Position numbers and translations under genes: made by a program
From: Escherichia phage AV126
Sequence record: OR352956.1
Direction: 5' to 3' (one strand)
Length of the DNA stretch: 64,000 nt
Part shown: one piece after another, positions 1 through 64,000 of the stretch
Numbering within the stretch: position 1 is the stretch's first letter
How the letters are laid out: each line of letters begins with the position of its first letter
The notes under the pieces: model-generated
The model's input: only the letters and a program-made list of their open reading frames with translations
Told to the model about the DNA's origin: nothing
Database searches by the model: none

Positions 1-1
1 G

Positions 2-1750
2 GAACACCGTTTTGTATTCTATAAGAAAAAGAAATCAAAGAAACATTTCGAGATTCTTGTAGGAGATCTTATTGCATTACAGCAAATAGGAAAACCCCTT
101 CAAGGTTATGTAGAAAATCCATTCGGTAAACGTGTTCCTTTTAACATACCTGGTAAAAAGAGCACTTACTTAAAAATACACGAGGTTATTTCAACAGATG
201 ATAAGAAATATTGTTTTGAGACTCCAAGCAGCTATATTGTCTTTAGACGTGGCGATCACTGCTTCGTTACTGGGAATAGCGGCAAGTCTCGTCTGCTATT
301 GCTGAAAGCTTTAAAATACGCCTACAAAGACCCTTTGTTTGGTGGAATACTTTTCCGTAAGAACACCACTGCTCACCGTAAACCAGGTGGTCTGTTTACA
401 GAAGCAAAACGTTTGTATCTTCCTTTACAACCGCACGTAAAAGAAAGTACAATGGATATCATTTTTGAAGCCACTGGTGGTGGAACCCTCAAATTTGACC
501 ATTTGGAAAATGATAATGTAACAGCAGAAACAAACCATCAGGGTACACAGTATTCAATGGTAGGTTTTGACGAGTTAACCCACTTCACGCAATATGAAAT
601 GCTATATCTTCTGGGACGTATGCGTTCAGAATCGGAAACAAGTTTCATGTTGTGCACATGTAACCCTGACGCAGATAGCTGGGTTTTGAATTGGGTGTTA
701 CCTTATCTTGATGAGGGTGGTTATCCTAGAGAAGATATGTGTGGTAAACAAAAATATTTCATCATTGTTAACGATGAACCTGTTTTTGCTGACACACCTG
801 AAGAACTGAAAGAAAAATATCCAGAAAACTGTTTCATGGAAAACCCTAATACAGGGGAGACAGTTGTTATTGAACCACAAACTTTCGTATTTATTGGTGG
901 GACAATATTTGATAACCCAGAACTGATTAGGCTTAACCCTAATTACTTAGCACAGCTTAAATCACAAACAGCAATTAAAAGAGCACAGCTTCTGGATGGT
1001 TGTTGGTTTGCACGTATCCAGAAAGAATCTTTCTTTCAACGTGAATGGTTACATAAAATATCTTATAAAGATGTTCCTAACAATCTTAAACTAATGCGAG
1101 CCTGGGATAAAGCTGTTTCAGTTCCTACAGAAACTTACCGTTATCCAGACTATACAACATCTGTCAAAATGGGTAAAGATCAAGACGGTAATATCTACAT
1201 CTTTGGTGACTATGACTATGACGCTGTGGATGAGAAAAGTAAAATTTTCGGAAGGTTTAGAAGACTACCTGGGGAAAGGGATAATCTGATTCTTAATCAA
1301 TGTAAGATTGACGGACCAGAAGTTACAGTAGTGCTTCCTAAAGACCCGTCTGGTGCTGGGACAATAGAATATACAGAGTCTGCAAAGAAACTTATTCTAG
1401 AAGGTTTTGTTGTTAAACCAGATGCTATGCCAGGTAACAAGAAAAAGCTTCAGCGTTTTATGCCTTTTAGTAGTGCGTGTCAAAATGGTTTTGTTTATAT
1501 TGTTGAAGATTCTTTCCCTAATGTGGAAACTCTAACCCACTTTTATAAAGAATTGGAATCTTTCAATGGTGAAAGATCTACAGCCACTATTAAAGATGAC
1601 ATTCCCGATGCTGCTGCTTCTTGTTTCAATACTCTGTCAAAAGAGAATACTTTCAAGGCAGTAGCTATCCCTGCAACAACAAATGCTCCTACAGGATACA
1701 GTAGAATGAACAGCGGATTTCACCAACCGTATAGTGTCCGTAAAAGATAA
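2..1750 (+). CDS. terminase large subunit (5'-truncated by window edge)
   Basis: Frame open from position 2 to TAA at 1748-1750; P-loop-like GNSGKS and Walker-B-like VGFDELTHF, Asp-rich C-terminal half; immediately upstream of portal gene. Confidence 0.65.
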   Translation, partial: EHRFVFYKKKKSKKHFEILVGDLIALQQIGKPLQGYVENPFGKRVPFNIPGKKSTYLKIHEVISTDDKKYCFETPSSYIVFRRGDHCFVTGNSGKSRLLLLKALKYAYKDPLFGGILFRKNTTAHRKPGGLFTEAKRLYLPLQPHVKESTMDIIFEATGGGTLKFDHLENDNVTAETNHQGTQYSMVGFDELTHFTQYEMLYLLGRMRSESETSFMLCTCNPDADSWVLNWVLPYLDEGGYPREDMCGKQKYFIIVNDEPVFADTPEELKEKYPENCFMENPNTGETVVIEPQTFVFIGGTIFDNPELIRLNPNYLAQLKSQTAIKRAQLLDGCWFARIQKESFFQREWLHKISYKDVPNNLKLMRAWDKAVSVPTETYRYPDYTTSVKMGKDQDGNIYIFGDYDYDAVDEKSKIFGRFRRLPGERDNLILNQCKIDGPEVTVVLPKDPSGAGTIEYTESAKKLILEGFVVKPDAMPGNKKKLQRFMPFSSACQNGFVYIVEDSFPNVETLTHFYKELESFNGERSTATIKDDIPDAAASCFNTLSKENTFKAVAIPATTNAPTGYSRMNSGFHQPYSVRKR

Positions 1751-1753
1751 TTG

Positions 1754-1782
1754 TTGACAAAAGTCACTTTAAAGTGTATTAT
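1754..1782 (+). promoter_or_regulatory. sigma70-like promoter, TTGACA-N17-TATTAT, upstream of portal gene
   Basis: Consensus -35 at 1754-1759, 17 nt spacer, -10 at 1777-1782; second TATAAT at 1804-1809; in terminase-portal intergenic gap. Confidence 0.5.
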
Positions 1783-1851
1783 AACTAGATAGGTGAGGTT
1801 GTATATAATACAGCCTTGCCTTAACGATTTTATACCTGACTGGAGGAACAA

Positions 1852-3417
1852 GTGTCAACAGGAAAAAGAACGTACACTAAAAAGTCAGAATACTGGGACA
1901 AAGGTGCTGCAAATAAAGCTGCTCTCTCTCCAACAAAAGAAGCAGAGAAAGAGAAAACGTTACTCCTGTCACCTGAAATAGGAACGATCGGATTAAACTC
2001 AATCAAAGCATTTACGAATTTCATGCAACCTTATGAGACTCGTTTCCCAGAATGTATTCGCACTTTTAAAGAGATGGGTGAAGACCCTGATGTAGCTACT
2101 GCTCTTGACGCTACATATATCTTTGTAGATAGAGCATTCTTTGATTTCAAGATAAAATACAATGTAAACTCGGCAAAGTCAAGAAAAGCTGCTAAGTTTA
2201 TTGATTACATGTTACGCAATATGCAAGCCCCTCTACGTCAATATGTTAGATCACTTTTGACATATAAGCAATATGGTTTTGCATTCGCAGAGAAAGTTTA
2301 TGAGTTGGATGAAGATCCTAAAAGTCCTTACTTTGGGTATTGGCGATTGACCAAACTGGCTTTTAGACCACAAGACACTCTTCACATGGCTCAACCTTTT
2401 ACATATTCGGCAGACGGACGTTCTATTCTATCTGTTAACCAGAATATCACCAATACGATGTTAGCTCCAGGTAATACAACTTTAGAAACTGGTATTAAAG
2501 AAATTCCTTTCAGTAAAGTTTTATTTGTTGGTAGCAACATTACAGAGAATAACCCACTAGGAGTTAGTCCGCTTTTAGCTGTATATCGTAGCTGGCGTGA
2601 AAAATCTCTTATTCAGGAATTTGAGGTTATTGGGGTATCTAAAGATTTAGGTGGTATGCCAGTTCTTAAGGTTCCAAGTGACATTCTAAACAGGGCATCT
2701 TTAGATCCTGCTGGGGATGAAGCACAATCTCTTCGAGTTCTCCAAGCCAACATCGCTAACCTGCACTCTGGTGAGCAAGCCTACATGGTATTGCCTTCAG
2801 ACGTTTATGAAGGCACAGTGATGCGTCAATACGATCTCGTATTCCAAGGTGTTGATGGCACGGGTAAACAGTTTGACACTCAAGCACTAATCAAACAACG
2901 CAAGCTAGATATTTATAACCGCTTTGGTGCGGGTGTGTTGATTATGGGTGATGGTGATGCAGGAAGTTTTGCGCTTTCTGACAACAAACAAACACTATTG
3001 TCTCATTTTATTGAGCGAGATGTAGATATTGTTGTAGAAGCTATAAACTCTCAACTGATCCCTCAAACACTACGACTAAACAATATCTTCCTTTCTGATG
3101 AAGATATGCCTAAGTTTGTCAGTGGTGAAATGGGTGATCCTGATATTGAAGTAAATGCTAAAGCTATTCAGCAGTTGGTAGCCTCTGGTGCAATACCTTT
3201 AACCCCAGAAGTTATTAACGAGTTCCTTGAAAAAATTGGTTTTGAATATCGTATCCCTGACGATATTGTTGCCAATAAAGAGAAATTCTTTGAATTCATG
3301 GATAACTATATGCCTGACAAAACTTCACGATCAGGAGATGGTTTAGCTACAGCGGGAACTGGAACGTCTGATACTGTTTCTGCTTTAGATCCTTCAGCAC
3401 AAAACCTGTCGAATTAA
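1852..3417 (+). CDS. portal protein
   Basis: GTG start with GGAGG SD 5 nt upstream; 521 aa; position after terminase and before protease/scaffold/capsid. Synteny and size only. Confidence 0.6.
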   Translation: MSTGKRTYTKKSEYWDKGAANKAALSPTKEAEKEKTLLLSPEIGTIGLNSIKAFTNFMQPYETRFPECIRTFKEMGEDPDVATALDATYIFVDRAFFDFKIKYNVNSAKSRKAAKFIDYMLRNMQAPLRQYVRSLLTYKQYGFAFAEKVYELDEDPKSPYFGYWRLTKLAFRPQDTLHMAQPFTYSADGRSILSVNQNITNTMLAPGNTTLETGIKEIPFSKVLFVGSNITENNPLGVSPLLAVYRSWREKSLIQEFEVIGVSKDLGGMPVLKVPSDILNRASLDPAGDEAQSLRVLQANIANLHSGEQAYMVLPSDVYEGTVMRQYDLVFQGVDGTGKQFDTQALIKQRKLDIYNRFGAGVLIMGDGDAGSFALSDNKQTLLSHFIERDVDIVVEAINSQLIPQTLRLNNIFLSDEDMPKFVSGEMGDPDIEVNAKAIQQLVASGAIPLTPEVINEFLEKIGFEYRIPDDIVANKEKFFEFMDNYMPDKTSRSGDGLATAGTGTSDTVSALDPSAQNLSN

Positions 3418-3444
3418 AAATATTTAATATTTTTTAATTTTCTA

Positions 3445-3473
3445 TTGACAAAACAACAAATATCCTGTAGACT
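3445..3473 (+). promoter_or_regulatory. sigma70-like promoter, TTGACA-N17-TAGACT, with upstream A/T tract
   Basis: -35 at 3445-3450, -10 at 3468-3473; AT-rich UP-like tract 3415-3443; between portal and protease genes. Confidence 0.4.
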
Positions 3474-3509
3474 AAGATTTATGGGATATCTGTTTTTAAG
3501 AGGTTTCAA

Positions 3510-3989
3510 ATGGAACTCAATAAAGATACACTGTGGGAACTCTTCAAAACCTTCGCTGGTTTTAAAGAGAATTCTGAATCCCAACAAGATTCTATACCAT
3601 CTCAAAAACCTGAAACTCTAGTCAAACAAAATAAATTTGATGAAGAAAAGATGCAGGTTATTGAGGTCTTGTATTGTCCACCTGAAGAAGACGATCTCCA
3701 CGGAGAGCGCATGTCTGATTTGGAAATCAGGAAGATGGTTGACAACTTCAATGAGAATATTACCAACATTAGTGGTAATCTTGGTCACATGAAGAACACC
3801 GATAAGTTTTCTCCAATTAAAGCTTGGGTAAATGAAGTCGATTGTTACATTGGTGACGAACTCGTTGTGGAAGGAACTCCCCTCGTTAAAATCCAATTCA
3901 ACGACCCTGAATTATATCAAGCTCGTAAAGACGGCGTTCTTAAAGGTTTGAGTATAGGCGCAATGGGCGTTAAAGTCAAGAAGGACTAA
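3510..3989 (+). CDS. putative prohead protease
   Basis: 159 aa between portal and scaffold; His in DLHGERM and Ser in GLSIGAMG resemble the HK97-type prohead protease His/Ser pair; synteny plus weak motif. Confidence 0.4.
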   Translation: MELNKDTLWELFKTFAGFKENSESQQDSIPSQKPETLVKQNKFDEEKMQVIEVLYCPPEEDDLHGERMSDLEIRKMVDNFNENITNISGNLGHMKNTDKFSPIKAWVNEVDCYIGDELVVEGTPLVKIQFNDPELYQARKDGVLKGLSIGAMGVKVKKD

Positions 3990-3991
3990 TC

Positions 3992-5107
3992 GTGGCAAAT
4001 ACATATTTAACTAACGTAGACTTTTCAGGAAAAGCTACGGAAGAGTCACTAGGTGCTCATATTGCTTACACTTTTGATTTTCAAGGTGGAGCGGCATCTG
4101 GTTATAATACCCCCCTTTTATTTAAGTCAGACGGATCTCCAGACATAACTTTTGAAAAGTTAGAAGCTCTCACTAAAATGGGAGAAGATGTTACAGAGTT
4201 ACGTAAAAGCTATATTCAACAAGTGATGGATCGCATCTCTGAAAAAGTGCGTGAAAAATTTGAAGCTGGTTGGGATTGGGTTTACGTTATTGATGCTGAC
4301 TTCGATGCGAACGTTGCAATTTTCTGTTCAGATAACGGTATGTTCTCTGTTGGCTTTAAAGTTGACGGACTGAATGTTGAAGTTGAAGAGGTTGCTAAAC
4401 CTGTTGTTCGTGTTACTGATTATCAAGTTGTTGATGGTGATGTAATGATCTCCATTGATTTCTTTGAGGACGTTTTAGACGATGCTTTGAGTAATCTCGT
4501 TAAGAGTTCCTTGAAACAAAGTCAAGTTAAAGATTATTTAGTGAAAGCTCACGCTAAAGCTAATACAAACTCTGTGGATGCAGAGGCTAACCCCGCAGGT
4601 GATAAATCTGCAAACACAACTGGAATCAATAAAGGAGAAACCCCTTTGGAAAATATCAACAAAGAAGAATTCCTGAAATCTGCTGAATTCCAAGAACTGA
4701 TGAAAGCACAGATCGCTGAAGCTGTAGAAAAAGCAGCCGCAGATGCACGTGCAGCCGCAGAACTTGAAGCACAGGAAAAAATTGCTAAGGCAGAACAGGA
4801 AGCAGAAGAACTTCGTAAAGCTGAACAAGCTCGTATCGAAGAAGAATATACAACTGTTGTTAAATCCTATTCTTTCGTAGAAGAAGACAAAGTTGAAGCT
4901 CTCGTTAAATATCTGGTAGACAATAAAGATATCGCTGAAACTATCGTCAAAGCATTCGAAAAAGCACGTGCAGAAGTGGACGCAGTTAAGAAAGAATTTG
5001 GAACAGAACGTGGTGTTGATGTGATCAATACTCAACCTGTAGCTAAATCTTCTTCTGAACTGATTAGTCAGAAAGCTGCTGAACTTAAAAAAGCCCAGAA
5101 ACAATAA
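3992..5107 (+). CDS. capsid scaffold protein
   Basis: GTG start; 371 aa, acidic, long Ala/Glu/Lys coiled-coil stretch (AEAVEKAAADARAAAELEAQEKIAKAEQEAEELRKAEQARIEEE); between protease and capsid genes. Confidence 0.55.
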   Translation: MANTYLTNVDFSGKATEESLGAHIAYTFDFQGGAASGYNTPLLFKSDGSPDITFEKLEALTKMGEDVTELRKSYIQQVMDRISEKVREKFEAGWDWVYVIDADFDANVAIFCSDNGMFSVGFKVDGLNVEVEEVAKPVVRVTDYQVVDGDVMISIDFFEDVLDDALSNLVKSSLKQSQVKDYLVKAHAKANTNSVDAEANPAGDKSANTTGINKGETPLENINKEEFLKSAEFQELMKAQIAEAVEKAAADARAAAELEAQEKIAKAEQEAEELRKAEQARIEEEYTTVVKSYSFVEEDKVEALVKYLVDNKDIAETIVKAFEKARAEVDAVKKEFGTERGVDVINTQPVAKSSSELISQKAAELKKAQKQ

Positions 5108-5126
5108 TCTTAGGAGATTAAATTAA

Positions 5127-5525
5127 ATGGCTAAAGGAATTACTTTATCTAACTCTCGCCAGGAATTCGGACACCTGGTTCTGGGTGGAGTGTTTAGCTC
5201 TGACCTTGGACACTGTGTACGTGAAGTTAACCTGGTTAAAACAGCAACCATGAAAATTGGTTCTATCCTGAAAGCTGACAACACTGAAGCTGCTAAAGCT
5301 GAAGCTGCCGATGCTGCTAAAGTTCTGATTTGGACTGATGCTCTGTTCGGTATTGACGATGTAGCAGTAGGTGACACTTTCACCGCAGTTGTTGGCGTAC
5401 GTGATCTTACTCTGAACCGCTTTGCAGTATACTACAAAGATGGCTCCCTGGTAGATGACGCTGGCGTAGCAGCACTGGAAACACATGATCTGAAACTGAC
5501 CGAAAAAGTCGTTTTCACTTCTTAA
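5127..5525 (+). CDS. putative head decoration protein
   Basis: 132 aa, AGGAG SD, codon-optimised, directly upstream of major capsid gene (lambda D-E-like arrangement). Confidence 0.4.
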   Translation: MAKGITLSNSRQEFGHLVLGGVFSSDLGHCVREVNLVKTATMKIGSILKADNTEAAKAEAADAAKVLIWTDALFGIDDVAVGDTFTAVVGVRDLTLNRFAVYYKDGSLVDDAGVAALETHDLKLTEKVVFTS

Positions 5526-5546
5526 TTTTAATAGGAGATTAATATA

Positions 5547-6548
5547 ATGCCAGCAGTAATTTTAGATCAGGTTGTAGATTTCAGCCCTATGATCGAACTT
5601 CAGGATTCCCCTGATACACTGATTGCCAGCCTGAATCTGTTCAGTGTTGACTATCATTCAACTACCGCTATTGAAATCGGTAAAGAAAAAGCTGAAGATG
5701 CTCTGATCTCCGCTCGTGAGCGTGGTGGTGAGCGTAACTTCCTGACCATGAAAAATCCAGAACTGAAAGCGTTCCGCATTCCGTTCTTCCCTCTGGATAA
5801 AAACATCAAAGCTCAAGATATTCAATCTTTCCGTAGCTTTGCAATGGCAGGAATCAATGACTCTCTGCGCACAGACGCTGAAGTTGTTAACCGCTATATG
5901 TCCCAGATTCTGCGTGACGTAGCAAAAACCAAAGAGAAAATCTTTGCAGAAGCAGTTATGGGTCGTGCCTATAACGGCGTAGGTGGTGCAGCTAACTCTG
6001 CATACAACTGGTATACTGAATGGGGTGCTACCCAGAAATCTGTTGCTGTAGACTTTGCTTCTACCACTGTTTCTCCAGCAGCCACTATCGAACAAGAAGC
6101 TCGTGCTTACATCATCGATACTAAACAAGATGGCTCTACCGCTACCCGTATCGTAGCTCTGTGTTCTCGTGAATTTTTCGCATCTCTGGTTAACTCCCCA
6201 TTTGTTCGCCAAGCTTATCAGTATTTCCAGGGAACTCCTAACCTTCTGCGTGACCGCCTTAGCGGTAACATGGATGTTCAGGTGTTCGAATGGAACGGTG
6301 TAACTTACATTGAAGATATCCACGGTAACATCCCTGCTGGTGAAGCATATGTTCTGCCTATGGGTATCGAAGGTATGTTCCAGGCGCACTACGCTCCTGC
6401 GGATACTCCAGAACTGGCTAACACCCAGGCTCGTGAACTGTATACCTTCATGATCAGCCAGCACCGCACTATTCAGCTTCAGTCTGAATTCTCGCTGCTC
6501 GCAGTTAACACCCGTCCAGAACTGGTAGTTAAACTGACTACGGCTTAA
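5547..6548 (+). CDS. major capsid protein
   Basis: 333 aa; AGGAG SD; strongest codon optimisation in window; followed by strong intrinsic terminator; lambda-E-like size and position. Confidence 0.7.
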   Translation: MPAVILDQVVDFSPMIELQDSPDTLIASLNLFSVDYHSTTAIEIGKEKAEDALISARERGGERNFLTMKNPELKAFRIPFFPLDKNIKAQDIQSFRSFAMAGINDSLRTDAEVVNRYMSQILRDVAKTKEKIFAEAVMGRAYNGVGGAANSAYNWYTEWGATQKSVAVDFASTTVSPAATIEQEARAYIIDTKQDGSTATRIVALCSREFFASLVNSPFVRQAYQYFQGTPNLLRDRLSGNMDVQVFEWNGVTYIEDIHGNIPAGEAYVLPMGIEGMFQAHYAPADTPELANTQARELYTFMISQHRTIQLQSEFSLLAVNTRPELVVKLTTA

Positions 6549-6568
6549 TAGAACTCTGTTAAGATTAG

Positions 6569-6602
6569 AGGCTCGTCCGTGATGGGCGAGCCTTTTCTGT
6601 TT
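6569..6602 (+). terminator. intrinsic terminator after capsid gene
   Basis: AGGCTCGTCC-gtgat-GGGCGAGCCT hairpin followed by TTTTCTGTTT. Confidence 0.7.
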
Positions 6603-6632
6603 ACAATAAGAGTTTACAACGAGGAGATTGAT

Positions 6633-6977
6633 ATGTCAAACCCAGAATTGAAACGTTACTTTAGTTATCACGAAATGATTCGTGATTTCGAATCGCTTTC
6701 ACCACTGATCGATGCTGATAAAACATTAGTATCTGCGCCACCAATGTCTTTCTATCTGAAAGATGGTCGTATTGCATTAGGTGGAAACTTCATTCACTTC
6801 CTCACGCGTTTGAGAGAAGAAACAGGTATTCTTGTGCATCCTTTTGCAAGTGAAGAACACATGGGTTACTATCTTGTAAGTTACGAAGACTATGCACCTG
6901 TAAAAATCAAAGAAGAAGTTTTAAAAGTAGAAGCGGTAGACACTCCAGCTAAAAAACGTTCCCTTCGTAAAAAATAA
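6633..6977 (+). CDS. hypothetical head-tail connector region protein
   Basis: ATG at 6633 with GAGGAG SD; ORF-track start 6579 lies inside the terminator hairpin and is rejected; 114 aa. Confidence 0.5.
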   Translation: MSNPELKRYFSYHEMIRDFESLSPLIDADKTLVSAPPMSFYLKDGRIALGGNFIHFLTRLREETGILVHPFASEEHMGYYLVSYEDYAPVKIKEEVLKVEAVDTPAKKRSLRKK

Positions 6978-6986
6978 GGTGGGCTT

Positions 6987-7535
6987 ATGCTGAATGCGGT
7001 AGAGTTGGCACCACTGATCCGAATTCTTGTTTATAACCCTTCTCAAGAAGTATTGCCAGATGCAATGCTGATTCAGATCATCCAGACTTGGATTGATATT
7101 ATAGGGAATGAAGATAAGGATAAGTGTGCAGTATTGTGGAACAGCTTGATTTCTGTTTTAGAGTATTTATGGAACAACGATGTTCTTAATAACAATACTC
7201 AAACAGGAGGAGCTATGTCCCGCAGAGAAAAGATGGGTGAAGTCGAAGTTGAAGTTAAATTTAACAACGGTCAAGTAACTTATAAGTCTCCGTGGGAAGA
7301 TATTTATCATAACTATTTAAATGGTCTTATGGTTATTCCTGGGTGCACGGCAGGACGAGGAGCAACCAGTAAAGTTCTTATTGGTGGTGTTGATGCTCGT
7401 GAGATTGATCGAGTAAACAGCGATCCTAACTCTGTAAATGGTCTTGGTAATGTTGCAAGTGTTGATCGTAATACACGCAACGTTAATTATTTGCGGAATT
7501 ATGGACCTGTTTCTTTTTATCGTAGGGACAAATAA
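6987..7535 (+). CDS. hypothetical head completion/connector protein
   Basis: 182 aa; AAGGTGGG SD; tandem with neighbours in head-tail joining region. Confidence 0.5.
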   Translation: MLNAVELAPLIRILVYNPSQEVLPDAMLIQIIQTWIDIIGNEDKDKCAVLWNSLISVLEYLWNNDVLNNNTQTGGAMSRREKMGEVEVEVKFNNGQVTYKSPWEDIYHNYLNGLMVIPGCTAGRGATSKVLIGGVDAREIDRVNSDPNSVNGLGNVASVDRNTRNVNYLRNYGPVSFYRRDK

Positions 7536-8023
7536 TGGAAAGTGAGATCTTACCAGGTGATGATACGGATTGGGAAACCATTATCAAAAAGATGATGGAC
7601 CTTGAACAAGTTCAAATCGAAGCTGGTTTTTTAACAAACAAAAGGCATCCTGAATCAGATCTCACTATTCCTGCAATAGCAGCTATTCAACAATATGGTA
7701 ATGAAACAAATAACATACCTGCTCGCCCTTTTATAACAGATGGTGCTGTTATCTCACAGAACAATATCGCTAAAAAGATGAAGCAGGTGTTTGCAAATTA
7801 CTTAATGAATAATGTCGGGTTAGCTGTTTTTGAGCCTATAGCGAGAGCCTCTAGAGAAGGAATAGCTCAAGCGATTGCAATGCAACGTTATCGTCCTTTA
7901 TCTCCTGTGACAATTAAGATACGACAAGATAAAGGCAACTATTCTAATCATATCTTAATAGATACGGCATACATGATAAATGCAATCGAAACAAAAATCA
8001 CAAAAAGCAAGTCTAAAAAATAA
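7535..8023 (+). CDS. hypothetical head-tail joining protein
   Basis: 162 aa; start overlaps upstream stop (TAATG coupling). Confidence 0.5.
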   Translation: MESEILPGDDTDWETIIKKMMDLEQVQIEAGFLTNKRHPESDLTIPAIAAIQQYGNETNNIPARPFITDGAVISQNNIAKKMKQVFANYLMNNVGLAVFEPIARASREGIAQAIAMQRYRPLSPVTIKIRQDKGNYSNHILIDTAYMINAIETKITKSKSKK

Positions 8024-8024
8024 C

Positions 8025-8053
8025 TTGCATAAACTTTGTTTTTGATGTATACT
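8025..8053 (+). promoter_or_regulatory. candidate sigma70-like promoter, TTGCAT-N17-TATACT
   Basis: -35 at 8025-8030, -10 at 8048-8053; -10 is close to the downstream SD, so the leader would be very short. Confidence 0.3.
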
Positions 8054-8068
8054 AAAAAGGAGATACAA

Positions 8069-8485
8069 GTGTTACTAGATCAATTTACTCTCCTTGATCT
8101 AACTGAATACCAAGGTCGTAGACGAGTCTACAAAGAGGCGGTTGGTTCAGTTATTGCTAACTTAGAAAGTAGTGTAGAATATGAACCATTTACTATTGAA
8201 GCGGCAAGCTTACAACCGATATCTGGTAAAACACTGAATGCACTACCTGAAGGTTACAGATCTAAGGCTCAATATAGTTTCTGGACTAAAACAGAAATGA
8301 AGGGGTTACAACAAGAAACAGAACAGTTATCAGATCAAATATTGATAGATGGTAAATGGTATTCTGTTTATTCCCTTAAAGATTGGACCAGAACATCTTT
8401 CTTAGGCCATCATCACTGTGTTGCAATATTAGACGATCAAAACAACTCCTGGTCTTATGGAACAGAAGGAGGAAACTTTGGCTAA
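8069..8485 (+). CDS. hypothetical structural protein
   Basis: GTG start 6 nt after AAGGAG SD (ORF-track TTG at 8036 has no SD); 138 aa. Confidence 0.5.
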   Translation: MLLDQFTLLDLTEYQGRRRVYKEAVGSVIANLESSVEYEPFTIEAASLQPISGKTLNALPEGYRSKAQYSFWTKTEMKGLQQETEQLSDQILIDGKWYSVYSLKDWTRTSFLGHHHCVAILDDQNNSWSYGTEGGNFG

Positions 8486-9116
8486 TATTTACCAACAAAT
8501 AGAAGCATACGAAAATGCCATCTACTTAAATATAGGTGGCTTCCTTCAAGAATTAGTGGGGTTGCCAGTCTATGTTATGGATAAGCCATTCATTAAACCG
8601 GATACTCCTTACCTAGCACTACGTATTATCACTTCCAGCGATTCTGGAGGTTGGTCTTACCGAAGCTCTATTCAAAATGATATGTATTCCTACGAGATGG
8701 ATAATACCTACGAGATTGAACTTGTAGCCTATCGTGGAAGACCTACCACTTTGATGAGCTATGTTCTGGCTGCTCTCCGTGGTGCAGAGGAATTAAAATA
8801 CAAACATCTCTATTCTAAAGGTCTTGGTTTTTTAGGAGCCTCTAATATAGCTCAAGCCAATACGATTGTAGACGGAGATAAGACTGAATTAAGAGCGCGT
8901 ATGGTTATGACGTTCAACACTCGTATGAGTATTGAAGATATTGCTACTACACCAATAGAAGCAATCAACATGCACATCCGTTCATTCAGAGATAGTTACA
9001 ATGATCCTATCCCTTTAGATTTAATTCTAAACAGGGTTTATGCAATTACTTTGGTTCCAGGCGAATACTCGTCAGTTAATCAAAATGGATCATTATTTAA
9101 CAACCCTACCGAATAA
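8478..9116 (+). CDS. hypothetical tail completion-type protein
   Basis: In-frame TTG at 8478 sits 6 nt after AAGGAGG SD (ATG at 8457 has no SD); overlaps upstream gene end; 212 aa; precedes sheath gene. Confidence 0.45.
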   Translation: MANIYQQIEAYENAIYLNIGGFLQELVGLPVYVMDKPFIKPDTPYLALRIITSSDSGGWSYRSSIQNDMYSYEMDNTYEIELVAYRGRPTTLMSYVLAALRGAEELKYKHLYSKGLGFLGASNIAQANTIVDGDKTELRARMVMTFNTRMSIEDIATTPIEAINMHIRSFRDSYNDPIPLDLILNRVYAITLVPGEYSSVNQNGSLFNNPTE

Positions 9117-9150
9117 ACTCATTGGAATTAAGTTTCTAACAGGAGCATAA

Positions 9151-10524
9151 ATGGCAACTTTTCGTGAAAAGGTAGCAACCGTAACTTTACTGTATGGTGC
9201 TACATCAATTCGTGAAACCCAGTTCGATATTCCTCTGATCCTTACAGGTCAGAACGTAACTGGCGAAGCGATTCAATATTACTCTTCTTCCGATGCACTT
9301 TTGGAAGCAGGTTATGGATTAAATGATCCAGCGTATATTATGGCAGTCAAACTGTTTAACGGTTTGTTCCCACCAGATCAAGTCATGGTTGGTAAGCGTG
9401 AAGTTACAAACTTTACTCTAACTCCAATCGTAGAAGATAGTGCAACTTACACAATTACCATCAAAAATGGTACCAAGAAAAAAGAATTTAAATTCATTGC
9501 TGATGACACTGCAACTGCACAAGAGATTGTAGTTGGTCTTACTGAAATGATCAATGCAGATCTTGTTTATGGCTCACTGTTTACAGTAGCTAACAACGGC
9601 GCTGCAATGACTTTCACTCCAGTAGAAGGTAAGTTTGGTTCTATTGACAGCACAGGTTTCACTCAAGAAACTGTCTATGCTAATGCTATTACGGAAGATA
9701 TTGCTGCTCTGCATGATATTGATAGTAGCTGGTTCTGGACCCTTTCAGATTCCCATGAAACAGAAGATGTTCTAGCTTTGGCTGCATGGGTAGAAGAGAA
9801 TGATAAAGTTTACTTCTTCTCTAGCTCTGAACCTGGAATTAAAACGAAAGCAGAAGACAACGTTCTGGAACGACTGAATGACCTCGGTTATAATAACACT
9901 TGCTTTGCATTGTGGATGACCGATGCAGATTCTGTATTCCCAGAAGCAGCAGTTGTTGGTGCTATCTGTTCTCGTCAACCTGGTTTAACTACCCTTCACG
10001 GTAAAACACTGGTAGGTGTAGAGATCGAGAAACTAGATCAGACTTCGGAAAACAATATTGTTCAACAGAACGGTAACATCTATCGTAAAGAGCATGGAAC
10101 TCTGTTCTATCGTGATGGATTGATGGTTAGCGGTTTCTTTGTTGACTATGTTGTTCATGCTTTGTGGTTTAAAGCTCGCACAGAAGAATCACTGTTTACA
10201 CTGTTTAAACAACAGTCTATGCTGGGTGGTGGTGTTCGTGCTACTTCAAACGGTCTAGCTTTGATTCGACAAGCTGTTCTGGCTAACCCGATCCAAGTAG
10301 GTATCCTCAACGGTTCCATCGCTAATGAAGTTGTTACTTCTGAAGAGACTGGTTTGCGTGTCGATCTGAAACCTATTGTTTATATTCCTTCTCGTGCCGA
10401 TATGACCGATGCGCAAATCAATGCTCGTCTGGTTGATGGGATGAAGATTGAATATGTTTACGCTGGCTTCTTCCATTACGTTAAAGTTCAGGTCAACGTC
10501 CTGACTAACCGTACTGCAAACTAA
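9151..10524 (+). CDS. tail sheath protein
   Basis: 457 aa immediately upstream of 159 aa tube-like gene and chaperone/tape-measure block; synteny and size. Confidence 0.55.
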   Translation: MATFREKVATVTLLYGATSIRETQFDIPLILTGQNVTGEAIQYYSSSDALLEAGYGLNDPAYIMAVKLFNGLFPPDQVMVGKREVTNFTLTPIVEDSATYTITIKNGTKKKEFKFIADDTATAQEIVVGLTEMINADLVYGSLFTVANNGAAMTFTPVEGKFGSIDSTGFTQETVYANAITEDIAALHDIDSSWFWTLSDSHETEDVLALAAWVEENDKVYFFSSSEPGIKTKAEDNVLERLNDLGYNNTCFALWMTDADSVFPEAAVVGAICSRQPGLTTLHGKTLVGVEIEKLDQTSENNIVQQNGNIYRKEHGTLFYRDGLMVSGFFVDYVVHALWFKARTEESLFTLFKQQSMLGGGVRATSNGLALIRQAVLANPIQVGILNGSIANEVVTSEETGLRVDLKPIVYIPSRADMTDAQINARLVDGMKIEYVYAGFFHYVKVQVNVLTNRTAN

Positions 10525-10527
10525 TAC

Positions 10528-10550
10528 GGCGGGGGTTAAGCCCCCGTTAT
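10528..10550 (+). terminator. hairpin after sheath gene (weak terminator/attenuator)
   Basis: CGGGGG-ttaag-CCCCCG stem-loop, poor U-tract (TTATCAAAATAAAG). Confidence 0.35.
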
Positions 10551-10570
10551 CAAAATAAAGAGGATCTATA

Positions 10571-11050
10571 ATGGATAAAATGCTTACTGGCGTAATGGCC
10601 TACGACCCATCTCAAGTTATCCTTTCATTAGGTGGTTGGGAACCGTGGGGTTTTGCGGCTGATACTAAAATCGTTATTGCTAAATCTAACGATATTATCA
10701 ACCCTTATTCAGGGACTGATGGGGACGTTTCATTAGCTTTGAGTCGTAACCGTTTGGGAACACTCACAATGTCTTTGCAACGCACATCTCCAGCTAACGA
10801 AGTACTTGCAACATATGCACAAACAATGTATTCTACTCGTCAAGTAGCATTCAGTGTTTACTTGGAAGACCCACGTGGCTATTACATTAGCACGATTGGA
10901 TGGATTCAAAGTCAGCCTGAAGATACTATTGGCGAAATGATTACAGAGAACCAATGGGTTATTGGTCTTAAAGATGCAAGCCTTCTGCGTAATGAAGTTG
11001 GTGTAGGTTTGAGCACCCTTAACTCAATCTCTGCTCTGACAATTCAATAA
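10571..11050 (+). CDS. tail tube protein
   Basis: 159 aa between sheath and chaperone/tape measure; GAGG SD; followed by strong terminator. Confidence 0.5.
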   Translation: MDKMLTGVMAYDPSQVILSLGGWEPWGFAADTKIVIAKSNDIINPYSGTDGDVSLALSRNRLGTLTMSLQRTSPANEVLATYAQTMYSTRQVAFSVYLEDPRGYYISTIGWIQSQPEDTIGEMITENQWVIGLKDASLLRNEVGVGLSTLNSISALTIQ

Positions 11051-11056
11051 TAAATA

Positions 11057-11078
11057 AAGGGCAGAAATGCCCTTTTTA
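11057..11078 (+). terminator. intrinsic terminator after tube gene
   Basis: AGGGCA-gaaa-TGCCCT hairpin followed by TTTTT. Confidence 0.7.
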
Positions 11079-11095
11079 TCATTAGAGAGGAAAAT

Positions 11096-11578
11096 ATGTC
11101 ACAAGAACAAGATAACACAATTCAAAAATATGCTCGACCAGAAGAAGTAGTTGAGATTCCGTTAGATGGAAACAGATCTGTTACTTTCCGTATTATGAAG
11201 TGGAGTCCATCTAAAGTGTTTGACAGGATTCCAGAATTGGGTAGTGTTCTGGTTGTTCCTATGACTATGTATAGCACAGCAACAATGTCCGCAGACGAAG
11301 ACCTTGAGTCACGTATTGCTATGGCACTGATCCAACTTTTTGCAGGTTTGGAAGAAAAGAATTTAACTGTCTTTTTGCGTAAAATTTTAGATGAGGTTTA
11401 TACTCAAGACGGTTATAACGTTGCAGAAAATTTTGATGAATTATTTATGGCTCACCCAGAACTAGTGTTAGATCTTACTGCTAAAGTTCTGGAGGTAAAC
11501 TACGGCCCTTTTTTCAAACGAGGTTTCGGAAAACTGTTCACACAGCTTCAGGCGATGACGAGTTTAGCAGCAAATTAA
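11096..11578 (+). CDS. tail assembly chaperone (short, zero-frame product)
   Basis: 160 aa between tube and tape measure; contains slippery heptamer T_TTT_TTC near its 3' end; -1 frame open across the overlap. Confidence 0.6.
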   Translation: MSQEQDNTIQKYARPEEVVEIPLDGNRSVTFRIMKWSPSKVFDRIPELGSVLVVPMTMYSTATMSADEDLESRIAMALIQLFAGLEEKNLTVFLRKILDEVYTQDGYNVAENFDELFMAHPELVLDLTAKVLEVNYGPFFKRGFGKLFTQLQAMTSLAAN

Positions 11579-11844
11579 CACCTGCGATTGAACATGCTAT
11601 CGACACAGCAACGAAAACCCTTACTTTGAAGTGGTATGAGGTTATTCTTTGCAAAGTCGTTAAAGATACCTCGGAAACACTGAAAACATTGGATAACTAC
11701 GGTGTAGATTATCTTTTAAAACTATATGAGTATTTAACATACGAAGAGTATGTTGAAGCCATGTATGTTAAAGACACTTCAATAAAGAGAAAACATCAAA
11801 ACCAGACAAATAAAATGTCAGATTTGTTTAAGAAACTTGTTTAA
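11096..11844 (+). CDS. tail assembly chaperone, predicted -1 frameshift fusion isoform
   Basis: Joining frame 2 (11096 to slip site) to frame 1 (to TAA at 11842-11844) gives about 249 aa; lambda G/GT-like arrangement upstream of tape measure. Confidence 0.5.
11509..11515 (+). other. -1 programmed ribosomal frameshift slippery site (T TTT TTC)
   Basis: XXXYYYZ heptamer in zero frame (codons TTT TTC); -1 frame is open and start-codon-free from 11485 through 11844. Confidence 0.55.
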
Positions 11845-11864
11845 TCCAACACGAGGAACATACT

Positions 11865-13853
11865 TTGTTAGAAATTAACGCCTCCAAAATTAGTAACGTG
11901 GTTACGTTTAAGGTGGACAAGAACAGTCTCAAGGAAGCAAAAGATGCCGTGTTGAGTGTTCAGAAGTTTGCAAATAAAATGCAACCCACTATGAACATGA
12001 CCAAGTTTAGACAACAAATGAAAGAGATTGAGCGTGAACTTAAGAAAGCTCAAACTCAAAGTCAAAAACCTATGCGAGCACCTACTCCCGCTGGAGCGGG
12101 TGCTCCTGTAGGCGGATCTGGCAGACCTAGAACTCCTAAAACCCCGCAAGGAAGAGAAGAAGAAAAAGCTCGTAAAGCTGCTGAACGCGAAGCTAAAGCA
12201 GCAGCACGTAGGGAAGACTTAGGTAATCTTCGTTTGCAGAACTTTAACTACAGAGCAAGAGCATTTAGTAAAGCCAGTCCTGGCGCTATGCAAGAAGCTA
12301 GAGACGTTATGGGTAAAGCTGTAGAGCAATACAAAAAGGGTGAAATAACTCTTCAACGTATGAACCAAGCTCTTGCTCACCAGTTGGATGCTTTACGCAG
12401 ATCTCATCGTGAAAAGAATGCTGAAATAGAAGACGAGGTTCGCGGTCGTCGCCGTATTCGTAGAGAGTTAGAAGCAGAAGCTAAAATGCGTATACGTATG
12501 CGAAATCGTGAACTTAGGGATATAGAACGAAATCGTAAGCGTGAATTAGCACAACAAAAACGTGATCGTGACCGTAGATATGGACAATTAAAAGAAGGTG
12601 CAGCAGGTCTTAATCCACGTATGATTGCATCCTCTTTGATAGGTGCTGGGCTGTTTGCAGGTGGTTCTGTAGTTGGTAACACGTTGATGAATACTAACGA
12701 AAGAATTAAACTTGTAAGCCGTGGTGCTGAAAACGTTCAGACAAACGCCAACGCTATTTTGGCAATGACAGCTTGGGGTGAACAGAACGGTGTAGACTCT
12801 GCAAATATTATTAAATCAATAGATAATATTAAAGACGTTCGTGAACGTCTTGGTAATACAGTTTTAGCTGCAAAGTGGAATGAGAAAGAAGGGAAGTGGA
12901 AAGGCGGTGATAATGGCATAACTGACATTATGAACTTGTTTGGATGGAATCCAGAACAGCTTAAACCTTTACAGAACGATCCTTTAGCTTTTATTCAGGC
13001 TACTGTTAATGAAGGTGAGCGTCGAGGTATGAACTCTGCTCAAATCGGGCGACTTCTTGAAAACCTTGGTGATGACCTTATGCACTACCAACGTATGTTT
13101 AGTAAAAACGGCGAAGGATATAATGAAGTATTGAAAATGCTTCAAAGAACAGGTGCAACATTAACTCAAGAACAAATAGATGCTTCTAAAGAGTTTACTC
13201 GTTTTGCTGCAACAGTTCAGCTTGTAGGTCAAGGTATGCAGAATCATTTCTTAGAGGGTTTTGTAAAAGCTTTACCTAAAGATGATTCTTGGTTGGATAA
13301 CGTTAAAGTGCTAGATCAGTTCGCCAAAGATTTAGGTGAAGAACTTGGTAAAACAACAGTTCAACTTGGTGGTTTTGCTAAAGAATTAGGAGATGGTTTC
13401 GGATCTTTTACCAATTGGCTTAAAGAAACATTCCCAGATACCTTCGGAGACAACACAGATCCTAATAAATCTTTGGCACAAAAAGCATACGAGGCAACGC
13501 AAAGTGGAGACAGCAATCCTGTAGCAGATTGGTTGTACAATTTAACAGGTATTGATACACAAGATATTGGTCGTATGTGGAGAGGAGAACAAACAAGGAC
13601 ACGTGCTTTTGGATTTGGTAATCCTCTTGAAGATTTACGTGAATCAGCCTATACACCTAACGTAAGTTTGGCTCGTAATCAACCTGTTGTTGAGAATACG
13701 GTAGCAATACCAAGTGATCTTATCAAAGTTACGATCAGCCCTTCTTCCGAGTTTGGAAATATTCTTGATGCAAGAATTCAAAATAGCGGAAATAGTATTT
13801 TCCAACGTTTGTCTCTTTCAACTCTAAGTGGACAATCTAACACTGGTGGTTAA
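11865..13853 (+). CDS. tail tape measure protein
   Basis: 662 aa; TTG start with GAGG SD; Arg/Lys/Glu coiled-coil N-half, Gly-rich hydrophobic segment (IASSLIGAGLFAGGSVVG); position after chaperone. Confidence 0.65.
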   Translation: MLEINASKISNVVTFKVDKNSLKEAKDAVLSVQKFANKMQPTMNMTKFRQQMKEIERELKKAQTQSQKPMRAPTPAGAGAPVGGSGRPRTPKTPQGREEEKARKAAEREAKAAARREDLGNLRLQNFNYRARAFSKASPGAMQEARDVMGKAVEQYKKGEITLQRMNQALAHQLDALRRSHREKNAEIEDEVRGRRRIRRELEAEAKMRIRMRNRELRDIERNRKRELAQQKRDRDRRYGQLKEGAAGLNPRMIASSLIGAGLFAGGSVVGNTLMNTNERIKLVSRGAENVQTNANAILAMTAWGEQNGVDSANIIKSIDNIKDVRERLGNTVLAAKWNEKEGKWKGGDNGITDIMNLFGWNPEQLKPLQNDPLAFIQATVNEGERRGMNSAQIGRLLENLGDDLMHYQRMFSKNGEGYNEVLKMLQRTGATLTQEQIDASKEFTRFAATVQLVGQGMQNHFLEGFVKALPKDDSWLDNVKVLDQFAKDLGEELGKTTVQLGGFAKELGDGFGSFTNWLKETFPDTFGDNTDPNKSLAQKAYEATQSGDSNPVADWLYNLTGIDTQDIGRMWRGEQTRTRAFGFGNPLEDLRESAYTPNVSLARNQPVVENTVAIPSDLIKVTISPSSEFGNILDARIQNSGNSIFQRLSLSTLSGQSNTGG

Positions 13854-13860
13854 TAAAATA

Positions 13861-13882
13861 CCTCGCTTCGGCGGGGTTTTTT
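13861..13882 (+). terminator. intrinsic terminator after tape measure gene (UUCG tetraloop)
   Basis: CCTCGC-TTCG-GCGGGG hairpin followed by TTTTTT. Confidence 0.75.
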
Positions 13883-13890
13883 CGTTTCCC

Positions 13891-13920
13891 TTGACACGAA
13901 GTTTCTATATGTGTTACAAT
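13891..13920 (+). promoter_or_regulatory. sigma70-like promoter, TTGACA-N18-TACAAT
   Basis: -35 at 13891-13896, -10 at 13915-13920, just after the terminator; followed by 5'-UTR hairpin GGAAGAT-cttgc-ATCTTCC (13931-13949). Confidence 0.5.
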
Positions 13921-13979
13921 AATCAATATGGGAAGATCTTGCATCTTCCTTTTGGCATTATCATTACTACGAGGTTATC

Positions 13980-14681
13980 ATGGCAGCAATGACTCCACAA
14001 CAGTCGGTGAGAGCCGTCTATAAGGCAGAACAGGAAATCAACTCTACCGAGAATAAAAATACCTCGGCATCTACTGTAAAGGGTGATAATGGTTTCTGCA
14101 TTTTAGCAAGTGTTTATAACAGTTCAAGTGATCAATACATTCAAAACTTTAAAGCAATTACTTTCGATTCAGTCCCTGAAATAGGTGTAACTCGTGAGGC
14201 AGATGTTACAAGTTTTCCAGTAGAATCAGGATCGGATGTAAGTGACCACGTTCAAATAAAAAACAACAGATTTAAACTTTCAGGTATAATTACCGAAACA
14301 CCAATTCGGCTTATGCGAGATCAATTATACAGTGCAGGTGTAAATGGAGCAAGGATTTCTCAAGCAATAGAATATCTAGACCAAATATTTGAGGCAAGAC
14401 AACCAATAGTTCTTTTGACAGAACACAGAACTTTTGAAAATGTTATCCTCAAAGGTTATTCGTATGATTATAAATCTGAATTTGCTATGCAATTTGATTT
14501 AGAGTTTGAACAAATCCGTCTCGTTTCTAAGGCCACTACTAACGCTATTGCTGTAAAAACAGCACCAAATAAGTCAACTGGTGGTGATGTGAAAGGTCAA
14601 GTTGCTTCGAATGGTCCTAAGTCAGATATTACAGTAAGAACTGCTGAAGCTACTAATACCCCAACAAACAACGGAGGTTAA
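13980..14681 (+). CDS. hypothetical tail/baseplate protein
   Basis: 233 aa, first gene after tape measure; GAGG SD. Confidence 0.5.
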   Translation: MAAMTPQQSVRAVYKAEQEINSTENKNTSASTVKGDNGFCILASVYNSSSDQYIQNFKAITFDSVPEIGVTREADVTSFPVESGSDVSDHVQIKNNRFKLSGIITETPIRLMRDQLYSAGVNGARISQAIEYLDQIFEARQPIVLLTEHRTFENVILKGYSYDYKSEFAMQFDLEFEQIRLVSKATTNAIAVKTAPNKSTGGDVKGQVASNGPKSDITVRTAEATNTPTNNGG

Positions 14682-14683
14682 TA

Positions 14684-15097
14684 GTGACAACTTATTCTAA
14701 AACAACAAGGTCTACAAGTAATGCAGGCTACAGTGCAGTTTATCTGGAGGACCATTCTACTTATTTTGCATGGTATCTGAAAACTGAAGAGTACCCTGAT
14801 CAAACATATACAGTTACATTGGATGGAGTTGATTATGACATTCGTTTAAGGTGGAACACTAGGGACGAGTCTTGGCAATGTCAGATAGGATTATCTGGAG
14901 ATGATCCAAGTATAAGTTTCAAAGTTACAAATGGTTTAGATCTTCTTAAACCTTATAAATATCTTGAAAGTGTGCCAGATGGTCAATTGTATATAGTAGA
15001 TACAGTTAAGATTAATGGTCGTCCTGGGTATACAACTACAGGTCGAGATAAACGTTTTGTATTGGTTTATATTGATAACAAACCTAATCAGGCGTAA
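14684..15097 (+). CDS. hypothetical baseplate protein
   Basis: GTG start after GGAGG SD; 137 aa. Confidence 0.45.
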   Translation: MTTYSKTTRSTSNAGYSAVYLEDHSTYFAWYLKTEEYPDQTYTVTLDGVDYDIRLRWNTRDESWQCQIGLSGDDPSISFKVTNGLDLLKPYKYLESVPDGQLYIVDTVKINGRPGYTTTGRDKRFVLVYIDNKPNQA

Positions 15098-15106
15098 GGA
15101 GATAAT

Positions 15107-16117
15107 ATGGCAGAAAGAGAGTATACAAAAGCTCCTGCCCCTAATTTAAACAGGGCATACAAATTATTAATTGGTTCTGCCACAAACACAATACAGAAGA
15201 GAACTAAGAACTCGGCATTTAAATCTACGGTAGATTTGGATACCAAGTTAGGGACAACAGAAAAATCCTCTTCTAATTTGTATTTGTTGCAAGACCATCA
15301 AATAACCTTCAGCATTAAGAAAGATAATAACAAAGATCCTAACCAAGCAGAGATTGTAGTTTATAACCTTTCGGATGATACTGTTAACTATATAAACCGT
15401 GGTATCCGAAATAACTTGGCTGTTGCTTTAGCGGTAGGATACGAAGGTGAAGAGTTGGTTATGGTCTTCAAAGGAACTATCCAGTGGGTTAGTGATACTT
15501 TTGACTCGGTAGACAGGAAAACCACTTTACACTGTTTGGATGGCGGTATTAACATTGCAGAAGCAAGAACAAGCCGCAGTTATCCAAAAGGAACTAAAAT
15601 CAAACGTGTTGTTACAGATTTGGTAAAGGATTTAGGAACTACAGAAGGTAATATACACGTAGATAATGATCAAACCTTATCTTCAGCAACAGCTATGTGT
15701 GGAAACACTTCACATTACCTAGAACATATTTGTAAAAGTATTGATCACAATGTGTCAATACAAGATGGATCTGTTTATGTCACTCCTCGTTCACAAATGT
15801 CTAGTGCACGTAGCGCCTATATTAGCCCTGAAACTGGTCTGATAGGAAGTCCAGAACCATTCCACAACGATATAAAACCTACTAAAAAAGTTACCAAGTC
15901 CTCTAAGAAGGCAAAGAAACCTACAGACGGTGTTAAATTCAAATGCCAAATGAATGGTGCAATATTACCAGAAAAAACAATCTGGTTAAAAAGCCGAGAT
16001 TATGATGGTCCATTTAAAGTTGTTTCTGTTTCTCACAATGGTGATAAAGAGGGTAAAGAGTGGGTTACTGAAGTGGAGTGTGTATCCGTGTCTGAAATAA
16101 TGACTAAGGAGAAATAA
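15107..16117 (+). CDS. putative baseplate hub protein
   Basis: 336 aa directly upstream of V-like spike and W-like genes (Mu gp44 / P2 gpD position). Confidence 0.35.
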   Translation: MAEREYTKAPAPNLNRAYKLLIGSATNTIQKRTKNSAFKSTVDLDTKLGTTEKSSSNLYLLQDHQITFSIKKDNNKDPNQAEIVVYNLSDDTVNYINRGIRNNLAVALAVGYEGEELVMVFKGTIQWVSDTFDSVDRKTTLHCLDGGINIAEARTSRSYPKGTKIKRVVTDLVKDLGTTEGNIHVDNDQTLSSATAMCGNTSHYLEHICKSIDHNVSIQDGSVYVTPRSQMSSARSAYISPETGLIGSPEPFHNDIKPTKKVTKSSKKAKKPTDGVKFKCQMNGAILPEKTIWLKSRDYDGPFKVVSVSHNGDKEGKEWVTEVECVSVSEIMTKEK

Positions 16118-16851
16118 TGGATGCATTGAATTTTGTCACAGCAATGCGTGGCTTAATGACAGAACAATTAGCAGAAGTCCATACAGCCTTGCCAGTCCGT
16201 GTGACTGGCGTTAATTATGGTGCTAAAACTGTCACTTTAGAATCTATTGTTAAAAACACACGATCTAGTGAAGATGAAATAGATTACCCTACTTTTGAAG
16301 ATGTTCCTTTTATGGTTAATGGCGGGGGGACAGGAAGAATCTCATTCCCTATTAAAGCTGGTGATTTAGGAACTGTTATATTTTCTGAAAGAGATCCTTC
16401 TAATGCACTGCAAACTAGTGGGGAAACCTCTTCATCATCCACTTTTATGCAGCCTTGTGGATTATACCCTATTTGTTTTATTCCCAAAATAGCTACAGGA
16501 ACAGATTCAACAGAAGCTGTAGATTCTGAAAAGGTAGTTATTTCTAATAACAAAAACACGTACGCTTCTTTCGACCCTACAGGTAATATTTCAATATGGA
16601 ATAGTCAAGGGATGAAAATAGATATTACTACCTCTGGTATTACTATTACAGATGGCACAGGGACTTTGGATCTAAAAGGTGGTAATTTAACTTTCAAAGG
16701 CGGCGTAGCAGATATTAATGGTCTTAAAATAGATCAGAACGGTTTGATGACAGATGGTAATGGCATCGGATTCCATACTCACACGCACACGGTTCGTAAC
16801 ATTCAGAGCGGTAGCTCAAGTGCCGAGTCCTTAAAACCAACAGGAGCCTAA
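16117..16851 (+). CDS. baseplate central spike protein (P2 gpV-like)
   Basis: PVRVTGVN and AGDLGTVIFSERD resemble the gpV OB-fold motif; C-terminal HTHTHT His cluster like metal-binding spike tips. Confidence 0.55.
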   Translation: MDALNFVTAMRGLMTEQLAEVHTALPVRVTGVNYGAKTVTLESIVKNTRSSEDEIDYPTFEDVPFMVNGGGTGRISFPIKAGDLGTVIFSERDPSNALQTSGETSSSSTFMQPCGLYPICFIPKIATGTDSTEAVDSEKVVISNNKNTYASFDPTGNISIWNSQGMKIDITTSGITITDGTGTLDLKGGNLTFKGGVADINGLKIDQNGLMTDGNGIGFHTHTHTVRNIQSGSSSAESLKPTGA

Positions 16852-16852
16852 C

Positions 16853-17479
16853 ATGGGAATCCCTTTTGACTTAAAGCTTGGACCAAACAACGACCTCATC
16901 ATGGACGATGGGGATTTGGTCCTCACCACAACCAGAACAGAAATTGCAGCACAAACTCTTGGGATAACTCTGAACACGTATCGTGGAGAGTGGTTTTTAA
17001 ATACTAACTTCGGTGTTCCTTACTTACAAGAGATTATTGGTGTTGCTAGAAAGAAAGATATTGTAGACAGAATATTTTTAGCGGAGATTGCCAAAAACGT
17101 TTACATAGATACAATAAACAGTTATAAATCTGCTTATGACATGGACCAACGTTATTACTCAATGACAGTTATGGTGACAGTTGGAGCAGATACAGTAACA
17201 TCCATATTCAATACTCAACCTTCTGAAGAGTTTATTTACCCTGAAGCTGGTGAAGATAATGCAGCGATCATTTGTGAAGCTTACAGTATTGTTGAGAATT
17301 CGAATAGACTTTATCGCTTTATCAACTTTGTTGGTTTGCCACGTGATACCTACTCTACTTGGTGGAATGAATGGTCTACAGAGTCAGCAGGGGAAAGAAT
17401 CATGGTTAACGAAAAAGGTGATGCATTAGCTACAAACAATAATTTCGGTATAACAGCTATGACAGGAGTAGAAGAATAA
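16853..17479 (+). CDS. baseplate wedge protein (gp25/gpW-like)
   Basis: N-terminal DLVLTTTRTEIAAQTLGITLNTYRGEWFLNTNFGVPY matches the characteristic gp25/gpW motif. Confidence 0.55.
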   Translation: MGIPFDLKLGPNNDLIMDDGDLVLTTTRTEIAAQTLGITLNTYRGEWFLNTNFGVPYLQEIIGVARKKDIVDRIFLAEIAKNVYIDTINSYKSAYDMDQRYYSMTVMVTVGADTVTSIFNTQPSEEFIYPEAGEDNAAIICEAYSIVENSNRLYRFINFVGLPRDTYSTWWNEWSTESAGERIMVNEKGDALATNNNFGITAMTGVEE

Positions 17480-17952
17480 TGGCAGATTTAACTACGATCA
17501 AAGTTTCTGATCTTACACAAACAACCTCTGTATCTGATACAGATTTCTTTGTAACAGATCAGGCTGGAATAACAAAGAAGACTTCTTTGAAAGTGCTGTT
17601 GAGTGGTGCAGGGGTAACTAGAAACCGTTTAAATGCACGGGGAACAGTAACTAGCACTTTGGCATTAGATATTAGTTCAGCAGAATATTTTTCGGCAACC
17701 TTATCTTCTGCAACGTGCACAATTAGTTTTACTAATATTCCAGTAGCAACGAATGCAGTTTTAAACTTTACTTTATCTTTGCGTCAAGGAAGTGGCGCAA
17801 ATAAAGTCGTATGGCCTTCTTCTGTAAAATGGAGTTTTGGTCGTTCCCCAGTTTTGAGTTATCGTCAAGGTGCAACAGACACTTTTGAGTTTATCAGTTA
17901 TGATAATGGTGCAACTTGGACAGGTAGCTTAGTTTTAGCAGGAGTTATTTAA
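17479..17952 (+). CDS. hypothetical baseplate/tail protein
   Basis: 157 aa, Ser/Thr-rich, start overlaps upstream stop. Confidence 0.45.
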   Translation: MADLTTIKVSDLTQTTSVSDTDFFVTDQAGITKKTSLKVLLSGAGVTRNRLNARGTVTSTLALDISSAEYFSATLSSATCTISFTNIPVATNAVLNFTLSLRQGSGANKVVWPSSVKWSFGRSPVLSYRQGATDTFEFISYDNGATWTGSLVLAGVI

Positions 17953-20828
17953 TGTCAAGAGTTAAGCACAATATTGACAACACGTTTCAGTTGATTGAAG
18001 GGTTGGTTCAGTTTCTGGAAAGAAATACTGGGCTTACTATAGATCCTACGGTTCAGCACTACATTATCAACCCACAAAACGTATTGGCGAACAACAGACA
18101 CTTTATTAACTGGACAGCGCAGGAAGGGCAACCAAACGGTGACGCTACTACCGAAGGTCAATCTGTGCTTATCACTGGTTTTGCTTATGCATATTTGGCT
18201 ACAGGGGATAAAAAATATCTTGAATCTGCCGAAAAGTATTGGCAAGCTTATATAGATGGCTTCTTCGGGGGCCAACCTATTCCTGATCCTCCGGCTAAAT
18301 ATCGTCCCAACTGGATCATCAATGGTAAAGAACCACGTTTAGCACATTACCCTCTCACAGACGATGGGTATCCTACGCACGGTGGGTTCAAAGGTAGCAT
18401 GATGACTTGGATTAACGGAAGAACTGTTATTCCTAAAGGTGCGCCACATTGGGGAGAATATTTAGATAAAGCTTGGTTTGCTTTCAATGGCAATCTTGGT
18501 TGGAACTCCGTTAACGCAACAGTTTATGCAATTAACCCAGACGGTTCAACCAACTGGAAAGAATATGGAGATCAGTGGGACGTTGAATGGATTATAGATC
18601 GTCTAGGACGTAAAGTTGATTGGGATGGTAACATTTTATCTACAGGTCACAGCTTTGCAGAATATGGAACAGTGCAACTTAAAAATGCTTCTGTGAACGG
18701 GGATTATAAATTCAACTATGCTACATGCAACCCTGTAGAACACGGTGGATATCTGCTTAAGCGTAATGAGATGTGGCATAACCGTCCTGTAAACGTTCCG
18801 GTAGAGTTAGGTTATCAAGATAATGCTTCCGATGCTGAAACGTGGTGGTGCGATGCAAACTACTTGATGTATCAGATCACAGGGGAGAGAAAATATTGGC
18901 TTTGCTGGCAATCTTCTTTATTGTTGTGTCAAGACTACTCAAACATTGATATGTTTGATAAATTCTTCCGTAGATCTACGACAGCGATAATTCCTTTTAC
19001 AGATGGTATATCTTATGATTACTCATATCCATCTACAGCAATACCTAAATACTCTCGTGACGAATTAGGCTACACAGTAATTCGCCAAGATGTTGCAGCC
19101 CAAACAACTCTAGAACAACAGGCAGTTTGGTTCAGAGTGGATCAGAATTCAAAACTGCGTATTGAGTTTCAAGGTGTAGATGATGCAGGGGAAGGTATTC
19201 TTTTCCGTCCAGAATTAGAATTAAGCAAGACTAAGAGTGAAACAGACACAGTGACATATCGTTGTGGCTTACCTCTTGGTGCAGCTAATATGACTAAGAT
19301 GGATATACCTTTATCTAGTTTTATGCGCACCGAACCTCCTGGAGGTGGTGTATATATTATTGCTGAACCTAGAATCATTGTTGACTGGGGAAGCAATACT
19401 GTGATACAATATAAATATGCAACTGGTATTGCTGGGACAAATAGTGATCAGATAGTTTCTGCTAATATGGATTCAGATGGTGGTTTTACTGTTGGGTTTT
19501 GGTTAACACCAACTAAAACAGCCAATTTAAAATCTATTACGTATCGTTCATACGCAGATGATTTTAACATCACTATTACGGATTCCGCAGGTTGGAGATG
19601 GTGGGCCATGTTAGAAAAAACAAATTCTACATGGGTTACTAAAGCTTTAAGTCCTGCTGATTTCAAATTAAGTACTTGGCAACCTAATCACGATGACACA
19701 GAGACAAAACCTTCGTCAATAAACCTGACTGCTATTGATCAGATCAATATTGCATTGGATTCTGAACCTGCAAATGGCTTGACGGGGGCAATCGATTTTT
19801 ATTGCGTTAACGATATCCCATCTTTGTATTCTTCAGCCACTGGTGATGATTACACAATGTATTTCAGGGTTACAGTTTCATCTGAAAATCCTTATACAGC
19901 AAAACTTGGAGATTGTACAATACTGGACTACAAACTTGACAGTTTGAATTATACTCCAGGAATCATTCCATTTTCTAATATTAGTGATCCTAACACAGCA
20001 TTATATGACGGTTGGCGCGGTATTCCTTACCCAGGTTATCAATACCCATCCTTATATTGTTTTAAAGGGAGAGATATTGATTGGGTTCGTATGAACAACA
20101 GTATAGACTTTTTATATGATTCACAAATGTGGTTTTATAATAAGTTTGCCCCTGTGATGCCTGGGCCAATGGCACAAGCTTATGTTTGGGATCGTTGGGA
20201 TGCTCATAAATACGGAAACAAGAATGAGTTCACAATGTATCATTGGAACGATAAAGCTTGGGATGGTTATGAAGCACGAGCATTCTTCTGTGCGTGTCAT
20301 ACAGTATACGAACTGAAACAACGAGGAGCAGAAGTTCCTGAAAAACTTTTAACAGTTTGTAAAAACTGGATCAACTATCTGAAGTGGTTCCAAGACAACA
20401 ACGAAGGAAGAACACCAACAATATTTTATCCCAATGGAGAAGTGGCAGCGCCTGTAGATGACTTTACAAGTCACATGTCTGCGCTCTTTATGGCAGGATG
20501 TGCTATAATGGGGATGGCTGGATATGATTCAGAAATTCCTAACATTAAAATAGTAGCAGACCGCTGTTTTGAACTTATTCAGGAAAATTATATTGTTCTT
20601 GGTCCTAATCATGTTATGAATGGCTGTTGGAGTTCCGCTCCTAGACCAGATAGTGATAACGGAGTCTTCTTTGGCTTCCACGCTGGAGAGTTGTTACGTG
20701 GTTTTGGGTTGTATGCTTTATACAAAAAACTTAATCCCCAAAATGCATTACCTGTTTTGGATTCGAGCAATATTCCTGCACTTACTGTTTTGACAATGGC
20801 AAACATTAGTGTGGACGTTACCGAGTAA
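17952..20828 (+). CDS. large tail-associated protein, possible glycan-hydrolase-like tailspike
   Basis: 958 aa, Trp/Tyr/Asn-rich; inserted between baseplate W-like and J-like genes; function inferred from position only. Confidence 0.3.
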   Translation: MSRVKHNIDNTFQLIEGLVQFLERNTGLTIDPTVQHYIINPQNVLANNRHFINWTAQEGQPNGDATTEGQSVLITGFAYAYLATGDKKYLESAEKYWQAYIDGFFGGQPIPDPPAKYRPNWIINGKEPRLAHYPLTDDGYPTHGGFKGSMMTWINGRTVIPKGAPHWGEYLDKAWFAFNGNLGWNSVNATVYAINPDGSTNWKEYGDQWDVEWIIDRLGRKVDWDGNILSTGHSFAEYGTVQLKNASVNGDYKFNYATCNPVEHGGYLLKRNEMWHNRPVNVPVELGYQDNASDAETWWCDANYLMYQITGERKYWLCWQSSLLLCQDYSNIDMFDKFFRRSTTAIIPFTDGISYDYSYPSTAIPKYSRDELGYTVIRQDVAAQTTLEQQAVWFRVDQNSKLRIEFQGVDDAGEGILFRPELELSKTKSETDTVTYRCGLPLGAANMTKMDIPLSSFMRTEPPGGGVYIIAEPRIIVDWGSNTVIQYKYATGIAGTNSDQIVSANMDSDGGFTVGFWLTPTKTANLKSITYRSYADDFNITITDSAGWRWWAMLEKTNSTWVTKALSPADFKLSTWQPNHDDTETKPSSINLTAIDQINIALDSEPANGLTGAIDFYCVNDIPSLYSSATGDDYTMYFRVTVSSENPYTAKLGDCTILDYKLDSLNYTPGIIPFSNISDPNTALYDGWRGIPYPGYQYPSLYCFKGRDIDWVRMNNSIDFLYDSQMWFYNKFAPVMPGPMAQAYVWDRWDAHKYGNKNEFTMYHWNDKAWDGYEARAFFCACHTVYELKQRGAEVPEKLLTVCKNWINYLKWFQDNNEGRTPTIFYPNGEVAAPVDDFTSHMSALFMAGCAIMGMAGYDSEIPNIKIVADRCFELIQENYIVLGPNHVMNGCWSSAPRPDSDNGVFFGFHAGELLRGFGLYALYKKLNPQNALPVLDSSNIPALTVLTMANISVDVTE

Positions 20829-20836
20829 GGGGTAAA

Positions 20837-22990
20837 ATGAAACAAGCTATATTTACTGTCACGCGAGACAAGAGAGTAAATGCGAGTTCATTTAACTACA
20901 CGACTGTTGATGGAACAGCAGTCGCTGGTAGAGATTATATTGCAAAATCGGGAACACTTGTGTTCCCTGATGATGCTGATTCTGCTACCATTGTGGTTGA
21001 AGTATTTGAACGACCAAAGAACTCAATAGATCTTAACTTCTCCCTCCAAGTTTCAGGGATTAGTCAAAATAACATGATGGTTGAAACGACCATCAATTGT
21101 ATTATAACTACGATCCAAGAAAATACTACTCCAATAACTTGGACTACAAAAGACGTTAAAATGTTCTCTCCTATGTATTGGACAATAGATTCTCAAGCAA
21201 CGGAAAGTTGTTCTATTGTATCTCATGGAGACTCTTTTACTGCAAGATTTGTAAACAGAACAACAGCAGGTTTGGCAGGGGTTATCTGGAGCACAGTTGA
21301 CAAATATGACCATAAAGGTGTTGGGTATTTACCCCACACAGATTTAAGTTCAGAGAAACTTTGGTTTAAAATGGAAATTAGTCAAAACATGCCAGGTTTT
21401 AAAGAAGAACCTTTGGTGCCAACTTTGACTGTAACTCTCTTGGATAAAAGTGTCCACTATGTTAGTTTAGGATTTTATGCTTCAGATATTTCAGAAGATG
21501 GTAAAACAGCTACAATCAAATTAGATTTTGGTAATATCTTTTCTGGTCCTAATAACGATATTCCTTTGGACATGAGTGCTGTAGATAATATTTTCTTCTC
21601 TTTGATTACAGCAAGGTATGAAGAAATAGAAGAGATTGTGCCTATTGATAGTCAAGAGGCTTGGTTTACTTTCACTCTCCTTGAACCTACTTCTGGTTAT
21701 AGCATCATGAAAGTCAGCAACCTTGTCCAGCCTGAACATGATATTCGTATGTGCACATCTTATGATGATATGTATAACCTGACTCCAGAGAGAGTTATTT
21801 ATAATACATATGCGCTAGGTTATCGTGGGATGATTAACCATTATAACGGAATGTCCCATTATTATGAGTTCTCATGGAATGGAACATCTTGGGCTTTAAA
21901 TAGATCTGTCTTCCTGAATCCTGCCACAGAAGCTTGGCTAAATAGTTTCCATTCTATAGCAAACGAGAAGGGCTACACAATAATGAACTCTTTAAGTTTT
22001 GAATTGATGAGCACAGTTTGTCCTGTAGAATGGGTCCAGCATGATTGGAACGATGCTCTTGCAGCAACAGGGTATGAACCTCCTAGTTATGTGTTGTCTC
22101 CAACTATTGACGAAGGTATGGAATATTTGCAAAATGTTATTAATAAAATAGCATCTATTTCGCAAGCTAATAATATTCCAGTTGTCATTCAAATTGGTGA
22201 GCCTTGGTGGTGGTATAATACAGCAAGTAAAATGCCTTGCATATATGATTACACTACCAAACTGGCATTCAACACAGAAACAGGTTTATTTGCACAAGAT
22301 GCAGGAACAATAGATAATTATAAAACAGGAACGCCGTTTGACGAATACTATGCATTTTTGTCTCGTAAACTAGGATTAAGAGTTACAAAGTTTGCAACAG
22401 ATACTAGAGCAACTTACCCAGGAGCCAAGGTAACATTGCTTCCGTTCTTGCCATCAATTATCGGCAACGGTTTGATGGAGTTTGTTAACTTCCCTAAAGA
22501 TTATTATATCCCAGAAAACTTCGACTTTTATTGTTCAGAATGTTATGACTGGTTGTTGGAAGGTAAGATGGAAAAATCTTTTGACGCTATCACAATACCT
22601 AATGAACAATTAGGTTTTAGTTATGATAAGATACATTATCTTGCAGGTTTTGTTCCAGATGCTACTCTTGCACCTTTGTATGGCTTTGATCCTAAATCAA
22701 ACTACCGCACATATCTTTGGAAGATGATTATAGGTAACATAGTGTTGAACGCCAATAAGTTTGACGGACTTACACAATATATATGGGCCTATCCTCAAAT
22801 AATGCATGATTCTATCACGGTAGTTAATTCTCAATCCCAAGTTTTCTATATGGGTAACGTGCCTTTGAACGTTTATTTACAGGATATCACTCTTAAACAG
22901 GTAAATGTTGAGATTGCCACCATAAGTGGAATTACATTAGCCACTAAATCTGGAGAAGATTTAGTAACAACACAAAAATTTTATATATAG
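20837..22990 (+). CDS. tail-associated protein with N-terminal Calx-beta-like domain
   Basis: N-terminus TVDGTAVAGRDYIAKSGTLVFPDDAD matches Calx-beta signature (DGTA..G.DY....GTL.F); 717 aa. Confidence 0.4.
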   Translation: MKQAIFTVTRDKRVNASSFNYTTVDGTAVAGRDYIAKSGTLVFPDDADSATIVVEVFERPKNSIDLNFSLQVSGISQNNMMVETTINCIITTIQENTTPITWTTKDVKMFSPMYWTIDSQATESCSIVSHGDSFTARFVNRTTAGLAGVIWSTVDKYDHKGVGYLPHTDLSSEKLWFKMEISQNMPGFKEEPLVPTLTVTLLDKSVHYVSLGFYASDISEDGKTATIKLDFGNIFSGPNNDIPLDMSAVDNIFFSLITARYEEIEEIVPIDSQEAWFTFTLLEPTSGYSIMKVSNLVQPEHDIRMCTSYDDMYNLTPERVIYNTYALGYRGMINHYNGMSHYYEFSWNGTSWALNRSVFLNPATEAWLNSFHSIANEKGYTIMNSLSFELMSTVCPVEWVQHDWNDALAATGYEPPSYVLSPTIDEGMEYLQNVINKIASISQANNIPVVIQIGEPWWWYNTASKMPCIYDYTTKLAFNTETGLFAQDAGTIDNYKTGTPFDEYYAFLSRKLGLRVTKFATDTRATYPGAKVTLLPFLPSIIGNGLMEFVNFPKDYYIPENFDFYCSECYDWLLEGKMEKSFDAITIPNEQLGFSYDKIHYLAGFVPDATLAPLYGFDPKSNYRTYLWKMIIGNIVLNANKFDGLTQYIWAYPQIMHDSITVVNSQSQVFYMGNVPLNVYLQDITLKQVNVEIATISGITLATKSGEDLVTTQKFYI

Positions 22991-22998
22991 GAGTAAAA

Positions 22999-25005
22999 AT
23001 GTCAACTACAATTACTAATTTACCCGAAACATCAAAAGTTAATGGTTCTGATTACCTGGTTTTAGACCAACCTGATAAGACTGTTAAAAGCACAGTTTCC
23101 AACTTTCTTAAAGTTGCTGGAATATACAAGCATTTCTCCTCTTTTTACGAGATGATTGCATCCACGGAGGAAGAGTTACCTGTAGATTCAGTATGCTCAA
23201 CCGGCGGCACAATGTGGGTTAGGTCTGCTACTCAGCCGGCATTAACATCCTTTACCCCTATAAGTGCGATTTGCGGAGATGATTTCGGCATAACCGCTGG
23301 AGGGTCTGTCCCTGGCCAGACCATATCTGATTTCCTAACTGTAGCTTACACATCTGGGTGCCGTGGGTACTTCAAGTCAGTCGGTGAAGTTACTGTAACC
23401 AGCAGTATAGAACTATTGTCGATTGATAAAAACTTAGTTGTTGATTGGTCTGGCATAAAGCTGTTCGGGGCCTCTGATGGGGTGGAAATGCACCTGTCAT
23501 CAACCGAGATTCAGTCTTCACTTCTTGCTGATATGGATCGTGGCTCTACAGTTGTGCGGGTGGCCGGGGCTGTAGAGGGTGATTTGATTTACATAGAGGA
23601 TAACGAGAAGTACGAGACTCAGTGGGGATTTAACTCCAGGGAGTTGTTTATTGCAGAGCGTGAGTCTGGTTCTGATATGAAAATTGATCGACCTTCCCTT
23701 TTCAGGCACTTGATCGCAAACAACGTTAAGGTGAACAGGTACAAACCAGTAAGGTTGATTTTCAACAACTTCAAGATGGAGCATTTCAATAACCGTGATA
23801 ACTCATCTTTTGTGAATGTAGGCTCCGTGTCATTCGGGACTTCATCTTCGTGGTTTCGCGGTTTTTATATGCCTGTTTTTTCTGGTGACGTGGAGACTAG
23901 CGGCGGTTCTTCATACTCATTGATAGCTTGCTACATGCCGAGGGTTGGTAATGTAGTTGCTAATAGGTGTCAATACCCTATTAGCCCAGCAGCAGGCACT
24001 TATGACACAGTTATTGAGAGCATCACAGCAACATTCTGCCGACATGCTGCCGCTCCAACAACTTGGTTCAATAAGTTTGAGGTTAAAAAGTGCTTCGGCT
24101 ACAACAACTTCGCCACGATGGACTCCCACGCGGGTTTTGATGCTAAATGGCGTAATGTGTTCGCAACGGAAGAACAAGACATGCCGAATATAAGATGCAT
24201 TGGTGGTGAGATTACCGATATCAATATAGTTGCCAGCTTAGGTACAACCCCTGCGGAAGACCCCCAGATAGGTCTCGTTACATTCACTGGTGATGCTTCT
24301 ATGTACAGAGATTGGATTGCCACTAATGTTACGCTCAATTATAAGAACCGAACCGATGATATTTTCGCATTACCATGGCAGGCTGATAATGTCTATTACG
24401 AAAATATTAACTGCATGGGGGGCTTTATTAGATGCGCAAACACAGCATCAAAAATAAAAACAGTAACATTAACAAACATCAATGCCAGCGTGAGACTGGT
24501 AGGTAACTGCGGAAATCTGAAAACATTAATAAACAACAGGGTAATTCCAGATGGTAGTTTCTACATGTATGAGAATGCACCGAACGCGAAGAGAACTACA
24601 TTATGGGAAGTTAACTGTGGGCATACTTCGGGGGCGTCTGCTAACAAAGTTTTAAAGATTTTTGATAACTATGGAACATCAGAATCACAAAACCTACTAG
24701 TAAAAGTTAAGTCGTGCTCTTCATATAATAACGGAGGATCCGTTGCTTATATTGAGAAGACGTACCTAGTAAATCATAAGCTCAGCGCGAACTCTTCCGC
24801 GTCGATATCAGGACCTGTGAATGAAACTCGCATAAACGGCGTGACAGATTCGGACATATCACTCAATGTAACATTAACTAATTCTGCGGGATACACACAG
24901 TCACCAGATATAAACGCGCATTTCTTTGAGCTAACTATAGCTACAGCCACAAGTAGACCGAATAACGTATTCGGTATAACTGTAGAGATATCAAAACTCA
25001 ATTGA
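22999..25005 (+). CDS. tailspike / receptor-binding protein (chimeric)
   Basis: 668 aa; AT-rich conserved-looking N-terminal anchor (MSTTITNLPETSKVNGSDYLVLDQ), then body with higher GC and different codon usage. Confidence 0.5.
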   Translation: MSTTITNLPETSKVNGSDYLVLDQPDKTVKSTVSNFLKVAGIYKHFSSFYEMIASTEEELPVDSVCSTGGTMWVRSATQPALTSFTPISAICGDDFGITAGGSVPGQTISDFLTVAYTSGCRGYFKSVGEVTVTSSIELLSIDKNLVVDWSGIKLFGASDGVEMHLSSTEIQSSLLADMDRGSTVVRVAGAVEGDLIYIEDNEKYETQWGFNSRELFIAERESGSDMKIDRPSLFRHLIANNVKVNRYKPVRLIFNNFKMEHFNNRDNSSFVNVGSVSFGTSSSWFRGFYMPVFSGDVETSGGSSYSLIACYMPRVGNVVANRCQYPISPAAGTYDTVIESITATFCRHAAAPTTWFNKFEVKKCFGYNNFATMDSHAGFDAKWRNVFATEEQDMPNIRCIGGEITDINIVASLGTTPAEDPQIGLVTFTGDASMYRDWIATNVTLNYKNRTDDIFALPWQADNVYYENINCMGGFIRCANTASKIKTVTLTNINASVRLVGNCGNLKTLINNRVIPDGSFYMYENAPNAKRTTLWEVNCGHTSGASANKVLKIFDNYGTSESQNLLVKVKSCSSYNNGGSVAYIEKTYLVNHKLSANSSASISGPVNETRINGVTDSDISLNVTLTNSAGYTQSPDINAHFFELTIATATSRPNNVFGITVEISKLN

Positions 25006-25026
25006 CACACCACAAATAAAAACTAG

Positions 25027-25042
25027 TCCTGCTTCGGCGGGG
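25027..25042 (+). terminator. UUCG-tetraloop hairpin after tailspike gene (no U-tract)
   Basis: CCTGC-TTCG-GCGGG, same motif family as terminator at 13861; followed by GTAATCATT. Confidence 0.3.
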
Positions 25043-25072
25043 TAATCATTGAGAATAACAATAGGAGTACAT

Positions 25073-25171
25073 ATGGAATCTCAACTCAGTCAACCTAAGC
25101 AGGTTATCAACGTCAAAGTGAACAAGCAGAGTATCGCTCATGATTTAAAAAGTAATGAGAACGCACTATGA
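25073..25171 (+). CDS. small hypothetical protein (32 aa)
   Basis: ATG 7 nt after AGGAG SD; stop overlaps next start (ATGA). Confidence 0.3.
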   Translation: MESQLSQPKQVINVKVNKQSIAHDLKSNENAL

Positions 25172-25410
25172 GAAAATTTTTAATAGGTATGTTCTGTACA
25201 TATCCTGATAATAAAGTCAGTTCTACTAAAGTCTGGAACGCTGTAGGCATGTCGGTTATGACAGGCATGTTTATCTTTTTAGGAATAGAAAAAGAAATTC
25301 CTGAATGGATGGGTTGGGCTTTTGTTTTCATGATAACCCCTTCTCGCCTCATGAAAAATCTTATTGATTTACGTTGGGGCAGATCACAATCTACCAAAGA
25401 GGATGACTAA
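25168..25410 (+). CDS. small membrane protein, holin-like topology
   Basis: 80 aa; two hydrophobic segments (VWNAVGMSVMTGMFIFLGI; WMGWAFVFMITP) and charged C-terminus (RWGRSQSTKEDD). Confidence 0.3.
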   Translation: MRKFLIGMFCTYPDNKVSSTKVWNAVGMSVMTGMFIFLGIEKEIPEWMGWAFVFMITPSRLMKNLIDLRWGRSQSTKEDD

Positions 25411-26897
25411 TGGACGAATATGGTTTGACAGATGCGGGATTTGTAATCCCGACTTTTGACGATGTTTTAAACAACTACATGACAGCAGTAAAAAACACAT
25501 TTGGTGCAGATGCAGCCACTTCGGAAGATACTGTGATCGGACAACTGTTTAGAATAATTGCATACACAGATTACACATTGTGGGAAGGTATGCAAGGGGT
25601 TTATAATACTCAAACACTGGATGGTGCAGAAGGTATTTATCTTGACGAAATCTTTTCTAAACGTGGTTTCTATCGAGCAGGGGCAGCAGCAAGTACAGGT
25701 TATGCATATGTTAAGAGTAATAACAAAGCAGCTTGGACTTATGAGCTAGGCACGGATATTTACTTCAACTCTGATAGTGATATGAACTACTATGTTAGCA
25801 CACCAACTATGTTGAATGCTAAGATTGCAGCTTATCAAATCTCTCGTGCTAATGCAACTGCTACAGGTGTTCCAAATATTACTTTTTATGCACAAAGTGC
25901 GGTAGACGGAGGACTAAACAGTAAAACACTTGCACCTGGTTCTTCTACATTTATAACAGATCTTGAAACTTTTATCAAGGCGAACTTAACAGAGGCTGAT
26001 CGTAGTCTTGTATTTTCTGATTCTGGTAACTTGTCAATTGGTTTTACTTCTTTAACCAGTGATACTCCAGTGGGATTAGTAACTCCTATCAAATTTTATG
26101 CTAGTGTTCCAGTTGGAACCAAATGGAGTGAAATTCCGGTAGTTGCAGCAGAGAAAGGATACAATCCGGTGGGTGTGGAGTCTATTACAGGGATATCTTC
26201 TACCTTTACAGGTTATCTTGATAGTGGTAACTTCTATTCGTTTTCTCCTGGTCGAGATGTTGAGACAGATGCAGAATTCCGCTCTCGTTTCAATGACAAC
26301 GTTGACGAAGCTAACGCAGGGACACGAGCAGCTATTGTGAAAGCTCTGTTACTTACAGATGGTGTTACTAAGGTGAAGATTTATGATAACCCTACGTTAC
26401 ATGATCAAGAACATGCTCCAGCTATGACTTTCCAGACTATAGTCTATGGAGGGAGTGCTGAAGAAGTTGCTGAAGTTATTTACAAAACTAAACCAATCAA
26501 CAGTTTGACACATGGAACAACTAATATAACTGTTACAACGGAAGACGGAGGACAAGAAATTATTCGTTTTTCTCCTGGTGCTTCTGCTACGTATTCCGTA
26601 AAACTTGTTTATCAAACTGTCAACGGAACAACTTTAAGTGGAACAGAAAAACAAAACATTGTAGAAGCTTTACAAAACCTGCAAGCTTACTTTGAATTAG
26701 GTTCTTCAGTAACGAACGATCAAATCAAAGGTGTTATTTATGCAGCACTTGCTTTTGGACGCTTGACTTCTCTTCGTGTTTATGTTAAACTTAATACTGA
26801 GGATGACAGTAAATATACAGAGAATAATATAGTTCCTGCTTATAATGTTGTCCCTTCTTTTGACCTTGATAACATTTCTTACGAGTATGGAGTGTAA
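25410..26897 (+). CDS. baseplate J-like protein
   Basis: 495 aa; LDGAEGIYLDEIFSKRGFYRAGAAASTGYAYV resembles the baseplate-J motif; followed by I-like gene and tail fibre. Confidence 0.45.
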   Translation: MDEYGLTDAGFVIPTFDDVLNNYMTAVKNTFGADAATSEDTVIGQLFRIIAYTDYTLWEGMQGVYNTQTLDGAEGIYLDEIFSKRGFYRAGAAASTGYAYVKSNNKAAWTYELGTDIYFNSDSDMNYYVSTPTMLNAKIAAYQISRANATATGVPNITFYAQSAVDGGLNSKTLAPGSSTFITDLETFIKANLTEADRSLVFSDSGNLSIGFTSLTSDTPVGLVTPIKFYASVPVGTKWSEIPVVAAEKGYNPVGVESITGISSTFTGYLDSGNFYSFSPGRDVETDAEFRSRFNDNVDEANAGTRAAIVKALLLTDGVTKVKIYDNPTLHDQEHAPAMTFQTIVYGGSAEEVAEVIYKTKPINSLTHGTTNITVTTEDGGQEIIRFSPGASATYSVKLVYQTVNGTTLSGTEKQNIVEALQNLQAYFELGSSVTNDQIKGVIYAALAFGRLTSLRVYVKLNTEDDSKYTENNIVPAYNVVPSFDLDNISYEYGV

Positions 26898-26899
26898 AA

Positions 26900-27529
26900 A
26901 TGGCAGTGAGTGTTGACCATGTAACAACTTGGGCCAGTATCAATGAAGACGTTAAAAACCTTCTGATTGAAGATTTTAAATCTTCTCCTAACATTGTCAA
27001 GCTCCTCTACATCGTATCCAGTGAAAAGCAAAAGATAGATCAGGCAATGATCTATCTTGCTAAACACCGCTTGATCTCCACAGCCACAGGCAAATACCTA
27101 GATATCTTAGGAGAAGAAATGGGGATCGAACGTAATGGCTCTGATGATGAAGAGTATAGAACAATATTAAAAATCAGGGCTTACCGCGTAGCCTCATCGG
27201 GGACTCGTGGTGACATAATTGATATCTTCGCCCGTTTCACAGGAACCGAGCGTGAAACGCTTAATACTTACGTAGGTTTGAATAAAACCTTTGATGTGTT
27301 TTTCTACAACCTGTGTCTTCAATCTGATCAAGCTTTAGAGCAGTTGCTAAGTGTTTTTCCTATTATTAGCAGCTACCGTCTTGGAGCAAAAGCAGGATCA
27401 GCTTTTGGTTTTAGTTCTTATTATGCTACCAAACCGCCTCATGGTATTGGTGGTTTAGGTTCCCTGTACATGGAATCTACTGGGGATGAAACAGGACGCA
27501 TGTGTACGCTTCTCAAGCAAATAGATTAA
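26900..27529 (+). CDS. putative baseplate/tail protein (P2 gpI-like position)
   Basis: 209 aa between J-like gene and tail fibre. Confidence 0.35.
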   Translation: MAVSVDHVTTWASINEDVKNLLIEDFKSSPNIVKLLYIVSSEKQKIDQAMIYLAKHRLISTATGKYLDILGEEMGIERNGSDDEEYRTILKIRAYRVASSGTRGDIIDIFARFTGTERETLNTYVGLNKTFDVFFYNLCLQSDQALEQLLSVFPIISSYRLGAKAGSAFGFSSYYATKPPHGIGGLGSLYMESTGDETGRMCTLLKQID

Positions 27530-27538
27530 GGAGTTTAA

Positions 27539-28600
27539 ATGGCGAAGCCAATATATTATCCTGACTGGGCTACACAAACTGTAACGCTCCCAGGAACTTT
27601 AAACACAAACAAAATTAGACCTAAAGAAACCATCCGCACAGTTGGTATGGATTATGGTCAAATCATGACTTGCGAAGAAATGAACTGGATTCTTAATAAT
27701 ATCGGTTTATGGATTCGTTATTTGGTGGATGACTTTATTCCAACTTTACCTAATACTTACTTGCCTTTAGTTGGAACTAAGATTACAATGGCAGGTGATG
27801 CTACTGGTGAGGCTACTTGGAACGGTGATAAAGAAGTTATTTTATCTATCCAAGTTCAAGATAACAGTCATAATCACTTATCGGCAAACATTACAGATGC
27901 TACTAGTTCAATAGTAACACCAAATGTGTTGGTAAAACGTGATGCAGGTGGTGCTATTTATGGTGGTGATGTTTATGTTAATGGTACTTCCACAACAGAT
28001 CCTGCAACCCTGTTTTTCAAGAACTTTGCAGGACAGACTAATGGTGAGATTTCTGCCGAATACCAAAGTGGAGGTCAGCTTTATATTTATCGTAGAAATC
28101 CTAGCACAGGTAGTGTAGCCGCAGGTGTTCGTTTATATGATGCAGGTTATGTTCTAATAGACAATCCAAGATCAAACAATGGACAAGACACTTCAAACGG
28201 AAATGCTTTAGTTCGCTTAGATTATCTGAATTCTCGTTTGACCTCTCTTCAGAACACATTGCAGACGAATATTAACACTGTTCAAAACAACTTGAATAAT
28301 GTTAACAACAACCTCTCTTCTCGTATAAACAATGTAGAAAGTAATCATCAAAGTCAGATTACAAATAACTACAACTATGCTAACGGAACCTTTGTAAGAG
28401 ATATTCGTTATACTAGCCAGGGTGTGTATTATCCGCCAGGGAACGAAGTTTCTTGGACTTATATCTGTTCTTCTGGTTATGTTCTTTCTGGTATTATTGT
28501 TCAGGAAACAGGTCGTAGTTCTGCGGATAACATTGGTGGGGTTTACTTCAAACGCCTCCAGCGCAACGTTAACGGAAACTGGTACGATATTGGAGGCTAA
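27539..28600 (+). CDS. tail fibre protein
   Basis: 353 aa; Asn/Gln/Thr-rich with coiled-coil (LDYLNSRLTSLQNTLQTNINTVQNNLNNVNNNLSSRINNVESN); directly upstream of tail fibre assembly gene. Confidence 0.55.
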   Translation: MAKPIYYPDWATQTVTLPGTLNTNKIRPKETIRTVGMDYGQIMTCEEMNWILNNIGLWIRYLVDDFIPTLPNTYLPLVGTKITMAGDATGEATWNGDKEVILSIQVQDNSHNHLSANITDATSSIVTPNVLVKRDAGGAIYGGDVYVNGTSTTDPATLFFKNFAGQTNGEISAEYQSGGQLYIYRRNPSTGSVAAGVRLYDAGYVLIDNPRSNNGQDTSNGNALVRLDYLNSRLTSLQNTLQTNINTVQNNLNNVNNNLSSRINNVESNHQSQITNNYNYANGTFVRDIRYTSQGVYYPPGNEVSWTYICSSGYVLSGIIVQETGRSSADNIGGVYFKRLQRNVNGNWYDIGG

Positions 28601-29146
28601 ATGATATTTACAAATTTTAAAAAGTATATTCCTGAAGATCCTGAACTAAAAGAATTGGTAGAAGCAGAGAACATTCTTTTCCTTCGTTGTGATCAAGGTT
28701 ACGATTGGTATGATTTACGTAGCACAGAATTCAATAACGATAAAATGAAAGTCGTTTTTGATGATCAAAATCGTATTGTGTTTTGGAATACTGATCCTAC
28801 ACTACTTTGCCCTGAAGATCTTTCTATAGCACAAGTAGACTTTAATATAGATACTTTTGAGGATATTAGGAACAAGGTTTTAGATTTAGAAACCTTAACT
28901 CTTAAGGATAAAGAGTATTCCCGTGAAGAGTTGATGACACAAACTAGTGCAAAGATTCGCTCTTTACAAGAAACAGCGGTAGCACTTATAACACCTTTAC
29001 AATATGCTAAAGATTTAGAAATGGCTACTGAAGATGAATTAGCTTATCTTAAAAATCTTCAAGTTTATGTGGTTAAACTAAACCGTGTTCCGCTTCAAAA
29101 AAACTATCCTTACGCTATAGATTGGCCTACATTACCGACGGAATAA
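28601..29146 (+). CDS. tail fibre assembly protein (Tfa-like chaperone)
   Basis: 181 aa; C-terminus (LQYAKDLEMATEDELAYLKNLQVYVVKLNRV...IDWPTLP) matches the conserved Tfa motif. Confidence 0.7.
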   Translation: MIFTNFKKYIPEDPELKELVEAENILFLRCDQGYDWYDLRSTEFNNDKMKVVFDDQNRIVFWNTDPTLLCPEDLSIAQVDFNIDTFEDIRNKVLDLETLTLKDKEYSREELMTQTSAKIRSLQETAVALITPLQYAKDLEMATEDELAYLKNLQVYVVKLNRVPLQKNYPYAIDWPTLPTE

Positions 29147-29155
29147 GGGATCACT

Positions 29156-29491
29156 ATGGAATTTCAAGAAGCATGGGGACTTGCAAAGGATGCAATCATC
29201 CCTTTAATCGGAGTCATCTGGTTCTTTTTCAAACAAAAAATGGATAAATTCGGCTCTGATCTTGAGGAAATGGAGGAGAAAAGTCGAGAGCTAGAGAAGA
29301 AGTTGGTCTTTGTTGAATCAACTTATGCAACTAAAGCCGAACTTACCCAGATGCTAAATCAAATTAACTCTACATTAATGGCAAATAATAACACTCTTGA
29401 GCAAAAGATTGAAAAGATTATGGACCTCAAGAATGCTACTATTCAAATGATGCTAGATGACATAGTTAAACGTACACAGAATAAGGGGTAA
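29156..29491 (+). CDS. membrane-anchored coiled-coil protein (holin- or spanin-like topology)
   Basis: 111 aa; single N-terminal TM (AIIPLIGVIWFFF) then coiled coil; GGGATCAC SD. Confidence 0.3.
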   Translation: MEFQEAWGLAKDAIIPLIGVIWFFFKQKMDKFGSDLEEMEEKSRELEKKLVFVESTYATKAELTQMLNQINSTLMANNNTLEQKIEKIMDLKNATIQMMLDDIVKRTQNKG

Positions 29492-29494
29492 TTA

Positions 29495-32400
29495 ATGGCA
29501 ACATTCCCAACATATCCAGCAACGTCTCTTGAACAGGGCGTAGATCTGGTTATTTTCTCGTCTAACCAACTCCATGATGTTATTAATGGAAGTGCTACAG
29601 AGAGTATTGAAACAGAATCAGGGTTGATACCAACCCTGAGAAAAGCCCTTGTTGACAACTTTTTCTTTAAAAGTCCATTAGATTGGGCGCAAGGCACAAA
29701 CGAAACAGTTTTTAACCAACTTCGTTATTTCCAGAACGGAGTGTTGAGTGGTTATTACTATGCGCCTAATGCTACGCTGGTAAACCCAATTCCTATGCAA
29801 GGGACTCCAGTAGGAGATAACAACTGGGTATTGTGGGGACTGAAGACAGAACAACTAGCAACAGAAGTCACCCCTTGGGTATATTCTGGTGCAACTGGTT
29901 ATGAAACAGTAATCAGTCCTCCCTACATCTTTGATAGTGCTATTGTTACAATCAATGGTGTTATTCAGGTTCTGGGAGAAGCTTTCCGCATAGAAGATAG
30001 TAAAATCATTTTATCTGAACCTTTGGGACATGATCCTGCAACAGGACTGCCAAACAAGCTTTTTGCCTATATTGGTAAAATCGTAGCTTCCGCAGATACA
30101 GATCCTAACTTAGAAAACCGTCTTGTCAGTTTAGAAACAAAAACTGAAGAACTGACAGAAAGCATGGATAAAGTACCTTTACAAACTATTGCTCGTAAAT
30201 ACGGTTTGTTGGATGACGAAGTAGCTTACGCAACAGCGGGTCAATCATTAACAGGGATTAAAGCTCTGTATGATCCGGTAGCACAATCTTCCTACACATT
30301 GCCTCCTAACATCACAGGGACTTTAACATCTTTGTCTGTTTCTGGAGTAATGACTTATTCTGGCGGATCTGTAGATCTTTCTGCATTAGCTGTTGAACGT
30401 GGACAGTTTGTTCATTTGCCTACAAGCTTTGGTAATAATGTAACTCTGACAGCTAAAAATCAGACGATTGGGCGTGGCGCTGGTCGCTATCGTTGGGCGG
30501 GAAGTTTACCAAAAAGTATTTTAGCTTCTGATACATTGGAAACAAGTGGTGGATTAGGTCCAAATGCATGGGTTCTAACTAATACAGAAGGACTGTTAAC
30601 CCCTCGTGGTGGAACATACAACGATTTATTCGATGTTGTCCACTTGTCAGAATTTGCTAACAATACAACTACATATACCACACCAGAAGCAGCTTTCCAG
30701 GCGGCACTGTTAGCAGCAAAAGCTTCGAAAAGTAAGATTCTCGACGCTTACGGTTGCGATATGACTTTCACGACAAGCTCTTTTGATATTCAAGATATCA
30801 CTTTGCGTGGGGGTGTGTTCCGTGGTCAACGCGACTATCGTGTGCAAAATGCTACAGTAGAAGGCACAACTTTCCGTAACTCTCGTGTTATGTATTGGGG
30901 TGGTGCTGTGCGCATGTTCGATTGTTTGTGGGACGGTGCTCCTCGCGCAGGTCAAGTTGGTAGCTTGGTATTCCAAGGCAACCCAATATCAGGTACTTTT
31001 GAAATTGATAATTGTACTTTTAAAAATGGGTTATATGGCATCCTTCAACAAGGAACAGGGGAACCAGTAACACGCGGTGTCTTCCGTAACCTTACCTTCA
31101 TGGACATGCAAGGTGATGCAATAGAACTGAACGTCATCAATAAACATTATGATGATGGTTGTGTGATTGAGAATATTTACCTGTCTAATATCGATGGGAC
31201 TAACGCTCCTATTCCTCTGTCCAACTGGGGTATCGGTATTGGTGTAGCTGGTAAAGGACCATATGGTTACGGAATCCCTGATGATCAATATTGCAAGAAT
31301 ATTACAATTCGTAACGTTTTTGCAAAACGTTGTCGTCAGATTGTCCACGTAGAAGTTGGCCGTAATATTTCTATCGAAAACATTCATGGCGATCCAGATC
31401 AAACTGTATCTGTTGGGACAGGTTTGGCAACTGGCGCAGTTGTAATGTATGGAAGTAAAGATTTTACGATTGATGGTGTTTACGGAGAGCCTAAAACAGA
31501 CGGTAGCACACTTGCAAGTAATATCCGTATGATTTATTTGGAGTGGGGAACTAACGCAGTTCTGGACGAAGAGGGCAATCCGGTAGTTCCGGCACAGGGC
31601 AGACCTTCAAACCCATGCTTTAACTATTCTGTTCGTAACATTCACACCAAAACTGGGCGTGTTTTTGCAGGAGTTTCCGCTGGGCCAGGTTATGAAAACA
31701 GAGTCAGCTTTGAGAATATCCGTTGTGCTGCGTTGCAGTTGTTCGGTGTAGCTTCTTGGCTTTCAATGTCTAACATCACCTGTAATATCTTTGATTGTGT
31801 TGGTCAACCTGAATCTGGTCCAGGGACATTTTATGATGGATTCTTCCGTAGAGAAAAATCTGTTCTTGAGATGGTTAACGTAAACTGTTACCCAGATGGC
31901 AAGACTATGGTTACTGGTCGTCCACAGTGGAGCCGTTGCCGTTACTCTGATATTCATCGTGTCAACTGTAATGTTGAAGCTAATATGTATACCAATATCG
32001 CAGGTGGTATTGGAGCTATTGTAGGGACAACTGGCAAAGTTTATTACTTAGAGCCTAACCCTAGCCGAAACATTGATGGGATGCATTTCCCAACAGGGAA
32101 GGAGTTTGACAAAGGGGATATGATAGTCAAAGCGGATAATACGTTCTTCCTTGTAACAACAAGTGGGGCATACATTCCAGATATCCCAGCTTTCGGTATT
32201 CGAGCTACACAGGCAGGAGATACCTTCCTGACACAGAACTTGACTCCTAACGGGACAGCAACAAACGCTTCTTGGTTGTATCACTATCCTCTGTCAGCAG
32301 GAACACGTATCCGTATTCCTGGTGCTGGTGTAGGTGGAGCAGATTTGGACACAGTTATTACTCGTGCACCTTATCAAGATAATGATACGTGGACTAACCC

Positions 32401-32548
32401 AGTTAAAATAGACATTGCAGATCCAATTGTAACGCCTACGAGTGCTGGAGTTAGAATCAAAACCATACCTAACGATTCTAGTAATGTTTCTGTAGGTAAT
32501 ACTGCGGTTATTCGCCCAACACCAGTGGTAGATGTGCCAACAACCTAA
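29495..32548 (+). CDS. tailspike protein with right-handed beta-helix (pectate-lyase-like) domain
   Basis: 1017 aa; central region with periodic Asn/Ile/Val/Gly repeats typical of parallel beta-helix (NITIRNVF, ISIENIHGD, VFRNLTFMDMQGDAIELNV). Confidence 0.5.
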   Translation: MATFPTYPATSLEQGVDLVIFSSNQLHDVINGSATESIETESGLIPTLRKALVDNFFFKSPLDWAQGTNETVFNQLRYFQNGVLSGYYYAPNATLVNPIPMQGTPVGDNNWVLWGLKTEQLATEVTPWVYSGATGYETVISPPYIFDSAIVTINGVIQVLGEAFRIEDSKIILSEPLGHDPATGLPNKLFAYIGKIVASADTDPNLENRLVSLETKTEELTESMDKVPLQTIARKYGLLDDEVAYATAGQSLTGIKALYDPVAQSSYTLPPNITGTLTSLSVSGVMTYSGGSVDLSALAVERGQFVHLPTSFGNNVTLTAKNQTIGRGAGRYRWAGSLPKSILASDTLETSGGLGPNAWVLTNTEGLLTPRGGTYNDLFDVVHLSEFANNTTTYTTPEAAFQAALLAAKASKSKILDAYGCDMTFTTSSFDIQDITLRGGVFRGQRDYRVQNATVEGTTFRNSRVMYWGGAVRMFDCLWDGAPRAGQVGSLVFQGNPISGTFEIDNCTFKNGLYGILQQGTGEPVTRGVFRNLTFMDMQGDAIELNVINKHYDDGCVIENIYLSNIDGTNAPIPLSNWGIGIGVAGKGPYGYGIPDDQYCKNITIRNVFAKRCRQIVHVEVGRNISIENIHGDPDQTVSVGTGLATGAVVMYGSKDFTIDGVYGEPKTDGSTLASNIRMIYLEWGTNAVLDEEGNPVVPAQGRPSNPCFNYSVRNIHTKTGRVFAGVSAGPGYENRVSFENIRCAALQLFGVASWLSMSNITCNIFDCVGQPESGPGTFYDGFFRREKSVLEMVNVNCYPDGKTMVTGRPQWSRCRYSDIHRVNCNVEANMYTNIAGGIGAIVGTTGKVYYLEPNPSRNIDGMHFPTGKEFDKGDMIVKADNTFFLVTTSGAYIPDIPAFGIRATQAGDTFLTQNLTPNGTATNASWLYHYPLSAGTRIRIPGAGVGGADLDTVITRAPYQDNDTWTNPVKIDIADPIVTPTSAGVRIKTIPNDSSNVSVGNTAVIRPTPVVDVPTT

Positions 32549-32557
32549 TGGAAATAG

Positions 32558-32585
32558 AGAGGGGGGATTCCCCCCTCTTCTTCCA
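32558..32585 (+). terminator. hairpin terminator after tailspike gene
   Basis: AGAGGGGGG-att-CCCCCCTCT 9 bp stem followed by TCTTCC. Confidence 0.5.
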
Positions 32586-32614
32586 ATAGAATGGTCTAAT
32601 AATAGGAGAGATAA

Positions 32615-34639
32615 ATGAATTTAACAAGACCTAATAGTGCGATAGCCGATCTGGTAGAAGCTACTTATCGAAAACGTCGCAGTTTTGAGGCAGGTTTTAC
32701 ATTACGTAATTCCCGTGAAGTTTTGCTGTTAGCGGCAGAAGGGAATTATTACCAATGGAAAGGAACTTTTCCTAAAGTAGTTCCAGCAAACTCTACGCCA
32801 GCCACCACAGGCGGTATTTCTTCCCTTGCATGGCAAAGTGTTGGGACCGCTGATGATATAGCAATTATCAATGCCAAGTTTACGGCAATGCAGCAACAGA
32901 TTGATGATCTGTCGGAAACAATACCTGAAGCTGGTAAATCGGCTTATCAGATCGCACTTGATAATGGTTTTGTTGGAACAGAAGCACAATGGCTTGCTTC
33001 TTTGAAAGGGGATACTGGTGCTCAACTTAATATTAAAGGATCGTTAGCAAGCACTAGTGAACTACCATCTACAGGTAACGTTGCAGGGGATGGTTATATC
33101 GTAGGCGATGTGATTTACGCTTGGGACGGTTCTGTTTGGAAACTTATTTCTTCTCTTGGACCAGAAGGGAAATCAGCTTACGAGGTATGGTTGGCAGATG
33201 GTAATACAGGATCTGTTTATGACTTTCTTGCCTCTATAAAAGGTGATAAAGGAGACGTTGGTCCTACAGGTCCACAGGGTGCACCTGGTGTCAACGCTAA
33301 TGGTTTTGATTACCGTGGAGATTTGCCTTCTACAAGTAACTTACCACAACCTAACTCTGAAAACGTAAGCCAAGCTTATTCTATTAATGGTAATCTTTAT
33401 GTCTCTAATGGGACAGCTTGGGTCAACATGGGTAATATTGTTGGTCCTCAAGGTCCACAAGGTGAGGCAGGTAAAGACGGTCTAGATGGAACAGATGGAG
33501 ACGAAGGGAAATCTGCATATCAAAGTTGGCTGGACGCTGGTAATGAAGGGACAGAAGTAGATTTTATTGCCTCGCTTAAAGGTCCAAAAGGAGACAAGGG
33601 AGAGCAAGGAGAACGAGGACCACAAGGCGAATTAGGTCCACAAGGACCAGTGGGTGCAACAGGATCAGGTTTAGAGATTATCGGGGTTCTGAACAGCGAA
33701 GCTGAACTTCCTCCGACTGGAGAAGTAGGTGACGCATATAAAATTAATAATGATTTGTATGTTTGGGTTCAAGATGCTACGGAATGGATGAATGTTGGTA
33801 GTCTTGGAGGAACATCAATTACAGCTAAAGGTCATGTTCCGAACAGTGAAGCTCTACCTGTTTACAATAACTATGGTGATGCCTACTTAACTGAAGACAC
33901 TAGTAATCTTTACATCTATACCTACGATCAAGACACCAATTCCGCATCTTTTGTTGACATGGGAAGTATTAAAGGCGACAAAGGTGAAAAAGGGGATAAA
34001 GGAGATAAGGGTGATCCTGGAACAAACGGAACCAACGGTACTGATGGGACCAACGGTAAGGACGGCGCACAGTGGTTTGTAGCAACAACTAATCCAGTCG
34101 CAGGAGACGGTGTTATCAATGATTACGCCTTCAATACTACCACTGGAGCAGTGTTTAAGAAAACAGATTCTTCTACGTGGACACTTATAGGAACTCTTCC
34201 TAGTATACCAGAAGCCCCTCAAGACGGCTTGACGTATGGTCGTTCTGATGGAAACTGGATCGAAATATCAGGATCAGATCCTACGGAAGCTATAACACCA
34301 ACTAGAGTTACAGCAGGTTTCATGGAACTTGAAACAACTACTACCAACTCTGGAGCATCTTGGACTCCTTCTGGAACTTCCAATATGTATGTTGTTACAG
34401 TAACTGACGCTCTGACAGTTGGAGCATGGCCTGGTGTCACTGGCTCTACAAAACCTAAAGCGTTTTCAGCAATGATTTATTTGATTCAAGATACAACGGG
34501 ACACACGGTTACACTAGATGCGTCTTATGGAGCACTAAATGATACAGAAATAGCAACTACTGCTAACGCAGTAACAATTTTGCAATTAACGTATCCTGGT
34601 GTGGGTGATATCGTGGACATGGTTGTTGTAACACGATAA
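32615..34639 (+). CDS. collagen-like repeat tail fibre protein
   Basis: 674 aa; four Gly-X-Y blocks alternating with repeated GKSAYQ...SLKG modules; own terminators on both sides. Confidence 0.65.
   Translation: MNLTRPNSAIADLVEATYRKRRSFEAGFTLRNSREVLLLAAEGNYYQWKGTFPKVVPANSTPATTGGISSLAWQSVGTADDIAIINAKFTAMQQQIDDLSETIPEAGKSAYQIALDNGFVGTEAQWLASLKGDTGAQLNIKGSLASTSELPSTGNVAGDGYIVGDVIYAWDGSVWKLISSLGPEGKSAYEVWLADGNTGSVYDFLASIKGDKGDVGPTGPQGAPGVNANGFDYRGDLPSTSNLPQPNSENVSQAYSINGNLYVSNGTAWVNMGNIVGPQGPQGEAGKDGLDGTDGDEGKSAYQSWLDAGNEGTEVDFIASLKGPKGDKGEQGERGPQGELGPQGPVGATGSGLEIIGVLNSEAELPPTGEVGDAYKINNDLYVWVQDATEWMNVGSLGGTSITAKGHVPNSEALPVYNNYGDAYLTEDTSNLYIYTYDQDTNSASFVDMGSIKGDKGEKGDKGDKGDPGTNGTNGTDGTNGKDGAQWFVATTNPVAGDGVINDYAFNTTTGAVFKKTDSSTWTLIGTLPSIPEAPQDGLTYGRSDGNWIEISGSDPTEAITPTRVTAGFMELETTTTNSGASWTPSGTSNMYVVTVTDALTVGAWPGVTGSTKPKAFSAMIYLIQDTTGHTVTLDASYGALNDTEIATTANAVTILQLTYPGVGDIVDMVVVTR
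33242..34066 (+). repeat. interrupted collagen-like Gly-X-Y triplet repeats (coding)
   Basis: Blocks at about 33242-33292, 33443-33511, 33581-33670, 33974-34066. Confidence 0.8.
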
Positions 34640-34642
34640 CAG

Positions 34643-34669
34643 AAGCCCCGAAAGGGGCTTTCTTTTTAT
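34643..34669 (+). terminator. intrinsic terminator after collagen-like gene
   Basis: AAGCCCC-gaaa-GGGGCTT hairpin followed by TCTTTTTAT. Confidence 0.75.
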
Positions 34670-34680
34670 GGAGGGTTTAA

Positions 34681-37353
34681 ATGTTTCCAATTCCAATATT
34701 TACTATTATGACCAGCACTGGTGTCGTTCCTCTGCCAGCAGGTATTGTTAAAAAAGTAATCACTTTAGATTACCCAGATAATGCTGGTAATTCTAATAGC
34801 AGTTTAGCAATTTTGCTTAATGATGGCAGATTGTTTACTCAAGGCGCAAACCTTTTTGGTGAGATTGCAGATGGAACTCGTAGTGCACGATTCAATAATT
34901 TCCACTTAGCTTCTACTGTAGTAGCGGATGTGTTTACCGCAGATCGTTGTTTTGTTATTAAAACTAACAGTGGGGGATGGCAATATTCAGGATTGACAGC
35001 AGGGTTAGTAGGATCTATAGCAGCAGGTGGGACGGATGCATGTGTAACTACTTGGACCAGCTTTCCATCTGTAATAACAGGGACTATCTCTTTAGCCAAT
35101 CTTAAAGAGGTTAAGGGAGGATATAACAACACTCTCTGGTTAATGAATAGTGGTGTTCTTTATGGATCGGGTCAAAACACAGTAGGCAGTTTAGGTGCAA
35201 GTACTACTAACGAAGTTTCTACTCCTCGTCAGATAACAAGTGCAGCAGTTGCTTTTGATGCAGGTTACAACCAATGCTCTTATGTCAACAATGTGGGAAC
35301 CTTGCGTGTTTGTGGAGCCAGCAAAGGTTTAGCAGGTAACAATAACACAACAAAAGCTTTTGTAAATGCTACGATATCCACTACTGAAACAGTGTATGTC
35401 AAAGATTACATCAATACCGTTTCCCAGACAATAGTTGTAGGAGATACCTCCGGCGGCACGGGTACAGTAAACTACTTATATGTTAGGTCTAATACAGAAA
35501 CAACCTACACTAAACTGGATACCTTTGCAGCAGGTTTCTCAACATGGAAGTTTCCACCAAGCCGCCACTCTTTTTTCGTTGGGATCAATAATTCCTTGTG
35601 GGCTATTGGTAAGAACTACACTGCAAACTTAGGTTTGGGGTATGATTCTGCGAGCGGAGATCCACTTCAAGTGGGAAAACCAGTTAAACCTGAAGGAGTG
35701 GGTTCCTGGGATATAAACAAGCTCACAAGCGTTCATACGCTGAATATGGATGTTACTAACCAATTAGGTTATCAAGGAACCTTTTTCGTTTATAATGGAG
35801 ATATGTATTATTCCGGTATTTGGAAAGATGGGAAAGCCTCGTATCTGTTCAATAGTGGTCTAAACTATAATAAATTCACACCAATAGCAAGCTCCGTGAT
35901 TACGGGTGATATTCTGGCAACTGGCTTAACTACAGATTCTTTAGGAATTTGTATTGTAGGTGGAACTAAACAGTTGACACATTCTGTTAGCCCAGAAGGA
36001 GGTAAACTTTTCAATATTAAATACACTTCTTCTGCCCCTGCAAACATGACAATATCATCTACTGGTTTAATGACTTTCCATGCAGAAGGTGGTTTTGATG
36101 CAGGTATGACAGCCTTAAACGCTGAAGGAACAACTTTATCAGATACCTCTGGAGGATATGCTTCAACATTGAGTGTTTACACCCCTAGCTTATCTGCGAT
36201 GGATGTAGGAACAACACAAACAATGGTAGCAGAAATAACGCCAACAGGAGCAGCAAGCTTACCTGGTATGGTTGTTGAGTATACAACTACAGATCCTAAT
36301 GTTGCTACAGTAGATCCTACAACTGGTGTAATAACTGGTGTTGGTGATGGTGGTTGTAGAATTGGTTGCACAGCTACGTATCAAGGTGTTGTTACCGCTT
36401 CTGATAGTTCTTATTTAACGGTGAACGCTGTTGCGGGAAAGGAGTTAGCTCCATCTCCGAGTAGTAGTCTAACGGTTCTAAACGGATATTTCAACCACTC
36501 GGCAGATGGGGCAATTACGTTCCCAATTTTATCGGGTACTGTCACACCAGCTAACTTTGTAGTTAAGGTGGATGACGTTGTAATACCTTCAAATAAAGTA
36601 ATATTTAGAAATAAAGCTTTCTCTACAGTGGATAGTTATCCAGCAGGAGAATATAGACTGGCTATTGAATTTGCAAGTGCTTCAGTAGTGAATAGTGTTG
36701 ATGTGTCTATGGAAGCAAATCCAGATCTTTTAGAATTATGGGGCGGCAACAGAATTGGTTATTCTACAAGCCCAGCCTCACAATTCTTAAAAGGTTGTGC
36801 TAACTTAAGACGAATAACTTCTGATTGTTTTAGTAACACATCTTACACCGGAACATCTATAAGTGGTATCTTCTCTGGCTGTACAAGTTTGACAGCTATC
36901 CCTGAAGGATTATTCAGTGATGCTTTATTTCCTTCAATGACAACAATGTCAAGCACGTTTGAAGGTTGTACATCTTTAACATCTATTCCTTCAGATTTAT
37001 TTAAGAATCTATCAAAAGTTACAAGATATTCTTACACCTTTAAAGATTGCACCTCTCTTGCAGAAGTTCCAGCAGGAATGTTTGATAATATTCCAACGAA
37101 AGTGACCTCTTTAACAGCTACATTCCAAGGTTGTTTAGGACTTACAGATTTTAATAAGATCTTTAATGACAACCCAGGGTTAACTGTTTGTGGTAAACGT
37201 GGAGCATTATCTTCTTTCTTTAGTGGATGCACAAATCTTACAGGAACAGGAACAACATTAACAAATACATTAGGCGGAGTAGCTAATAGTTACCTATTCA
37301 GGTATTGCACAAAACTTTCGGATTATAACAACATTCCTTCCGGTTATAAATAA
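34681..37353 (+). CDS. adhesin-like tail fibre protein with RCC1-like, Ig-like and BspA-type LRR repeats
   Basis: 890 aa; GGAGGG SD; N-terminal beta-propeller-like repeats, Ig-like segment (VATVDPTTGVITGVGDGG), C-terminal F.GCTSLT..P repeats. Confidence 0.55.
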   Translation: MFPIPIFTIMTSTGVVPLPAGIVKKVITLDYPDNAGNSNSSLAILLNDGRLFTQGANLFGEIADGTRSARFNNFHLASTVVADVFTADRCFVIKTNSGGWQYSGLTAGLVGSIAAGGTDACVTTWTSFPSVITGTISLANLKEVKGGYNNTLWLMNSGVLYGSGQNTVGSLGASTTNEVSTPRQITSAAVAFDAGYNQCSYVNNVGTLRVCGASKGLAGNNNTTKAFVNATISTTETVYVKDYINTVSQTIVVGDTSGGTGTVNYLYVRSNTETTYTKLDTFAAGFSTWKFPPSRHSFFVGINNSLWAIGKNYTANLGLGYDSASGDPLQVGKPVKPEGVGSWDINKLTSVHTLNMDVTNQLGYQGTFFVYNGDMYYSGIWKDGKASYLFNSGLNYNKFTPIASSVITGDILATGLTTDSLGICIVGGTKQLTHSVSPEGGKLFNIKYTSSAPANMTISSTGLMTFHAEGGFDAGMTALNAEGTTLSDTSGGYASTLSVYTPSLSAMDVGTTQTMVAEITPTGAASLPGMVVEYTTTDPNVATVDPTTGVITGVGDGGCRIGCTATYQGVVTASDSSYLTVNAVAGKELAPSPSSSLTVLNGYFNHSADGAITFPILSGTVTPANFVVKVDDVVIPSNKVIFRNKAFSTVDSYPAGEYRLAIEFASASVVNSVDVSMEANPDLLELWGGNRIGYSTSPASQFLKGCANLRRITSDCFSNTSYTGTSISGIFSGCTSLTAIPEGLFSDALFPSMTTMSSTFEGCTSLTSIPSDLFKNLSKVTRYSYTFKDCTSLAEVPAGMFDNIPTKVTSLTATFQGCLGLTDFNKIFNDNPGLTVCGKRGALSSFFSGCTNLTGTGTTLTNTLGGVANSYLFRYCTKLSDYNNIPSGYK
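36781..37340 (+). repeat. BspA-type leucine-rich repeats (coding, about six copies)
   Basis: Repeated FSGCTSLTAIP / FEGCTSLTSIP / FKDCTSLAEVP / FQGCLGLTDF / FSGCTNLTG / FRYCTKLSD units. Confidence 0.6.
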
Positions 37354-37355
37354 GA

Positions 37356-37385
37356 AAAGGAGCCATTTGGCTCCTTTCTTTTATA
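37356..37385. terminator. bidirectional terminator between convergent modules
   Basis: AAAGGAGCC-attt-GGCTCCTTT hairpin with T-rich flanks on both strands; between + strand stop (37353) and - strand ssb stop (37410). Confidence 0.7.
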
Positions 37386-37409
37386 AAAACTCTTTATAAA
37401 TCAATAAGA

Positions 37410-38297
37410 TCAGAACGGAATATCATCATCGAAGTCCATCGGAGGTTCTTCTTGATTACTTGGAGTTGGTTCTGGTTGTGGTTCAGGCTTTTTAACTTCT
37501 TTCTTCTCTTCTTTCTTAGGTTGTTCTGCGGAACCACGAATGGCAGCAGCAACTTTATCAGACAGAGCTAGAACTTTACGAGCAGAATCAATCAGATCTT
37601 CTACAGATACAGTCTTAATGGTATGGTCTTTACAAGCATTGAGGATAGCGTGACCAACAGATGCCCCAAGATCATAATCATTAATATCAACGCCACGAGA
37701 TTCAGCAATTTCAGATTTCAGCGTGACAGTTGCAGATTGAACAACCCCAGCGATATCGAAAGCATCGCCTTTAACACCATTACGAATCAGTTCCAGTGCA
37801 CCATTTACTGCGTGACCAGTTTCCAGACCTACAGTATCACGTTTTTTATAGGACTGTTTAGGAGCAGCATCGTTGGAACCTTTATTGCCAGAAGATTTGT
37901 TAGACTTCTGAACACCATCGGTAGACAATACTGTAATACGAGATTTTTTAGTATTGTAGTAAGTTTTACCGCCTTTATTATCAACGCGATCAATATCAAT
38001 ACTTACTTCTACACCTTTTTCAATAGTGATCCAGTTATCACCTTCTTTAACTTGCAGGTTTTCATAACCTTCTTTCAGTTCAATGTCACCAAGAGAAATC
38101 CAAACACCTTTCTCATCTGGTTTAGCACCTTTCTCTTTCAGAACAAGAGAAGCTCGGTGAGTTGAAACAATCGTTTTTCCTTCCCAATGAAAAGTTTTAG
38201 GTTCAGCGAATTTATCCAGTTTAACGTAGTCTACGATACCAGTTGCATAAGTTACGGTTTTGCCTTTACGATCAGTTTCAGTATTAATTACGGACAT
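37410..38297 (-). CDS. ssb: single-stranded DNA-binding protein
   Basis: 295 aa; AGAGGAG SD; Gly/Asn-rich linker and acidic tail ending MDFDDDIPF, identical to the E. coli SSB C-terminal tip. Confidence 0.85.
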   Translation of the reverse strand: MSVINTETDRKGKTVTYATGIVDYVKLDKFAEPKTFHWEGKTIVSTHRASLVLKEKGAKPDEKGVWISLGDIELKEGYENLQVKEGDNWITIEKGVEVSIDIDRVDNKGGKTYYNTKKSRITVLSTDGVQKSNKSSGNKGSNDAAPKQSYKKRDTVGLETGHAVNGALELIRNGVKGDAFDIAGVVQSATVTLKSEIAESRGVDINDYDLGASVGHAILNACKDHTIKTVSVEDLIDSARKVLALSDKVAAAIRGSAEQPKKEEKKEVKKPEPQPEPTPSNQEEPPMDFDDDIPF

Positions 38298-38313
38298 TAT
38301 TATCTCCTCTACA

Positions 38314-38706
38314 TTACATTAATTTTGCACAGAAAGAGCGGAGTCTTTCCATATCATCTTGCTCTAACAGGTATTTACCTTTACCTATTCCAACTCCAAT
38401 TTCACCATTAGGAAAATGAACTATTTGCACTGGGAAACCTCCGAGTTTAATTGTGGCAGCTTTGCCTTCTTCGTCTATAACGTTTCGGATTGTATCTTGC
38501 AGTGAAATGAATTCTTTGTTTGTAACAGTGGTTTCAATTATTTCAGATGTTTCAACACGAGCAGTTAGCTTCTTGTTTCCACCTTGAATAACCAAAATTT
38601 GAAAATAAAAAGAGTTGTCAAGACCTACAACATTTTTCTCAACTAGTGTTAAACTGGTATAATTTCCATAAACAGTTTCAACAGCTATCTTAGAACGTTC
38701 AGTCAT
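38314..38706 (-). CDS. hypothetical protein
   Basis: 130 aa, tandem with ssb. Confidence 0.5.
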   Translation of the reverse strand: MTERSKIAVETVYGNYTSLTLVEKNVVGLDNSFYFQILVIQGGNKKLTARVETSEIIETTVTNKEFISLQDTIRNVIDEEGKAATIKLGGFPVQIVHFPNGEIGVGIGKGKYLLEQDDMERLRSFCAKLM

Positions 38707-38751
38707 TGAATGCTATCCTATCATAAAATGTTTAATATTGTCAAGCTTTAA

Positions 38752-39348
38752 TTACCAAGGAATATCATCTTCTTCTTCCGATTTGGTATCTACTTGAGGC
38801 GGACGTGGAACATTAACCTCTTTAACAAAGCGAAGATATGGGAAACGCGTAGCGATTTTAATAACATGTTTGGCATCTTCTCTAACATCTTTGTGCAAGA
38901 AGCAGATCCCTGTTTCCAAAGTTGTTTCAAAATCTTTAGAGTAATAACAATCCTTTCCATCAAATGCAGCCTGGCAGATGGACAGATCAAACTCATTCAG
39001 AAAGGTTGTCATTACATTTGGGTCCATAATCATAAGGTTGCAAAGCTGACCATCACGTTCAAATTCAAAAACGTGTTTAAGACCAGTAACACCCTCGTAG
39101 TTATCCGAAGCCTCTTTGTTTCCTAGTTTACGAATATTAGTTCCCATCAAAGCAGATGCAATCAAGTCTTGTATTTGCTCTTCTGATCGATGTGCAGGAA
39201 GAGACGTGTAAAAATCCAGATCACGTCCAGCAATATCAAGAATACGCCAATCACGAACAGCACCGCCAGCCAAGACAGAATTAGGATCAGCGATCTTTAA
39301 TACGGTAAGAATTTCTTTGGCAATATTGATTTGTTTTGATTTAGTCAT
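38752..39348 (-). CDS. nucleotidyltransferase, CCA-adding/poly(A) polymerase head-domain-like, with SSB-tip-like C-terminus
   Basis: LAGGAVRDWRILDIAGRDLDFY matches the GG.VRD....D.D signature; only 198 aa; ends SEEEDDIPW. Confidence 0.5.
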   Translation of the reverse strand: MTKSKQINIAKEILTVLKIADPNSVLAGGAVRDWRILDIAGRDLDFYTSLPAHRSEEQIQDLIASALMGTNIRKLGNKEASDNYEGVTGLKHVFEFERDGQLCNLMIMDPNVMTTFLNEFDLSICQAAFDGKDCYYSKDFETTLETGICFLHKDVREDAKHVIKIATRFPYLRFVKEVNVPRPPQVDTKSEEEDDIPW

Positions 39349-39559
39349 TGATACGCTCCACAGTTACTTTAACAATATCGTCCATATTAATCTCATCTCC
39401 CAAGACTTCAATAACACCTTCCTCATAAAGTCGAGCACATTCTTCCCATACTTCTGCTTCCGTCATTCCACCTTCAATCTTATTTGCAAGACCTTTAATA
39501 ACATCTTCATTTTGTTCATCAATAAGAATTGAAACATTAAAGCTCACTAGTTTACGCAT
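39341..39559 (-). CDS. hypothetical protein
   Basis: 72 aa acidic ORF, tandem with neighbours. Confidence 0.45.
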   Translation of the reverse strand: MRKLVSFNVSILIDEQNEDVIKGLANKIEGGMTEAEVWEECARLYEEGVIEVLGDEINMDDIVKVTVERIND

Positions 39560-39569
39560 TGTTTTCTCC

Positions 39570-39737
39570 TTATACCTCTAAATGGAAAGTTTCTTTAGAT
39601 ACAAAATCGTATCCACCTTTTTCAAGCCAGTCATTGTAAACCTCATCGGCTTGAGACTCTATCATAAAATACCGAGTGGTAACTTCGTCTCCGACAATAC
39701 GCACAATTTTATAGCAAATCATGATACCATTTCCCAT
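39570..39737 (-). CDS. small hypothetical protein (55 aa)
   Basis: Below ORF-track cut-off; fills gap; MGNGIMICYKIVRIVGDEV... Confidence 0.35.
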   Translation of the reverse strand: MGNGIMICYKIVRIVGDEVTTRYFMIESQADEVYNDWLEKGGYDFVSKETFHLEV

Positions 39738-39928
39738 TAATCTTCCTCCAGATCAATTTCATTATAGCAATGTATGCAGTAGCCATCGTTGTGCATATGC
39801 TGTTCATAAGACATATCTTTACCACAAGACCAACAACGAATATCACCATCGTCCCATTCACGTTCTTCTTCGCCTTCAAATGCATCTGGTAGGTAAGGCA
39901 TACCAAGACAATGTAAATCGTAATGCAT
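39737..39928 (-). CDS. small zinc-ribbon protein
   Basis: 63 aa from ATG at 39928 (AGGAGGAG SD); CWSCG...CIHCY cysteine pairs; longer ORF-track start 40033 overlaps polymerase gene and is rejected. Confidence 0.5.
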   Translation of the reverse strand: MHYDLHCLGMPYLPDAFEGEEEREWDDGDIRCWSCGKDMSYEQHMHNDGYCIHCYNEIDLEED

Positions 39929-39941
39929 ATCTCCTCCTATA

Positions 39942-39959
39942 AAGGGGCAGAAGCCCCTT
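39942..39959 (-). other. RNA hairpin between polymerase and downstream gene
   Basis: AAGGGGC-ttct-GCCCCTT on - strand; followed by SD rather than U-tract. Confidence 0.3.
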
Positions 39960-39977
39960 ATAAAACAATATGTTAGA

Positions 39978-42900
39978 TCAATGACAGGATGCCCAGGAAT
40001 TACCCACGTCATATCCGGCAGTAAGCTGAACATTAAGATTGTAAAATTCTCCAGCCTTAGTAACAGCTAAAGCAGCAAGTTCACCTGCCCGACTATAGGC
40101 TGTAAACCATCCACCTTTGGGAGATTCATGAATGTTAGCCCAAATTTGCCCTGTCTCTTTTTCCTTATTATGCTTCCATTCTTCAACTTTAGCAAGGCAT
40201 TCTTTATCAATTTTCTTTTGTTCTTCAGGATCGTCTACTTTCTTCCAACCTAATGATTCAGGTGAAAACCATTTAAATTCTACAAGGCTACGAGAAACTT
40301 CAAGCTGGGCTTCATCGTGATATGCAATCATTTGTTGCACGAAGTCTTTATTCTTCCAGTCATCTTTAAAGAAGTCAACACTTAGCCCTTCTTCTTCGAT
40401 CATGTCGTCATAAATAACCATTGCACGTTTAGCACAGATAACCCCACCACTTTGGAACAGAGAGTTAAGAATCGCGTGAGCAGAACGAGTAGGAACCTTA
40501 CGACCGTCAATACCCAAAACATACTGTTTACCAGTCTTAACCCAGAAATCGTTTAAACGTTCTTTAAGACGCGCCAGTGGGAATGCAGCTTCCCAGAAAG
40601 CATCGAACACCAGTTGCCCTGTGTATTTATCGCTACCAATTGTTTTAGCAACCTTGTCTGCTTGAGCGCCGTACGTGCAGTTACCTGTCAACGTGATAAA
40701 ACCATTCTGACGCATAACAAAAGATTCATTCTTGGTTGAGATACAGAATACATCTGTTACTCGTGAAAAAGCTTTTGTCAACCTCTGTCCTGAAATAGTT
40801 TGTCCGTTATTGATTGCCAACGTTAACATGCCATCTTTTTGAACAGAACCATACGCAATATTACCTGTCATATTGATAGCCAAAGAAACAGCGTCGCTAA
40901 TCTTACCTTTCTTTTGACGGATAACAAGACTGCCGTTTGGACGCTTATGACCATCTGCCATCCAGAATGCCTCTAAGAATGCTTCCAACACAGCTTGACC
41001 TTGATTAGCAATTAATGTAGACCAGTCCACTTCGTGCTTATTTTGACCCACTTCAACGCCACATTTAGTCAAAAATTCCCTAAACTGACTCTTATTAGGA
41101 CGTAATGAATGCATCGTTCCAGATACATACTCGTCAAATGTGAAGATATCTCCCACAGCCTCACGTGCTTCTTCTAAGAATTTTTTCTCATCTTGATCTA
41201 CCGTGACTGTAATACCCATTACTTTATTTCTGGCTTTGCTAGACCACTTATAGTAGCCATCCGAAAGAAGCCAGCCTAAGAAACGACCTTCTTCCACTGT
41301 TAGAGTAGACACCACACCAGATCGCCCTGCTGCAATTATGTTTGACTCCGAGTTTAAATCCTCTGTAGATCTACGCTCCACTTGCATATACTTAACATTG
41401 TTACCATCTGATCGCATAGTTTTTCTCTGTGCGTTAATCCACATATGATCGTTAGTAACTTCTACTTTGAACCACTTGTTACCGAGAGAGACAACTTCTG
41501 CATCGTTATAGTCCCACAGCTTAAGAATAGGGGTATATTCGTAAAGAGCGGTGTGAGTATTATAAGATAAAACTTCATCCCCTACAAAAAGATCTTTACG
41601 TTTCTTCCAACCCGTTCTTGTTAACACTTCCGTATTATCTACAGGTACACAACCGTATTTAACGCTCTTAGCAGGACCACGTTCAAACTTACGTCCAATA
41701 ATATCAGTAATATGTTTTGCCATCATAGTATGCACATCGTTTGGTTTTTCTAACAGAAGTGCATTACAGTAAGCATGATCAGGATTATCATATCTCCACG
41801 TATAATGCGACTCAATCTTCGCCTCTAATGAATCAAAGTCATAACCAATCTGGAAGTATTTAGGAACCTCTACACCAAACAGGTTACGCATCTGCCATCC
41901 AAACAAAGAGGTAACACGAGGAATATTGGCTACAGACCTATGCTTCATACGAGAGGTTGCTGCATCGCATGTAGCCGCTGGCGTAGGTATACGTCCATCT
42001 GCACGAACTGCTGCCAAGAAACCTTTGTTGTATTCTTGATCTTCTTCGTCTTCTTCCCAATCAGCACCGCCACCTAAAATAGAGTTCCTACGATGCTTAT
42101 ACGTTAAGTATTCTACAATCTGTGTAGCATAAGGAAACTTCTCACCCAAAGCTTGCAGGTTAGGACAAATTTCTTTTTCCTGACCTTTGGTAAAACATGG
42201 GTTAGTCAATACTTTAAGACCGCGACCTTTACCTTTTGCTATACGCTCTTGAATCTTCCTTTCCAAGGTTTCCGGTGTGCACTCCAGATGATCACAACGG
42301 TCCTGACAAAAATTAGAAGATAGAGTTTGCTCAACGTAAGCTCGAATACCTTTCTGAAGTTCTTCCTCACTCTTTTTAATCTTGGTGCCAGATTTAAGAG
42401 TCAAATCTTTATCTTTATATTCCGATGGTACCCAACCTAATCCTACAAGCCAGTTTTTAATATGGGTTGTATCGTTTAATGTTGCAGGGATGTGAGGATC
42501 ACATAAAGGCTCATCTGCTGCAACTGGCAGTTTCCACTCTTTCCCCAACATAACTAACCACCAATCTCCATCCCTCTCTTCCAAATGACCATCATGTTTC
42601 TTAGCAAAATTGATCATATGGTTAGTTGGCTCTAAGTTCTTTTTAATTTGCAACTTAGGTGGAATAAAAGCCTTAAGATAGCCTTTTGTTGCTGGTTTAG
42701 GTGGCAAAATAGGCTCAACGAGTAAACGAAGACGCTCCATTTCTGCATCCAAAAAAGCAAGGTTCTCTTCTGCTTGCTTCATGTTAAAAGCAAACCCACG
42801 GTGTTCCTGGCGCGTGATAATGTCTGCTACACGTTGTTCAAGTTCAAATGGACCTTCCCATTTATCATAATCCCCCCATTCTTCCATGAGGTAATTATAT

Positions 42901-43547
42901 ACACTTGTGTTGGCTTTGTTATCATAGATACAGTAATAAAGCATATCCGCAGCAAAAGTCTTAAATCGATCTTCTTCTGGAATCTCTTTACGGAAATCTA
43001 TTTTTACATCCCCACCTGCCTTTCGAGAAAGTGCTGCCAAACTATGTCCTGATTTGCCCTCAATCTTTCGATCTGGGTTTAACACTTTACTCAAAATCAA
43101 GGAGTCAATAAGTTTTACCTTATTTTTGCCCCACGTATTATATTTAACACTGTAATCTAATCCATAAAACAGTTTTGTAGCCAACCAGTCGTAGTTGATA
43201 CCGTTGTGAGCCACAGCCATTTCAACCAGATATTCAGGCTTGTCTTTAAAATAACCTTCATGATTAATAAAGTCTGGGAAATCTTTTAGTTGAAAATGCG
43301 TGTAATCTTGCGCCACATACTCTTTAAGAACATATGTGTATTTACCATCTGACTCTTCATAAGGACGCCCATCAAAGATGTATTTAGGGCCATCGTGGAA
43401 AGCTACTATTTCTCCTGTTTCATGGTTCTCTAAGACAATACAGTGCATTTGAAATGTGTCTTTGAGACGATAAGGACTAGCTAAATAATCAATAGTGTCA
43501 TTATTCAACAATCCGTTTGCTTCAATATCCCATGTAAACTTACTCAC
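39978..43547 (-). CDS. family A DNA polymerase with 3'-5' exonuclease domain, interrupted by an intein
   Basis: 1189 aa; exo motif WDIEANGL; motif A-like DFDSLEAK; motif B split (RGPAKSVKYG / CTYGAQADKVA) by 324 aa insert. Confidence 0.85.
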   Translation of the reverse strand: MSKFTWDIEANGLLNNDTIDYLASPYRLKDTFQMHCIVLENHETGEIVAFHDGPKYIFDGRPYEESDGKYTYVLKEYVAQDYTHFQLKDFPDFINHEGYFKDKPEYLVEMAVAHNGINYDWLATKLFYGLDYSVKYNTWGKNKVKLIDSLILSKVLNPDRKIEGKSGHSLAALSRKAGGDVKIDFRKEIPEEDRFKTFAADMLYYCIYDNKANTSVYNYLMEEWGDYDKWEGPFELEQRVADIITRQEHRGFAFNMKQAEENLAFLDAEMERLRLLVEPILPPKPATKGYLKAFIPPKLQIKKNLEPTNHMINFAKKHDGHLEERDGDWWLVMLGKEWKLPVAADEPLCDPHIPATLNDTTHIKNWLVGLGWVPSEYKDKDLTLKSGTKIKKSEEELQKGIRAYVEQTLSSNFCQDRCDHLECTPETLERKIQERIAKGKGRGLKVLTNPCFTKGQEKEICPNLQALGEKFPYATQIVEYLTYKHRRNSILGGGADWEEDEEDQEYNKGFLAAVRADGRIPTPAATCDAATSRMKHRSVANIPRVTSLFGWQMRNLFGVEVPKYFQIGYDFDSLEAKIESHYTWRYDNPDHAYCNALLLEKPNDVHTMMAKHITDIIGRKFERGPAKSVKYGCVPVDNTEVLTRTGWKKRKDLFVGDEVLSYNTHTALYEYTPILKLWDYNDAEVVSLGNKWFKVEVTNDHMWINAQRKTMRSDGNNVKYMQVERRSTEDLNSESNIIAAGRSGVVSTLTVEEGRFLGWLLSDGYYKWSSKARNKVMGITVTVDQDEKKFLEEAREAVGDIFTFDEYVSGTMHSLRPNKSQFREFLTKCGVEVGQNKHEVDWSTLIANQGQAVLEAFLEAFWMADGHKRPNGSLVIRQKKGKISDAVSLAINMTGNIAYGSVQKDGMLTLAINNGQTISGQRLTKAFSRVTDVFCISTKNESFVMRQNGFITLTGNCTYGAQADKVAKTIGSDKYTGQLVFDAFWEAAFPLARLKERLNDFWVKTGKQYVLGIDGRKVPTRSAHAILNSLFQSGGVICAKRAMVIYDDMIEEEGLSVDFFKDDWKNKDFVQQMIAYHDEAQLEVSRSLVEFKWFSPESLGWKKVDDPEEQKKIDKECLAKVEEWKHNKEKETGQIWANIHESPKGGWFTAYSRAGELAALAVTKAGEFYNLNVQLTAGYDVGNSWASCH
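40680..41651 (-). mobile_element. intein with double-LAGLIDADG-type homing endonuclease in polymerase motif B
   Basis: Insert begins CVPVDNTEVLTRTGW, has TNDHMWI block B-like motif and FLGWLLSDGYY / FLEAFWMADGHK, ends FITLTGN before Cys +1; in frame, 972 nt. Confidence 0.7.
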
Positions 43548-44341
43548 TATTCCTCCTTTCTAATGTTCTCCAGAACCCACTGAAGTTCTTTTAAACTTAA
43601 ACTTCTTACTCCCGCAGTTTTACTAGCTTCAGTTTTAAGTAACGGGTAAGCCTCAATGATACGTGTTTTAAGATCAGAAGTCAAGGCTTTTAAAAAATAG
43701 GTAGATGCTTCAGATAAAGAATCTTCTTCTGTTAGCACTTTACCTGCGCTTGCTCCGGCTCTCCTAACGGCTATGTCGTAGTCTTTGCTGTTACCTAATA
43801 CGAACAGTCGATTCTCTCCTAAAACAACGGGAGAACGCTTCTGGCTGCGTTTAATCCATATCTGGAATACACAAGGAACATCCCAAGGTTCTCCATGAAG
43901 AATAAAAGATCCTTTGGGACACTCTTCTTCGTGAAGAAGATGCATATAAGGATTTAGTTTGTGTGCAAAAAAGATTTTTTGAAATGTGCGAGGCAAGATA
44001 AAACAAATACCACCTTCGTTATCCAACATTTCAGCACAATGGTTAAAGAACTTAATGGCAAGACTAGCATTTTTTCCAAATGGAGGATTACCGACAAAAG
44101 CAGTTACACTACCAACAGACTCAACAGATTGAGCTAAAAAATCTGCCTCAATACAATCTTCAAACTTAGGGTCAATATCAAAAGAAGTTATGTTTTTAAA
44201 ACAAGAAGAGAAAGCTCCTTCTCCCGCAGATGGTTCTACGTAGTTAGCTTCCTCTCCAAAAATTTCTTTGATCTTATCACATAAGAACCCCGCATAAGCG
44301 GGGTTAGTGTAATATTGATCAAGTGTGTTCAACTTGCTCAA
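43547..44341 (-). CDS. N6-adenine DNA methyltransferase (gamma-class motif order)
   Basis: 264 aa; SAM motif VEPSAGEGAF then catalytic NPPF (FVGNPPFGK); no adjacent restriction endonuclease. Confidence 0.75.
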   Translation of the reverse strand: MSKLNTLDQYYTNPAYAGFLCDKIKEIFGEEANYVEPSAGEGAFSSCFKNITSFDIDPKFEDCIEADFLAQSVESVGSVTAFVGNPPFGKNASLAIKFFNHCAEMLDNEGGICFILPRTFQKIFFAHKLNPYMHLLHEEECPKGSFILHGEPWDVPCVFQIWIKRSQKRSPVVLGENRLFVLGNSKDYDIAVRRAGASAGKVLTEEDSLSEASTYFLKALTSDLKTRIIEAYPLLKTEASKTAGVRSLSLKELQWVLENIRKEE

Positions 44342-44350
44342 TAGTCCTCC

Positions 44351-44782
44351 TTAGTTGTTAGCGAACTCAATAGTGAGGTCAACTTTACCATCATCAGAAA
44401 TAACCATGTTTTTGGTATTTTTAAAGATGATATCTACTTTACCTTCGCTTACACGACAGAATGCAACACCATCTGCAACTTTATCAATATAATATTTGTA
44501 AGAAAGAATACCCACTTTACTACGACCAGCACCTTTTGTGAAAGAAGGGCTTACATCGAAACGGAAACCTTTAGAAGAAACAACACGGTAAGAACGTCCA
44601 GTTGGGATATGTTCAATAACAGAGACATTGTTCTCAACAACTTTTACAGCAAACTCTTCAGGATGATCCTCAACAATCATGTGTGGGATGGCAAATGCCA
44701 ACGCTTGTTTGTGTTTAATAACACCAGCACCCAGAGCACCAGCAGCTTTAACTTTTGCATTCAGATCGATTGTCATACGCAT
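44351..44782 (-). CDS. hypothetical protein
   Basis: 143 aa; AGAGGAG SD; own promoter. Confidence 0.5.
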   Translation of the reverse strand: MRMTIDLNAKVKAAGALGAGVIKHKQALAFAIPHMIVEDHPEEFAVKVVENNVSVIEHIPTGRSYRVVSSKGFRFDVSPSFTKGAGRSKVGILSYKYYIDKVADGVAFCRVSEGKVDIIFKNTKNMVISDDGKVDLTIEFANN

Positions 44783-44815
44783 TTTTACTTCTCCTCTTGT
44801 TTGGTTGATGAGACA

Positions 44816-44844
44816 AGTATAAGTCCCTTCCGTAAAGTTGTCAA
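44816..44844 (-). promoter_or_regulatory. sigma70-like promoter (- strand), TTGACA-N17-TATACT
   Basis: -35 at 44844-44839, -10 at 44821-44816 (- strand); downstream of terminator. Confidence 0.5.
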
Positions 44845-44847
44845 CAG

Positions 44848-44876
44848 GTATTTTTAATAAAAGGGCCGAAGCCCTT
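44848..44876 (-). terminator. intrinsic terminator after primase-helicase gene
   Basis: On - strand AAGGGC-UUCG-GCCCUU followed by UUAUUAAAAAU; overlaps stop codon. Confidence 0.6.
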
Positions 44877-46653
44877 AATAGTTGCTATCCGTAGGCAAAT
44901 TAGCAGGATTGTTGAAATACTGCTCTTTGTCATGCAGAGTTGCAGTTCTAATGTCATAGTAAAACTGCCCTGCCGGACCAGTTTCCGAGAACTCACGGTT
45001 TTTTAGGATAAAGCAATGAGTCGTATTGCGTTCTACAGGGTCTTCAGCGGCTTTATCTCGTTCCAAAGCCAAGGTAATACCAGCACCTTTAGCCAAGAAA
45101 CTACTACCCATTGCATCGTCCTCTGTTAAGTGTTCATTGCCACCATTAGCCGACTTCTTAACGTGTGAGATGACGATAATGGTTATAGCATACTCTTTCA
45201 TGATGCGCTTCAACCATGTTGCTAACTCTTCCTGGGCTTGAACATCCATACCAGAAAGCAAATCAGAATAAGGGTCGATAACAAGAATTGTTACTCCAAA
45301 ATAGATGATCATCTCCAAAACTTTTTCTTTGATAGACTCCACATCTGCTCCACGATCATCACACACATAAAAACGTGGTGATCCATCTTCTCTTTCGTAA
45401 AAATCTAGGATTTTTTCTTTATTCTCTTCCAAGATTTGAAATTTCTCTTCCGGTGTTTTCCTGTGTAGAGGAATATGCAGGAACGAGGACAACAGGTTAC
45501 GAGAATATTTCTTATAAGTTGCTTCCAAGGACAGAATACCTAGGGTATGTTCTGGGTGCGCAACAATAATATGTTTGGTGATCTCGTTCACCATCAAAGT
45601 TTTACCGATACTGGTCTTTGCCAGGATAACTGTAATCTCTTCCTCTACTAAACCACCACCCAGCATATTTGCAGCAACACGCATAAAAGGAGGCAAGGTA
45701 ATCATCTTGGATTCCAAGCATTCTAATGCAGCTTCATACAAGACATTAGAAGCATAAACACCTGCTGGGGTGTATAGACGAGCACTCCAAAAAGCTTTTA
45801 CGAAATCTTTTGCACGACCTTCTTCCAGATACTGATTGGCATCCTTAAGATCCATCTGCATACGGTAGACTTTGTTACGAGGCAGCACCTTAACAATATT
45901 TTCAAATGCCTCGTTACCTGCTTTGTCGTTATCCATGCAAACAATAATCTTCTTAAATTTTTCAAAGAAAGGATATTGTGCCTGAACTTGTTTATACATA
46001 CTGGTTTCACCAGTTGTGCCACTTACTACGGCTGGAAGCTCATATTTACTGTCCAAGTTTTCAGATAGCATTTGATAAGCTGCCAGAGCATCGTGTTCAC
46101 CACCTGTAATTACAACAGTATGAGAACGATCTGCAAAACGAATTTGTCCAAAAAGATCTACATCTTTACCTACTTGACCAATAGGTTTACTGAAATCTTT
46201 AGGATGAATACGACGCTTAAAACCAACCAATTCTTTACCGATGGTAGTTGGATATAAACAACTTTCTACTACCATCTGATCTCCTTCCTGACGGTATTCA
46301 TAACGAACACCATAGAAAGATGAAACTTTTTCTTTAATGCCTCGATAACCACGTGGGTTGGTTGATGTTTCTTGAACAATTTTACGATGAATCTGTTTAT
46401 TAAATTCCGAACCCACAATCTCCTCCTCTTCTTCTAAAACTTCACCATTTTCTCGTAACCATTCTACGCTAGGAATAGTGTATTCACACGCAAAGCACTT
46501 AGCACCTTTATGCTCTCCATTAGAATCTAATCCATAAACCATCAGGTTATTACGAGAGCGATCCTTGCCATTTTTCATGCAGCGCGGACAACCTGTATGT
46601 CCTTCCTTGCTAAGATCAACATCAAATCCATATTTAGTTATAATGTGCGACAC
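44875..46653 (-). CDS. bifunctional DNA primase-helicase (T7 gp4-like)
   Basis: 592 aa; N-terminal Zn-binding (CPRC...CFAC), TOPRIM acidic cluster (CMDNDKAG), C-terminal P-loop (AKTSIGKT) and Walker-B-like (ILVIDPYSD). Confidence 0.8.
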   Translation of the reverse strand: MSHIITKYGFDVDLSKEGHTGCPRCMKNGKDRSRNNLMVYGLDSNGEHKGAKCFACEYTIPSVEWLRENGEVLEEEEEIVGSEFNKQIHRKIVQETSTNPRGYRGIKEKVSSFYGVRYEYRQEGDQMVVESCLYPTTIGKELVGFKRRIHPKDFSKPIGQVGKDVDLFGQIRFADRSHTVVITGGEHDALAAYQMLSENLDSKYELPAVVSGTTGETSMYKQVQAQYPFFEKFKKIIVCMDNDKAGNEAFENIVKVLPRNKVYRMQMDLKDANQYLEEGRAKDFVKAFWSARLYTPAGVYASNVLYEAALECLESKMITLPPFMRVAANMLGGGLVEEEITVILAKTSIGKTLMVNEITKHIIVAHPEHTLGILSLEATYKKYSRNLLSSFLHIPLHRKTPEEKFQILEENKEKILDFYEREDGSPRFYVCDDRGADVESIKEKVLEMIIYFGVTILVIDPYSDLLSGMDVQAQEELATWLKRIMKEYAITIIVISHVKKSANGGNEHLTEDDAMGSSFLAKGAGITLALERDKAAEDPVERNTTHCFILKNREFSETGPAGQFYYDIRTATLHDKEQYFNNPANLPTDSNY

Positions 46654-46665
46654 TTTGTTCTCCTG

Positions 46666-46944
46666 TTAAAATGGTTCGTTAGTCTCCATCATATATTCTG
46701 CTTCTAGTTCTTCCATGTGCTTTCTAAATTGGAAAGCAATTTCTGCTACAGTTACATTTAAATCTTTTTCAAAAACTTCTGTAGATCCTTCATAAAAACG
46801 AATACCGTCAATTAAAAGCCCTCCGTGGTAATCCCAATCGCTTTCACGAGAAAGTGGATTAGGTTCTTCATAATAGTAATCCACCTCCACGACCAAGGCT
46901 TTCCCGTTACGAGCGGTGTATTCAAAATCAAAAGTGTTAATCAT
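46666..46944 (-). CDS. hypothetical acidic protein
   Basis: 92 aa, Glu/Asp/Tyr-rich. Confidence 0.45.
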   Translation of the reverse strand: MINTFDFEYTARNGKALVVEVDYYYEEPNPLSRESDWDYHGGLLIDGIRFYEGSTEVFEKDLNVTVAEIAFQFRKHMEELEAEYMMETNEPF

Positions 46945-47888
46945 TATAACTCCTCAAATAAAAGCCTACGACGCTCATTCAACACATCAATGTGATAATG
47001 AGTCCTGACATACTTAGCTAATGCTAATCCTTTCTCCATGCAAACATCGGGAGCACTTAATAAGTATTCCGTAATATCTTTCCACTCGGAAGGTGTTTCA
47101 GCAAAGAATAACAAATCTTTAAACTCTTGTGTATGATAATTCTCACGAGGAGAGCAGATTAAAGGTAAACCCTTAGCACCTGCCTCAAGAATTTTAAGAT
47201 TGCTTTTTGCATTATTAAACACGTTATCGATCAATGGTGCAAGACTGATTTGATGACCATCGTAAGATTCCATGTAGTTGGCATATGGTCTTACACCTTC
47301 ATAAACACAAGTTGGTGCTACATTTTCCCTGATTAAAGACCATTCACGACTACTTAAAACTTCAGAATCCCTACGAAAACCACATATTGTAAGATCTTTA
47401 CCAAAATCGGGCAAGATAGCCAAATCTTGTTTATGTGTTTCACTTCCAGCCCAGACTAATGGAGTTTTGGAGTAGCGATCACGGGTCAACACAAATTGAC
47501 CTTCATCGTAAGGAAGTCCATTAGGGATTATGTGCACATTATCATTGTATTGTGAAAGTTCAACTTGCAAGGCAGGTGTCGTAGTTGTAACAAGATCACT
47601 GTGCTCTAAAAACCATTTTAAATGTTCACGAATACCTGATTCAAAAATACCTTCTAACATGTGTCCTTTTGGAATAACTAAAGAGTCATCCAAATCCATA
47701 ACCATTTTAAAGCCTAGGTTTTTAAGGGCTAAAAAGCCCTCTTTACCTTTTGTTGGCACTCCGTTAAAAACGAAAACGTTGTGTTTAGGTTGTGAAGAGA
47801 ACTGCCTTGAGTAAGGCAGCACTACCCTATGGAAATCGCAGACACTATAATTGATTCCGTTACGATTGTCAAGAATTATTTGTCCCAT
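46944..47888 (-). CDS. glycosyltransferase, GT-B fold (paralog 1)
   Basis: 314 aa; C-terminal SNLKILEAGAKGLPLICS resembles GT1/GT4 motif; paralog of 47896-48843. Confidence 0.55.
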   Translation of the reverse strand: MGQIILDNRNGINYSVCDFHRVVLPYSRQFSSQPKHNVFVFNGVPTKGKEGFLALKNLGFKMVMDLDDSLVIPKGHMLEGIFESGIREHLKWFLEHSDLVTTTTPALQVELSQYNDNVHIIPNGLPYDEGQFVLTRDRYSKTPLVWAGSETHKQDLAILPDFGKDLTICGFRRDSEVLSSREWSLIRENVAPTCVYEGVRPYANYMESYDGHQISLAPLIDNVFNNAKSNLKILEAGAKGLPLICSPRENYHTQEFKDLLFFAETPSEWKDITEYLLSAPDVCMEKGLALAKYVRTHYHIDVLNERRRLLFEEL

Positions 47889-47895
47889 ACTTCAC

Positions 47896-48843
47896 CTACA
47901 AACTTTCAATAACCTGGCGTCGCAACTCGTTTGCATCTGCCAGATTATAATGTGTTCGAACATGTTCAGCCAAGAACAAGCCACGATCTTCCCGATAATT
48001 TGGATTGCGAAGAAGCTTAACAATTTCGTAATGCCATTCTGCTTTATTCTCTGCGTAAGCAACAGCGCGAGCATCTACAGGGTTAAAATAAGGTAATACC
48101 TTAGAACAAACAATTGGAATACCTTTTGCTCCAGCTTCCAGGATTTTGAGATTGCTTTTACAATTATTAAAATCATTATCTACCAAAGGAGCTATAGCAA
48201 TAGCATGACTTTCGTAAACACTCATGTAATTATCTAAATCTTTTACAGCGGCTTTATATTTGGCATTTGGTAAATTTCTGCGAATCTTAATCCACTCTTG
48301 TCCCGTGATGCTTTGTGATGCTTCATATCCCGCAATAGTAAGAAGTTCATCATCGAAAGTATTAGAGACTAGTCGTAAGTCTGGTTCGTGACTAGCACCG
48401 CCAGCCCATACAACAGGGGTACCGGATGAACGATCATTTGACAAAGTGAATTGTCCGCTATCAAAAGGAAGTGCATTTCGGATCACAACAACATTCCTAT
48501 TTAAGTGACGGATCTTATATGCCAAATATTCCGTAGTCACAATAACCACATCAGCAAGCTTAACCATAGCTACAATAGCATGAGTGTTTGACTCGTATAG
48601 ACTTGCTAAATAATGTTCTGGATTAAGTTGGTAAAAATCATCTAAGTCTACAACAACCTTAACACCTTGACGTTTCAAAGATAAAACGTATTCTGCACCT
48701 TTAGAGTGGATACGGTTAAACACAACAACATCTTTCTTAGGTTGAATATTATTGTTGTTAAATGGTATAACAATACGATGATAGTCACAACCGCTGTGAG
48801 GTTTTGCATCAATTTTTAGTTTAGACCATTTTTTATTTGACAT
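47896..48843 (-). CDS. glycosyltransferase, GT-B fold (paralog 2)
   Basis: 315 aa; same N-terminal (CDYHRIVIPF) and C-terminal (SNLKILEAGAKGIPIVCS) motifs as neighbour. Confidence 0.55.
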   Translation of the reverse strand: MSNKKWSKLKIDAKPHSGCDYHRIVIPFNNNNIQPKKDVVVFNRIHSKGAEYVLSLKRQGVKVVVDLDDFYQLNPEHYLASLYESNTHAIVAMVKLADVVIVTTEYLAYKIRHLNRNVVVIRNALPFDSGQFTLSNDRSSGTPVVWAGGASHEPDLRLVSNTFDDELLTIAGYEASQSITGQEWIKIRRNLPNAKYKAAVKDLDNYMSVYESHAIAIAPLVDNDFNNCKSNLKILEAGAKGIPIVCSKVLPYFNPVDARAVAYAENKAEWHYEIVKLLRNPNYREDRGLFLAEHVRTHYNLADANELRRQVIESL

Positions 48844-49516
48844 GTGCTAGTGCCTCCTCATAGGAAATTCGGATTTTCCCATTTTTAATATCCTCTAAAG
48901 ATGCTTTATATTCTTCCCAGTTAATCCCAATAGCAGCCTCTTTCTCTTCTTTTGTCAGGTTAGCAAAAGGCATAGGATTGTTTCCAAAAACATCGTCTGG
49001 GTGGATATAAGCCATGATACGAAGTGGACAAGGTGTTGCCTGAATACCATGATTCAAACCAGCAGCTTGCAAACGGTGTCCCCATTCAGCATCTTCAAAA
49101 CCATAACCGTGAGTGTAAGGACGGAAATAACCCATCTTCTCAACAACGGAACGAGAATACATTGCAAATTGACACATTGCAAGTTCCCAGAGAATAACTT
49201 CTCCTTTGCTTCCAACAACTTTATCTTTGAAATACTCCGGCATACCAAAGAAATCCCATCCTCCAGAGACAGCTTGATCTACAAAGTATGTTTCCCATCC
49301 CTCCATGACTGGGTAGCAATCATCGTCAAAAATAAACCAATAATCATAACCTTCTTCATAAAACTGGTGCATAAGTTCATTCCTGGCATAAGCTACACCT
49401 TTACGATCTGGATCGTTGAATACTCGAAAATCTGCACGTGGATCTGTTACAAGGTAGTCTTTAAGTGGACGGACACCTACAGTGATAACACCCACTCCGA
49501 TTTTAATATTTTCCAT
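48833..49516 (-). CDS. glycosyltransferase, GT-A-like (DxD)
   Basis: 227 aa; YARNELM and WFIFDDDCYP acidic DxD-type motif. Confidence 0.5.
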   Translation of the reverse strand: MENIKIGVGVITVGVRPLKDYLVTDPRADFRVFNDPDRKGVAYARNELMHQFYEEGYDYWFIFDDDCYPVMEGWETYFVDQAVSGGWDFFGMPEYFKDKVVGSKGEVILWELAMCQFAMYSRSVVEKMGYFRPYTHGYGFEDAEWGHRLQAAGLNHGIQATPCPLRIMAYIHPDDVFGNNPMPFANLTKEEKEAAIGINWEEYKASLEDIKNGKIRISYEEALAHVK

Positions 49517-49524
49517 TTTCTCTC

Positions 49525-50088
49525 CTAAATAGTTTTACTGTGATCGTGACAGTGTAATAAATGATGTATAGACCGTTGAGGATTTGTTTGACCTAATCTG
49601 TAAATGTGAAACAGATACATTCCCCGCATCAATCCTAACCTCTTTCCTTTTTCATGTAAAGTGCGAGAGAAAATTAAGTCGAATTGGATAGATTTTTCTT
49701 CGAAAGGAATTTCGTTCCACAACGATTTTCTAAAAAGCAAAAAGAAACCTGCCAGAGGTGTTCCGAAAGGAACTTCTTCAACACTCACTTTATGATATTC
49801 TCTTGCAATCTTAGCATATTCTATATGGTTTAGAATATCTGGATCATCGTTAATTTGGTTAGAGAAAAGCTGATAACCACTACCTAACCTGTTACAAGTT
49901 GCACCTATTACATCAAAAGGTGGGTTTGAAATAACAAGCTCTTCAAGCATAGATGGTTGATCAGGCAGGAGGAACATTGTATCGGTATCTCTTAAGCACA
50001 CCCAACTATCATCTGGAAGAACGGCAATAGCTTCATTGATAGCCTTGCCGATATTTCCTGTCAGATAGGGAGTAATATAATAAATCAT
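49525..50088 (-). CDS. putative GT-A-like glycosyltransferase
   Basis: 187 aa; CLRDTDTMF DxD-like motif; tandem with other glycosyltransferases. Confidence 0.35.
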   Translation of the reverse strand: MIYYITPYLTGNIGKAINEAIAVLPDDSWVCLRDTDTMFLLPDQPSMLEELVISNPPFDVIGATCNRLGSGYQLFSNQINDDPDILNHIEYAKIAREYHKVSVEEVPFGTPLAGFFLLFRKSLWNEIPFEEKSIQFDLIFSRTLHEKGKRLGLMRGMYLFHIYRLGQTNPQRSIHHLLHCHDHSKTI

Positions 50089-50104
50089 TCTCCCCTCCGT
50101 TATA

Positions 50105-50296
50105 TTAACTGTCAGCTACAATCCCACGTTTAATCATTTCTTGTTGGATTTGGATGACACGATCTCGTGCTTCCATATATTCTTTAAAAGATTCTTGGAG
50201 ATGGTCACGAGCTACATCCCGTAGTTTAATCAGTTTGTCGTTTGTCACTTCTTGAAGAGAGATTTCGCCAGTTTCATTGGTCCCAAGCGTTTTCAT
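50105..50296 (-). CDS. hypothetical protein
   Basis: 63 aa. Confidence 0.4.
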   Translation of the reverse strand: MKTLGTNETGEISLQEVTNDKLIKLRDVARDHLQESFKEYMEARDRVIQIQQEMIKRGIVADS

Positions 50297-50552
50297 TTAC
50301 AACCTCCTTAATAGCTACTGCACAGTTCTTACAAATACATTGACCTTTGTTCTTAGAAATTTCAATGTAAGGTTCATTTTCGTTTTCTCTGCGTCGTGAA
50401 TCGTATATTACAGTATTGAAGCAGACAACGCAAATGTTTTTAATAACGACATATTTTTGCACTTTTTGCTTAGTGCGAAAATTGACTTCAATGACTTCTC
50501 CCATCAGTGAATCTCCCCTAAAATGTTGTTTTGAGACATTACTGCGGAGCAT
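50274..50552 (-). CDS. small Cys-rich (zinc-ribbon-like) protein
   Basis: 92 aa; CVVC...CICKNC. Confidence 0.4.
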   Translation of the reverse strand: MLRSNVSKQHFRGDSLMGEVIEVNFRTKQKVQKYVVIKNICVVCFNTVIYDSRRRENENEPYIEISKNKGQCICKNCAVAIKEVVNENAWDQ

Positions 50553-50788
50553 TCTACAGCATCATGAGTCCTTGCAAAACGCTCCCACAGCACAGCATCT
50601 ACTTTAAGAACCATACAAGGATAAATACTGTCGTTGATCATATCAATGCTATATTTATCTACATCCTTTTCATCTTCCATAAACAAAGTAGCGTATGCTT
50701 CCAAATGTTTACGGGTGTAGTATACGTCCTCTTCGGTAAGACCGACAACCAGGTAACTTGCTACAACAACAGTATTATCTTCTTGCAT
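50504..50788 (-). CDS. hypothetical protein
   Basis: 94 aa from ATG at 50788 (GGGGAG SD); ORF-track start 50851 overlaps upstream gene. Confidence 0.4.
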   Translation of the reverse strand: MQEDNTVVVASYLVVGLTEEDVYYTRKHLEAYATLFMEDEKDVDKYSIDMINDSIYPCMVLKVDAVLWERFARTHDAVECSAVMSQNNILGEIH

Positions 50789-50789
50789 T

Positions 50790-51311
50790 TTAACTCCCCT
50801 TTGGTAGATAGAAACCATGCACTTTATCTCGATAAACAAGACGCATATCACGCTCCCAGTGTGTCCTTATATTCCGTTTCTTGAAGTATAGAGCACCTTT
50901 AGTAACATCTAAAACAGACCGCAATTCAGGAAAATGTTTCTCTAAATAAAGTAAACGTTCCGCTATTGCTTTTGCTTCCTGCCACTTATCTTTTTCTGTT
51001 ACGTTAAAAGTTTTCGCATATGAGAATTGCCCTTTCTGGAACAAGACTCCTCTGACTGTGTTAGGGAAGTATGTATCATTTCTTCTGTTGATTACTACAT
51101 TCCCAACGGCATTCATTCCTTTTTTACCCAGACCTCGACCTTCTGCGTAAATTGCACAAGCTAATAGAATTTTATCATTATATTGCTTTGTACATTTGTG
51201 AACTACTTTAGCAGTTTTTACGTTTGCAGCTTCGGCTTTCGCCACAACAGGTGTAAATGTAAAAGCAGTTAAGGATAGTAACGCAACTGTTACAAAGTTT
51301 TTTATCAGCAA
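50790..51311 (-). CDS. secreted cell wall hydrolase, SleB/CwlJ family (putative signal-peptide endolysin)
   Basis: 173 aa; TTG start after AAAGGAGG SD; signal peptide (MLIKNFVTVALLSLTAFTFTPVVAKA); VGNVVINRRNDTYFPNTVRGVLFQKGQFS matches family core. Confidence 0.7.
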   Translation of the reverse strand: MLIKNFVTVALLSLTAFTFTPVVAKAEAANVKTAKVVHKCTKQYNDKILLACAIYAEGRGLGKKGMNAVGNVVINRRNDTYFPNTVRGVLFQKGQFSYAKTFNVTEKDKWQEAKAIAERLLYLEKHFPELRSVLDVTKGALYFKKRNIRTHWERDMRLVYRDKVHGFYLPKGS

Positions 51312-51343
51312 ATTTTGCCTCCTTTTTAAGTTAACGAACTTCT

Positions 51344-51372
51344 AGTATAACACGATAGAGGCTTTATTGCAA
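51344..51372 (-). promoter_or_regulatory. sigma70-like promoter (- strand), TTGCAA-N17-TATACT
   Basis: -35 at 51372-51367, -10 at 51349-51344; directly after G-rich hairpin 51373-51392. Confidence 0.45.
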
Positions 51373-51392
51373 GAGGGGGATTTCTCCCCCTC
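51373..51392 (-). other. G/C-rich hairpin between TerD-like gene and hydrolase promoter
   Basis: GAGGGGGA-tttc-TCCCCCTC 8 bp stem; no U-tract; similar to palindrome at 32558-32578. Confidence 0.4.
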
Positions 51393-51410
51393 AAAATCAT
51401 TTGTTAATTA

Positions 51411-52013
51411 TTATGGACATTCATACCATTCTTTTTTACCACCGAAGGCCATCACCACATCGCAAATATCCAGACCAGCTTTACCTACACCATATGCTTT
51501 CAGTTTCCATTCCCCATCTTCACGAACCAAGGAAGCCACGTGGCAGATTGTGTTGCCAGCTACTTCAGGAGCTAGGAAGTCAAAATCCAGAATTTCCACA
51601 TTGCGCTCGGAGTCGAAGATTTTAAGCATACCTTCAGAAGCATGACCAAAACGTTTCAGACCTGTATCATCATCAATGGTCAGAACAAAGGCAATCTCTT
51701 GTGCATCAGGAGAGATTTTAGCCAGAGTAATATCAATCTGCTCCATGCTGCCAGTCCCATCACGAACATCGTCACCAGCGAAGGTAGAACGTTCAGGATC
51801 AAACTTGTTAGCATAGCAAACCAGATGACGTGCAGACAGCATTTCAGGATTGCCAGCGGCATTGTGACGACAAACCAGTGCACTTACATCCAGATCCAGT
51901 TTAGAATCAGATTTCCAAGAGAATTCCAGGCGCAGTTCTTTCAGAGCCGGAGCAACTTTCTTCAGGGAAATTTTTTCGCTAGAGCCTTTTTTCAGGGAAA
52001 TTTTATCATTCAT
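51411..52013 (-). CDS. terD: TerD-domain protein
   Basis: 200 aa; N-terminal duplicated motif MNDKISLKKGSSEKISLKK parallels the start of bacterial TerD; GDDVRDGTGS resembles TerD Ca-binding motif. Confidence 0.75.
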   Translation of the reverse strand: MNDKISLKKGSSEKISLKKVAPALKELRLEFSWKSDSKLDLDVSALVCRHNAAGNPEMLSARHLVCYANKFDPERSTFAGDDVRDGTGSMEQIDITLAKISPDAQEIAFVLTIDDDTGLKRFGHASEGMLKIFDSERNVEILDFDFLAPEVAGNTICHVASLVREDGEWKLKAYGVGKAGLDICDVVMAFGGKKEWYECP

Positions 52014-52028
52014 CTTTTGTCTCCTCTA

Positions 52029-52298
52029 TTATTTAAGTGTAATACCAGTTACAGTCAATTCTACTTCCAAAAGCTTAGATGTGTTTTGGATTGCTACTAA
52101 TTGTGCATGATGGTTTAGTTCTACAGCAGAATAATCATTTTCCCCATCATCTACTTTTAAATAAACAATAACTTCACTAAGGTCTAAACCATTTTCGTCA
52201 AATGCATTTTCATAGACGAAAGTATCTCCTACATCCAAATCTTTAATGGTAAGGCATCGTTTATTTACTTTTTGCTCATCAATTTCGAAGTTTAACAC
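52029..52298 (-). CDS. small hypothetical protein (paralog B of 53320-53598)
   Basis: 89 aa; shares DL.VGDTF.Y..A.DE.GLD and C-terminal VELTVTGITLK with paralog A. Confidence 0.5.
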   Translation of the reverse strand: MLNFEIDEQKVNKRCLTIKDLDVGDTFVYENAFDENGLDLSEVIVYLKVDDGENDYSAVELNHHAQLVAIQNTSKLLEVELTVTGITLK

Positions 52299-52527
52299 TT
52301 CTTCCTCCTAATGTTATCTCCGGTTTGTATATACGAAGAATTATAGCATTTTCATTTTCTTTGTCAACCCATTCTTCATAATCGGGCCATACATGAATCT
52401 CTACTCTACTTACAATATTTTCCATCCGCACAGTCCCAATGAAATATTCTTTGAGACTGCGCATAATGAAAGCTTCTCTCTCGCGCCAATAATTTTCTAC
52501 GACTTGAGAGGCAAGCTCGTCGATCAT
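52279..52527 (-). CDS. hypothetical protein
   Basis: 82 aa; start overlaps vWA gene stop. Confidence 0.4.
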   Translation of the reverse strand: MIDELASQVVENYWREREAFIMRSLKEYFIGTVRMENIVSRVEIHVWPDYEEWVDKENENAIILRIYKPEITLGGRSVKLRN

Positions 52528-53318
52528 TTTTTAGCACCTACCTTAACAACCCACTCTCCGAACTCTTCAGATAAGAGTTTGTCATAAAGCTCTGAATCTG
52601 TCAAGTCTAAATCTTTAATGCCAATAAAACCAACATTGTCATAAGCATTTGCCAGTTCTTTCAGGAAGCTGAACTTCTCATTACCAACGCCAACCATGAA
52701 CCAATAGATAGGCTTATTCTTATTCTCTTCAATAAGACGACGAACAGCACTAGGATCACCATTCTCACCATCTGTCTGGAAGAATACAACACCAGGAGTA
52801 ACGTCAGCACCTGGTTCAGATACAGCTACAACTTTTTCACGCTCTACAGATACTGTTTCAGTTTTACCCAGCAGACGATTAAAGAAGCCTTTCTTTGGAG
52901 CCTCCTCTTGTACCACTTGTTTAGTGGTAACATATTTGGTAACAGTGCCAAAATACTCATCGTAGATATCTGCCATTACAGGGGCGTAATTTGTTCCACC
53001 TCCGATACGAACATTACGCATACATTTACCAACATAGTCATCGTAAACGTCTGCTGTTGCTGGAGTAAGCTCTTGAGAACTCGTATTGAAGGCCCACATG
53101 TCAATTTGTTCATTATCGTCGAACAGCATACCAAAAGGAAGCAGTTTGCCTACAAAATCACTCACTACCCCACGAGTATATAGACCATGCATACTACCAG
53201 AAATATCTAGAGCACATGCTACACGAAGAACAATCTTACCTTCATTCAGGTTCTTATTCTTTTTCAGAGAGAAAGCAAGGTTTTCTTGACGTTTTTTCAG
53301 GCTGATTTTCTCGGACAT
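52524..53318 (-). CDS. von Willebrand factor A domain protein (TerY-like)
   Basis: 264 aa; MIDAS motif DISGSM; N-terminus MSEKISLKK shares the EKISLKK motif with the TerD-like protein. Confidence 0.7.
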   Translation of the reverse strand: MSEKISLKKRQENLAFSLKKNKNLNEGKIVLRVACALDISGSMHGLYTRGVVSDFVGKLLPFGMLFDDNEQIDMWAFNTSSQELTPATADVYDDYVGKCMRNVRIGGGTNYAPVMADIYDEYFGTVTKYVTTKQVVQEEAPKKGFFNRLLGKTETVSVEREKVVAVSEPGADVTPGVVFFQTDGENGDPSAVRRLIEENKNKPIYWFMVGVGNEKFSFLKELANAYDNVGFIGIKDLDLTDSELYDKLLSEEFGEWVVKVGAKK

Positions 53319-53319
53319 A

Positions 53320-53598
53320 TTATTTCTCCTTCTTAAGTGTAATATTGGTAACTTCTAAATCTACTTCCACCATATTTGTATCTGGTGGGATGCAATGAGT
53401 ATAGCCTCGTTGTGCTAGTGATCCATTAATACAGATCGCACTGTTTGTGGAATTTTTAATGAACACCAAGTTACGGTAGGTATCCAACCCTGCGTCTTCA
53501 TAGGCATCATAATACATGAATGTGTCCCCTATGCCAAGGTCTTCGAAAGCAATAGGTAAATCCTGACACTTTTCTTCTTGAATATTGAATCTAAACAC
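53320..53598 (-). CDS. small hypothetical protein (paralog A of 52029-52298)
   Basis: GTG at 53598 after GAGGAGG SD gives 92 aa aligning end-to-end with paralog B; ORF-track start 53664 overlaps upstream gene. Confidence 0.45.
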   Translation of the reverse strand: MFRFNIQEEKCQDLPIAFEDLGIGDTFMYYDAYEDAGLDTYRNLVFIKNSTNSAICINGSLAQRGYTHCIPPDTNMVEVDLEVTNITLKKEK

Positions 53599-54154
53599 GC
53601 ATACCTCCTCTACCAATTTTGAAGCCCAAATCGTAAGCTTCCTTAGTGATCTTTTGTAACTCACTTATAGGAAGTGTTACAAGAGGATCATCTTCTTCAA
53701 TTTCCATCTTGTCATCTTCTGTTTCAATGAGAGTATTATGCACTTTGTGATAAGGGTTGTCAACACGTTTAAACTTATTCTTTTCTGTGCTGAAAAAACA
53801 ATCTGGATCTTCTTCACCATCACCCCAACCTTGGTTAGGATCTCCGTCAGATTGTTCTGTAGGGATTTCACCTGTAAAATACTCTTCCAGCACCATAGCG
53901 ATACCGTCCCTTGGATTCGAGGAATGCATTAAATCACAAACCTTACCCCAATCCATAGCCCATTCGAACCGTTCACGAACGCCATTTTCATTCTCCTTTC
54001 CAGAGAAAACACAACCATAACTATCATAGTTGCCATACATCTCTTCAATAACAACACCATCCTTCAAAAGAAAGAGATAGCAAGGTGATCCGTCGAAAGA
54101 AGTAGAAAGGGCAGCTTTGCCCGATTCCTTACACAAAAAGCTAAAACAACCCAT
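53591..54154 (-). CDS. hypothetical protein
   Basis: 187 aa, Cys-containing N-terminus, acidic C-terminal half. Confidence 0.45.
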   Translation of the reverse strand: MGCFSFLCKESGKAALSTSFDGSPCYLFLLKDGVVIEEMYGNYDSYGCVFSGKENENGVRERFEWAMDWGKVCDLMHSSNPRDGIAMVLEEYFTGEIPTEQSDGDPNQGWGDGEEDPDCFFSTEKNKFKRVDNPYHKVHNTLIETEDDKMEIEEDDPLVTLPISELQKITKEAYDLGFKIGRGGMRV

Positions 54155-54351
54155 TACAAACCCTCCTTCAGATTATCAAGAGCTACAGTGGTTTCACAAA
54201 ATTCTCCATATGCTTTATGATGTTCTAGAAAAGCTTCAGGTCCACCCCAATCATTATCGTGTGTATTCCAACCATCAATAAAAGCATCTTCAATGATTGT
54301 GATCAGTTCCTGTCGAGTCAACGTAATGGTATCAGGTTTTGGATTATGCAT
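54154..54351 (-). CDS. hypothetical protein
   Basis: 65 aa; start overlaps upstream stop. Confidence 0.4.
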   Translation of the reverse strand: MHNPKPDTITLTRQELITIIEDAFIDGWNTHDNDWGGPEAFLEHHKAYGEFCETTVALDNLKEGL

Positions 54352-54517
54352 CTTCTTTCTCCTCTAAAATATGAAACCCATAGCTACAATAGTCCTGAAA
54401 GGTTTCGTGTGCAAGATCTTCTATATCCTCTTGAGACATATCATCTTCAATTTCGATATCCACAACCTCATTGCATCCACACCAAGCAGTTTCAATATTC
54501 ACTCGTAAAGTTTTCAT
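54344..54517 (-). CDS. small hypothetical acidic protein (57 aa)
   Basis: Below ORF-track cut-off; ATGA overlap with upstream gene; MKTLRVNIETAWCGCNEVVD... Confidence 0.3.
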   Translation of the reverse strand: MKTLRVNIETAWCGCNEVVDIEIEDDMSQEDIEDLAHETFQDYCSYGFHILEEKEDA

Positions 54518-54720
54518 TCTTCTTCCTCATTAAATTCCACATCAGAAATAACTTTAAATCTACCAAAGTTACGACAACCTTCATAGATATATCCATCACG
54601 ACAAGCTGCAAAAATATCTGGAGTTTGTAGCTGGGTCATTGGGGCAAAGCGTTTCTCTTCGTCATAACGAACACCTATTTCTCCAGCTTGTTCGTCAAGC
54701 ATGTATACACGGATTCTCAT
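54514..54720 (-). CDS. hypothetical protein
   Basis: 68 aa; ends EEEE; coupled to neighbours. Confidence 0.4.
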   Translation of the reverse strand: MRIRVYMLDEQAGEIGVRYDEEKRFAPMTQLQTPDIFAACRDGYIYEGCRNFGRFKVISDVEFNEEEE

Positions 54721-55829
54721 TTACCCAACCCCTTCTTAACAGCGTCAACCATCCCATCTTCGAGAGATTGAACTTCATTGATGTAATCAACACGGGCAGC
54801 ACGGGCTTCCGTATTGATGCGGTTAGTTTCTTCCAACATTTTAACCAAGTTTTCCTGATCGTGACGCAGAGTTTCAATATCCAACACTTGACGGTTAGCC
54901 AGTGCTGCTGCTTCGATCTGATTCTGTGTGGCAAGATCGCTACCCAGTTTAATTGCCAGGTTAAATTCATCAAGAACGTTATTCTGTGTCTCTGCGGCTT
55001 TCATTTGACGTAAGCTTTCAATATACATTGAGAAGTTAGCAGAGTAAGCAGGAATAACATTATTTACTATGTTACGCGCAGATCGCATTAAGCTTGCAGA
55101 AACTTTTTGCATACCTTGCACACGTGGTCCCATTTGGACACACAGTAGGCGCAATGCTTTTAAATCCGCAATACGAATCTCCAGAAGATCCAAGGTATCT
55201 CGGATCGCTTGTCGCTGTTCTACCGCATCTTCTGGAAGAGCAGCCAAAGCTTGTTCTTCTTTTTCATAGGTCGCTGTTAGAAGCTGCATATCTCGGTTCA
55301 AACTTGCAGCATATTGTCCAATAGCTTGATGTAGCTTTTCAAGGTATACCAAAGAATCTTCTTCTTTGCGAATATCCATTTGAAGGTTCTTTACCAACTC
55401 TTCAATACGGTTATTAACATTATCAAACTCCCCAAACAGGTCTTCTTTCATACCCATAACTTTTTTAATGAGTTTAGTAATACCCTTGCTTTGTTTAATA
55501 GAGTTTGGATCAAGTTGTTTTGCCTGTTTAATCAAAGCTGTGAGTCGTTCACTCATCTGATCGCCTTGATTACTACGTTGATGTTTTAATACCTCAGCAT
55601 TCAAGGAACGCAAGGTTGTTCCTGCCTCTGCCCCAATCTCTTCGATCTCTTGTCGGGTCATAGAAGGCAAAACTGGAACTTCTTGCGGTGCCGCTGGTGC
55701 ATAAACAGGACTGGCATCTAACACGCTTGGAGCGAATACAGATTTACTTGCATCTGTTGTTGCAGCGAATACACTCATTTCAGACTTCTTCTGACCACCA
55801 GTAGCTGCTTTTAAAAATGGACTTGTCAT
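54717..55829 (-). CDS. TelA-like helical protein
   Basis: 370 aa, Ala/Pro-rich N-terminus then long helical/coiled-coil body; assignment by size, composition and Ter context only. Confidence 0.35.
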   Translation of the reverse strand: MTSPFLKAATGGQKKSEMSVFAATTDASKSVFAPSVLDASPVYAPAAPQEVPVLPSMTRQEIEEIGAEAGTTLRSLNAEVLKHQRSNQGDQMSERLTALIKQAKQLDPNSIKQSKGITKLIKKVMGMKEDLFGEFDNVNNRIEELVKNLQMDIRKEEDSLVYLEKLHQAIGQYAASLNRDMQLLTATYEKEEQALAALPEDAVEQRQAIRDTLDLLEIRIADLKALRLLCVQMGPRVQGMQKVSASLMRSARNIVNNVIPAYSANFSMYIESLRQMKAAETQNNVLDEFNLAIKLGSDLATQNQIEAAALANRQVLDIETLRHDQENLVKMLEETNRINTEARAARVDYINEVQSLEDGMVDAVKKGLGK

Positions 55830-56416
55830 TCTTCATTCTCCTCTTCTGCATCTCTTATATATGGTGAAACACCGTACTCTTTAGCTACTTTAACCCAATC
55901 ATCCCATTTATATAACCATAATTTTCCTTCAGTTCCTTCTTTATCTGATTTCAACCACATGTTAGGTTGCTTGCCTGGGTACATGCGATTAGGTTTACGA
56001 TTATAACCTCTAACACATCTTGTCGCAAACCTATCTACCAGAACAAGAACATATTTATATTCGTGGTTCAACGGCTCTTTGGAAGTGGCTTTAGGATTAG
56101 CCCCTAATTCTGCTGCCAGTTTTTGCCAATGAGCACCGTGCCTACTAAACTTACCCATACAACCATCAATAGCATGAGCAATTTCGTGCTTCATTGTATC
56201 CACGATCATATCTCTTGTGGAGTTCTTATGCAAGTGCCAATTTACAACAACAATTTTATCTCGGTAGTTGCACCAACCGAAAGAGTTATTCACTTTGTTT
56301 CTAACACAAGCTTTATATCCTGCTTCACGTAACATGTTGTAGTAAACAGGAAAATCTTCTTTTATTTCCTGCATCACTTCCCACCACAAGAGTTGCAAGT
56401 CTCTCTCGGTATGCAT
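55826..56416 (-). CDS. putative zinc metallopeptidase (SprT-like HExxH)
   Basis: 196 aa; MKHEIAHAIDGCMGKFSRHGAHW has HExxH plus downstream His. Confidence 0.4.
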   Translation of the reverse strand: MHTERDLQLLWWEVMQEIKEDFPVYYNMLREAGYKACVRNKVNNSFGWCNYRDKIVVVNWHLHKNSTRDMIVDTMKHEIAHAIDGCMGKFSRHGAHWQKLAAELGANPKATSKEPLNHEYKYVLVLVDRFATRCVRGYNRKPNRMYPGKQPNMWLKSDKEGTEGKLWLYKWDDWVKVAKEYGVSPYIRDAEEENEE

Positions 56417-56419
56417 AAC

Positions 56420-57013
56420 TTACACCTTAAAAGCGAAATGCGTGGTCGTGGCTTCAAAATCAGGGCCAGATAAACTTGCACTGAAATCTGAAATATTTGT
56501 AATTAAAAAGCTTTTATGCATACCTAACACAGCCACGCTTTCAATATCTTCTACTAACATTTCAATCATGTTAGAAACATGGCTGAACGTATAGTTTTGT
56601 TTTTTGATGGTGTAGAAAGAAAGACTCCCACCTGCTGTATAAGATACCTCTTCAAAATCTTTAATCGTATATTGTGTGCCATCAGTAAAGAAAATGGTAG
56701 CTTTATTAGTAGCACGTTTCTTGTTTTTTGGTCCTTTTTTACGTTTACTGCGAGTAGGCAAACCGTTTGGAAATACCGTAGCTACAAATTCTTCAGGAGA
56801 AACCTCCTTACCGAAATCATAACCGTAAGAAACAGCGTCTATAAACTCGTCGTCTTCATTTTTAAAATAATGAAAATAGGGCCAATTTGAGAGATTATCG
56901 AGCATCTTATGCTCATCCACAGCAGAGAACGTATCCCTCAAAGCACGTGTGATTTGCAAAGCATTAGGCAAACTTTTAACACCTGTAATGGAAGTACGAA
57001 TAGAAATTGTCAT
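56420..57013 (-). CDS. hypothetical protein with basic patch
   Basis: 197 aa; TRSKRKKGPKNKKRATNK. Confidence 0.45.
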   Translation of the reverse strand: MTISIRTSITGVKSLPNALQITRALRDTFSAVDEHKMLDNLSNWPYFHYFKNEDDEFIDAVSYGYDFGKEVSPEEFVATVFPNGLPTRSKRKKGPKNKKRATNKATIFFTDGTQYTIKDFEEVSYTAGGSLSFYTIKKQNYTFSHVSNMIEMLVEDIESVAVLGMHKSFLITNISDFSASLSGPDFEATTTHFAFKV

Positions 57014-57027
57014 TGTTTTTCTCCTTA

Positions 57028-57465
57028 TTAACGTCGCTTGCTACGAGATGAACTCTTTTTACTTAAAGGGCTATTGTAAGATTTACGAGTTGTATAGCTA
57101 CTATTTGTTTTAAAAGTTTGTCTCGGCTTTTCATAAGTTTTTATCTCTTGTTTAGGCTTACCATAAAAATTAGTTTTCGGCTTAGGTGTATTATAATGCT
57201 TATTAATAATCGTTCTGTTATCGTTATAATCTCCACTGCTACGATTACTACCGCCACTCATCATATGCCCTAACAACATACCTGTAGCAAACTCACCAAC
57301 ACCGCTACTACTAGAACCGCCACCATTGTTGATAATAGTTGTATCTCCGTCAGATCCTTGTTGAGCGTATTGTTGAGGAGGTTGTTGGTATTGTGCAGGA
57401 TTTGTTTCATCCTCGCAAGCTGTTAAAAAGATACAACCAATTAAAATCAGGGCTAGTTTTTTCAT
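57028..57465 (-). CDS. putative lipoprotein
   Basis: Start MKKLALILIGCIFLTAC: signal peptide with lipobox LTAC; Gln/Gly/Ser-rich then basic C-terminus; ORF-track N-terminal extension rejected. Confidence 0.55.
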   Translation of the reverse strand: MKKLALILIGCIFLTACEDETNPAQYQQPPQQYAQQGSDGDTTIINNGGGSSSSGVGEFATGMLLGHMMSGGSNRSSGDYNDNRTIINKHYNTPKPKTNFYGKPKQEIKTYEKPRQTFKTNSSYTTRKSYNSPLSKKSSSRSKRR

Positions 57466-57652
57466 ATTTGCTTTCCTCGTTTTGGCTATTAATACATCTG
57501 TGTTTGAAATCTCCAGAGAAGCAATAAAGTTGCTCTCCATCTCGGTATAAACTCACTTTACTGCCGTTGATTACGCTTGTCAATACAAAAATTACAACAA
57601 ACAACCCTATTGCAAAACAGATATTTTCAAACACAACCAACAAGTATTTCAT
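57407..57652 (-). CDS. small membrane protein
   Basis: 81 aa; N-terminal TM (ICFAIGLFVVIFVLTSVI); 3' end overlaps lipoprotein start in another frame, so one of the two starts may be wrong. Confidence 0.35.
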   Translation of the reverse strand: MKYLLVVFENICFAIGLFVVIFVLTSVINGSKVSLYRDGEQLYCFSGDFKHRCINSQNEESKYEKTSPDFNWLYLFNSLRG

Positions 57653-57999
57653 TTTAAAAATACCTCATCATCAGTTTCATTATCCCAGAAGAACAAATCC
57701 CAACCATTTGGATCGTTCCATTTGGCTGCTGGAGAAGTCCATATTTGTTCGATATCAATATTCAAAACTTCACCGTTTCGTTTTGAAACAGCTTTAGTTA
57801 ATTCCCAACGAGATACAGGCTCTACTTCTCCTGAACCACTTCCACAACAAGCTACAACATTAGGAGGCAAATTAATTGGATCTTTGGTCACAATCATAAC
57901 GCTTACCCCAGGGTAAACTTTTGAAAGATAGTCTGAAATGTAATCCACATCACCAGATAAATCCCAAACAAGTTCTTGAATTTCATCAAAATTATTCAT
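57649..57999 (-). CDS. hypothetical protein
   Basis: 116 aa acidic/Trp-rich; AGGAG SD. Confidence 0.45.
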   Translation of the reverse strand: MNNFDEIQELVWDLSGDVDYISDYLSKVYPGVSVMIVTKDPINLPPNVVACCGSGSGEVEPVSRWELTKAVSKRNGEVLNIDIEQIWTSPAAKWNDPNGWDLFFWDNETDDEVFLK

Positions 58000-58041
58000 A
58001 AGTCTCTCCTATAAAATAGCCTCCCGAAGGAGGCTCATCTA

Positions 58042-59016
58042 TTAAACAGCAGCTTCTTCTTTTTCAGGGAAGATAAAGCTTGCAATAACACCAAGAGCTA
58101 ATGTGCCTAGAACAATCATCAGACTTACGTTAGGGGAAATATCATGCGGGAGGAATGACCATTTGGCATGAAGTGTTTCACCGAACGGGTGATACATAAG
58201 TTTAGCACCAACAAACACCAGAACCACAGCAACAGCTTTCTCTAAGTGAACCAGATATTTCACAGCTACACTTAACACAAAGAAAAGTGCACGTAAACCA
58301 AGAACAGCCATCAGCATTGCAGAATAAACTAGCAGAGGTTCTTGTGTCACCCCGATCACAGCCGGAACTGAATCAAAAGAGAAGACAATATCTGTAAGCT
58401 CAATAACAAACACACAAAGAAGAGCAGGAGTTGCATATTTAATACCATTCTTAATGGTAATGAACTTTTCACCATCCAGTGCATTGTGCACAGGCAGAAC
58501 TTTACCTACTAAACGAACAGCCCAATGCTTAGAGTAATCAATATCCTCTTCTTCGTCACCACCTTTGATGATAGCCACGGCAGACCAGGCTACAATCAAA
58601 CCGAACAACACTTGGACCGACCAATGAAGGTTAAACAAAGCGGTGCCTGCTGCAACAAAAATACCTCGGAAGACAATGGCTCCTGCAATCCCCCAAAGTA
58701 AAATCTTATGTTGGAGATGTGTGCTCTTAATTCCAAAGCTTGCAAAAATTGCCATGAACACCATCAGGTTATCTACAGAAAGACTCTTTTCCAACACATA
58801 ACCACTTAGGAAAAGCGCGGCAAACTCTTTACCATGTTCTACCCAAATGAATGCGTAATATCCTAAAGCTAAAGCAATCCAAAAAACAGACCAAAGCAAA
58901 GCAGATTTAATTCCAATTTCTTTATTCTCTTTATGACCAAAGAAATCGATACCAATAGACAATGCCAAAATACCAACTAAAACAACTACATCAATAATTG
59001 GGAAACCGAGTTGCAT
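58042..59016 (-). CDS. terC: TerC-family integral membrane protein
   Basis: 324 aa, multiple TM segments; EKSLSVDNLMVF and FSFDSVPAVIGVT match the two TerC signature repeats. Confidence 0.75.
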   Translation of the reverse strand: MQLGFPIIDVVVLVGILALSIGIDFFGHKENKEIGIKSALLWSVFWIALALGYYAFIWVEHGKEFAALFLSGYVLEKSLSVDNLMVFMAIFASFGIKSTHLQHKILLWGIAGAIVFRGIFVAAGTALFNLHWSVQVLFGLIVAWSAVAIIKGGDEEEDIDYSKHWAVRLVGKVLPVHNALDGEKFITIKNGIKYATPALLCVFVIELTDIVFSFDSVPAVIGVTQEPLLVYSAMLMAVLGLRALFFVLSVAVKYLVHLEKAVAVVLVFVGAKLMYHPFGETLHAKWSFLPHDISPNVSLMIVLGTLALGVIASFIFPEKEEAAV

Positions 59017-59033
59017 TCTTTTCTCCTCTCTTT

Positions 59034-59052
59034 GCGGGGAACTATTCCCCGC
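59034..59052 (-). other. RNA hairpin in TerC 5' leader
   Basis: GCGGGGA-actat-TCCCCGC immediately upstream of the TerC SD. Confidence 0.35.
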
Positions 59053-59064
59053 TTCATGTGATAT

Positions 59065-59092
59065 ATCTTACTCTTTTTAAGAACTATGTCAA
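59065..59092 (-). promoter_or_regulatory. candidate sigma70-like promoter (- strand), TTGACA-N16-TAAGAT
   Basis: -35 at 59092-59087, -10 at 59070-59065; upstream of TerC. Confidence 0.35.
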
Positions 59093-59095
59093 CAC

Positions 59096-59317
59096 TTATT
59101 TTGTTGAATGAGAGGAAAAGATTCCTCGTAATACAGCCAGAATAAACGAAACACAAACCACGGTCCAGAAGGTTACTGGGACAGTGATATCTGCATGACC
59201 CATAACTTCAGCAACATAGTTGTAAGCCAGCAACAGTAACCAAGCTGGAATCAAACTAAGCATAAAAGCAATAACAAAAAAGCTTACCACTGCAACAATA
59301 CCTGCAAAAACACCCAT
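59096..59317 (-). CDS. small membrane protein
   Basis: 73 aa, two hydrophobic helices. Confidence 0.45.
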   Translation of the reverse strand: MGVFAGIVAVVSFFVIAFMLSLIPAWLLLLAYNYVAEVMGHADITVPVTFWTVVCVSFILAVLRGIFSSHSTK

Positions 59318-59329
59318 ACTAATCTCCTC

Positions 59330-59815
59330 TTAAAGTTTATAAATAGTCACATCGTGACCAGCTTTTACTAAAGTTTCTTTGATCATGACTTCAATGATAG
59401 CCCAATTACCTCCAGCATGACCTGCACCTATCATAGGTAGACCAATCTTATGTGCTGGCTGATCTCCTTTATCGTAATTGTGTAAGTCCATTGCCATAGC
59501 TGCAAGAGCATCATACAGCGCATCATAATCTAGTTGACGACCTTTACTATTGTATCCATAACGATACTGTCCATAAAGGTTGTATACCATAGGGTTAGGA
59601 TAATCTTCTGGTTCCCCTAAACTAAAAGAACCAAGCTTTTTCTGGTTTCCTGCTCCTGTAGCTAAATCTGCTTCGTATGCATATGGAAACGCATATTTTA
59701 TTTGTGGGGCAATGCCTGCCCCCATATTACACATACAGTTGCAACAATGAGCAATAACAGTTACTTCACCTGCTTTAGCGGCATCAATAAGATTACCTGT
59801 TTTCATTTTAAGCAT
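59330..59815 (-). CDS. macro-like domain protein (ADP-ribose binding/processing fold)
   Basis: ATG at 59815 after AGGAG SD; VTVIAHCCNCMCNMGAGIAPQI and KIGLPMIGAGHAGGNW align with macro motifs but with substitutions; 161 aa. Confidence 0.45.
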   Translation of the reverse strand: MLKMKTGNLIDAAKAGEVTVIAHCCNCMCNMGAGIAPQIKYAFPYAYEADLATGAGNQKKLGSFSLGEPEDYPNPMVYNLYGQYRYGYNSKGRQLDYDALYDALAAMAMDLHNYDKGDQPAHKIGLPMIGAGHAGGNWAIIEVMIKETLVKAGHDVTIYKL

Positions 59816-59828
59816 TTTTAGCTCCTTA

Positions 59829-60656
59829 TTACAGAATGTGTTGTTTTGTGTAACGATCCAAGAATTCAAAGTTTTCAGCATACTTTGCAATCCGATTGTA
59901 GCCTTCAGCTAAACAGCCGAAGAAAAGTTGTTCCACATAGTAGTGTGGCAATTGGCTAAGAATGATTTTGAAGTCTTCATGATTTTGGCCCATAAGATAC
60001 TTAATAGGACGAACAAGGCACTGTGCATCACGTTCTTCATTAATCATTTTAACAAACGCTTCTGGTGTATTAATGTAGTTAAAATTCAGTTTAGCTTCAG
60101 TATCTGCTTGATTACCTTCGTATTTTGCAAAATACAAGAAGTAAACATCATTTTTAACTTGATTTTCATCAAGAATCTCAATCAGTTTGTCTTCATGCGT
60201 TCCGGTGATATTTACATCATCAATGAACACCAACTTCTTATCACCCCAGAATTCTTTGTTGCAGTAGAATGTATCCCCATCAATAAGTTTCTTACGACTA
60301 GCTTTATCCAAGAAGCCATAATCGTTAATATAACTAACTTTACGATGAATAATATCCAGTTCTGCTGAACGACCTTGATCATATTGTGCTTGCAACATAT
60401 TAAAGTAATTAATAAAATGATCTGTCATCATTGTTGCAGCATTATGCACATGGTTATAAGGAGAAGGAATGATAACAAATTGTTCCCCAATATGTTTCAT
60501 TGCCACTTGAGCAAAAAACTGAAGTGCCAATTCTTTACCCATACGACGCGCAGCTTGGTTACTGCCAAATTTCAATTTTGAATAATCTTTGATATCAAAA
60601 GTAGCAGTTTCCAGGTCATCAAATTTATTTGCAAAAATTTGAGTTTGATTACGCAT
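59829..60656 (-). CDS. phosphoribosyltransferase-like protein (type I PRTase fold)
   Basis: 275 aa; KLVFIDDVNITGTH resembles PRPP-binding motif; does not resemble Prs. Confidence 0.45.
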   Translation of the reverse strand: MRNQTQIFANKFDDLETATFDIKDYSKLKFGSNQAARRMGKELALQFFAQVAMKHIGEQFVIIPSPYNHVHNAATMMTDHFINYFNMLQAQYDQGRSAELDIIHRKVSYINDYGFLDKASRKKLIDGDTFYCNKEFWGDKKLVFIDDVNITGTHEDKLIEILDENQVKNDVYFLYFAKYEGNQADTEAKLNFNYINTPEAFVKMINEERDAQCLVRPIKYLMGQNHEDFKIILSQLPHYYVEQLFFGCLAEGYNRIAKYAENFEFLDRYTKQHIL

Positions 60657-61326
60657 TTACAATTTCTCCTCTTTTAAGTTTCTCTAGTAAGTCGTTAGGG
60701 TTCTTAATATGACAGAAGTTAATCCCTATGTCAACACATTTTCCATCAAATTCTTCGCTGTCCCCAACATGTAAAATCTCTTCAGCCTTCAAAGGAATGC
60801 TTGAATATGTGGCGGTCCTAACAAAGAATCTAGGATCTGGTTTACACAACAGATGTTCGTCTGAAAAATGCATAAATTCAAAACAATTCCAACTGTCAAA
60901 CATACAAGCACGACGCAAAATATCCCCAGATATAAAATTAGTATTGCTTTTAATACTAAGATCATATTTACCAGACAAGTATAGCAAACAAACTGGCAAA
61001 TCTAAAGCAATATGTGGAGGAAATTTAAGAAACCATTGCTCACACTCAAAACGCATTTGTGCAGATTCTACAGGGGTTAAACCTATCTTTCTTCCCAACA
61101 TATTCCATGCATATGCTACACCTTCTGCACACCCATTTAGTGCAGCATTATCCATAATTTCTTTGGCATCTTTATAGGCTTCTTTTGCGGCACGTTCAGA
61201 CATTCTACCATATGTGGCAATAGTGTGCGTACGTGCATCTGCATAGTTTTGATTGGCAGAAATAAGAGTATTCCATACATCAAAAGAGATATGTTTTATT
61301 GTCATATTAGGCCCACCATGCATCAA
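60649..61326 (-). CDS. HAD-superfamily hydrolase-like protein (atypical motif I)
   Basis: 225 aa; motif I FDVWNTL (DxW, not DxD), motif III-like LLCKPDPRFF, motif IV-like HVGDSEEFD. Confidence 0.45.
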   Translation of the reverse strand: MMHGGPNMTIKHISFDVWNTLISANQNYADARTHTIATYGRMSERAAKEAYKDAKEIMDNAALNGCAEGVAYAWNMLGRKIGLTPVESAQMRFECEQWFLKFPPHIALDLPVCLLYLSGKYDLSIKSNTNFISGDILRRACMFDSWNCFEFMHFSDEHLLCKPDPRFFVRTATYSSIPLKAEEILHVGDSEEFDGKCVDIGINFCHIKNPNDLLEKLKRGEIVNA

Positions 61327-61912
61327 GATTTAAGTTACTATCTACCACAACTTGTTCTATGTGGTAGCCTTTTATCTGTATCCCACTGTTTAAGAGCATA
61401 TCATATGCTTCATTGAAACGCAACTTATCTTCTGCGGAATATAAGCGAGCATTATAAAATCGGTAATCAATTTCTTCAACATTAGAAGAAATACGGAAGA
61501 AGTTTGTTTCTACTTCAGGATCACTTGCTGAAGTCTTAATGTGAACTTCTCCATAATTTTCTTTACTTAGATCCATGAAAAGAACACAGGCAACATGTTT
61601 AAACATTCGTTCCAGTTTGTAACGAACAACATTGAAACCTGCATTCTCAAGTTTCTCTACACATTGCAACATTAACGTAGTGTCGAGATCGCTTTGATAC
61701 TTTGTTAACATACGATCACGTTGAGACTTTGTATCCCGATGTAAATCAATTGTTGTGCATTTGGCACCAATGATCTTAGCTGCTTTCATCAACTCTTCAG
61801 AACTAACGTTAGATAAAGTAAGATGAAAATGGGCTTTCCACACTTTTTTAGCAGGAATGCCAAAAGATTTATCCCCGCTATTTGGCATGTTAACTACTAC
61901 ACTATGTTGCAT
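61307..61912 (-). CDS. hypothetical protein
   Basis: 201 aa; single HLTL motif only. Confidence 0.45.
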   Translation of the reverse strand: MQHSVVVNMPNSGDKSFGIPAKKVWKAHFHLTLSNVSSEELMKAAKIIGAKCTTIDLHRDTKSQRDRMLTKYQSDLDTTLMLQCVEKLENAGFNVVRYKLERMFKHVACVLFMDLSKENYGEVHIKTSASDPEVETNFFRISSNVEEIDYRFYNARLYSAEDKLRFNEAYDMLLNSGIQIKGYHIEQVVVDSNLNLDAWWA

Positions 61913-61927
61913 TACTTATCTCCTCAC

Positions 61928-62152
61928 TTAAAATGGAAGTCTTTGAAGTTCATCTCCTCCGATATCAAGTAATTTAGCAACATCTCGATCAGAAAGCAAC
62001 TCTTTTCTTTGTAAAATATCTACAAGGGTTGCAAGAATATCCTTAACGTCCCGATCACTGTTCTTCAAAAGTTCTCCTGCCGTCCCTACCCTATCTCCTA
62101 CAGCAAAATATGTAACCATAAAACCTCCTAAGTTAATCTGATTGCCAACCAC
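61928..62152 (-). CDS. hypothetical protein
   Basis: 74 aa; overlaps nrdG 3' end. Confidence 0.35.
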   Translation of the reverse strand: MVGNQINLGGFMVTYFAVGDRVGTAGELLKNSDRDVKDILATLVDILQRKELLSDRDVAKLLDIGGDELQRLPF

Positions 62153-62603
62153 TTGCCGTTTTGGTCCATAATCTTTGATTATCTGACCCTCTGAAAGGTT
62201 TTGTAGTTGGATTGTTTATTTCATACTTTCCGTCTACAATAATGTCAACAAGATTTTTAATATACAAAGGCACTTCCTCAAAAGTATATCCTGTATACAC
62301 CATTATATCTTTGCTTGACCCATAAACGTCTCTAACCTTTTCTATAAGGTTTTTAACATTGTAAATATTCTGCGGATCTAATGGCTCTCCTCCTAAAATT
62401 GTTAAACCTTTTACAAACGGTCTTGACAAATCTTTTAAAACTTGCTCTACATTTTCGTGAGTGAACGGTTTCCCATAAGAATAAGACCAGGCTTTTTGGT
62501 TAAAACAGCCACGACAACCGTGGCTACAACCACTAACCCAGAGGGAGCACCTAACTCCCTCACCATTAATAAGATCTACAGGTTCATATCCTGCAAAATT
62601 CAA
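62133..62603 (-). CDS. nrdG: anaerobic ribonucleotide reductase activating protein (radical SAM)
   Basis: 156 aa; CxxxCxxC cluster (GCSHGCRGC); immediately downstream of nrdD, start overlaps its stop. Confidence 0.85.
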   Translation of the reverse strand: MNFAGYEPVDLINGEGVRCSLWVSGCSHGCRGCFNQKAWSYSYGKPFTHENVEQVLKDLSRPFVKGLTILGGEPLDPQNIYNVKNLIEKVRDVYGSSKDIMVYTGYTFEEVPLYIKNLVDIIVDGKYEINNPTTKPFRGSDNQRLWTKTASGWQSD

Positions 62604-64000
62604 AGATGTTTCTCCCTTTGCAAAACTTCCTGCATTTTACCTTTGTTGTAAGGCCGTGAATTAGGGGCAGAAAGATACCCTGATACACGTCTAACTACAG
62701 AAATAGTTTCTTCTTCATGGTTGCCACAATCAGGACACTCAAACCCTTTAGCCGTTGCCTTAAATTCTCCATGAAAACCACACTTAAAGCATTGATCCAC
62801 GGGCTGATTAATACCAAAATAGTGAATATGTTCATAAGCGTAGTCTACTAAAGTCTCCAAAGCTTCTAAGTTATTCTTTAAGTTTGGTGTTTCGACATAA
62901 CTTATGTTACCACCATTGCTAATCTGTGCAAAACCTGCTTCATAATCCCATTTTTCAAAAGGATTTGTTACCAACCAAACAGGTTGATGAAAAGAGTTAG
63001 TAAGATAGTCTCTTTCTACCAAACCTGGGTATTTTTCATTTAAAGCTGTTGCAAACTTATAGCACAAAGATTCTGCTGGAGTTCCATAGAGACTAAACGC
63101 CAGGTTAGATCGTTCTTTAAACACAGCACACACATCTTTCATATGTTGCAGAATGTTTTTACCAAGTTCCTTTTTATCTTTTTCTTCTGGATAAAGGATT
63201 TCCAAAGCTTCGGCAAGACCTACATAACCAATACTAATAGAAGCATAACCACCTTCAAACAAAACACCAATTTCATCATTGGCATTTAAACGCGCTAAAG
63301 CCCCTTCCATGAAAAGAATAGGGTTTTCAGATGCTTTGGTATGTCTGATACGGTTTACACGTAGCATGTGAGCATCGTAGGCTATCTCCATATGTTTATT
63401 AAGAAGATCGGTGAAAGATTCTCCTTTACTTCTCGCTTCCGCAGCAATCAGTGGCAAATTGATAGAAACTACTCCAAGGTTGAATCGTCCATCATATTTT
63501 TCTCCTTGTTCGGTGGCATAGTACGACAAAAAGGAACGACAACCCATACTCGTAACAGTACCATCTGCTGATCCCGTAACTTCTTTGTTCAAAGGAACAG
63601 AAATAAAGTCTGGATAAATACGATCAGCACAACATGCCAAAGCTTGTTGCTTAAGGTCATAGTTAGGATCACTAGGTTTCATGTTAACACCTTCTTGTAA
63701 AAAGAAAATAACTTTAGGGAATACAGGCGTTACATGATCTTTGCCTAGACCATTACTATGCACTTTAAGATAGTTAGCTGTGATCATTCTGCCAAAAACA
63801 GAGGTATCCAGACCCATACTGATTGTAATAAAAGGAGATTGTCCATTTACACTCATTAAAGTATTAACCTGATACAAGAGAGTTTGCATAGCATCATATA
63901 CATCTTGTTCGGTCATTTCCAGGGCTTCTTTCCTTGCATAACAGCCGTAGCGACGTTTGGTTATCTCCATGTTTTTAAGGAAACTAGCTTCAACATAAGG
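62600..64000 (-). CDS. nrdD: anaerobic ribonucleoside-triphosphate reductase (class III), N-terminus beyond window
   Basis: Frame open to window edge; C-terminal Zn-ribbon cysteines (CFKCGFHGEF...CPDCGN) and glycyl-radical motif RVSGYL. Confidence 0.85.
   Translation of the reverse strand, partial: PYVEASFLKNMEITKRRYGCYARKEALEMTEQDVYDAMQTLLYQVNTLMSVNGQSPFITISMGLDTSVFGRMITANYLKVHSNGLGKDHVTPVFPKVIFFLQEGVNMKPSDPNYDLKQQALACCADRIYPDFISVPLNKEVTGSADGTVTSMGCRSFLSYYATEQGEKYDGRFNLGVVSINLPLIAAEARSKGESFTDLLNKHMEIAYDAHMLRVNRIRHTKASENPILFMEGALARLNANDEIGVLFEGGYASISIGYVGLAEALEILYPEEKDKKELGKNILQHMKDVCAVFKERSNLAFSLYGTPAESLCYKFATALNEKYPGLVERDYLTNSFHQPVWLVTNPFEKWDYEAGFAQISNGGNISYVETPNLKNNLEALETLVDYAYEHIHYFGINQPVDQCFKCGFHGEFKATAKGFECPDCGNHEEETISVVRRVSGYLSAPNSRPYNKGKMQEVLQREKHL

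Follow-up and report, generated by a model that had tools for sequence, protein, structure and literature searches.

A HAD hydrolase/PRTase_3 gene pair and a neighboring macrodomain gene in a Ter-containing operon of a Phapecoctavirus

The window analyzed here is a stretch of 64,000 nucleotides from Escherichia phage AV126 (OR352956.1), a Phapecoctavirus, i.e., a phAPEC8-like phage of E. coli, with 99% identity to Schickermooser. Three adjacent and co-oriented genes on its minus strand encode a HAD-type hydrolase, a phosphoribosyltransferase (PRTase), and a macrodomain protein, and the profile and PDB matches bear out each of these assignments, which an earlier sequence-only reading of the DNA had proposed. 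The genes and features relevant to the discussion are as follows.

51411..52013, minus strand: TerD-domain protein, Ter system component (Pfam TerD, 3.2e-28)
52524..53318, minus strand: vWA-TerF-like protein, Ter system component (Pfam PF10138, 2.8e-37)
54717..55829, minus strand: TelA-family protein, Ter system component (Pfam TelA, 1.7e-33)
58018..58035, minus strand: intrinsic-terminator-like hairpin AGCCTCC-TTCG-GGAGGCT followed by a T-rich tail, directly after TerC
58042..59016, minus strand: TerC-family integral membrane protein, final gene of the transcription unit (Pfam TerC, 3e-40)
59096..59317, minus strand: predicted membrane protein of 73 aa, between the macrodomain gene and TerC (phrog_16065, 6e-43)
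59330..59815, minus strand: macrodomain gene, 161 aa
59829..60656, minus strand: PRTase_3 gene, encoding a 275-aa ComF-like phosphoribosyltransferase of type I whose PRPP-binding loop, LVFIDDVNITGTH, is intact
60649..61305, minus strand: HAD subfamily IA hydrolase gene, 218 aa
61307..61912, minus strand: gene for a 201-aa protein of an uncharacterized family, outside the conserved pair

Organization of the operon

The genes are ordered NrdD-NrdG-...-201-aa gene-HAD-PRTase-macro-73-aa gene-TerC, such that the operon includes those for the anaerobic ribonucleotide reductase. The hairpin following TerC, in which five of the seven base pairs are G-C, is the strongest found on the minus strand from NrdD to TerC, and a terminator is also marked at this point in the annotation of Schickermooser. 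Of weaker matches there are two, within the NrdG and 201-aa genes. The HAD, PRTase, and macrodomain genes probably share one transcript. Downstream of the HAD/PRTase pair, TerC lies at 0.8 kb, TelA at 4 kb, the vWA gene at 6.5 kb, and TerD at 7.8 kb, and the family matches listed above agree with the earlier description of these neighbors as Ter genes. An Rfam scan of the window gave no match, and thus no Mn riboswitch ahead of TerC.

The gene starts require correction. The sequence-only reading had employed the longest open reading frames, beginning with TTG codons. The likely start of the HAD gene is the ATG at 61305, one base past the stop codon of the 201-aa gene, and that of the macrodomain gene is the ATG at 59815, five bases past an AAGGAG site. 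The HAD gene overlaps the start of the PRTase gene by 8 nt (ATGCGTAA).

The 201-aa protein carries conserved HxHxT and ExHxK motifs, and members of its family are found elsewhere fused to NUDIX or SpoT-type HD domains. The "AbiEi" models of PADLOC match the entire family; the protein has no Pfam AbiEi match, and its predicted model contains no winged helix. No AbiEii neighbor was seen for the family, the contexts being phage-like or the contigs too short for a judgment. Among the loci examined, the gene for the 73-aa membrane protein occurs only in those of the Stephanstirmvirinae.

The HAD/PRTase_3 pair

The PRTase matches Pfam PF15610 (PRTase_3) with an E-value of 1.5e-41 and 143 bits (cut-off 28.7) over model positions 9-264 of 264. 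The PRPP-binding motif recognized in the earlier reading, VFIDDVNITGTH, corresponds to residues 143-154, and its key positions, Asp 146, Asp 147, Thr 151, Gly 152, and Thr 153, are invariant in 28 homologues. When parsed as LVFI-DD-VN-I-TG-T, the loop follows the pattern of four hydrophobic, two acidic, and again two hydrophobic residues, then any residue and T/S-G-x-T/S. The structure prediction, which was run on an alignment without bacterial rows, displays a Rossmann-like core with the fold of ComF and the type I PRTases. No solved structure was matched by sequence with members of PF15610, and literature searches brought up no biochemical work on this family. By family, motif, and fold the protein is a type I phosphoribosyltransferase, its catalysis being predicted.

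The HAD protein matches NCBIfam TIGR02252 (REG-2-like HAD-IA) at 1.3e-8, and its family profile matches the PDB entries 2om6 (6.8e-23), HDHD3 (5e-13), and 7shg (2.1e-7). In 19 PRTase-linked HAD proteins, Asp 9, Thr 13, Ser 120 (motif II), Lys 155 (motif III), and both Asp 182 and Asp 187 (motif IV) are invariant. Motif I reads FDVWNTL: the nucleophilic aspartate is kept and the aspartate at position +2 is replaced by tryptophan. The HAD motifs and the DxW sequence described in the sequence-only reading are real. The latter is not unusual, however, as it is a feature of the family, with tryptophan at this position in at least 90% of the PRTase_3-linked HAD proteins and tyrosine in one member; it is also present in Pyrococcus PH0253. 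The general acid/base at Asp+2 of the phosphatase/mutase DxD motif is therefore lacking throughout the family, so that a plain nucleotide phosphatase activity is not assured. Its replacement would argue against an efficient ordinary phosphomonoesterase, and given the Trp or Tyr at this position the protein is best classed as a HAD-fold hydrolase rather than as a proven phosphomonoesterase.

The association of the two genes is strict. In all 42 loci, drawn from phages, Rhizobiaceae plasmids, and Bacteroidota, the HAD gene lies directly upstream of the PRTase_3 gene on the same strand, and after removal of redundancy the HAD gene is present in 24-25 of 25 loci, depending on the method. The sole other recurrent neighbors in these 25 loci are TerC, TelA, TerD, vWA(-TerF), and a DUF475-like relative of TerC; neither the ATP-grasp amidoligase nor the TIM-barrel C-C lyase recurs there, and neither was found among the window genes scanned. 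Ter genes recur near the pair in at least eight independent lineages, including a Hymenobacter plasmid and the independent large phages L017, L021, L022, L023, and L025. Across phage genomes TerD and the PRTase have a nearly identical distribution, with 145 and 156 records, respectively. The HAD and PRTase genes are a fixed pair that travels with Ter genes. In about half of the lineages examined there is no Ter gene within 6-10 kb of PRTase_3 (Rhizobiaceae, XaC1-like jumbo phages, L018-20, L024, L026, and L027), and thus the pair can do without Ter genes next to it. In the XaC1-like jumbo phages the pair is adjoined by an RNA ligase, DUF2828, and a CCA-adding enzyme; no other lineage has these neighbors, which excludes a link to RNA repair as a general feature. 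Enterobacterial ter plasmids were likewise ruled out as the origin of the pair, since a plasmid tblastn search with the PRTase returned 17 matching records, all from Rhizobiaceae and one Hymenobacter plasmid and none of them enterobacterial.

Resistance to phages, colicins, and tellurite has been connected with the Ter system. A Ter-associated module for the biosynthesis of a "nucleoside-like metabolite" was reportedly described by Anantharaman, Iyer, and Aravind in 2012, its full form including an ATP-grasp amidoligase and a TIM-barrel C-C lyase, and PF15610 is the Pfam family derived from that analysis. To our knowledge, the predicted metabolite has never been identified. A Ter "signal biosynthesis" module was already predicted in phages by Iyer et al. 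2021 (PMC7824862), and PMC7824862, PMC8115787, and PMC4633105 convey the content of the 2012 analysis. The PRTase/HAD pairing observed here agrees with the prediction made for operons linked to Ter genes, as the sequence-only reading had stated, and its association with Ter genes in phages is accordingly a published prediction (PMC7824862) rather than a new one.

The macrodomain

The macrodomain protein scores just under the cut-off of the Pfam Macro family (4e-4, 20.7 bits versus 22), and a PF01661 match is precomputed for some of its protein-database homologues. Its closest matches in the PDB are SCO6735 (5e3b, 3.3e-12), BT1257 (2fg1, 4e-8), DarG (5m31, 1.8e-4), and TARG1 (2e-3). It matches the DarG model of PADLOC at 1.2e-9 and NCBIfam DarG NF048014 at 4e-8 with 32.9 bits (cut-off 250), the latter over profile positions 5-147 of 338 only. 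Given the score below the cut-off and the unmatched C-terminal DarT-binding domain, a full DarG was ruled out, leaving an orphan macrodomain. All three folds proposed in the sequence-only reading, PRTase, HAD, and macro, are supported. With T4 Tk.4 (AdfM) the protein shares 39% identity in BLASTP (E-value of 2e-21).

Asn 22 and Gln 79, which do not vary across 16 homologues, T4 Tk.4 among them, align with Asn 27 and Gln 85 of SCO6735. The position of Asn 22 corresponds to Asn 22 of DarG, and Gln 79 occupies the place of the catalytic lysine of TARG1 and DarG. The "substituted signature residues" noted earlier are thus genuine substitutions, but they are the Asn/Gln pattern by which the SCO6735/ALC1-like subclass is defined. 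On this residue pattern the protein is assigned to the ALC1-like macrodomains, SCO6735/AdfM(Tk.4) subgroup. SCO6735 cleaves thymidine-linked ADP-ribose from DNA via Gln 85 and Asn 27 (PMC9411070), and the AdfM of a chimallivirus strips the ADP-ribose added by DarT2 from DNA (PMC13309987). The macrodomain encoded here is a probable DNA ADP-ribosylglycohydrolase that counters DarT2. The suggestion in the sequence-only reading that it removes an ADP-ribose-based host defense modification fits well with a homologue of Tk.4/AdfM having the SCO6735-type active site.

Two units or one pathway

The sequence-only reading had further joined the three genes into one pathway, in which the PRTase, the HAD protein, and the macrodomain would act sequentially on a single ADP-ribose- or PRPP-derived molecule, either to make a signal nucleotide or to destroy a host signal. 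The genes are indeed adjacent, co-oriented, and probably co-transcribed, and the macrodomain gene stays beside the pair in both Phapecoctavirus and Justusliebigvirus despite a protein divergence of 35-57% (identities of 65% for the PRTase and 43% for the macrodomain, the Justusliebigvirus orthologue of which has an extra N-terminal extension of ∼85 aa). Across the 25 nonredundant PRTase_3 loci, however, it adjoins the pair only in the three representatives of the Stephanstirmvirinae and is missing near the pair in 22; where two further loci have one, its distance from the pair is 7-8 kb. In L013 and L014 the PRTase and macrodomain genes are separated by other genes. The macrodomain family is also ∼14 times more widespread, with 2243 phage records as compared to 156 for the PRTase. 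Finally, T4 Tk.4 protects against DarTG2, a tk.4 knockout rendering T4 sensitive to it (preprint 10.1101/2025.11.20.689424), and no PRTase or HAD protein is annotated in the region surrounding tk.4 (NC_000866 56000-62000). A single pathway is thus distinctly unlikely, and the macrodomain gene is separate from the HAD/PRTase pair. Given the kept adjacency and the probable co-transcription, there may be a functional tie between the two that is specific to the Stephanstirmvirinae.

Several other functions for the pair were weighed. The least improbable of the alternatives, though still unlikely, is a manipulation of nucleotide pools resembling that of ShosT, in which a HAD pyrophosphatase would drive a reversible PRTase such that PRPP is drained or purine/pyrimidine metabolism is diverted, for host takeover or for harming competitors. 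ShosT consists of an N-terminal HAD-like pyrophosphatase fused to a C-terminal PRTase and disturbs purine metabolism; the order of HAD then PRTase is the same in the fusion and in the gene pair (PMC11961720). Also in keeping with such a role are the missing Asp+2, which lowers the likelihood of a classical sugar-phosphate phosphatase, and the anaerobic ribonucleotide reductase genes of the operon. We regard as more speculative than the single pathway a small-molecule signaling circuit of the phage: the pair would make a PRPP-derived riboside or nucleotide-like messenger of a new kind, TerD, vWA, or TelA would act as its sensor and thereby switch a response at the membrane of the infected cell, and in the Stephanstirmvirinae the macrodomain and the 201-aa protein would tune or degrade the messenger or an ADP-ribose-type relative. 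Very unlikely is the ribofuranosylation of a macromolecule (a glycan, lipid carrier, protein, or nucleic acid), whereby the PRTase would add ribose-5-phosphate and the HAD protein would remove the 5-phosphate. The same two-step logic is found in the dual-domain glycan ribofuranosyltransferase gPRT+PRP, in which a PRPP-dependent transfer is followed by removal of the 5-phosphate by a HAD domain (PMC11231755). It is this PRP domain, 7shg, that the HAD family profile matches, and four glycosyltransferase genes lie in the window, ∼10 kb from the pair. Least probable of all is that PRTase_3 serves as a noncatalytic, ComF-like nucleic-acid-binding or regulatory protein with the HAD protein as its binding partner. 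The acidic pair and the TGT loop for PRPP are kept without exception in PRTase_3 sequences down to 27% identity, and the HAD nucleophile, the motif III lysine, and the two motif IV aspartates are invariant, a pattern expected of active enzymes.

The reading that we favor, with moderate confidence, is that of two independent functional units, the HAD/PRTase_3 pair and the macrodomain, neighboring one another within a single operon of the phage. For the first unit, a translationally coupled cassette, the basis is homology, intact catalytic motifs, strict gene pairing, and recurrent linkage to Ter genes, together with gPRT+PRP and ShosT as chemical precedents in which a HAD step comes after the PRPP-dependent transfer. 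The PRTase would move ribose-5-phosphate from PRPP onto a nucleophile, most likely a small heterocycle. The HAD protein would then strip either the 5'-phosphate, to yield a riboside, or pyrophosphate, to pull the reaction forward. The product may cooperate with the membrane-associated TerD, vWA-TerF, TelA, and TerC proteins of the phage in the exclusion of superinfecting phages or the remodeling of the infected-cell envelope, as previously proposed. The second unit would be an orphan antitoxin that resembles DarG2 and belongs to the same type as T4 Tk.4/AdfM. On the basis of its characterized homologues, the macrodomain is predicted to hydrolyze ADP-ribose off thymidine in DarT2-modified phage DNA, thereby restoring replication, and it would do so with no need for the PRTase or the HAD protein.

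The pair represents the predicted biosynthetic core of the Ter system cut down to two translationally coupled genes, and it is carried by easily grown and genetically tractable E. coli phages, including JohannJBalmer of the BASEL collection. These phages offer a convenient system for metabolomics of the product and for a test of superinfection exclusion. Splitting the macrodomain from the pair leads to a concrete prediction, namely that the phages depend upon it for growth on DarTG2 hosts. If true, the newly described AdfM counter-defense would extend to another large phage subfamily.

With respect to known systems, the pair is most readily compared to the Ter-associated module, which as a whole is a prediction. 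Common to both are the PF15610 PRTase, the adjoining HAD phosphoesterase, the linkage to TerD, vWA-TerF, TelA, and TerC, and the occurrence in large phages, whereas the phage version is minimal, with the HAD and PRTase genes only. ShosT likewise places a HAD-type hydrolase ahead of a PRPP-binding PRTase in a setting of phage-host conflict. The gPRT+PRP enzyme resembles the pair in its PRPP donor and subsequent HAD-family step, the HAD domains being detectably related (2e-7), but it differs in its transferase fold, its glycan acceptor, and its location in O-antigen or capsule loci. The macrodomain, in turn, is like T4 Tk.4/AdfM and the chimallivirus AdfM in being a standalone phage protein of ∼155-160 aa that is devoid of a DarT-binding C-terminal domain. 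Its conserved Asn and Gln fall at the positions that they occupy in Tk.4, and both proteins contain a glutamine, as does SCO6735, where the chimallivirus AdfM is modeled with a DarG-like lysine (Lys 78). Its best solved relatives, Streptomyces coelicolor SCO6735 (5e3b) and Bacteroides BT1257 (2fg1), display the same N...GQ...GxG(x3)GxW active-site pattern. The DNA-contacting Lys 34 and Lys 89 of SCO6735 are absent from the macrodomain, which counts against the favored reading, but they are absent from T4 Tk.4 as well; in the macrodomain a cysteine also replaces Val 25. SCO6735 rescues cells from DarT, and for the macrodomain of this phage a corresponding activity is predicted from homology.

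Gene order and spacing

Region 59000-62000 of the window shares 99% identity with Escherichia phage vB_EcoM_Schickermooser; for ESCO5, ESCO13, nieznany, and further genomes of Phapecoctavirus (subfamily Stephanstirmvirinae) the figure is 95%. Every gene under discussion lies on the minus strand. The order of transcription is NrdD, NrdG, a 63-aa gene, a 201-aa gene, the HAD, PRTase, and macrodomain genes, a 73-aa membrane protein gene, TerC, and a terminator. The features are as follows.

NrdD and NrdG, minus strand, anaerobic ribonucleotide reductase
61307-61912, minus strand, 201-aa gene
60649-61305, minus strand, HAD gene
59829-60656, minus strand, PRTase gene
59330-59815, minus strand, macrodomain gene
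58042-59016, minus strand, TerC gene
58035-58018, minus strand, strong hairpin terminator after TerC

The sequence-only reading had described three adjacent genes encoding PRTase-like, HAD-like, and macro-like proteins, and this observation is confirmed; its interpretation of them is partly supported. Its coordinates were those of the longest open reading frames, with TTG start codons, and the true starts are most likely 59815 (macrodomain) and 61305 (HAD). The 201-aa gene ends in a stop codon one base ahead of the HAD start, an 8-nt overlap (ATGCGTAA) joins the HAD and PRTase genes, and the macrodomain ATG, located 13 nt past the PRTase stop, is preceded by an AAGGAG site. This spacing points to translational coupling. 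Between NrdD and TerC there is no other terminator-like site of comparable strength on the same strand; the two remaining matches, with three G-C pairs each, fall within the NrdG and 201-aa genes.

Downstream of TerC are genes for a SprT-like protein, TelA, a vWA-TerF-like protein, TerD, an endolysin, and four glycosyltransferases. The SprT-like metalloprotease-domain protein (55826-56416, minus strand, Pfam 4e-9) is the immediate upstream neighbor of TelA within the phage Ter block. Its stop overlaps the TelA start, and the gene is kept in Phapecoctavirus-like loci. The four glycosyltransferase-like genes (46944-50088, minus strand) are arranged in a row directly after a DnaB-like helicase gene. 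One of the four, of 227 aa, has a weak, sub-threshold match to the TET-associated glycosyltransferase (TAGT, E 1e-3), so that the four may conceivably act on DNA rather than on surface glycans.

The HAD and PRTase proteins and their neighbors

The PRTase resemblance is borne out by a match to Pfam PRTase_3 (ComF-like) with an E-value of 1.5e-41 and by a PRPP loop, LVFIDDVNITGTH, of classical pattern. Asp 146, Asp 147, Thr 151, Gly 152, and Thr 153 are invariant among 28 homologues. The PRTase also has matches of 65-99% protein identity in several records that bear the names of Campylobacter, Acinetobacter, Pseudomonas, or "Dompiswa" phages. Campylobacter phage C3 stands at 65%, the Justusliebigvirus level, and the other three groups at 78-99%; in such records the host is probably mislabelled or a coliphage is a contaminant.

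The HAD assignment likewise holds. Among NCBIfam HAD-IA subfamilies the protein matches REG-2-like (1.3e-8) as well as CTE7, dehalogenase type II, and YjjG, and the family profile matches 2om6 (PH0253, 6.8e-23) and human HDHD3 (5e-13) in the PDB. The DxW motif I is indeed present, but it is not unusual. The HADs accompanying PRTase_3 were compared across 36 distinct loci: almost all share the motif I pattern S-h-D-x-W-x-T, with tyrosine once in place of tryptophan, and an identical FDVWNTL occurs in Pyrococcus PH0253. The nucleophilic aspartate, the motif II serine, the motif III lysine, and both motif IV aspartates are invariant. Phosphatases and mutases of the HAD superfamily have their general acid/base two residues beyond the nucleophile, a position that is substituted in dehalogenases, phosphonatase, and P-type ATPases. 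Given its invariant nucleophile and motifs II-IV, the HAD is probably catalytic, but with the aspartate at this +2 position replaced, its motifs argue against assuming an ordinary nucleotide phosphatase.

PRTase_3 loci were collected from phage records, IMG/VR viral contigs, one genome per GTDB species, plasmids, and assemblies with individual homologues, and their open reading frames were searched with the window proteins. The HAD gene lies directly upstream of the PRTase gene on the same strand in all 42 loci, including those of Rhizobiaceae plasmids and Bacteroidota. Among the collected loci, the macrodomain gene directly follows the PRTase gene only in Stephanstirmvirinae-like loci, and in two other phages a homologue lies 7-8 kb from the pair. 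Of the single three-gene pathway proposed earlier, the HAD/PRTase pairing stands, and a part for the macrodomain is not supported.

All-against-all clustering of neighbors from 25 non-redundant loci gave as the only recurrent families TerC (6), TelA (6), TerD (6), vWA (5), and a DUF475-like TerC relative (3). TerD, TelA, or vWA directly abuts the pair in several independent large phages (L017, L021, L022, L023, and L025), and in a Hymenobacter plasmid the pair is abutted by three TerD genes. The window-type TerD is found in 145 phage records and the PRTase in 156, with nearly equal taxon breakdowns. In approximately half of the lineages, the pair occurs without adjacent Ter genes.

In Rhizobiaceae plasmids the pair stands alone between IS fragments and appears to be mobile as a two-gene cassette. 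Transposase-like fragments flank it in two such plasmid loci (L003, 6500-11400, and L004, 7100-10800), and in L003 it adjoins a UbiA/SDR/GMC-oxidoreductase cluster. In four XaC1-like jumbo phages (L007-L010, ~5100-14500) Ter genes are absent nearby, and the pair lies among RNA-repair-type genes; the neighbors are an RNA ligase, a DUF2828/DUF7788 protein, a CCA-adding enzyme, a ribosome hibernation factor, a NUDIX protein, and a weak 2H-SAK match.

The macrodomain and 201-aa proteins

Although the macrodomain protein scores just below the Pfam Macro cut-off, its resemblance is supported by a match to SCO6735 (5e3b, 3.3e-12) and by matches to BT1257, the DarG macrodomain, and TARG1. It is likewise matched by the NCBIfam and PADLOC models for DarG. 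Identity as DarG itself was rejected: the cut-off is 250 bits, the protein scores 32.9, and the C-terminal domain is absent. Substituted signature residues had been noted from the sequence. In alignments to DarG and TARG1, asparagine occupies the position of DarG Asn 22, glutamine that of DarG Lys 80/TARG1 Lys 84, and alanine that of TARG1 Asp 125. The substitutions are no oddity, however, since the Asn/Gln pattern is that of SCO6735, whose activity requires Gln 85 and Asn 27 (PMC9411070), and the macrodomain's asparagine and glutamine are invariant among 16 homologues. Phage records with a member of the family number 2243, and T4-like, Vequintavirinae, Felixounavirus-like, and Pseudomonas phages are among them. 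In Escherichia phage JohannJBalmer (Justusliebigvirus; L047, 9833-10567) the orthologous gene is annotated as 244 aa, its N-terminal extension of ~85 aa reaching back into the end of the PRTase gene, and a 386-aa hypothetical protein replaces the 201-aa gene.

T4 Tk.4 is 39% identical to the macrodomain protein (E 2e-21), and the tk.4 domain was already noted by the Schickermooser annotators. A 2025 preprint (10.1101/2025.11.20.689424) singled out tk.4, which it named adfM, as the one gene that T4 needs on a DarTG2 host; a clean knockout sensitized T4. A chimallivirus AdfM strips DarT2-made ADP-ribose from DNA (2026 paper, PMC13309987), and the relative nearest among solved structures, SCO6735, cleaves ADP-ribose linked to thymidine and can rescue cells from DarT (PMC9411070). 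The NADAR protein AdfN, directed against DarTG1, is another established case of the phage "orphan antitoxin" glycohydrolase. On the basis of the Tk.4 homology and these experiments on homologues, the macrodomain protein is a probable AdfM-type anti-DarT2 enzyme that would act independently of its neighbors, a directly testable anti-DarTG2 prediction.

The 201-aa protein matched none of the Pfam or NCBIfam families. Its own family comprises 246 cluster representatives with conserved HxHxT and ExHxK motifs, and the domain is also fused after NUDIX or SpoT-type HD domains. Two PADLOC models labelled AbiEi match the entire family, and the Pfam AbiEi families do not. The AF2 model (pLDDT 81) resembles two ferredoxin-like halves in tandem; a full-length match was not found in the PDB, and similar folds are predicted in Acinetobacter phage ME3, Rheinheimera, Aeromonas, and Sinorhizobium phages, and giant viruses. 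As a conserved partner of the pair it was rejected, being confined, among the collected loci, to those of Phapecoctavirus-like phages; in another phage contig with a homologue, PRTase_3 is absent within 7 kb. In a metagenomic phage contig (L044, 7001-8021) the gene for a homologue runs into the start of one for a relative of the anti-CBASS phosphodiesterase Acb1, with a NADAR gene 4 kb downstream. These neighbors hint that the family sits among counter-defense genes, and the protein may be another counter-defense or nucleotide-processing protein.

Possible functions of the pair

Both units are of kinds already described, the macrodomain by recent experiments on homologues and the pair by prediction only. 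In 2012, PRTases and HAD phosphoesterases linked to Ter genes were reportedly proposed to yield a nucleoside-like metabolite, and the window pair is a member of this kind. Added here are the two-gene core, its absolute pairing, a HAD family lacking the aspartate at +2, and the lineages, about half, without adjacent Ter genes. The phage offers a tractable system for finding the product of the Ter-linked pair.

Ranked first is a scheme in which the PRTase would phosphoribosylate a small acceptor, the HAD would then process the result, and the product would be tied to the Ter proteins. Ranked below it are the ribosylation of a macromolecule and the manipulation of nucleotide pools in the manner of ShosT. 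For the former, there are the polysaccharide ribofuranosyltransferases, in which a gPRT domain takes ribose-5-phosphate from PRPP for the transfer and the 5-phosphate is then cut off by a PRP domain of the HAD family (PMC11231755); the HAD domain of 7shg matches the HAD family profile at 2e-7. For the latter, there is ShosT itself, in which a HAD-like pyrophosphatase drives a fused PRTase and purine metabolism is disturbed (PMC11961720). Whichever reaction the pair may catalyze, with small-acceptor phosphoribosylation still placed first, the ribofuranosyltransferases and ShosT provide experimentally grounded precedents for cooperation between a PRPP-dependent transferase and a HAD-type enzyme.
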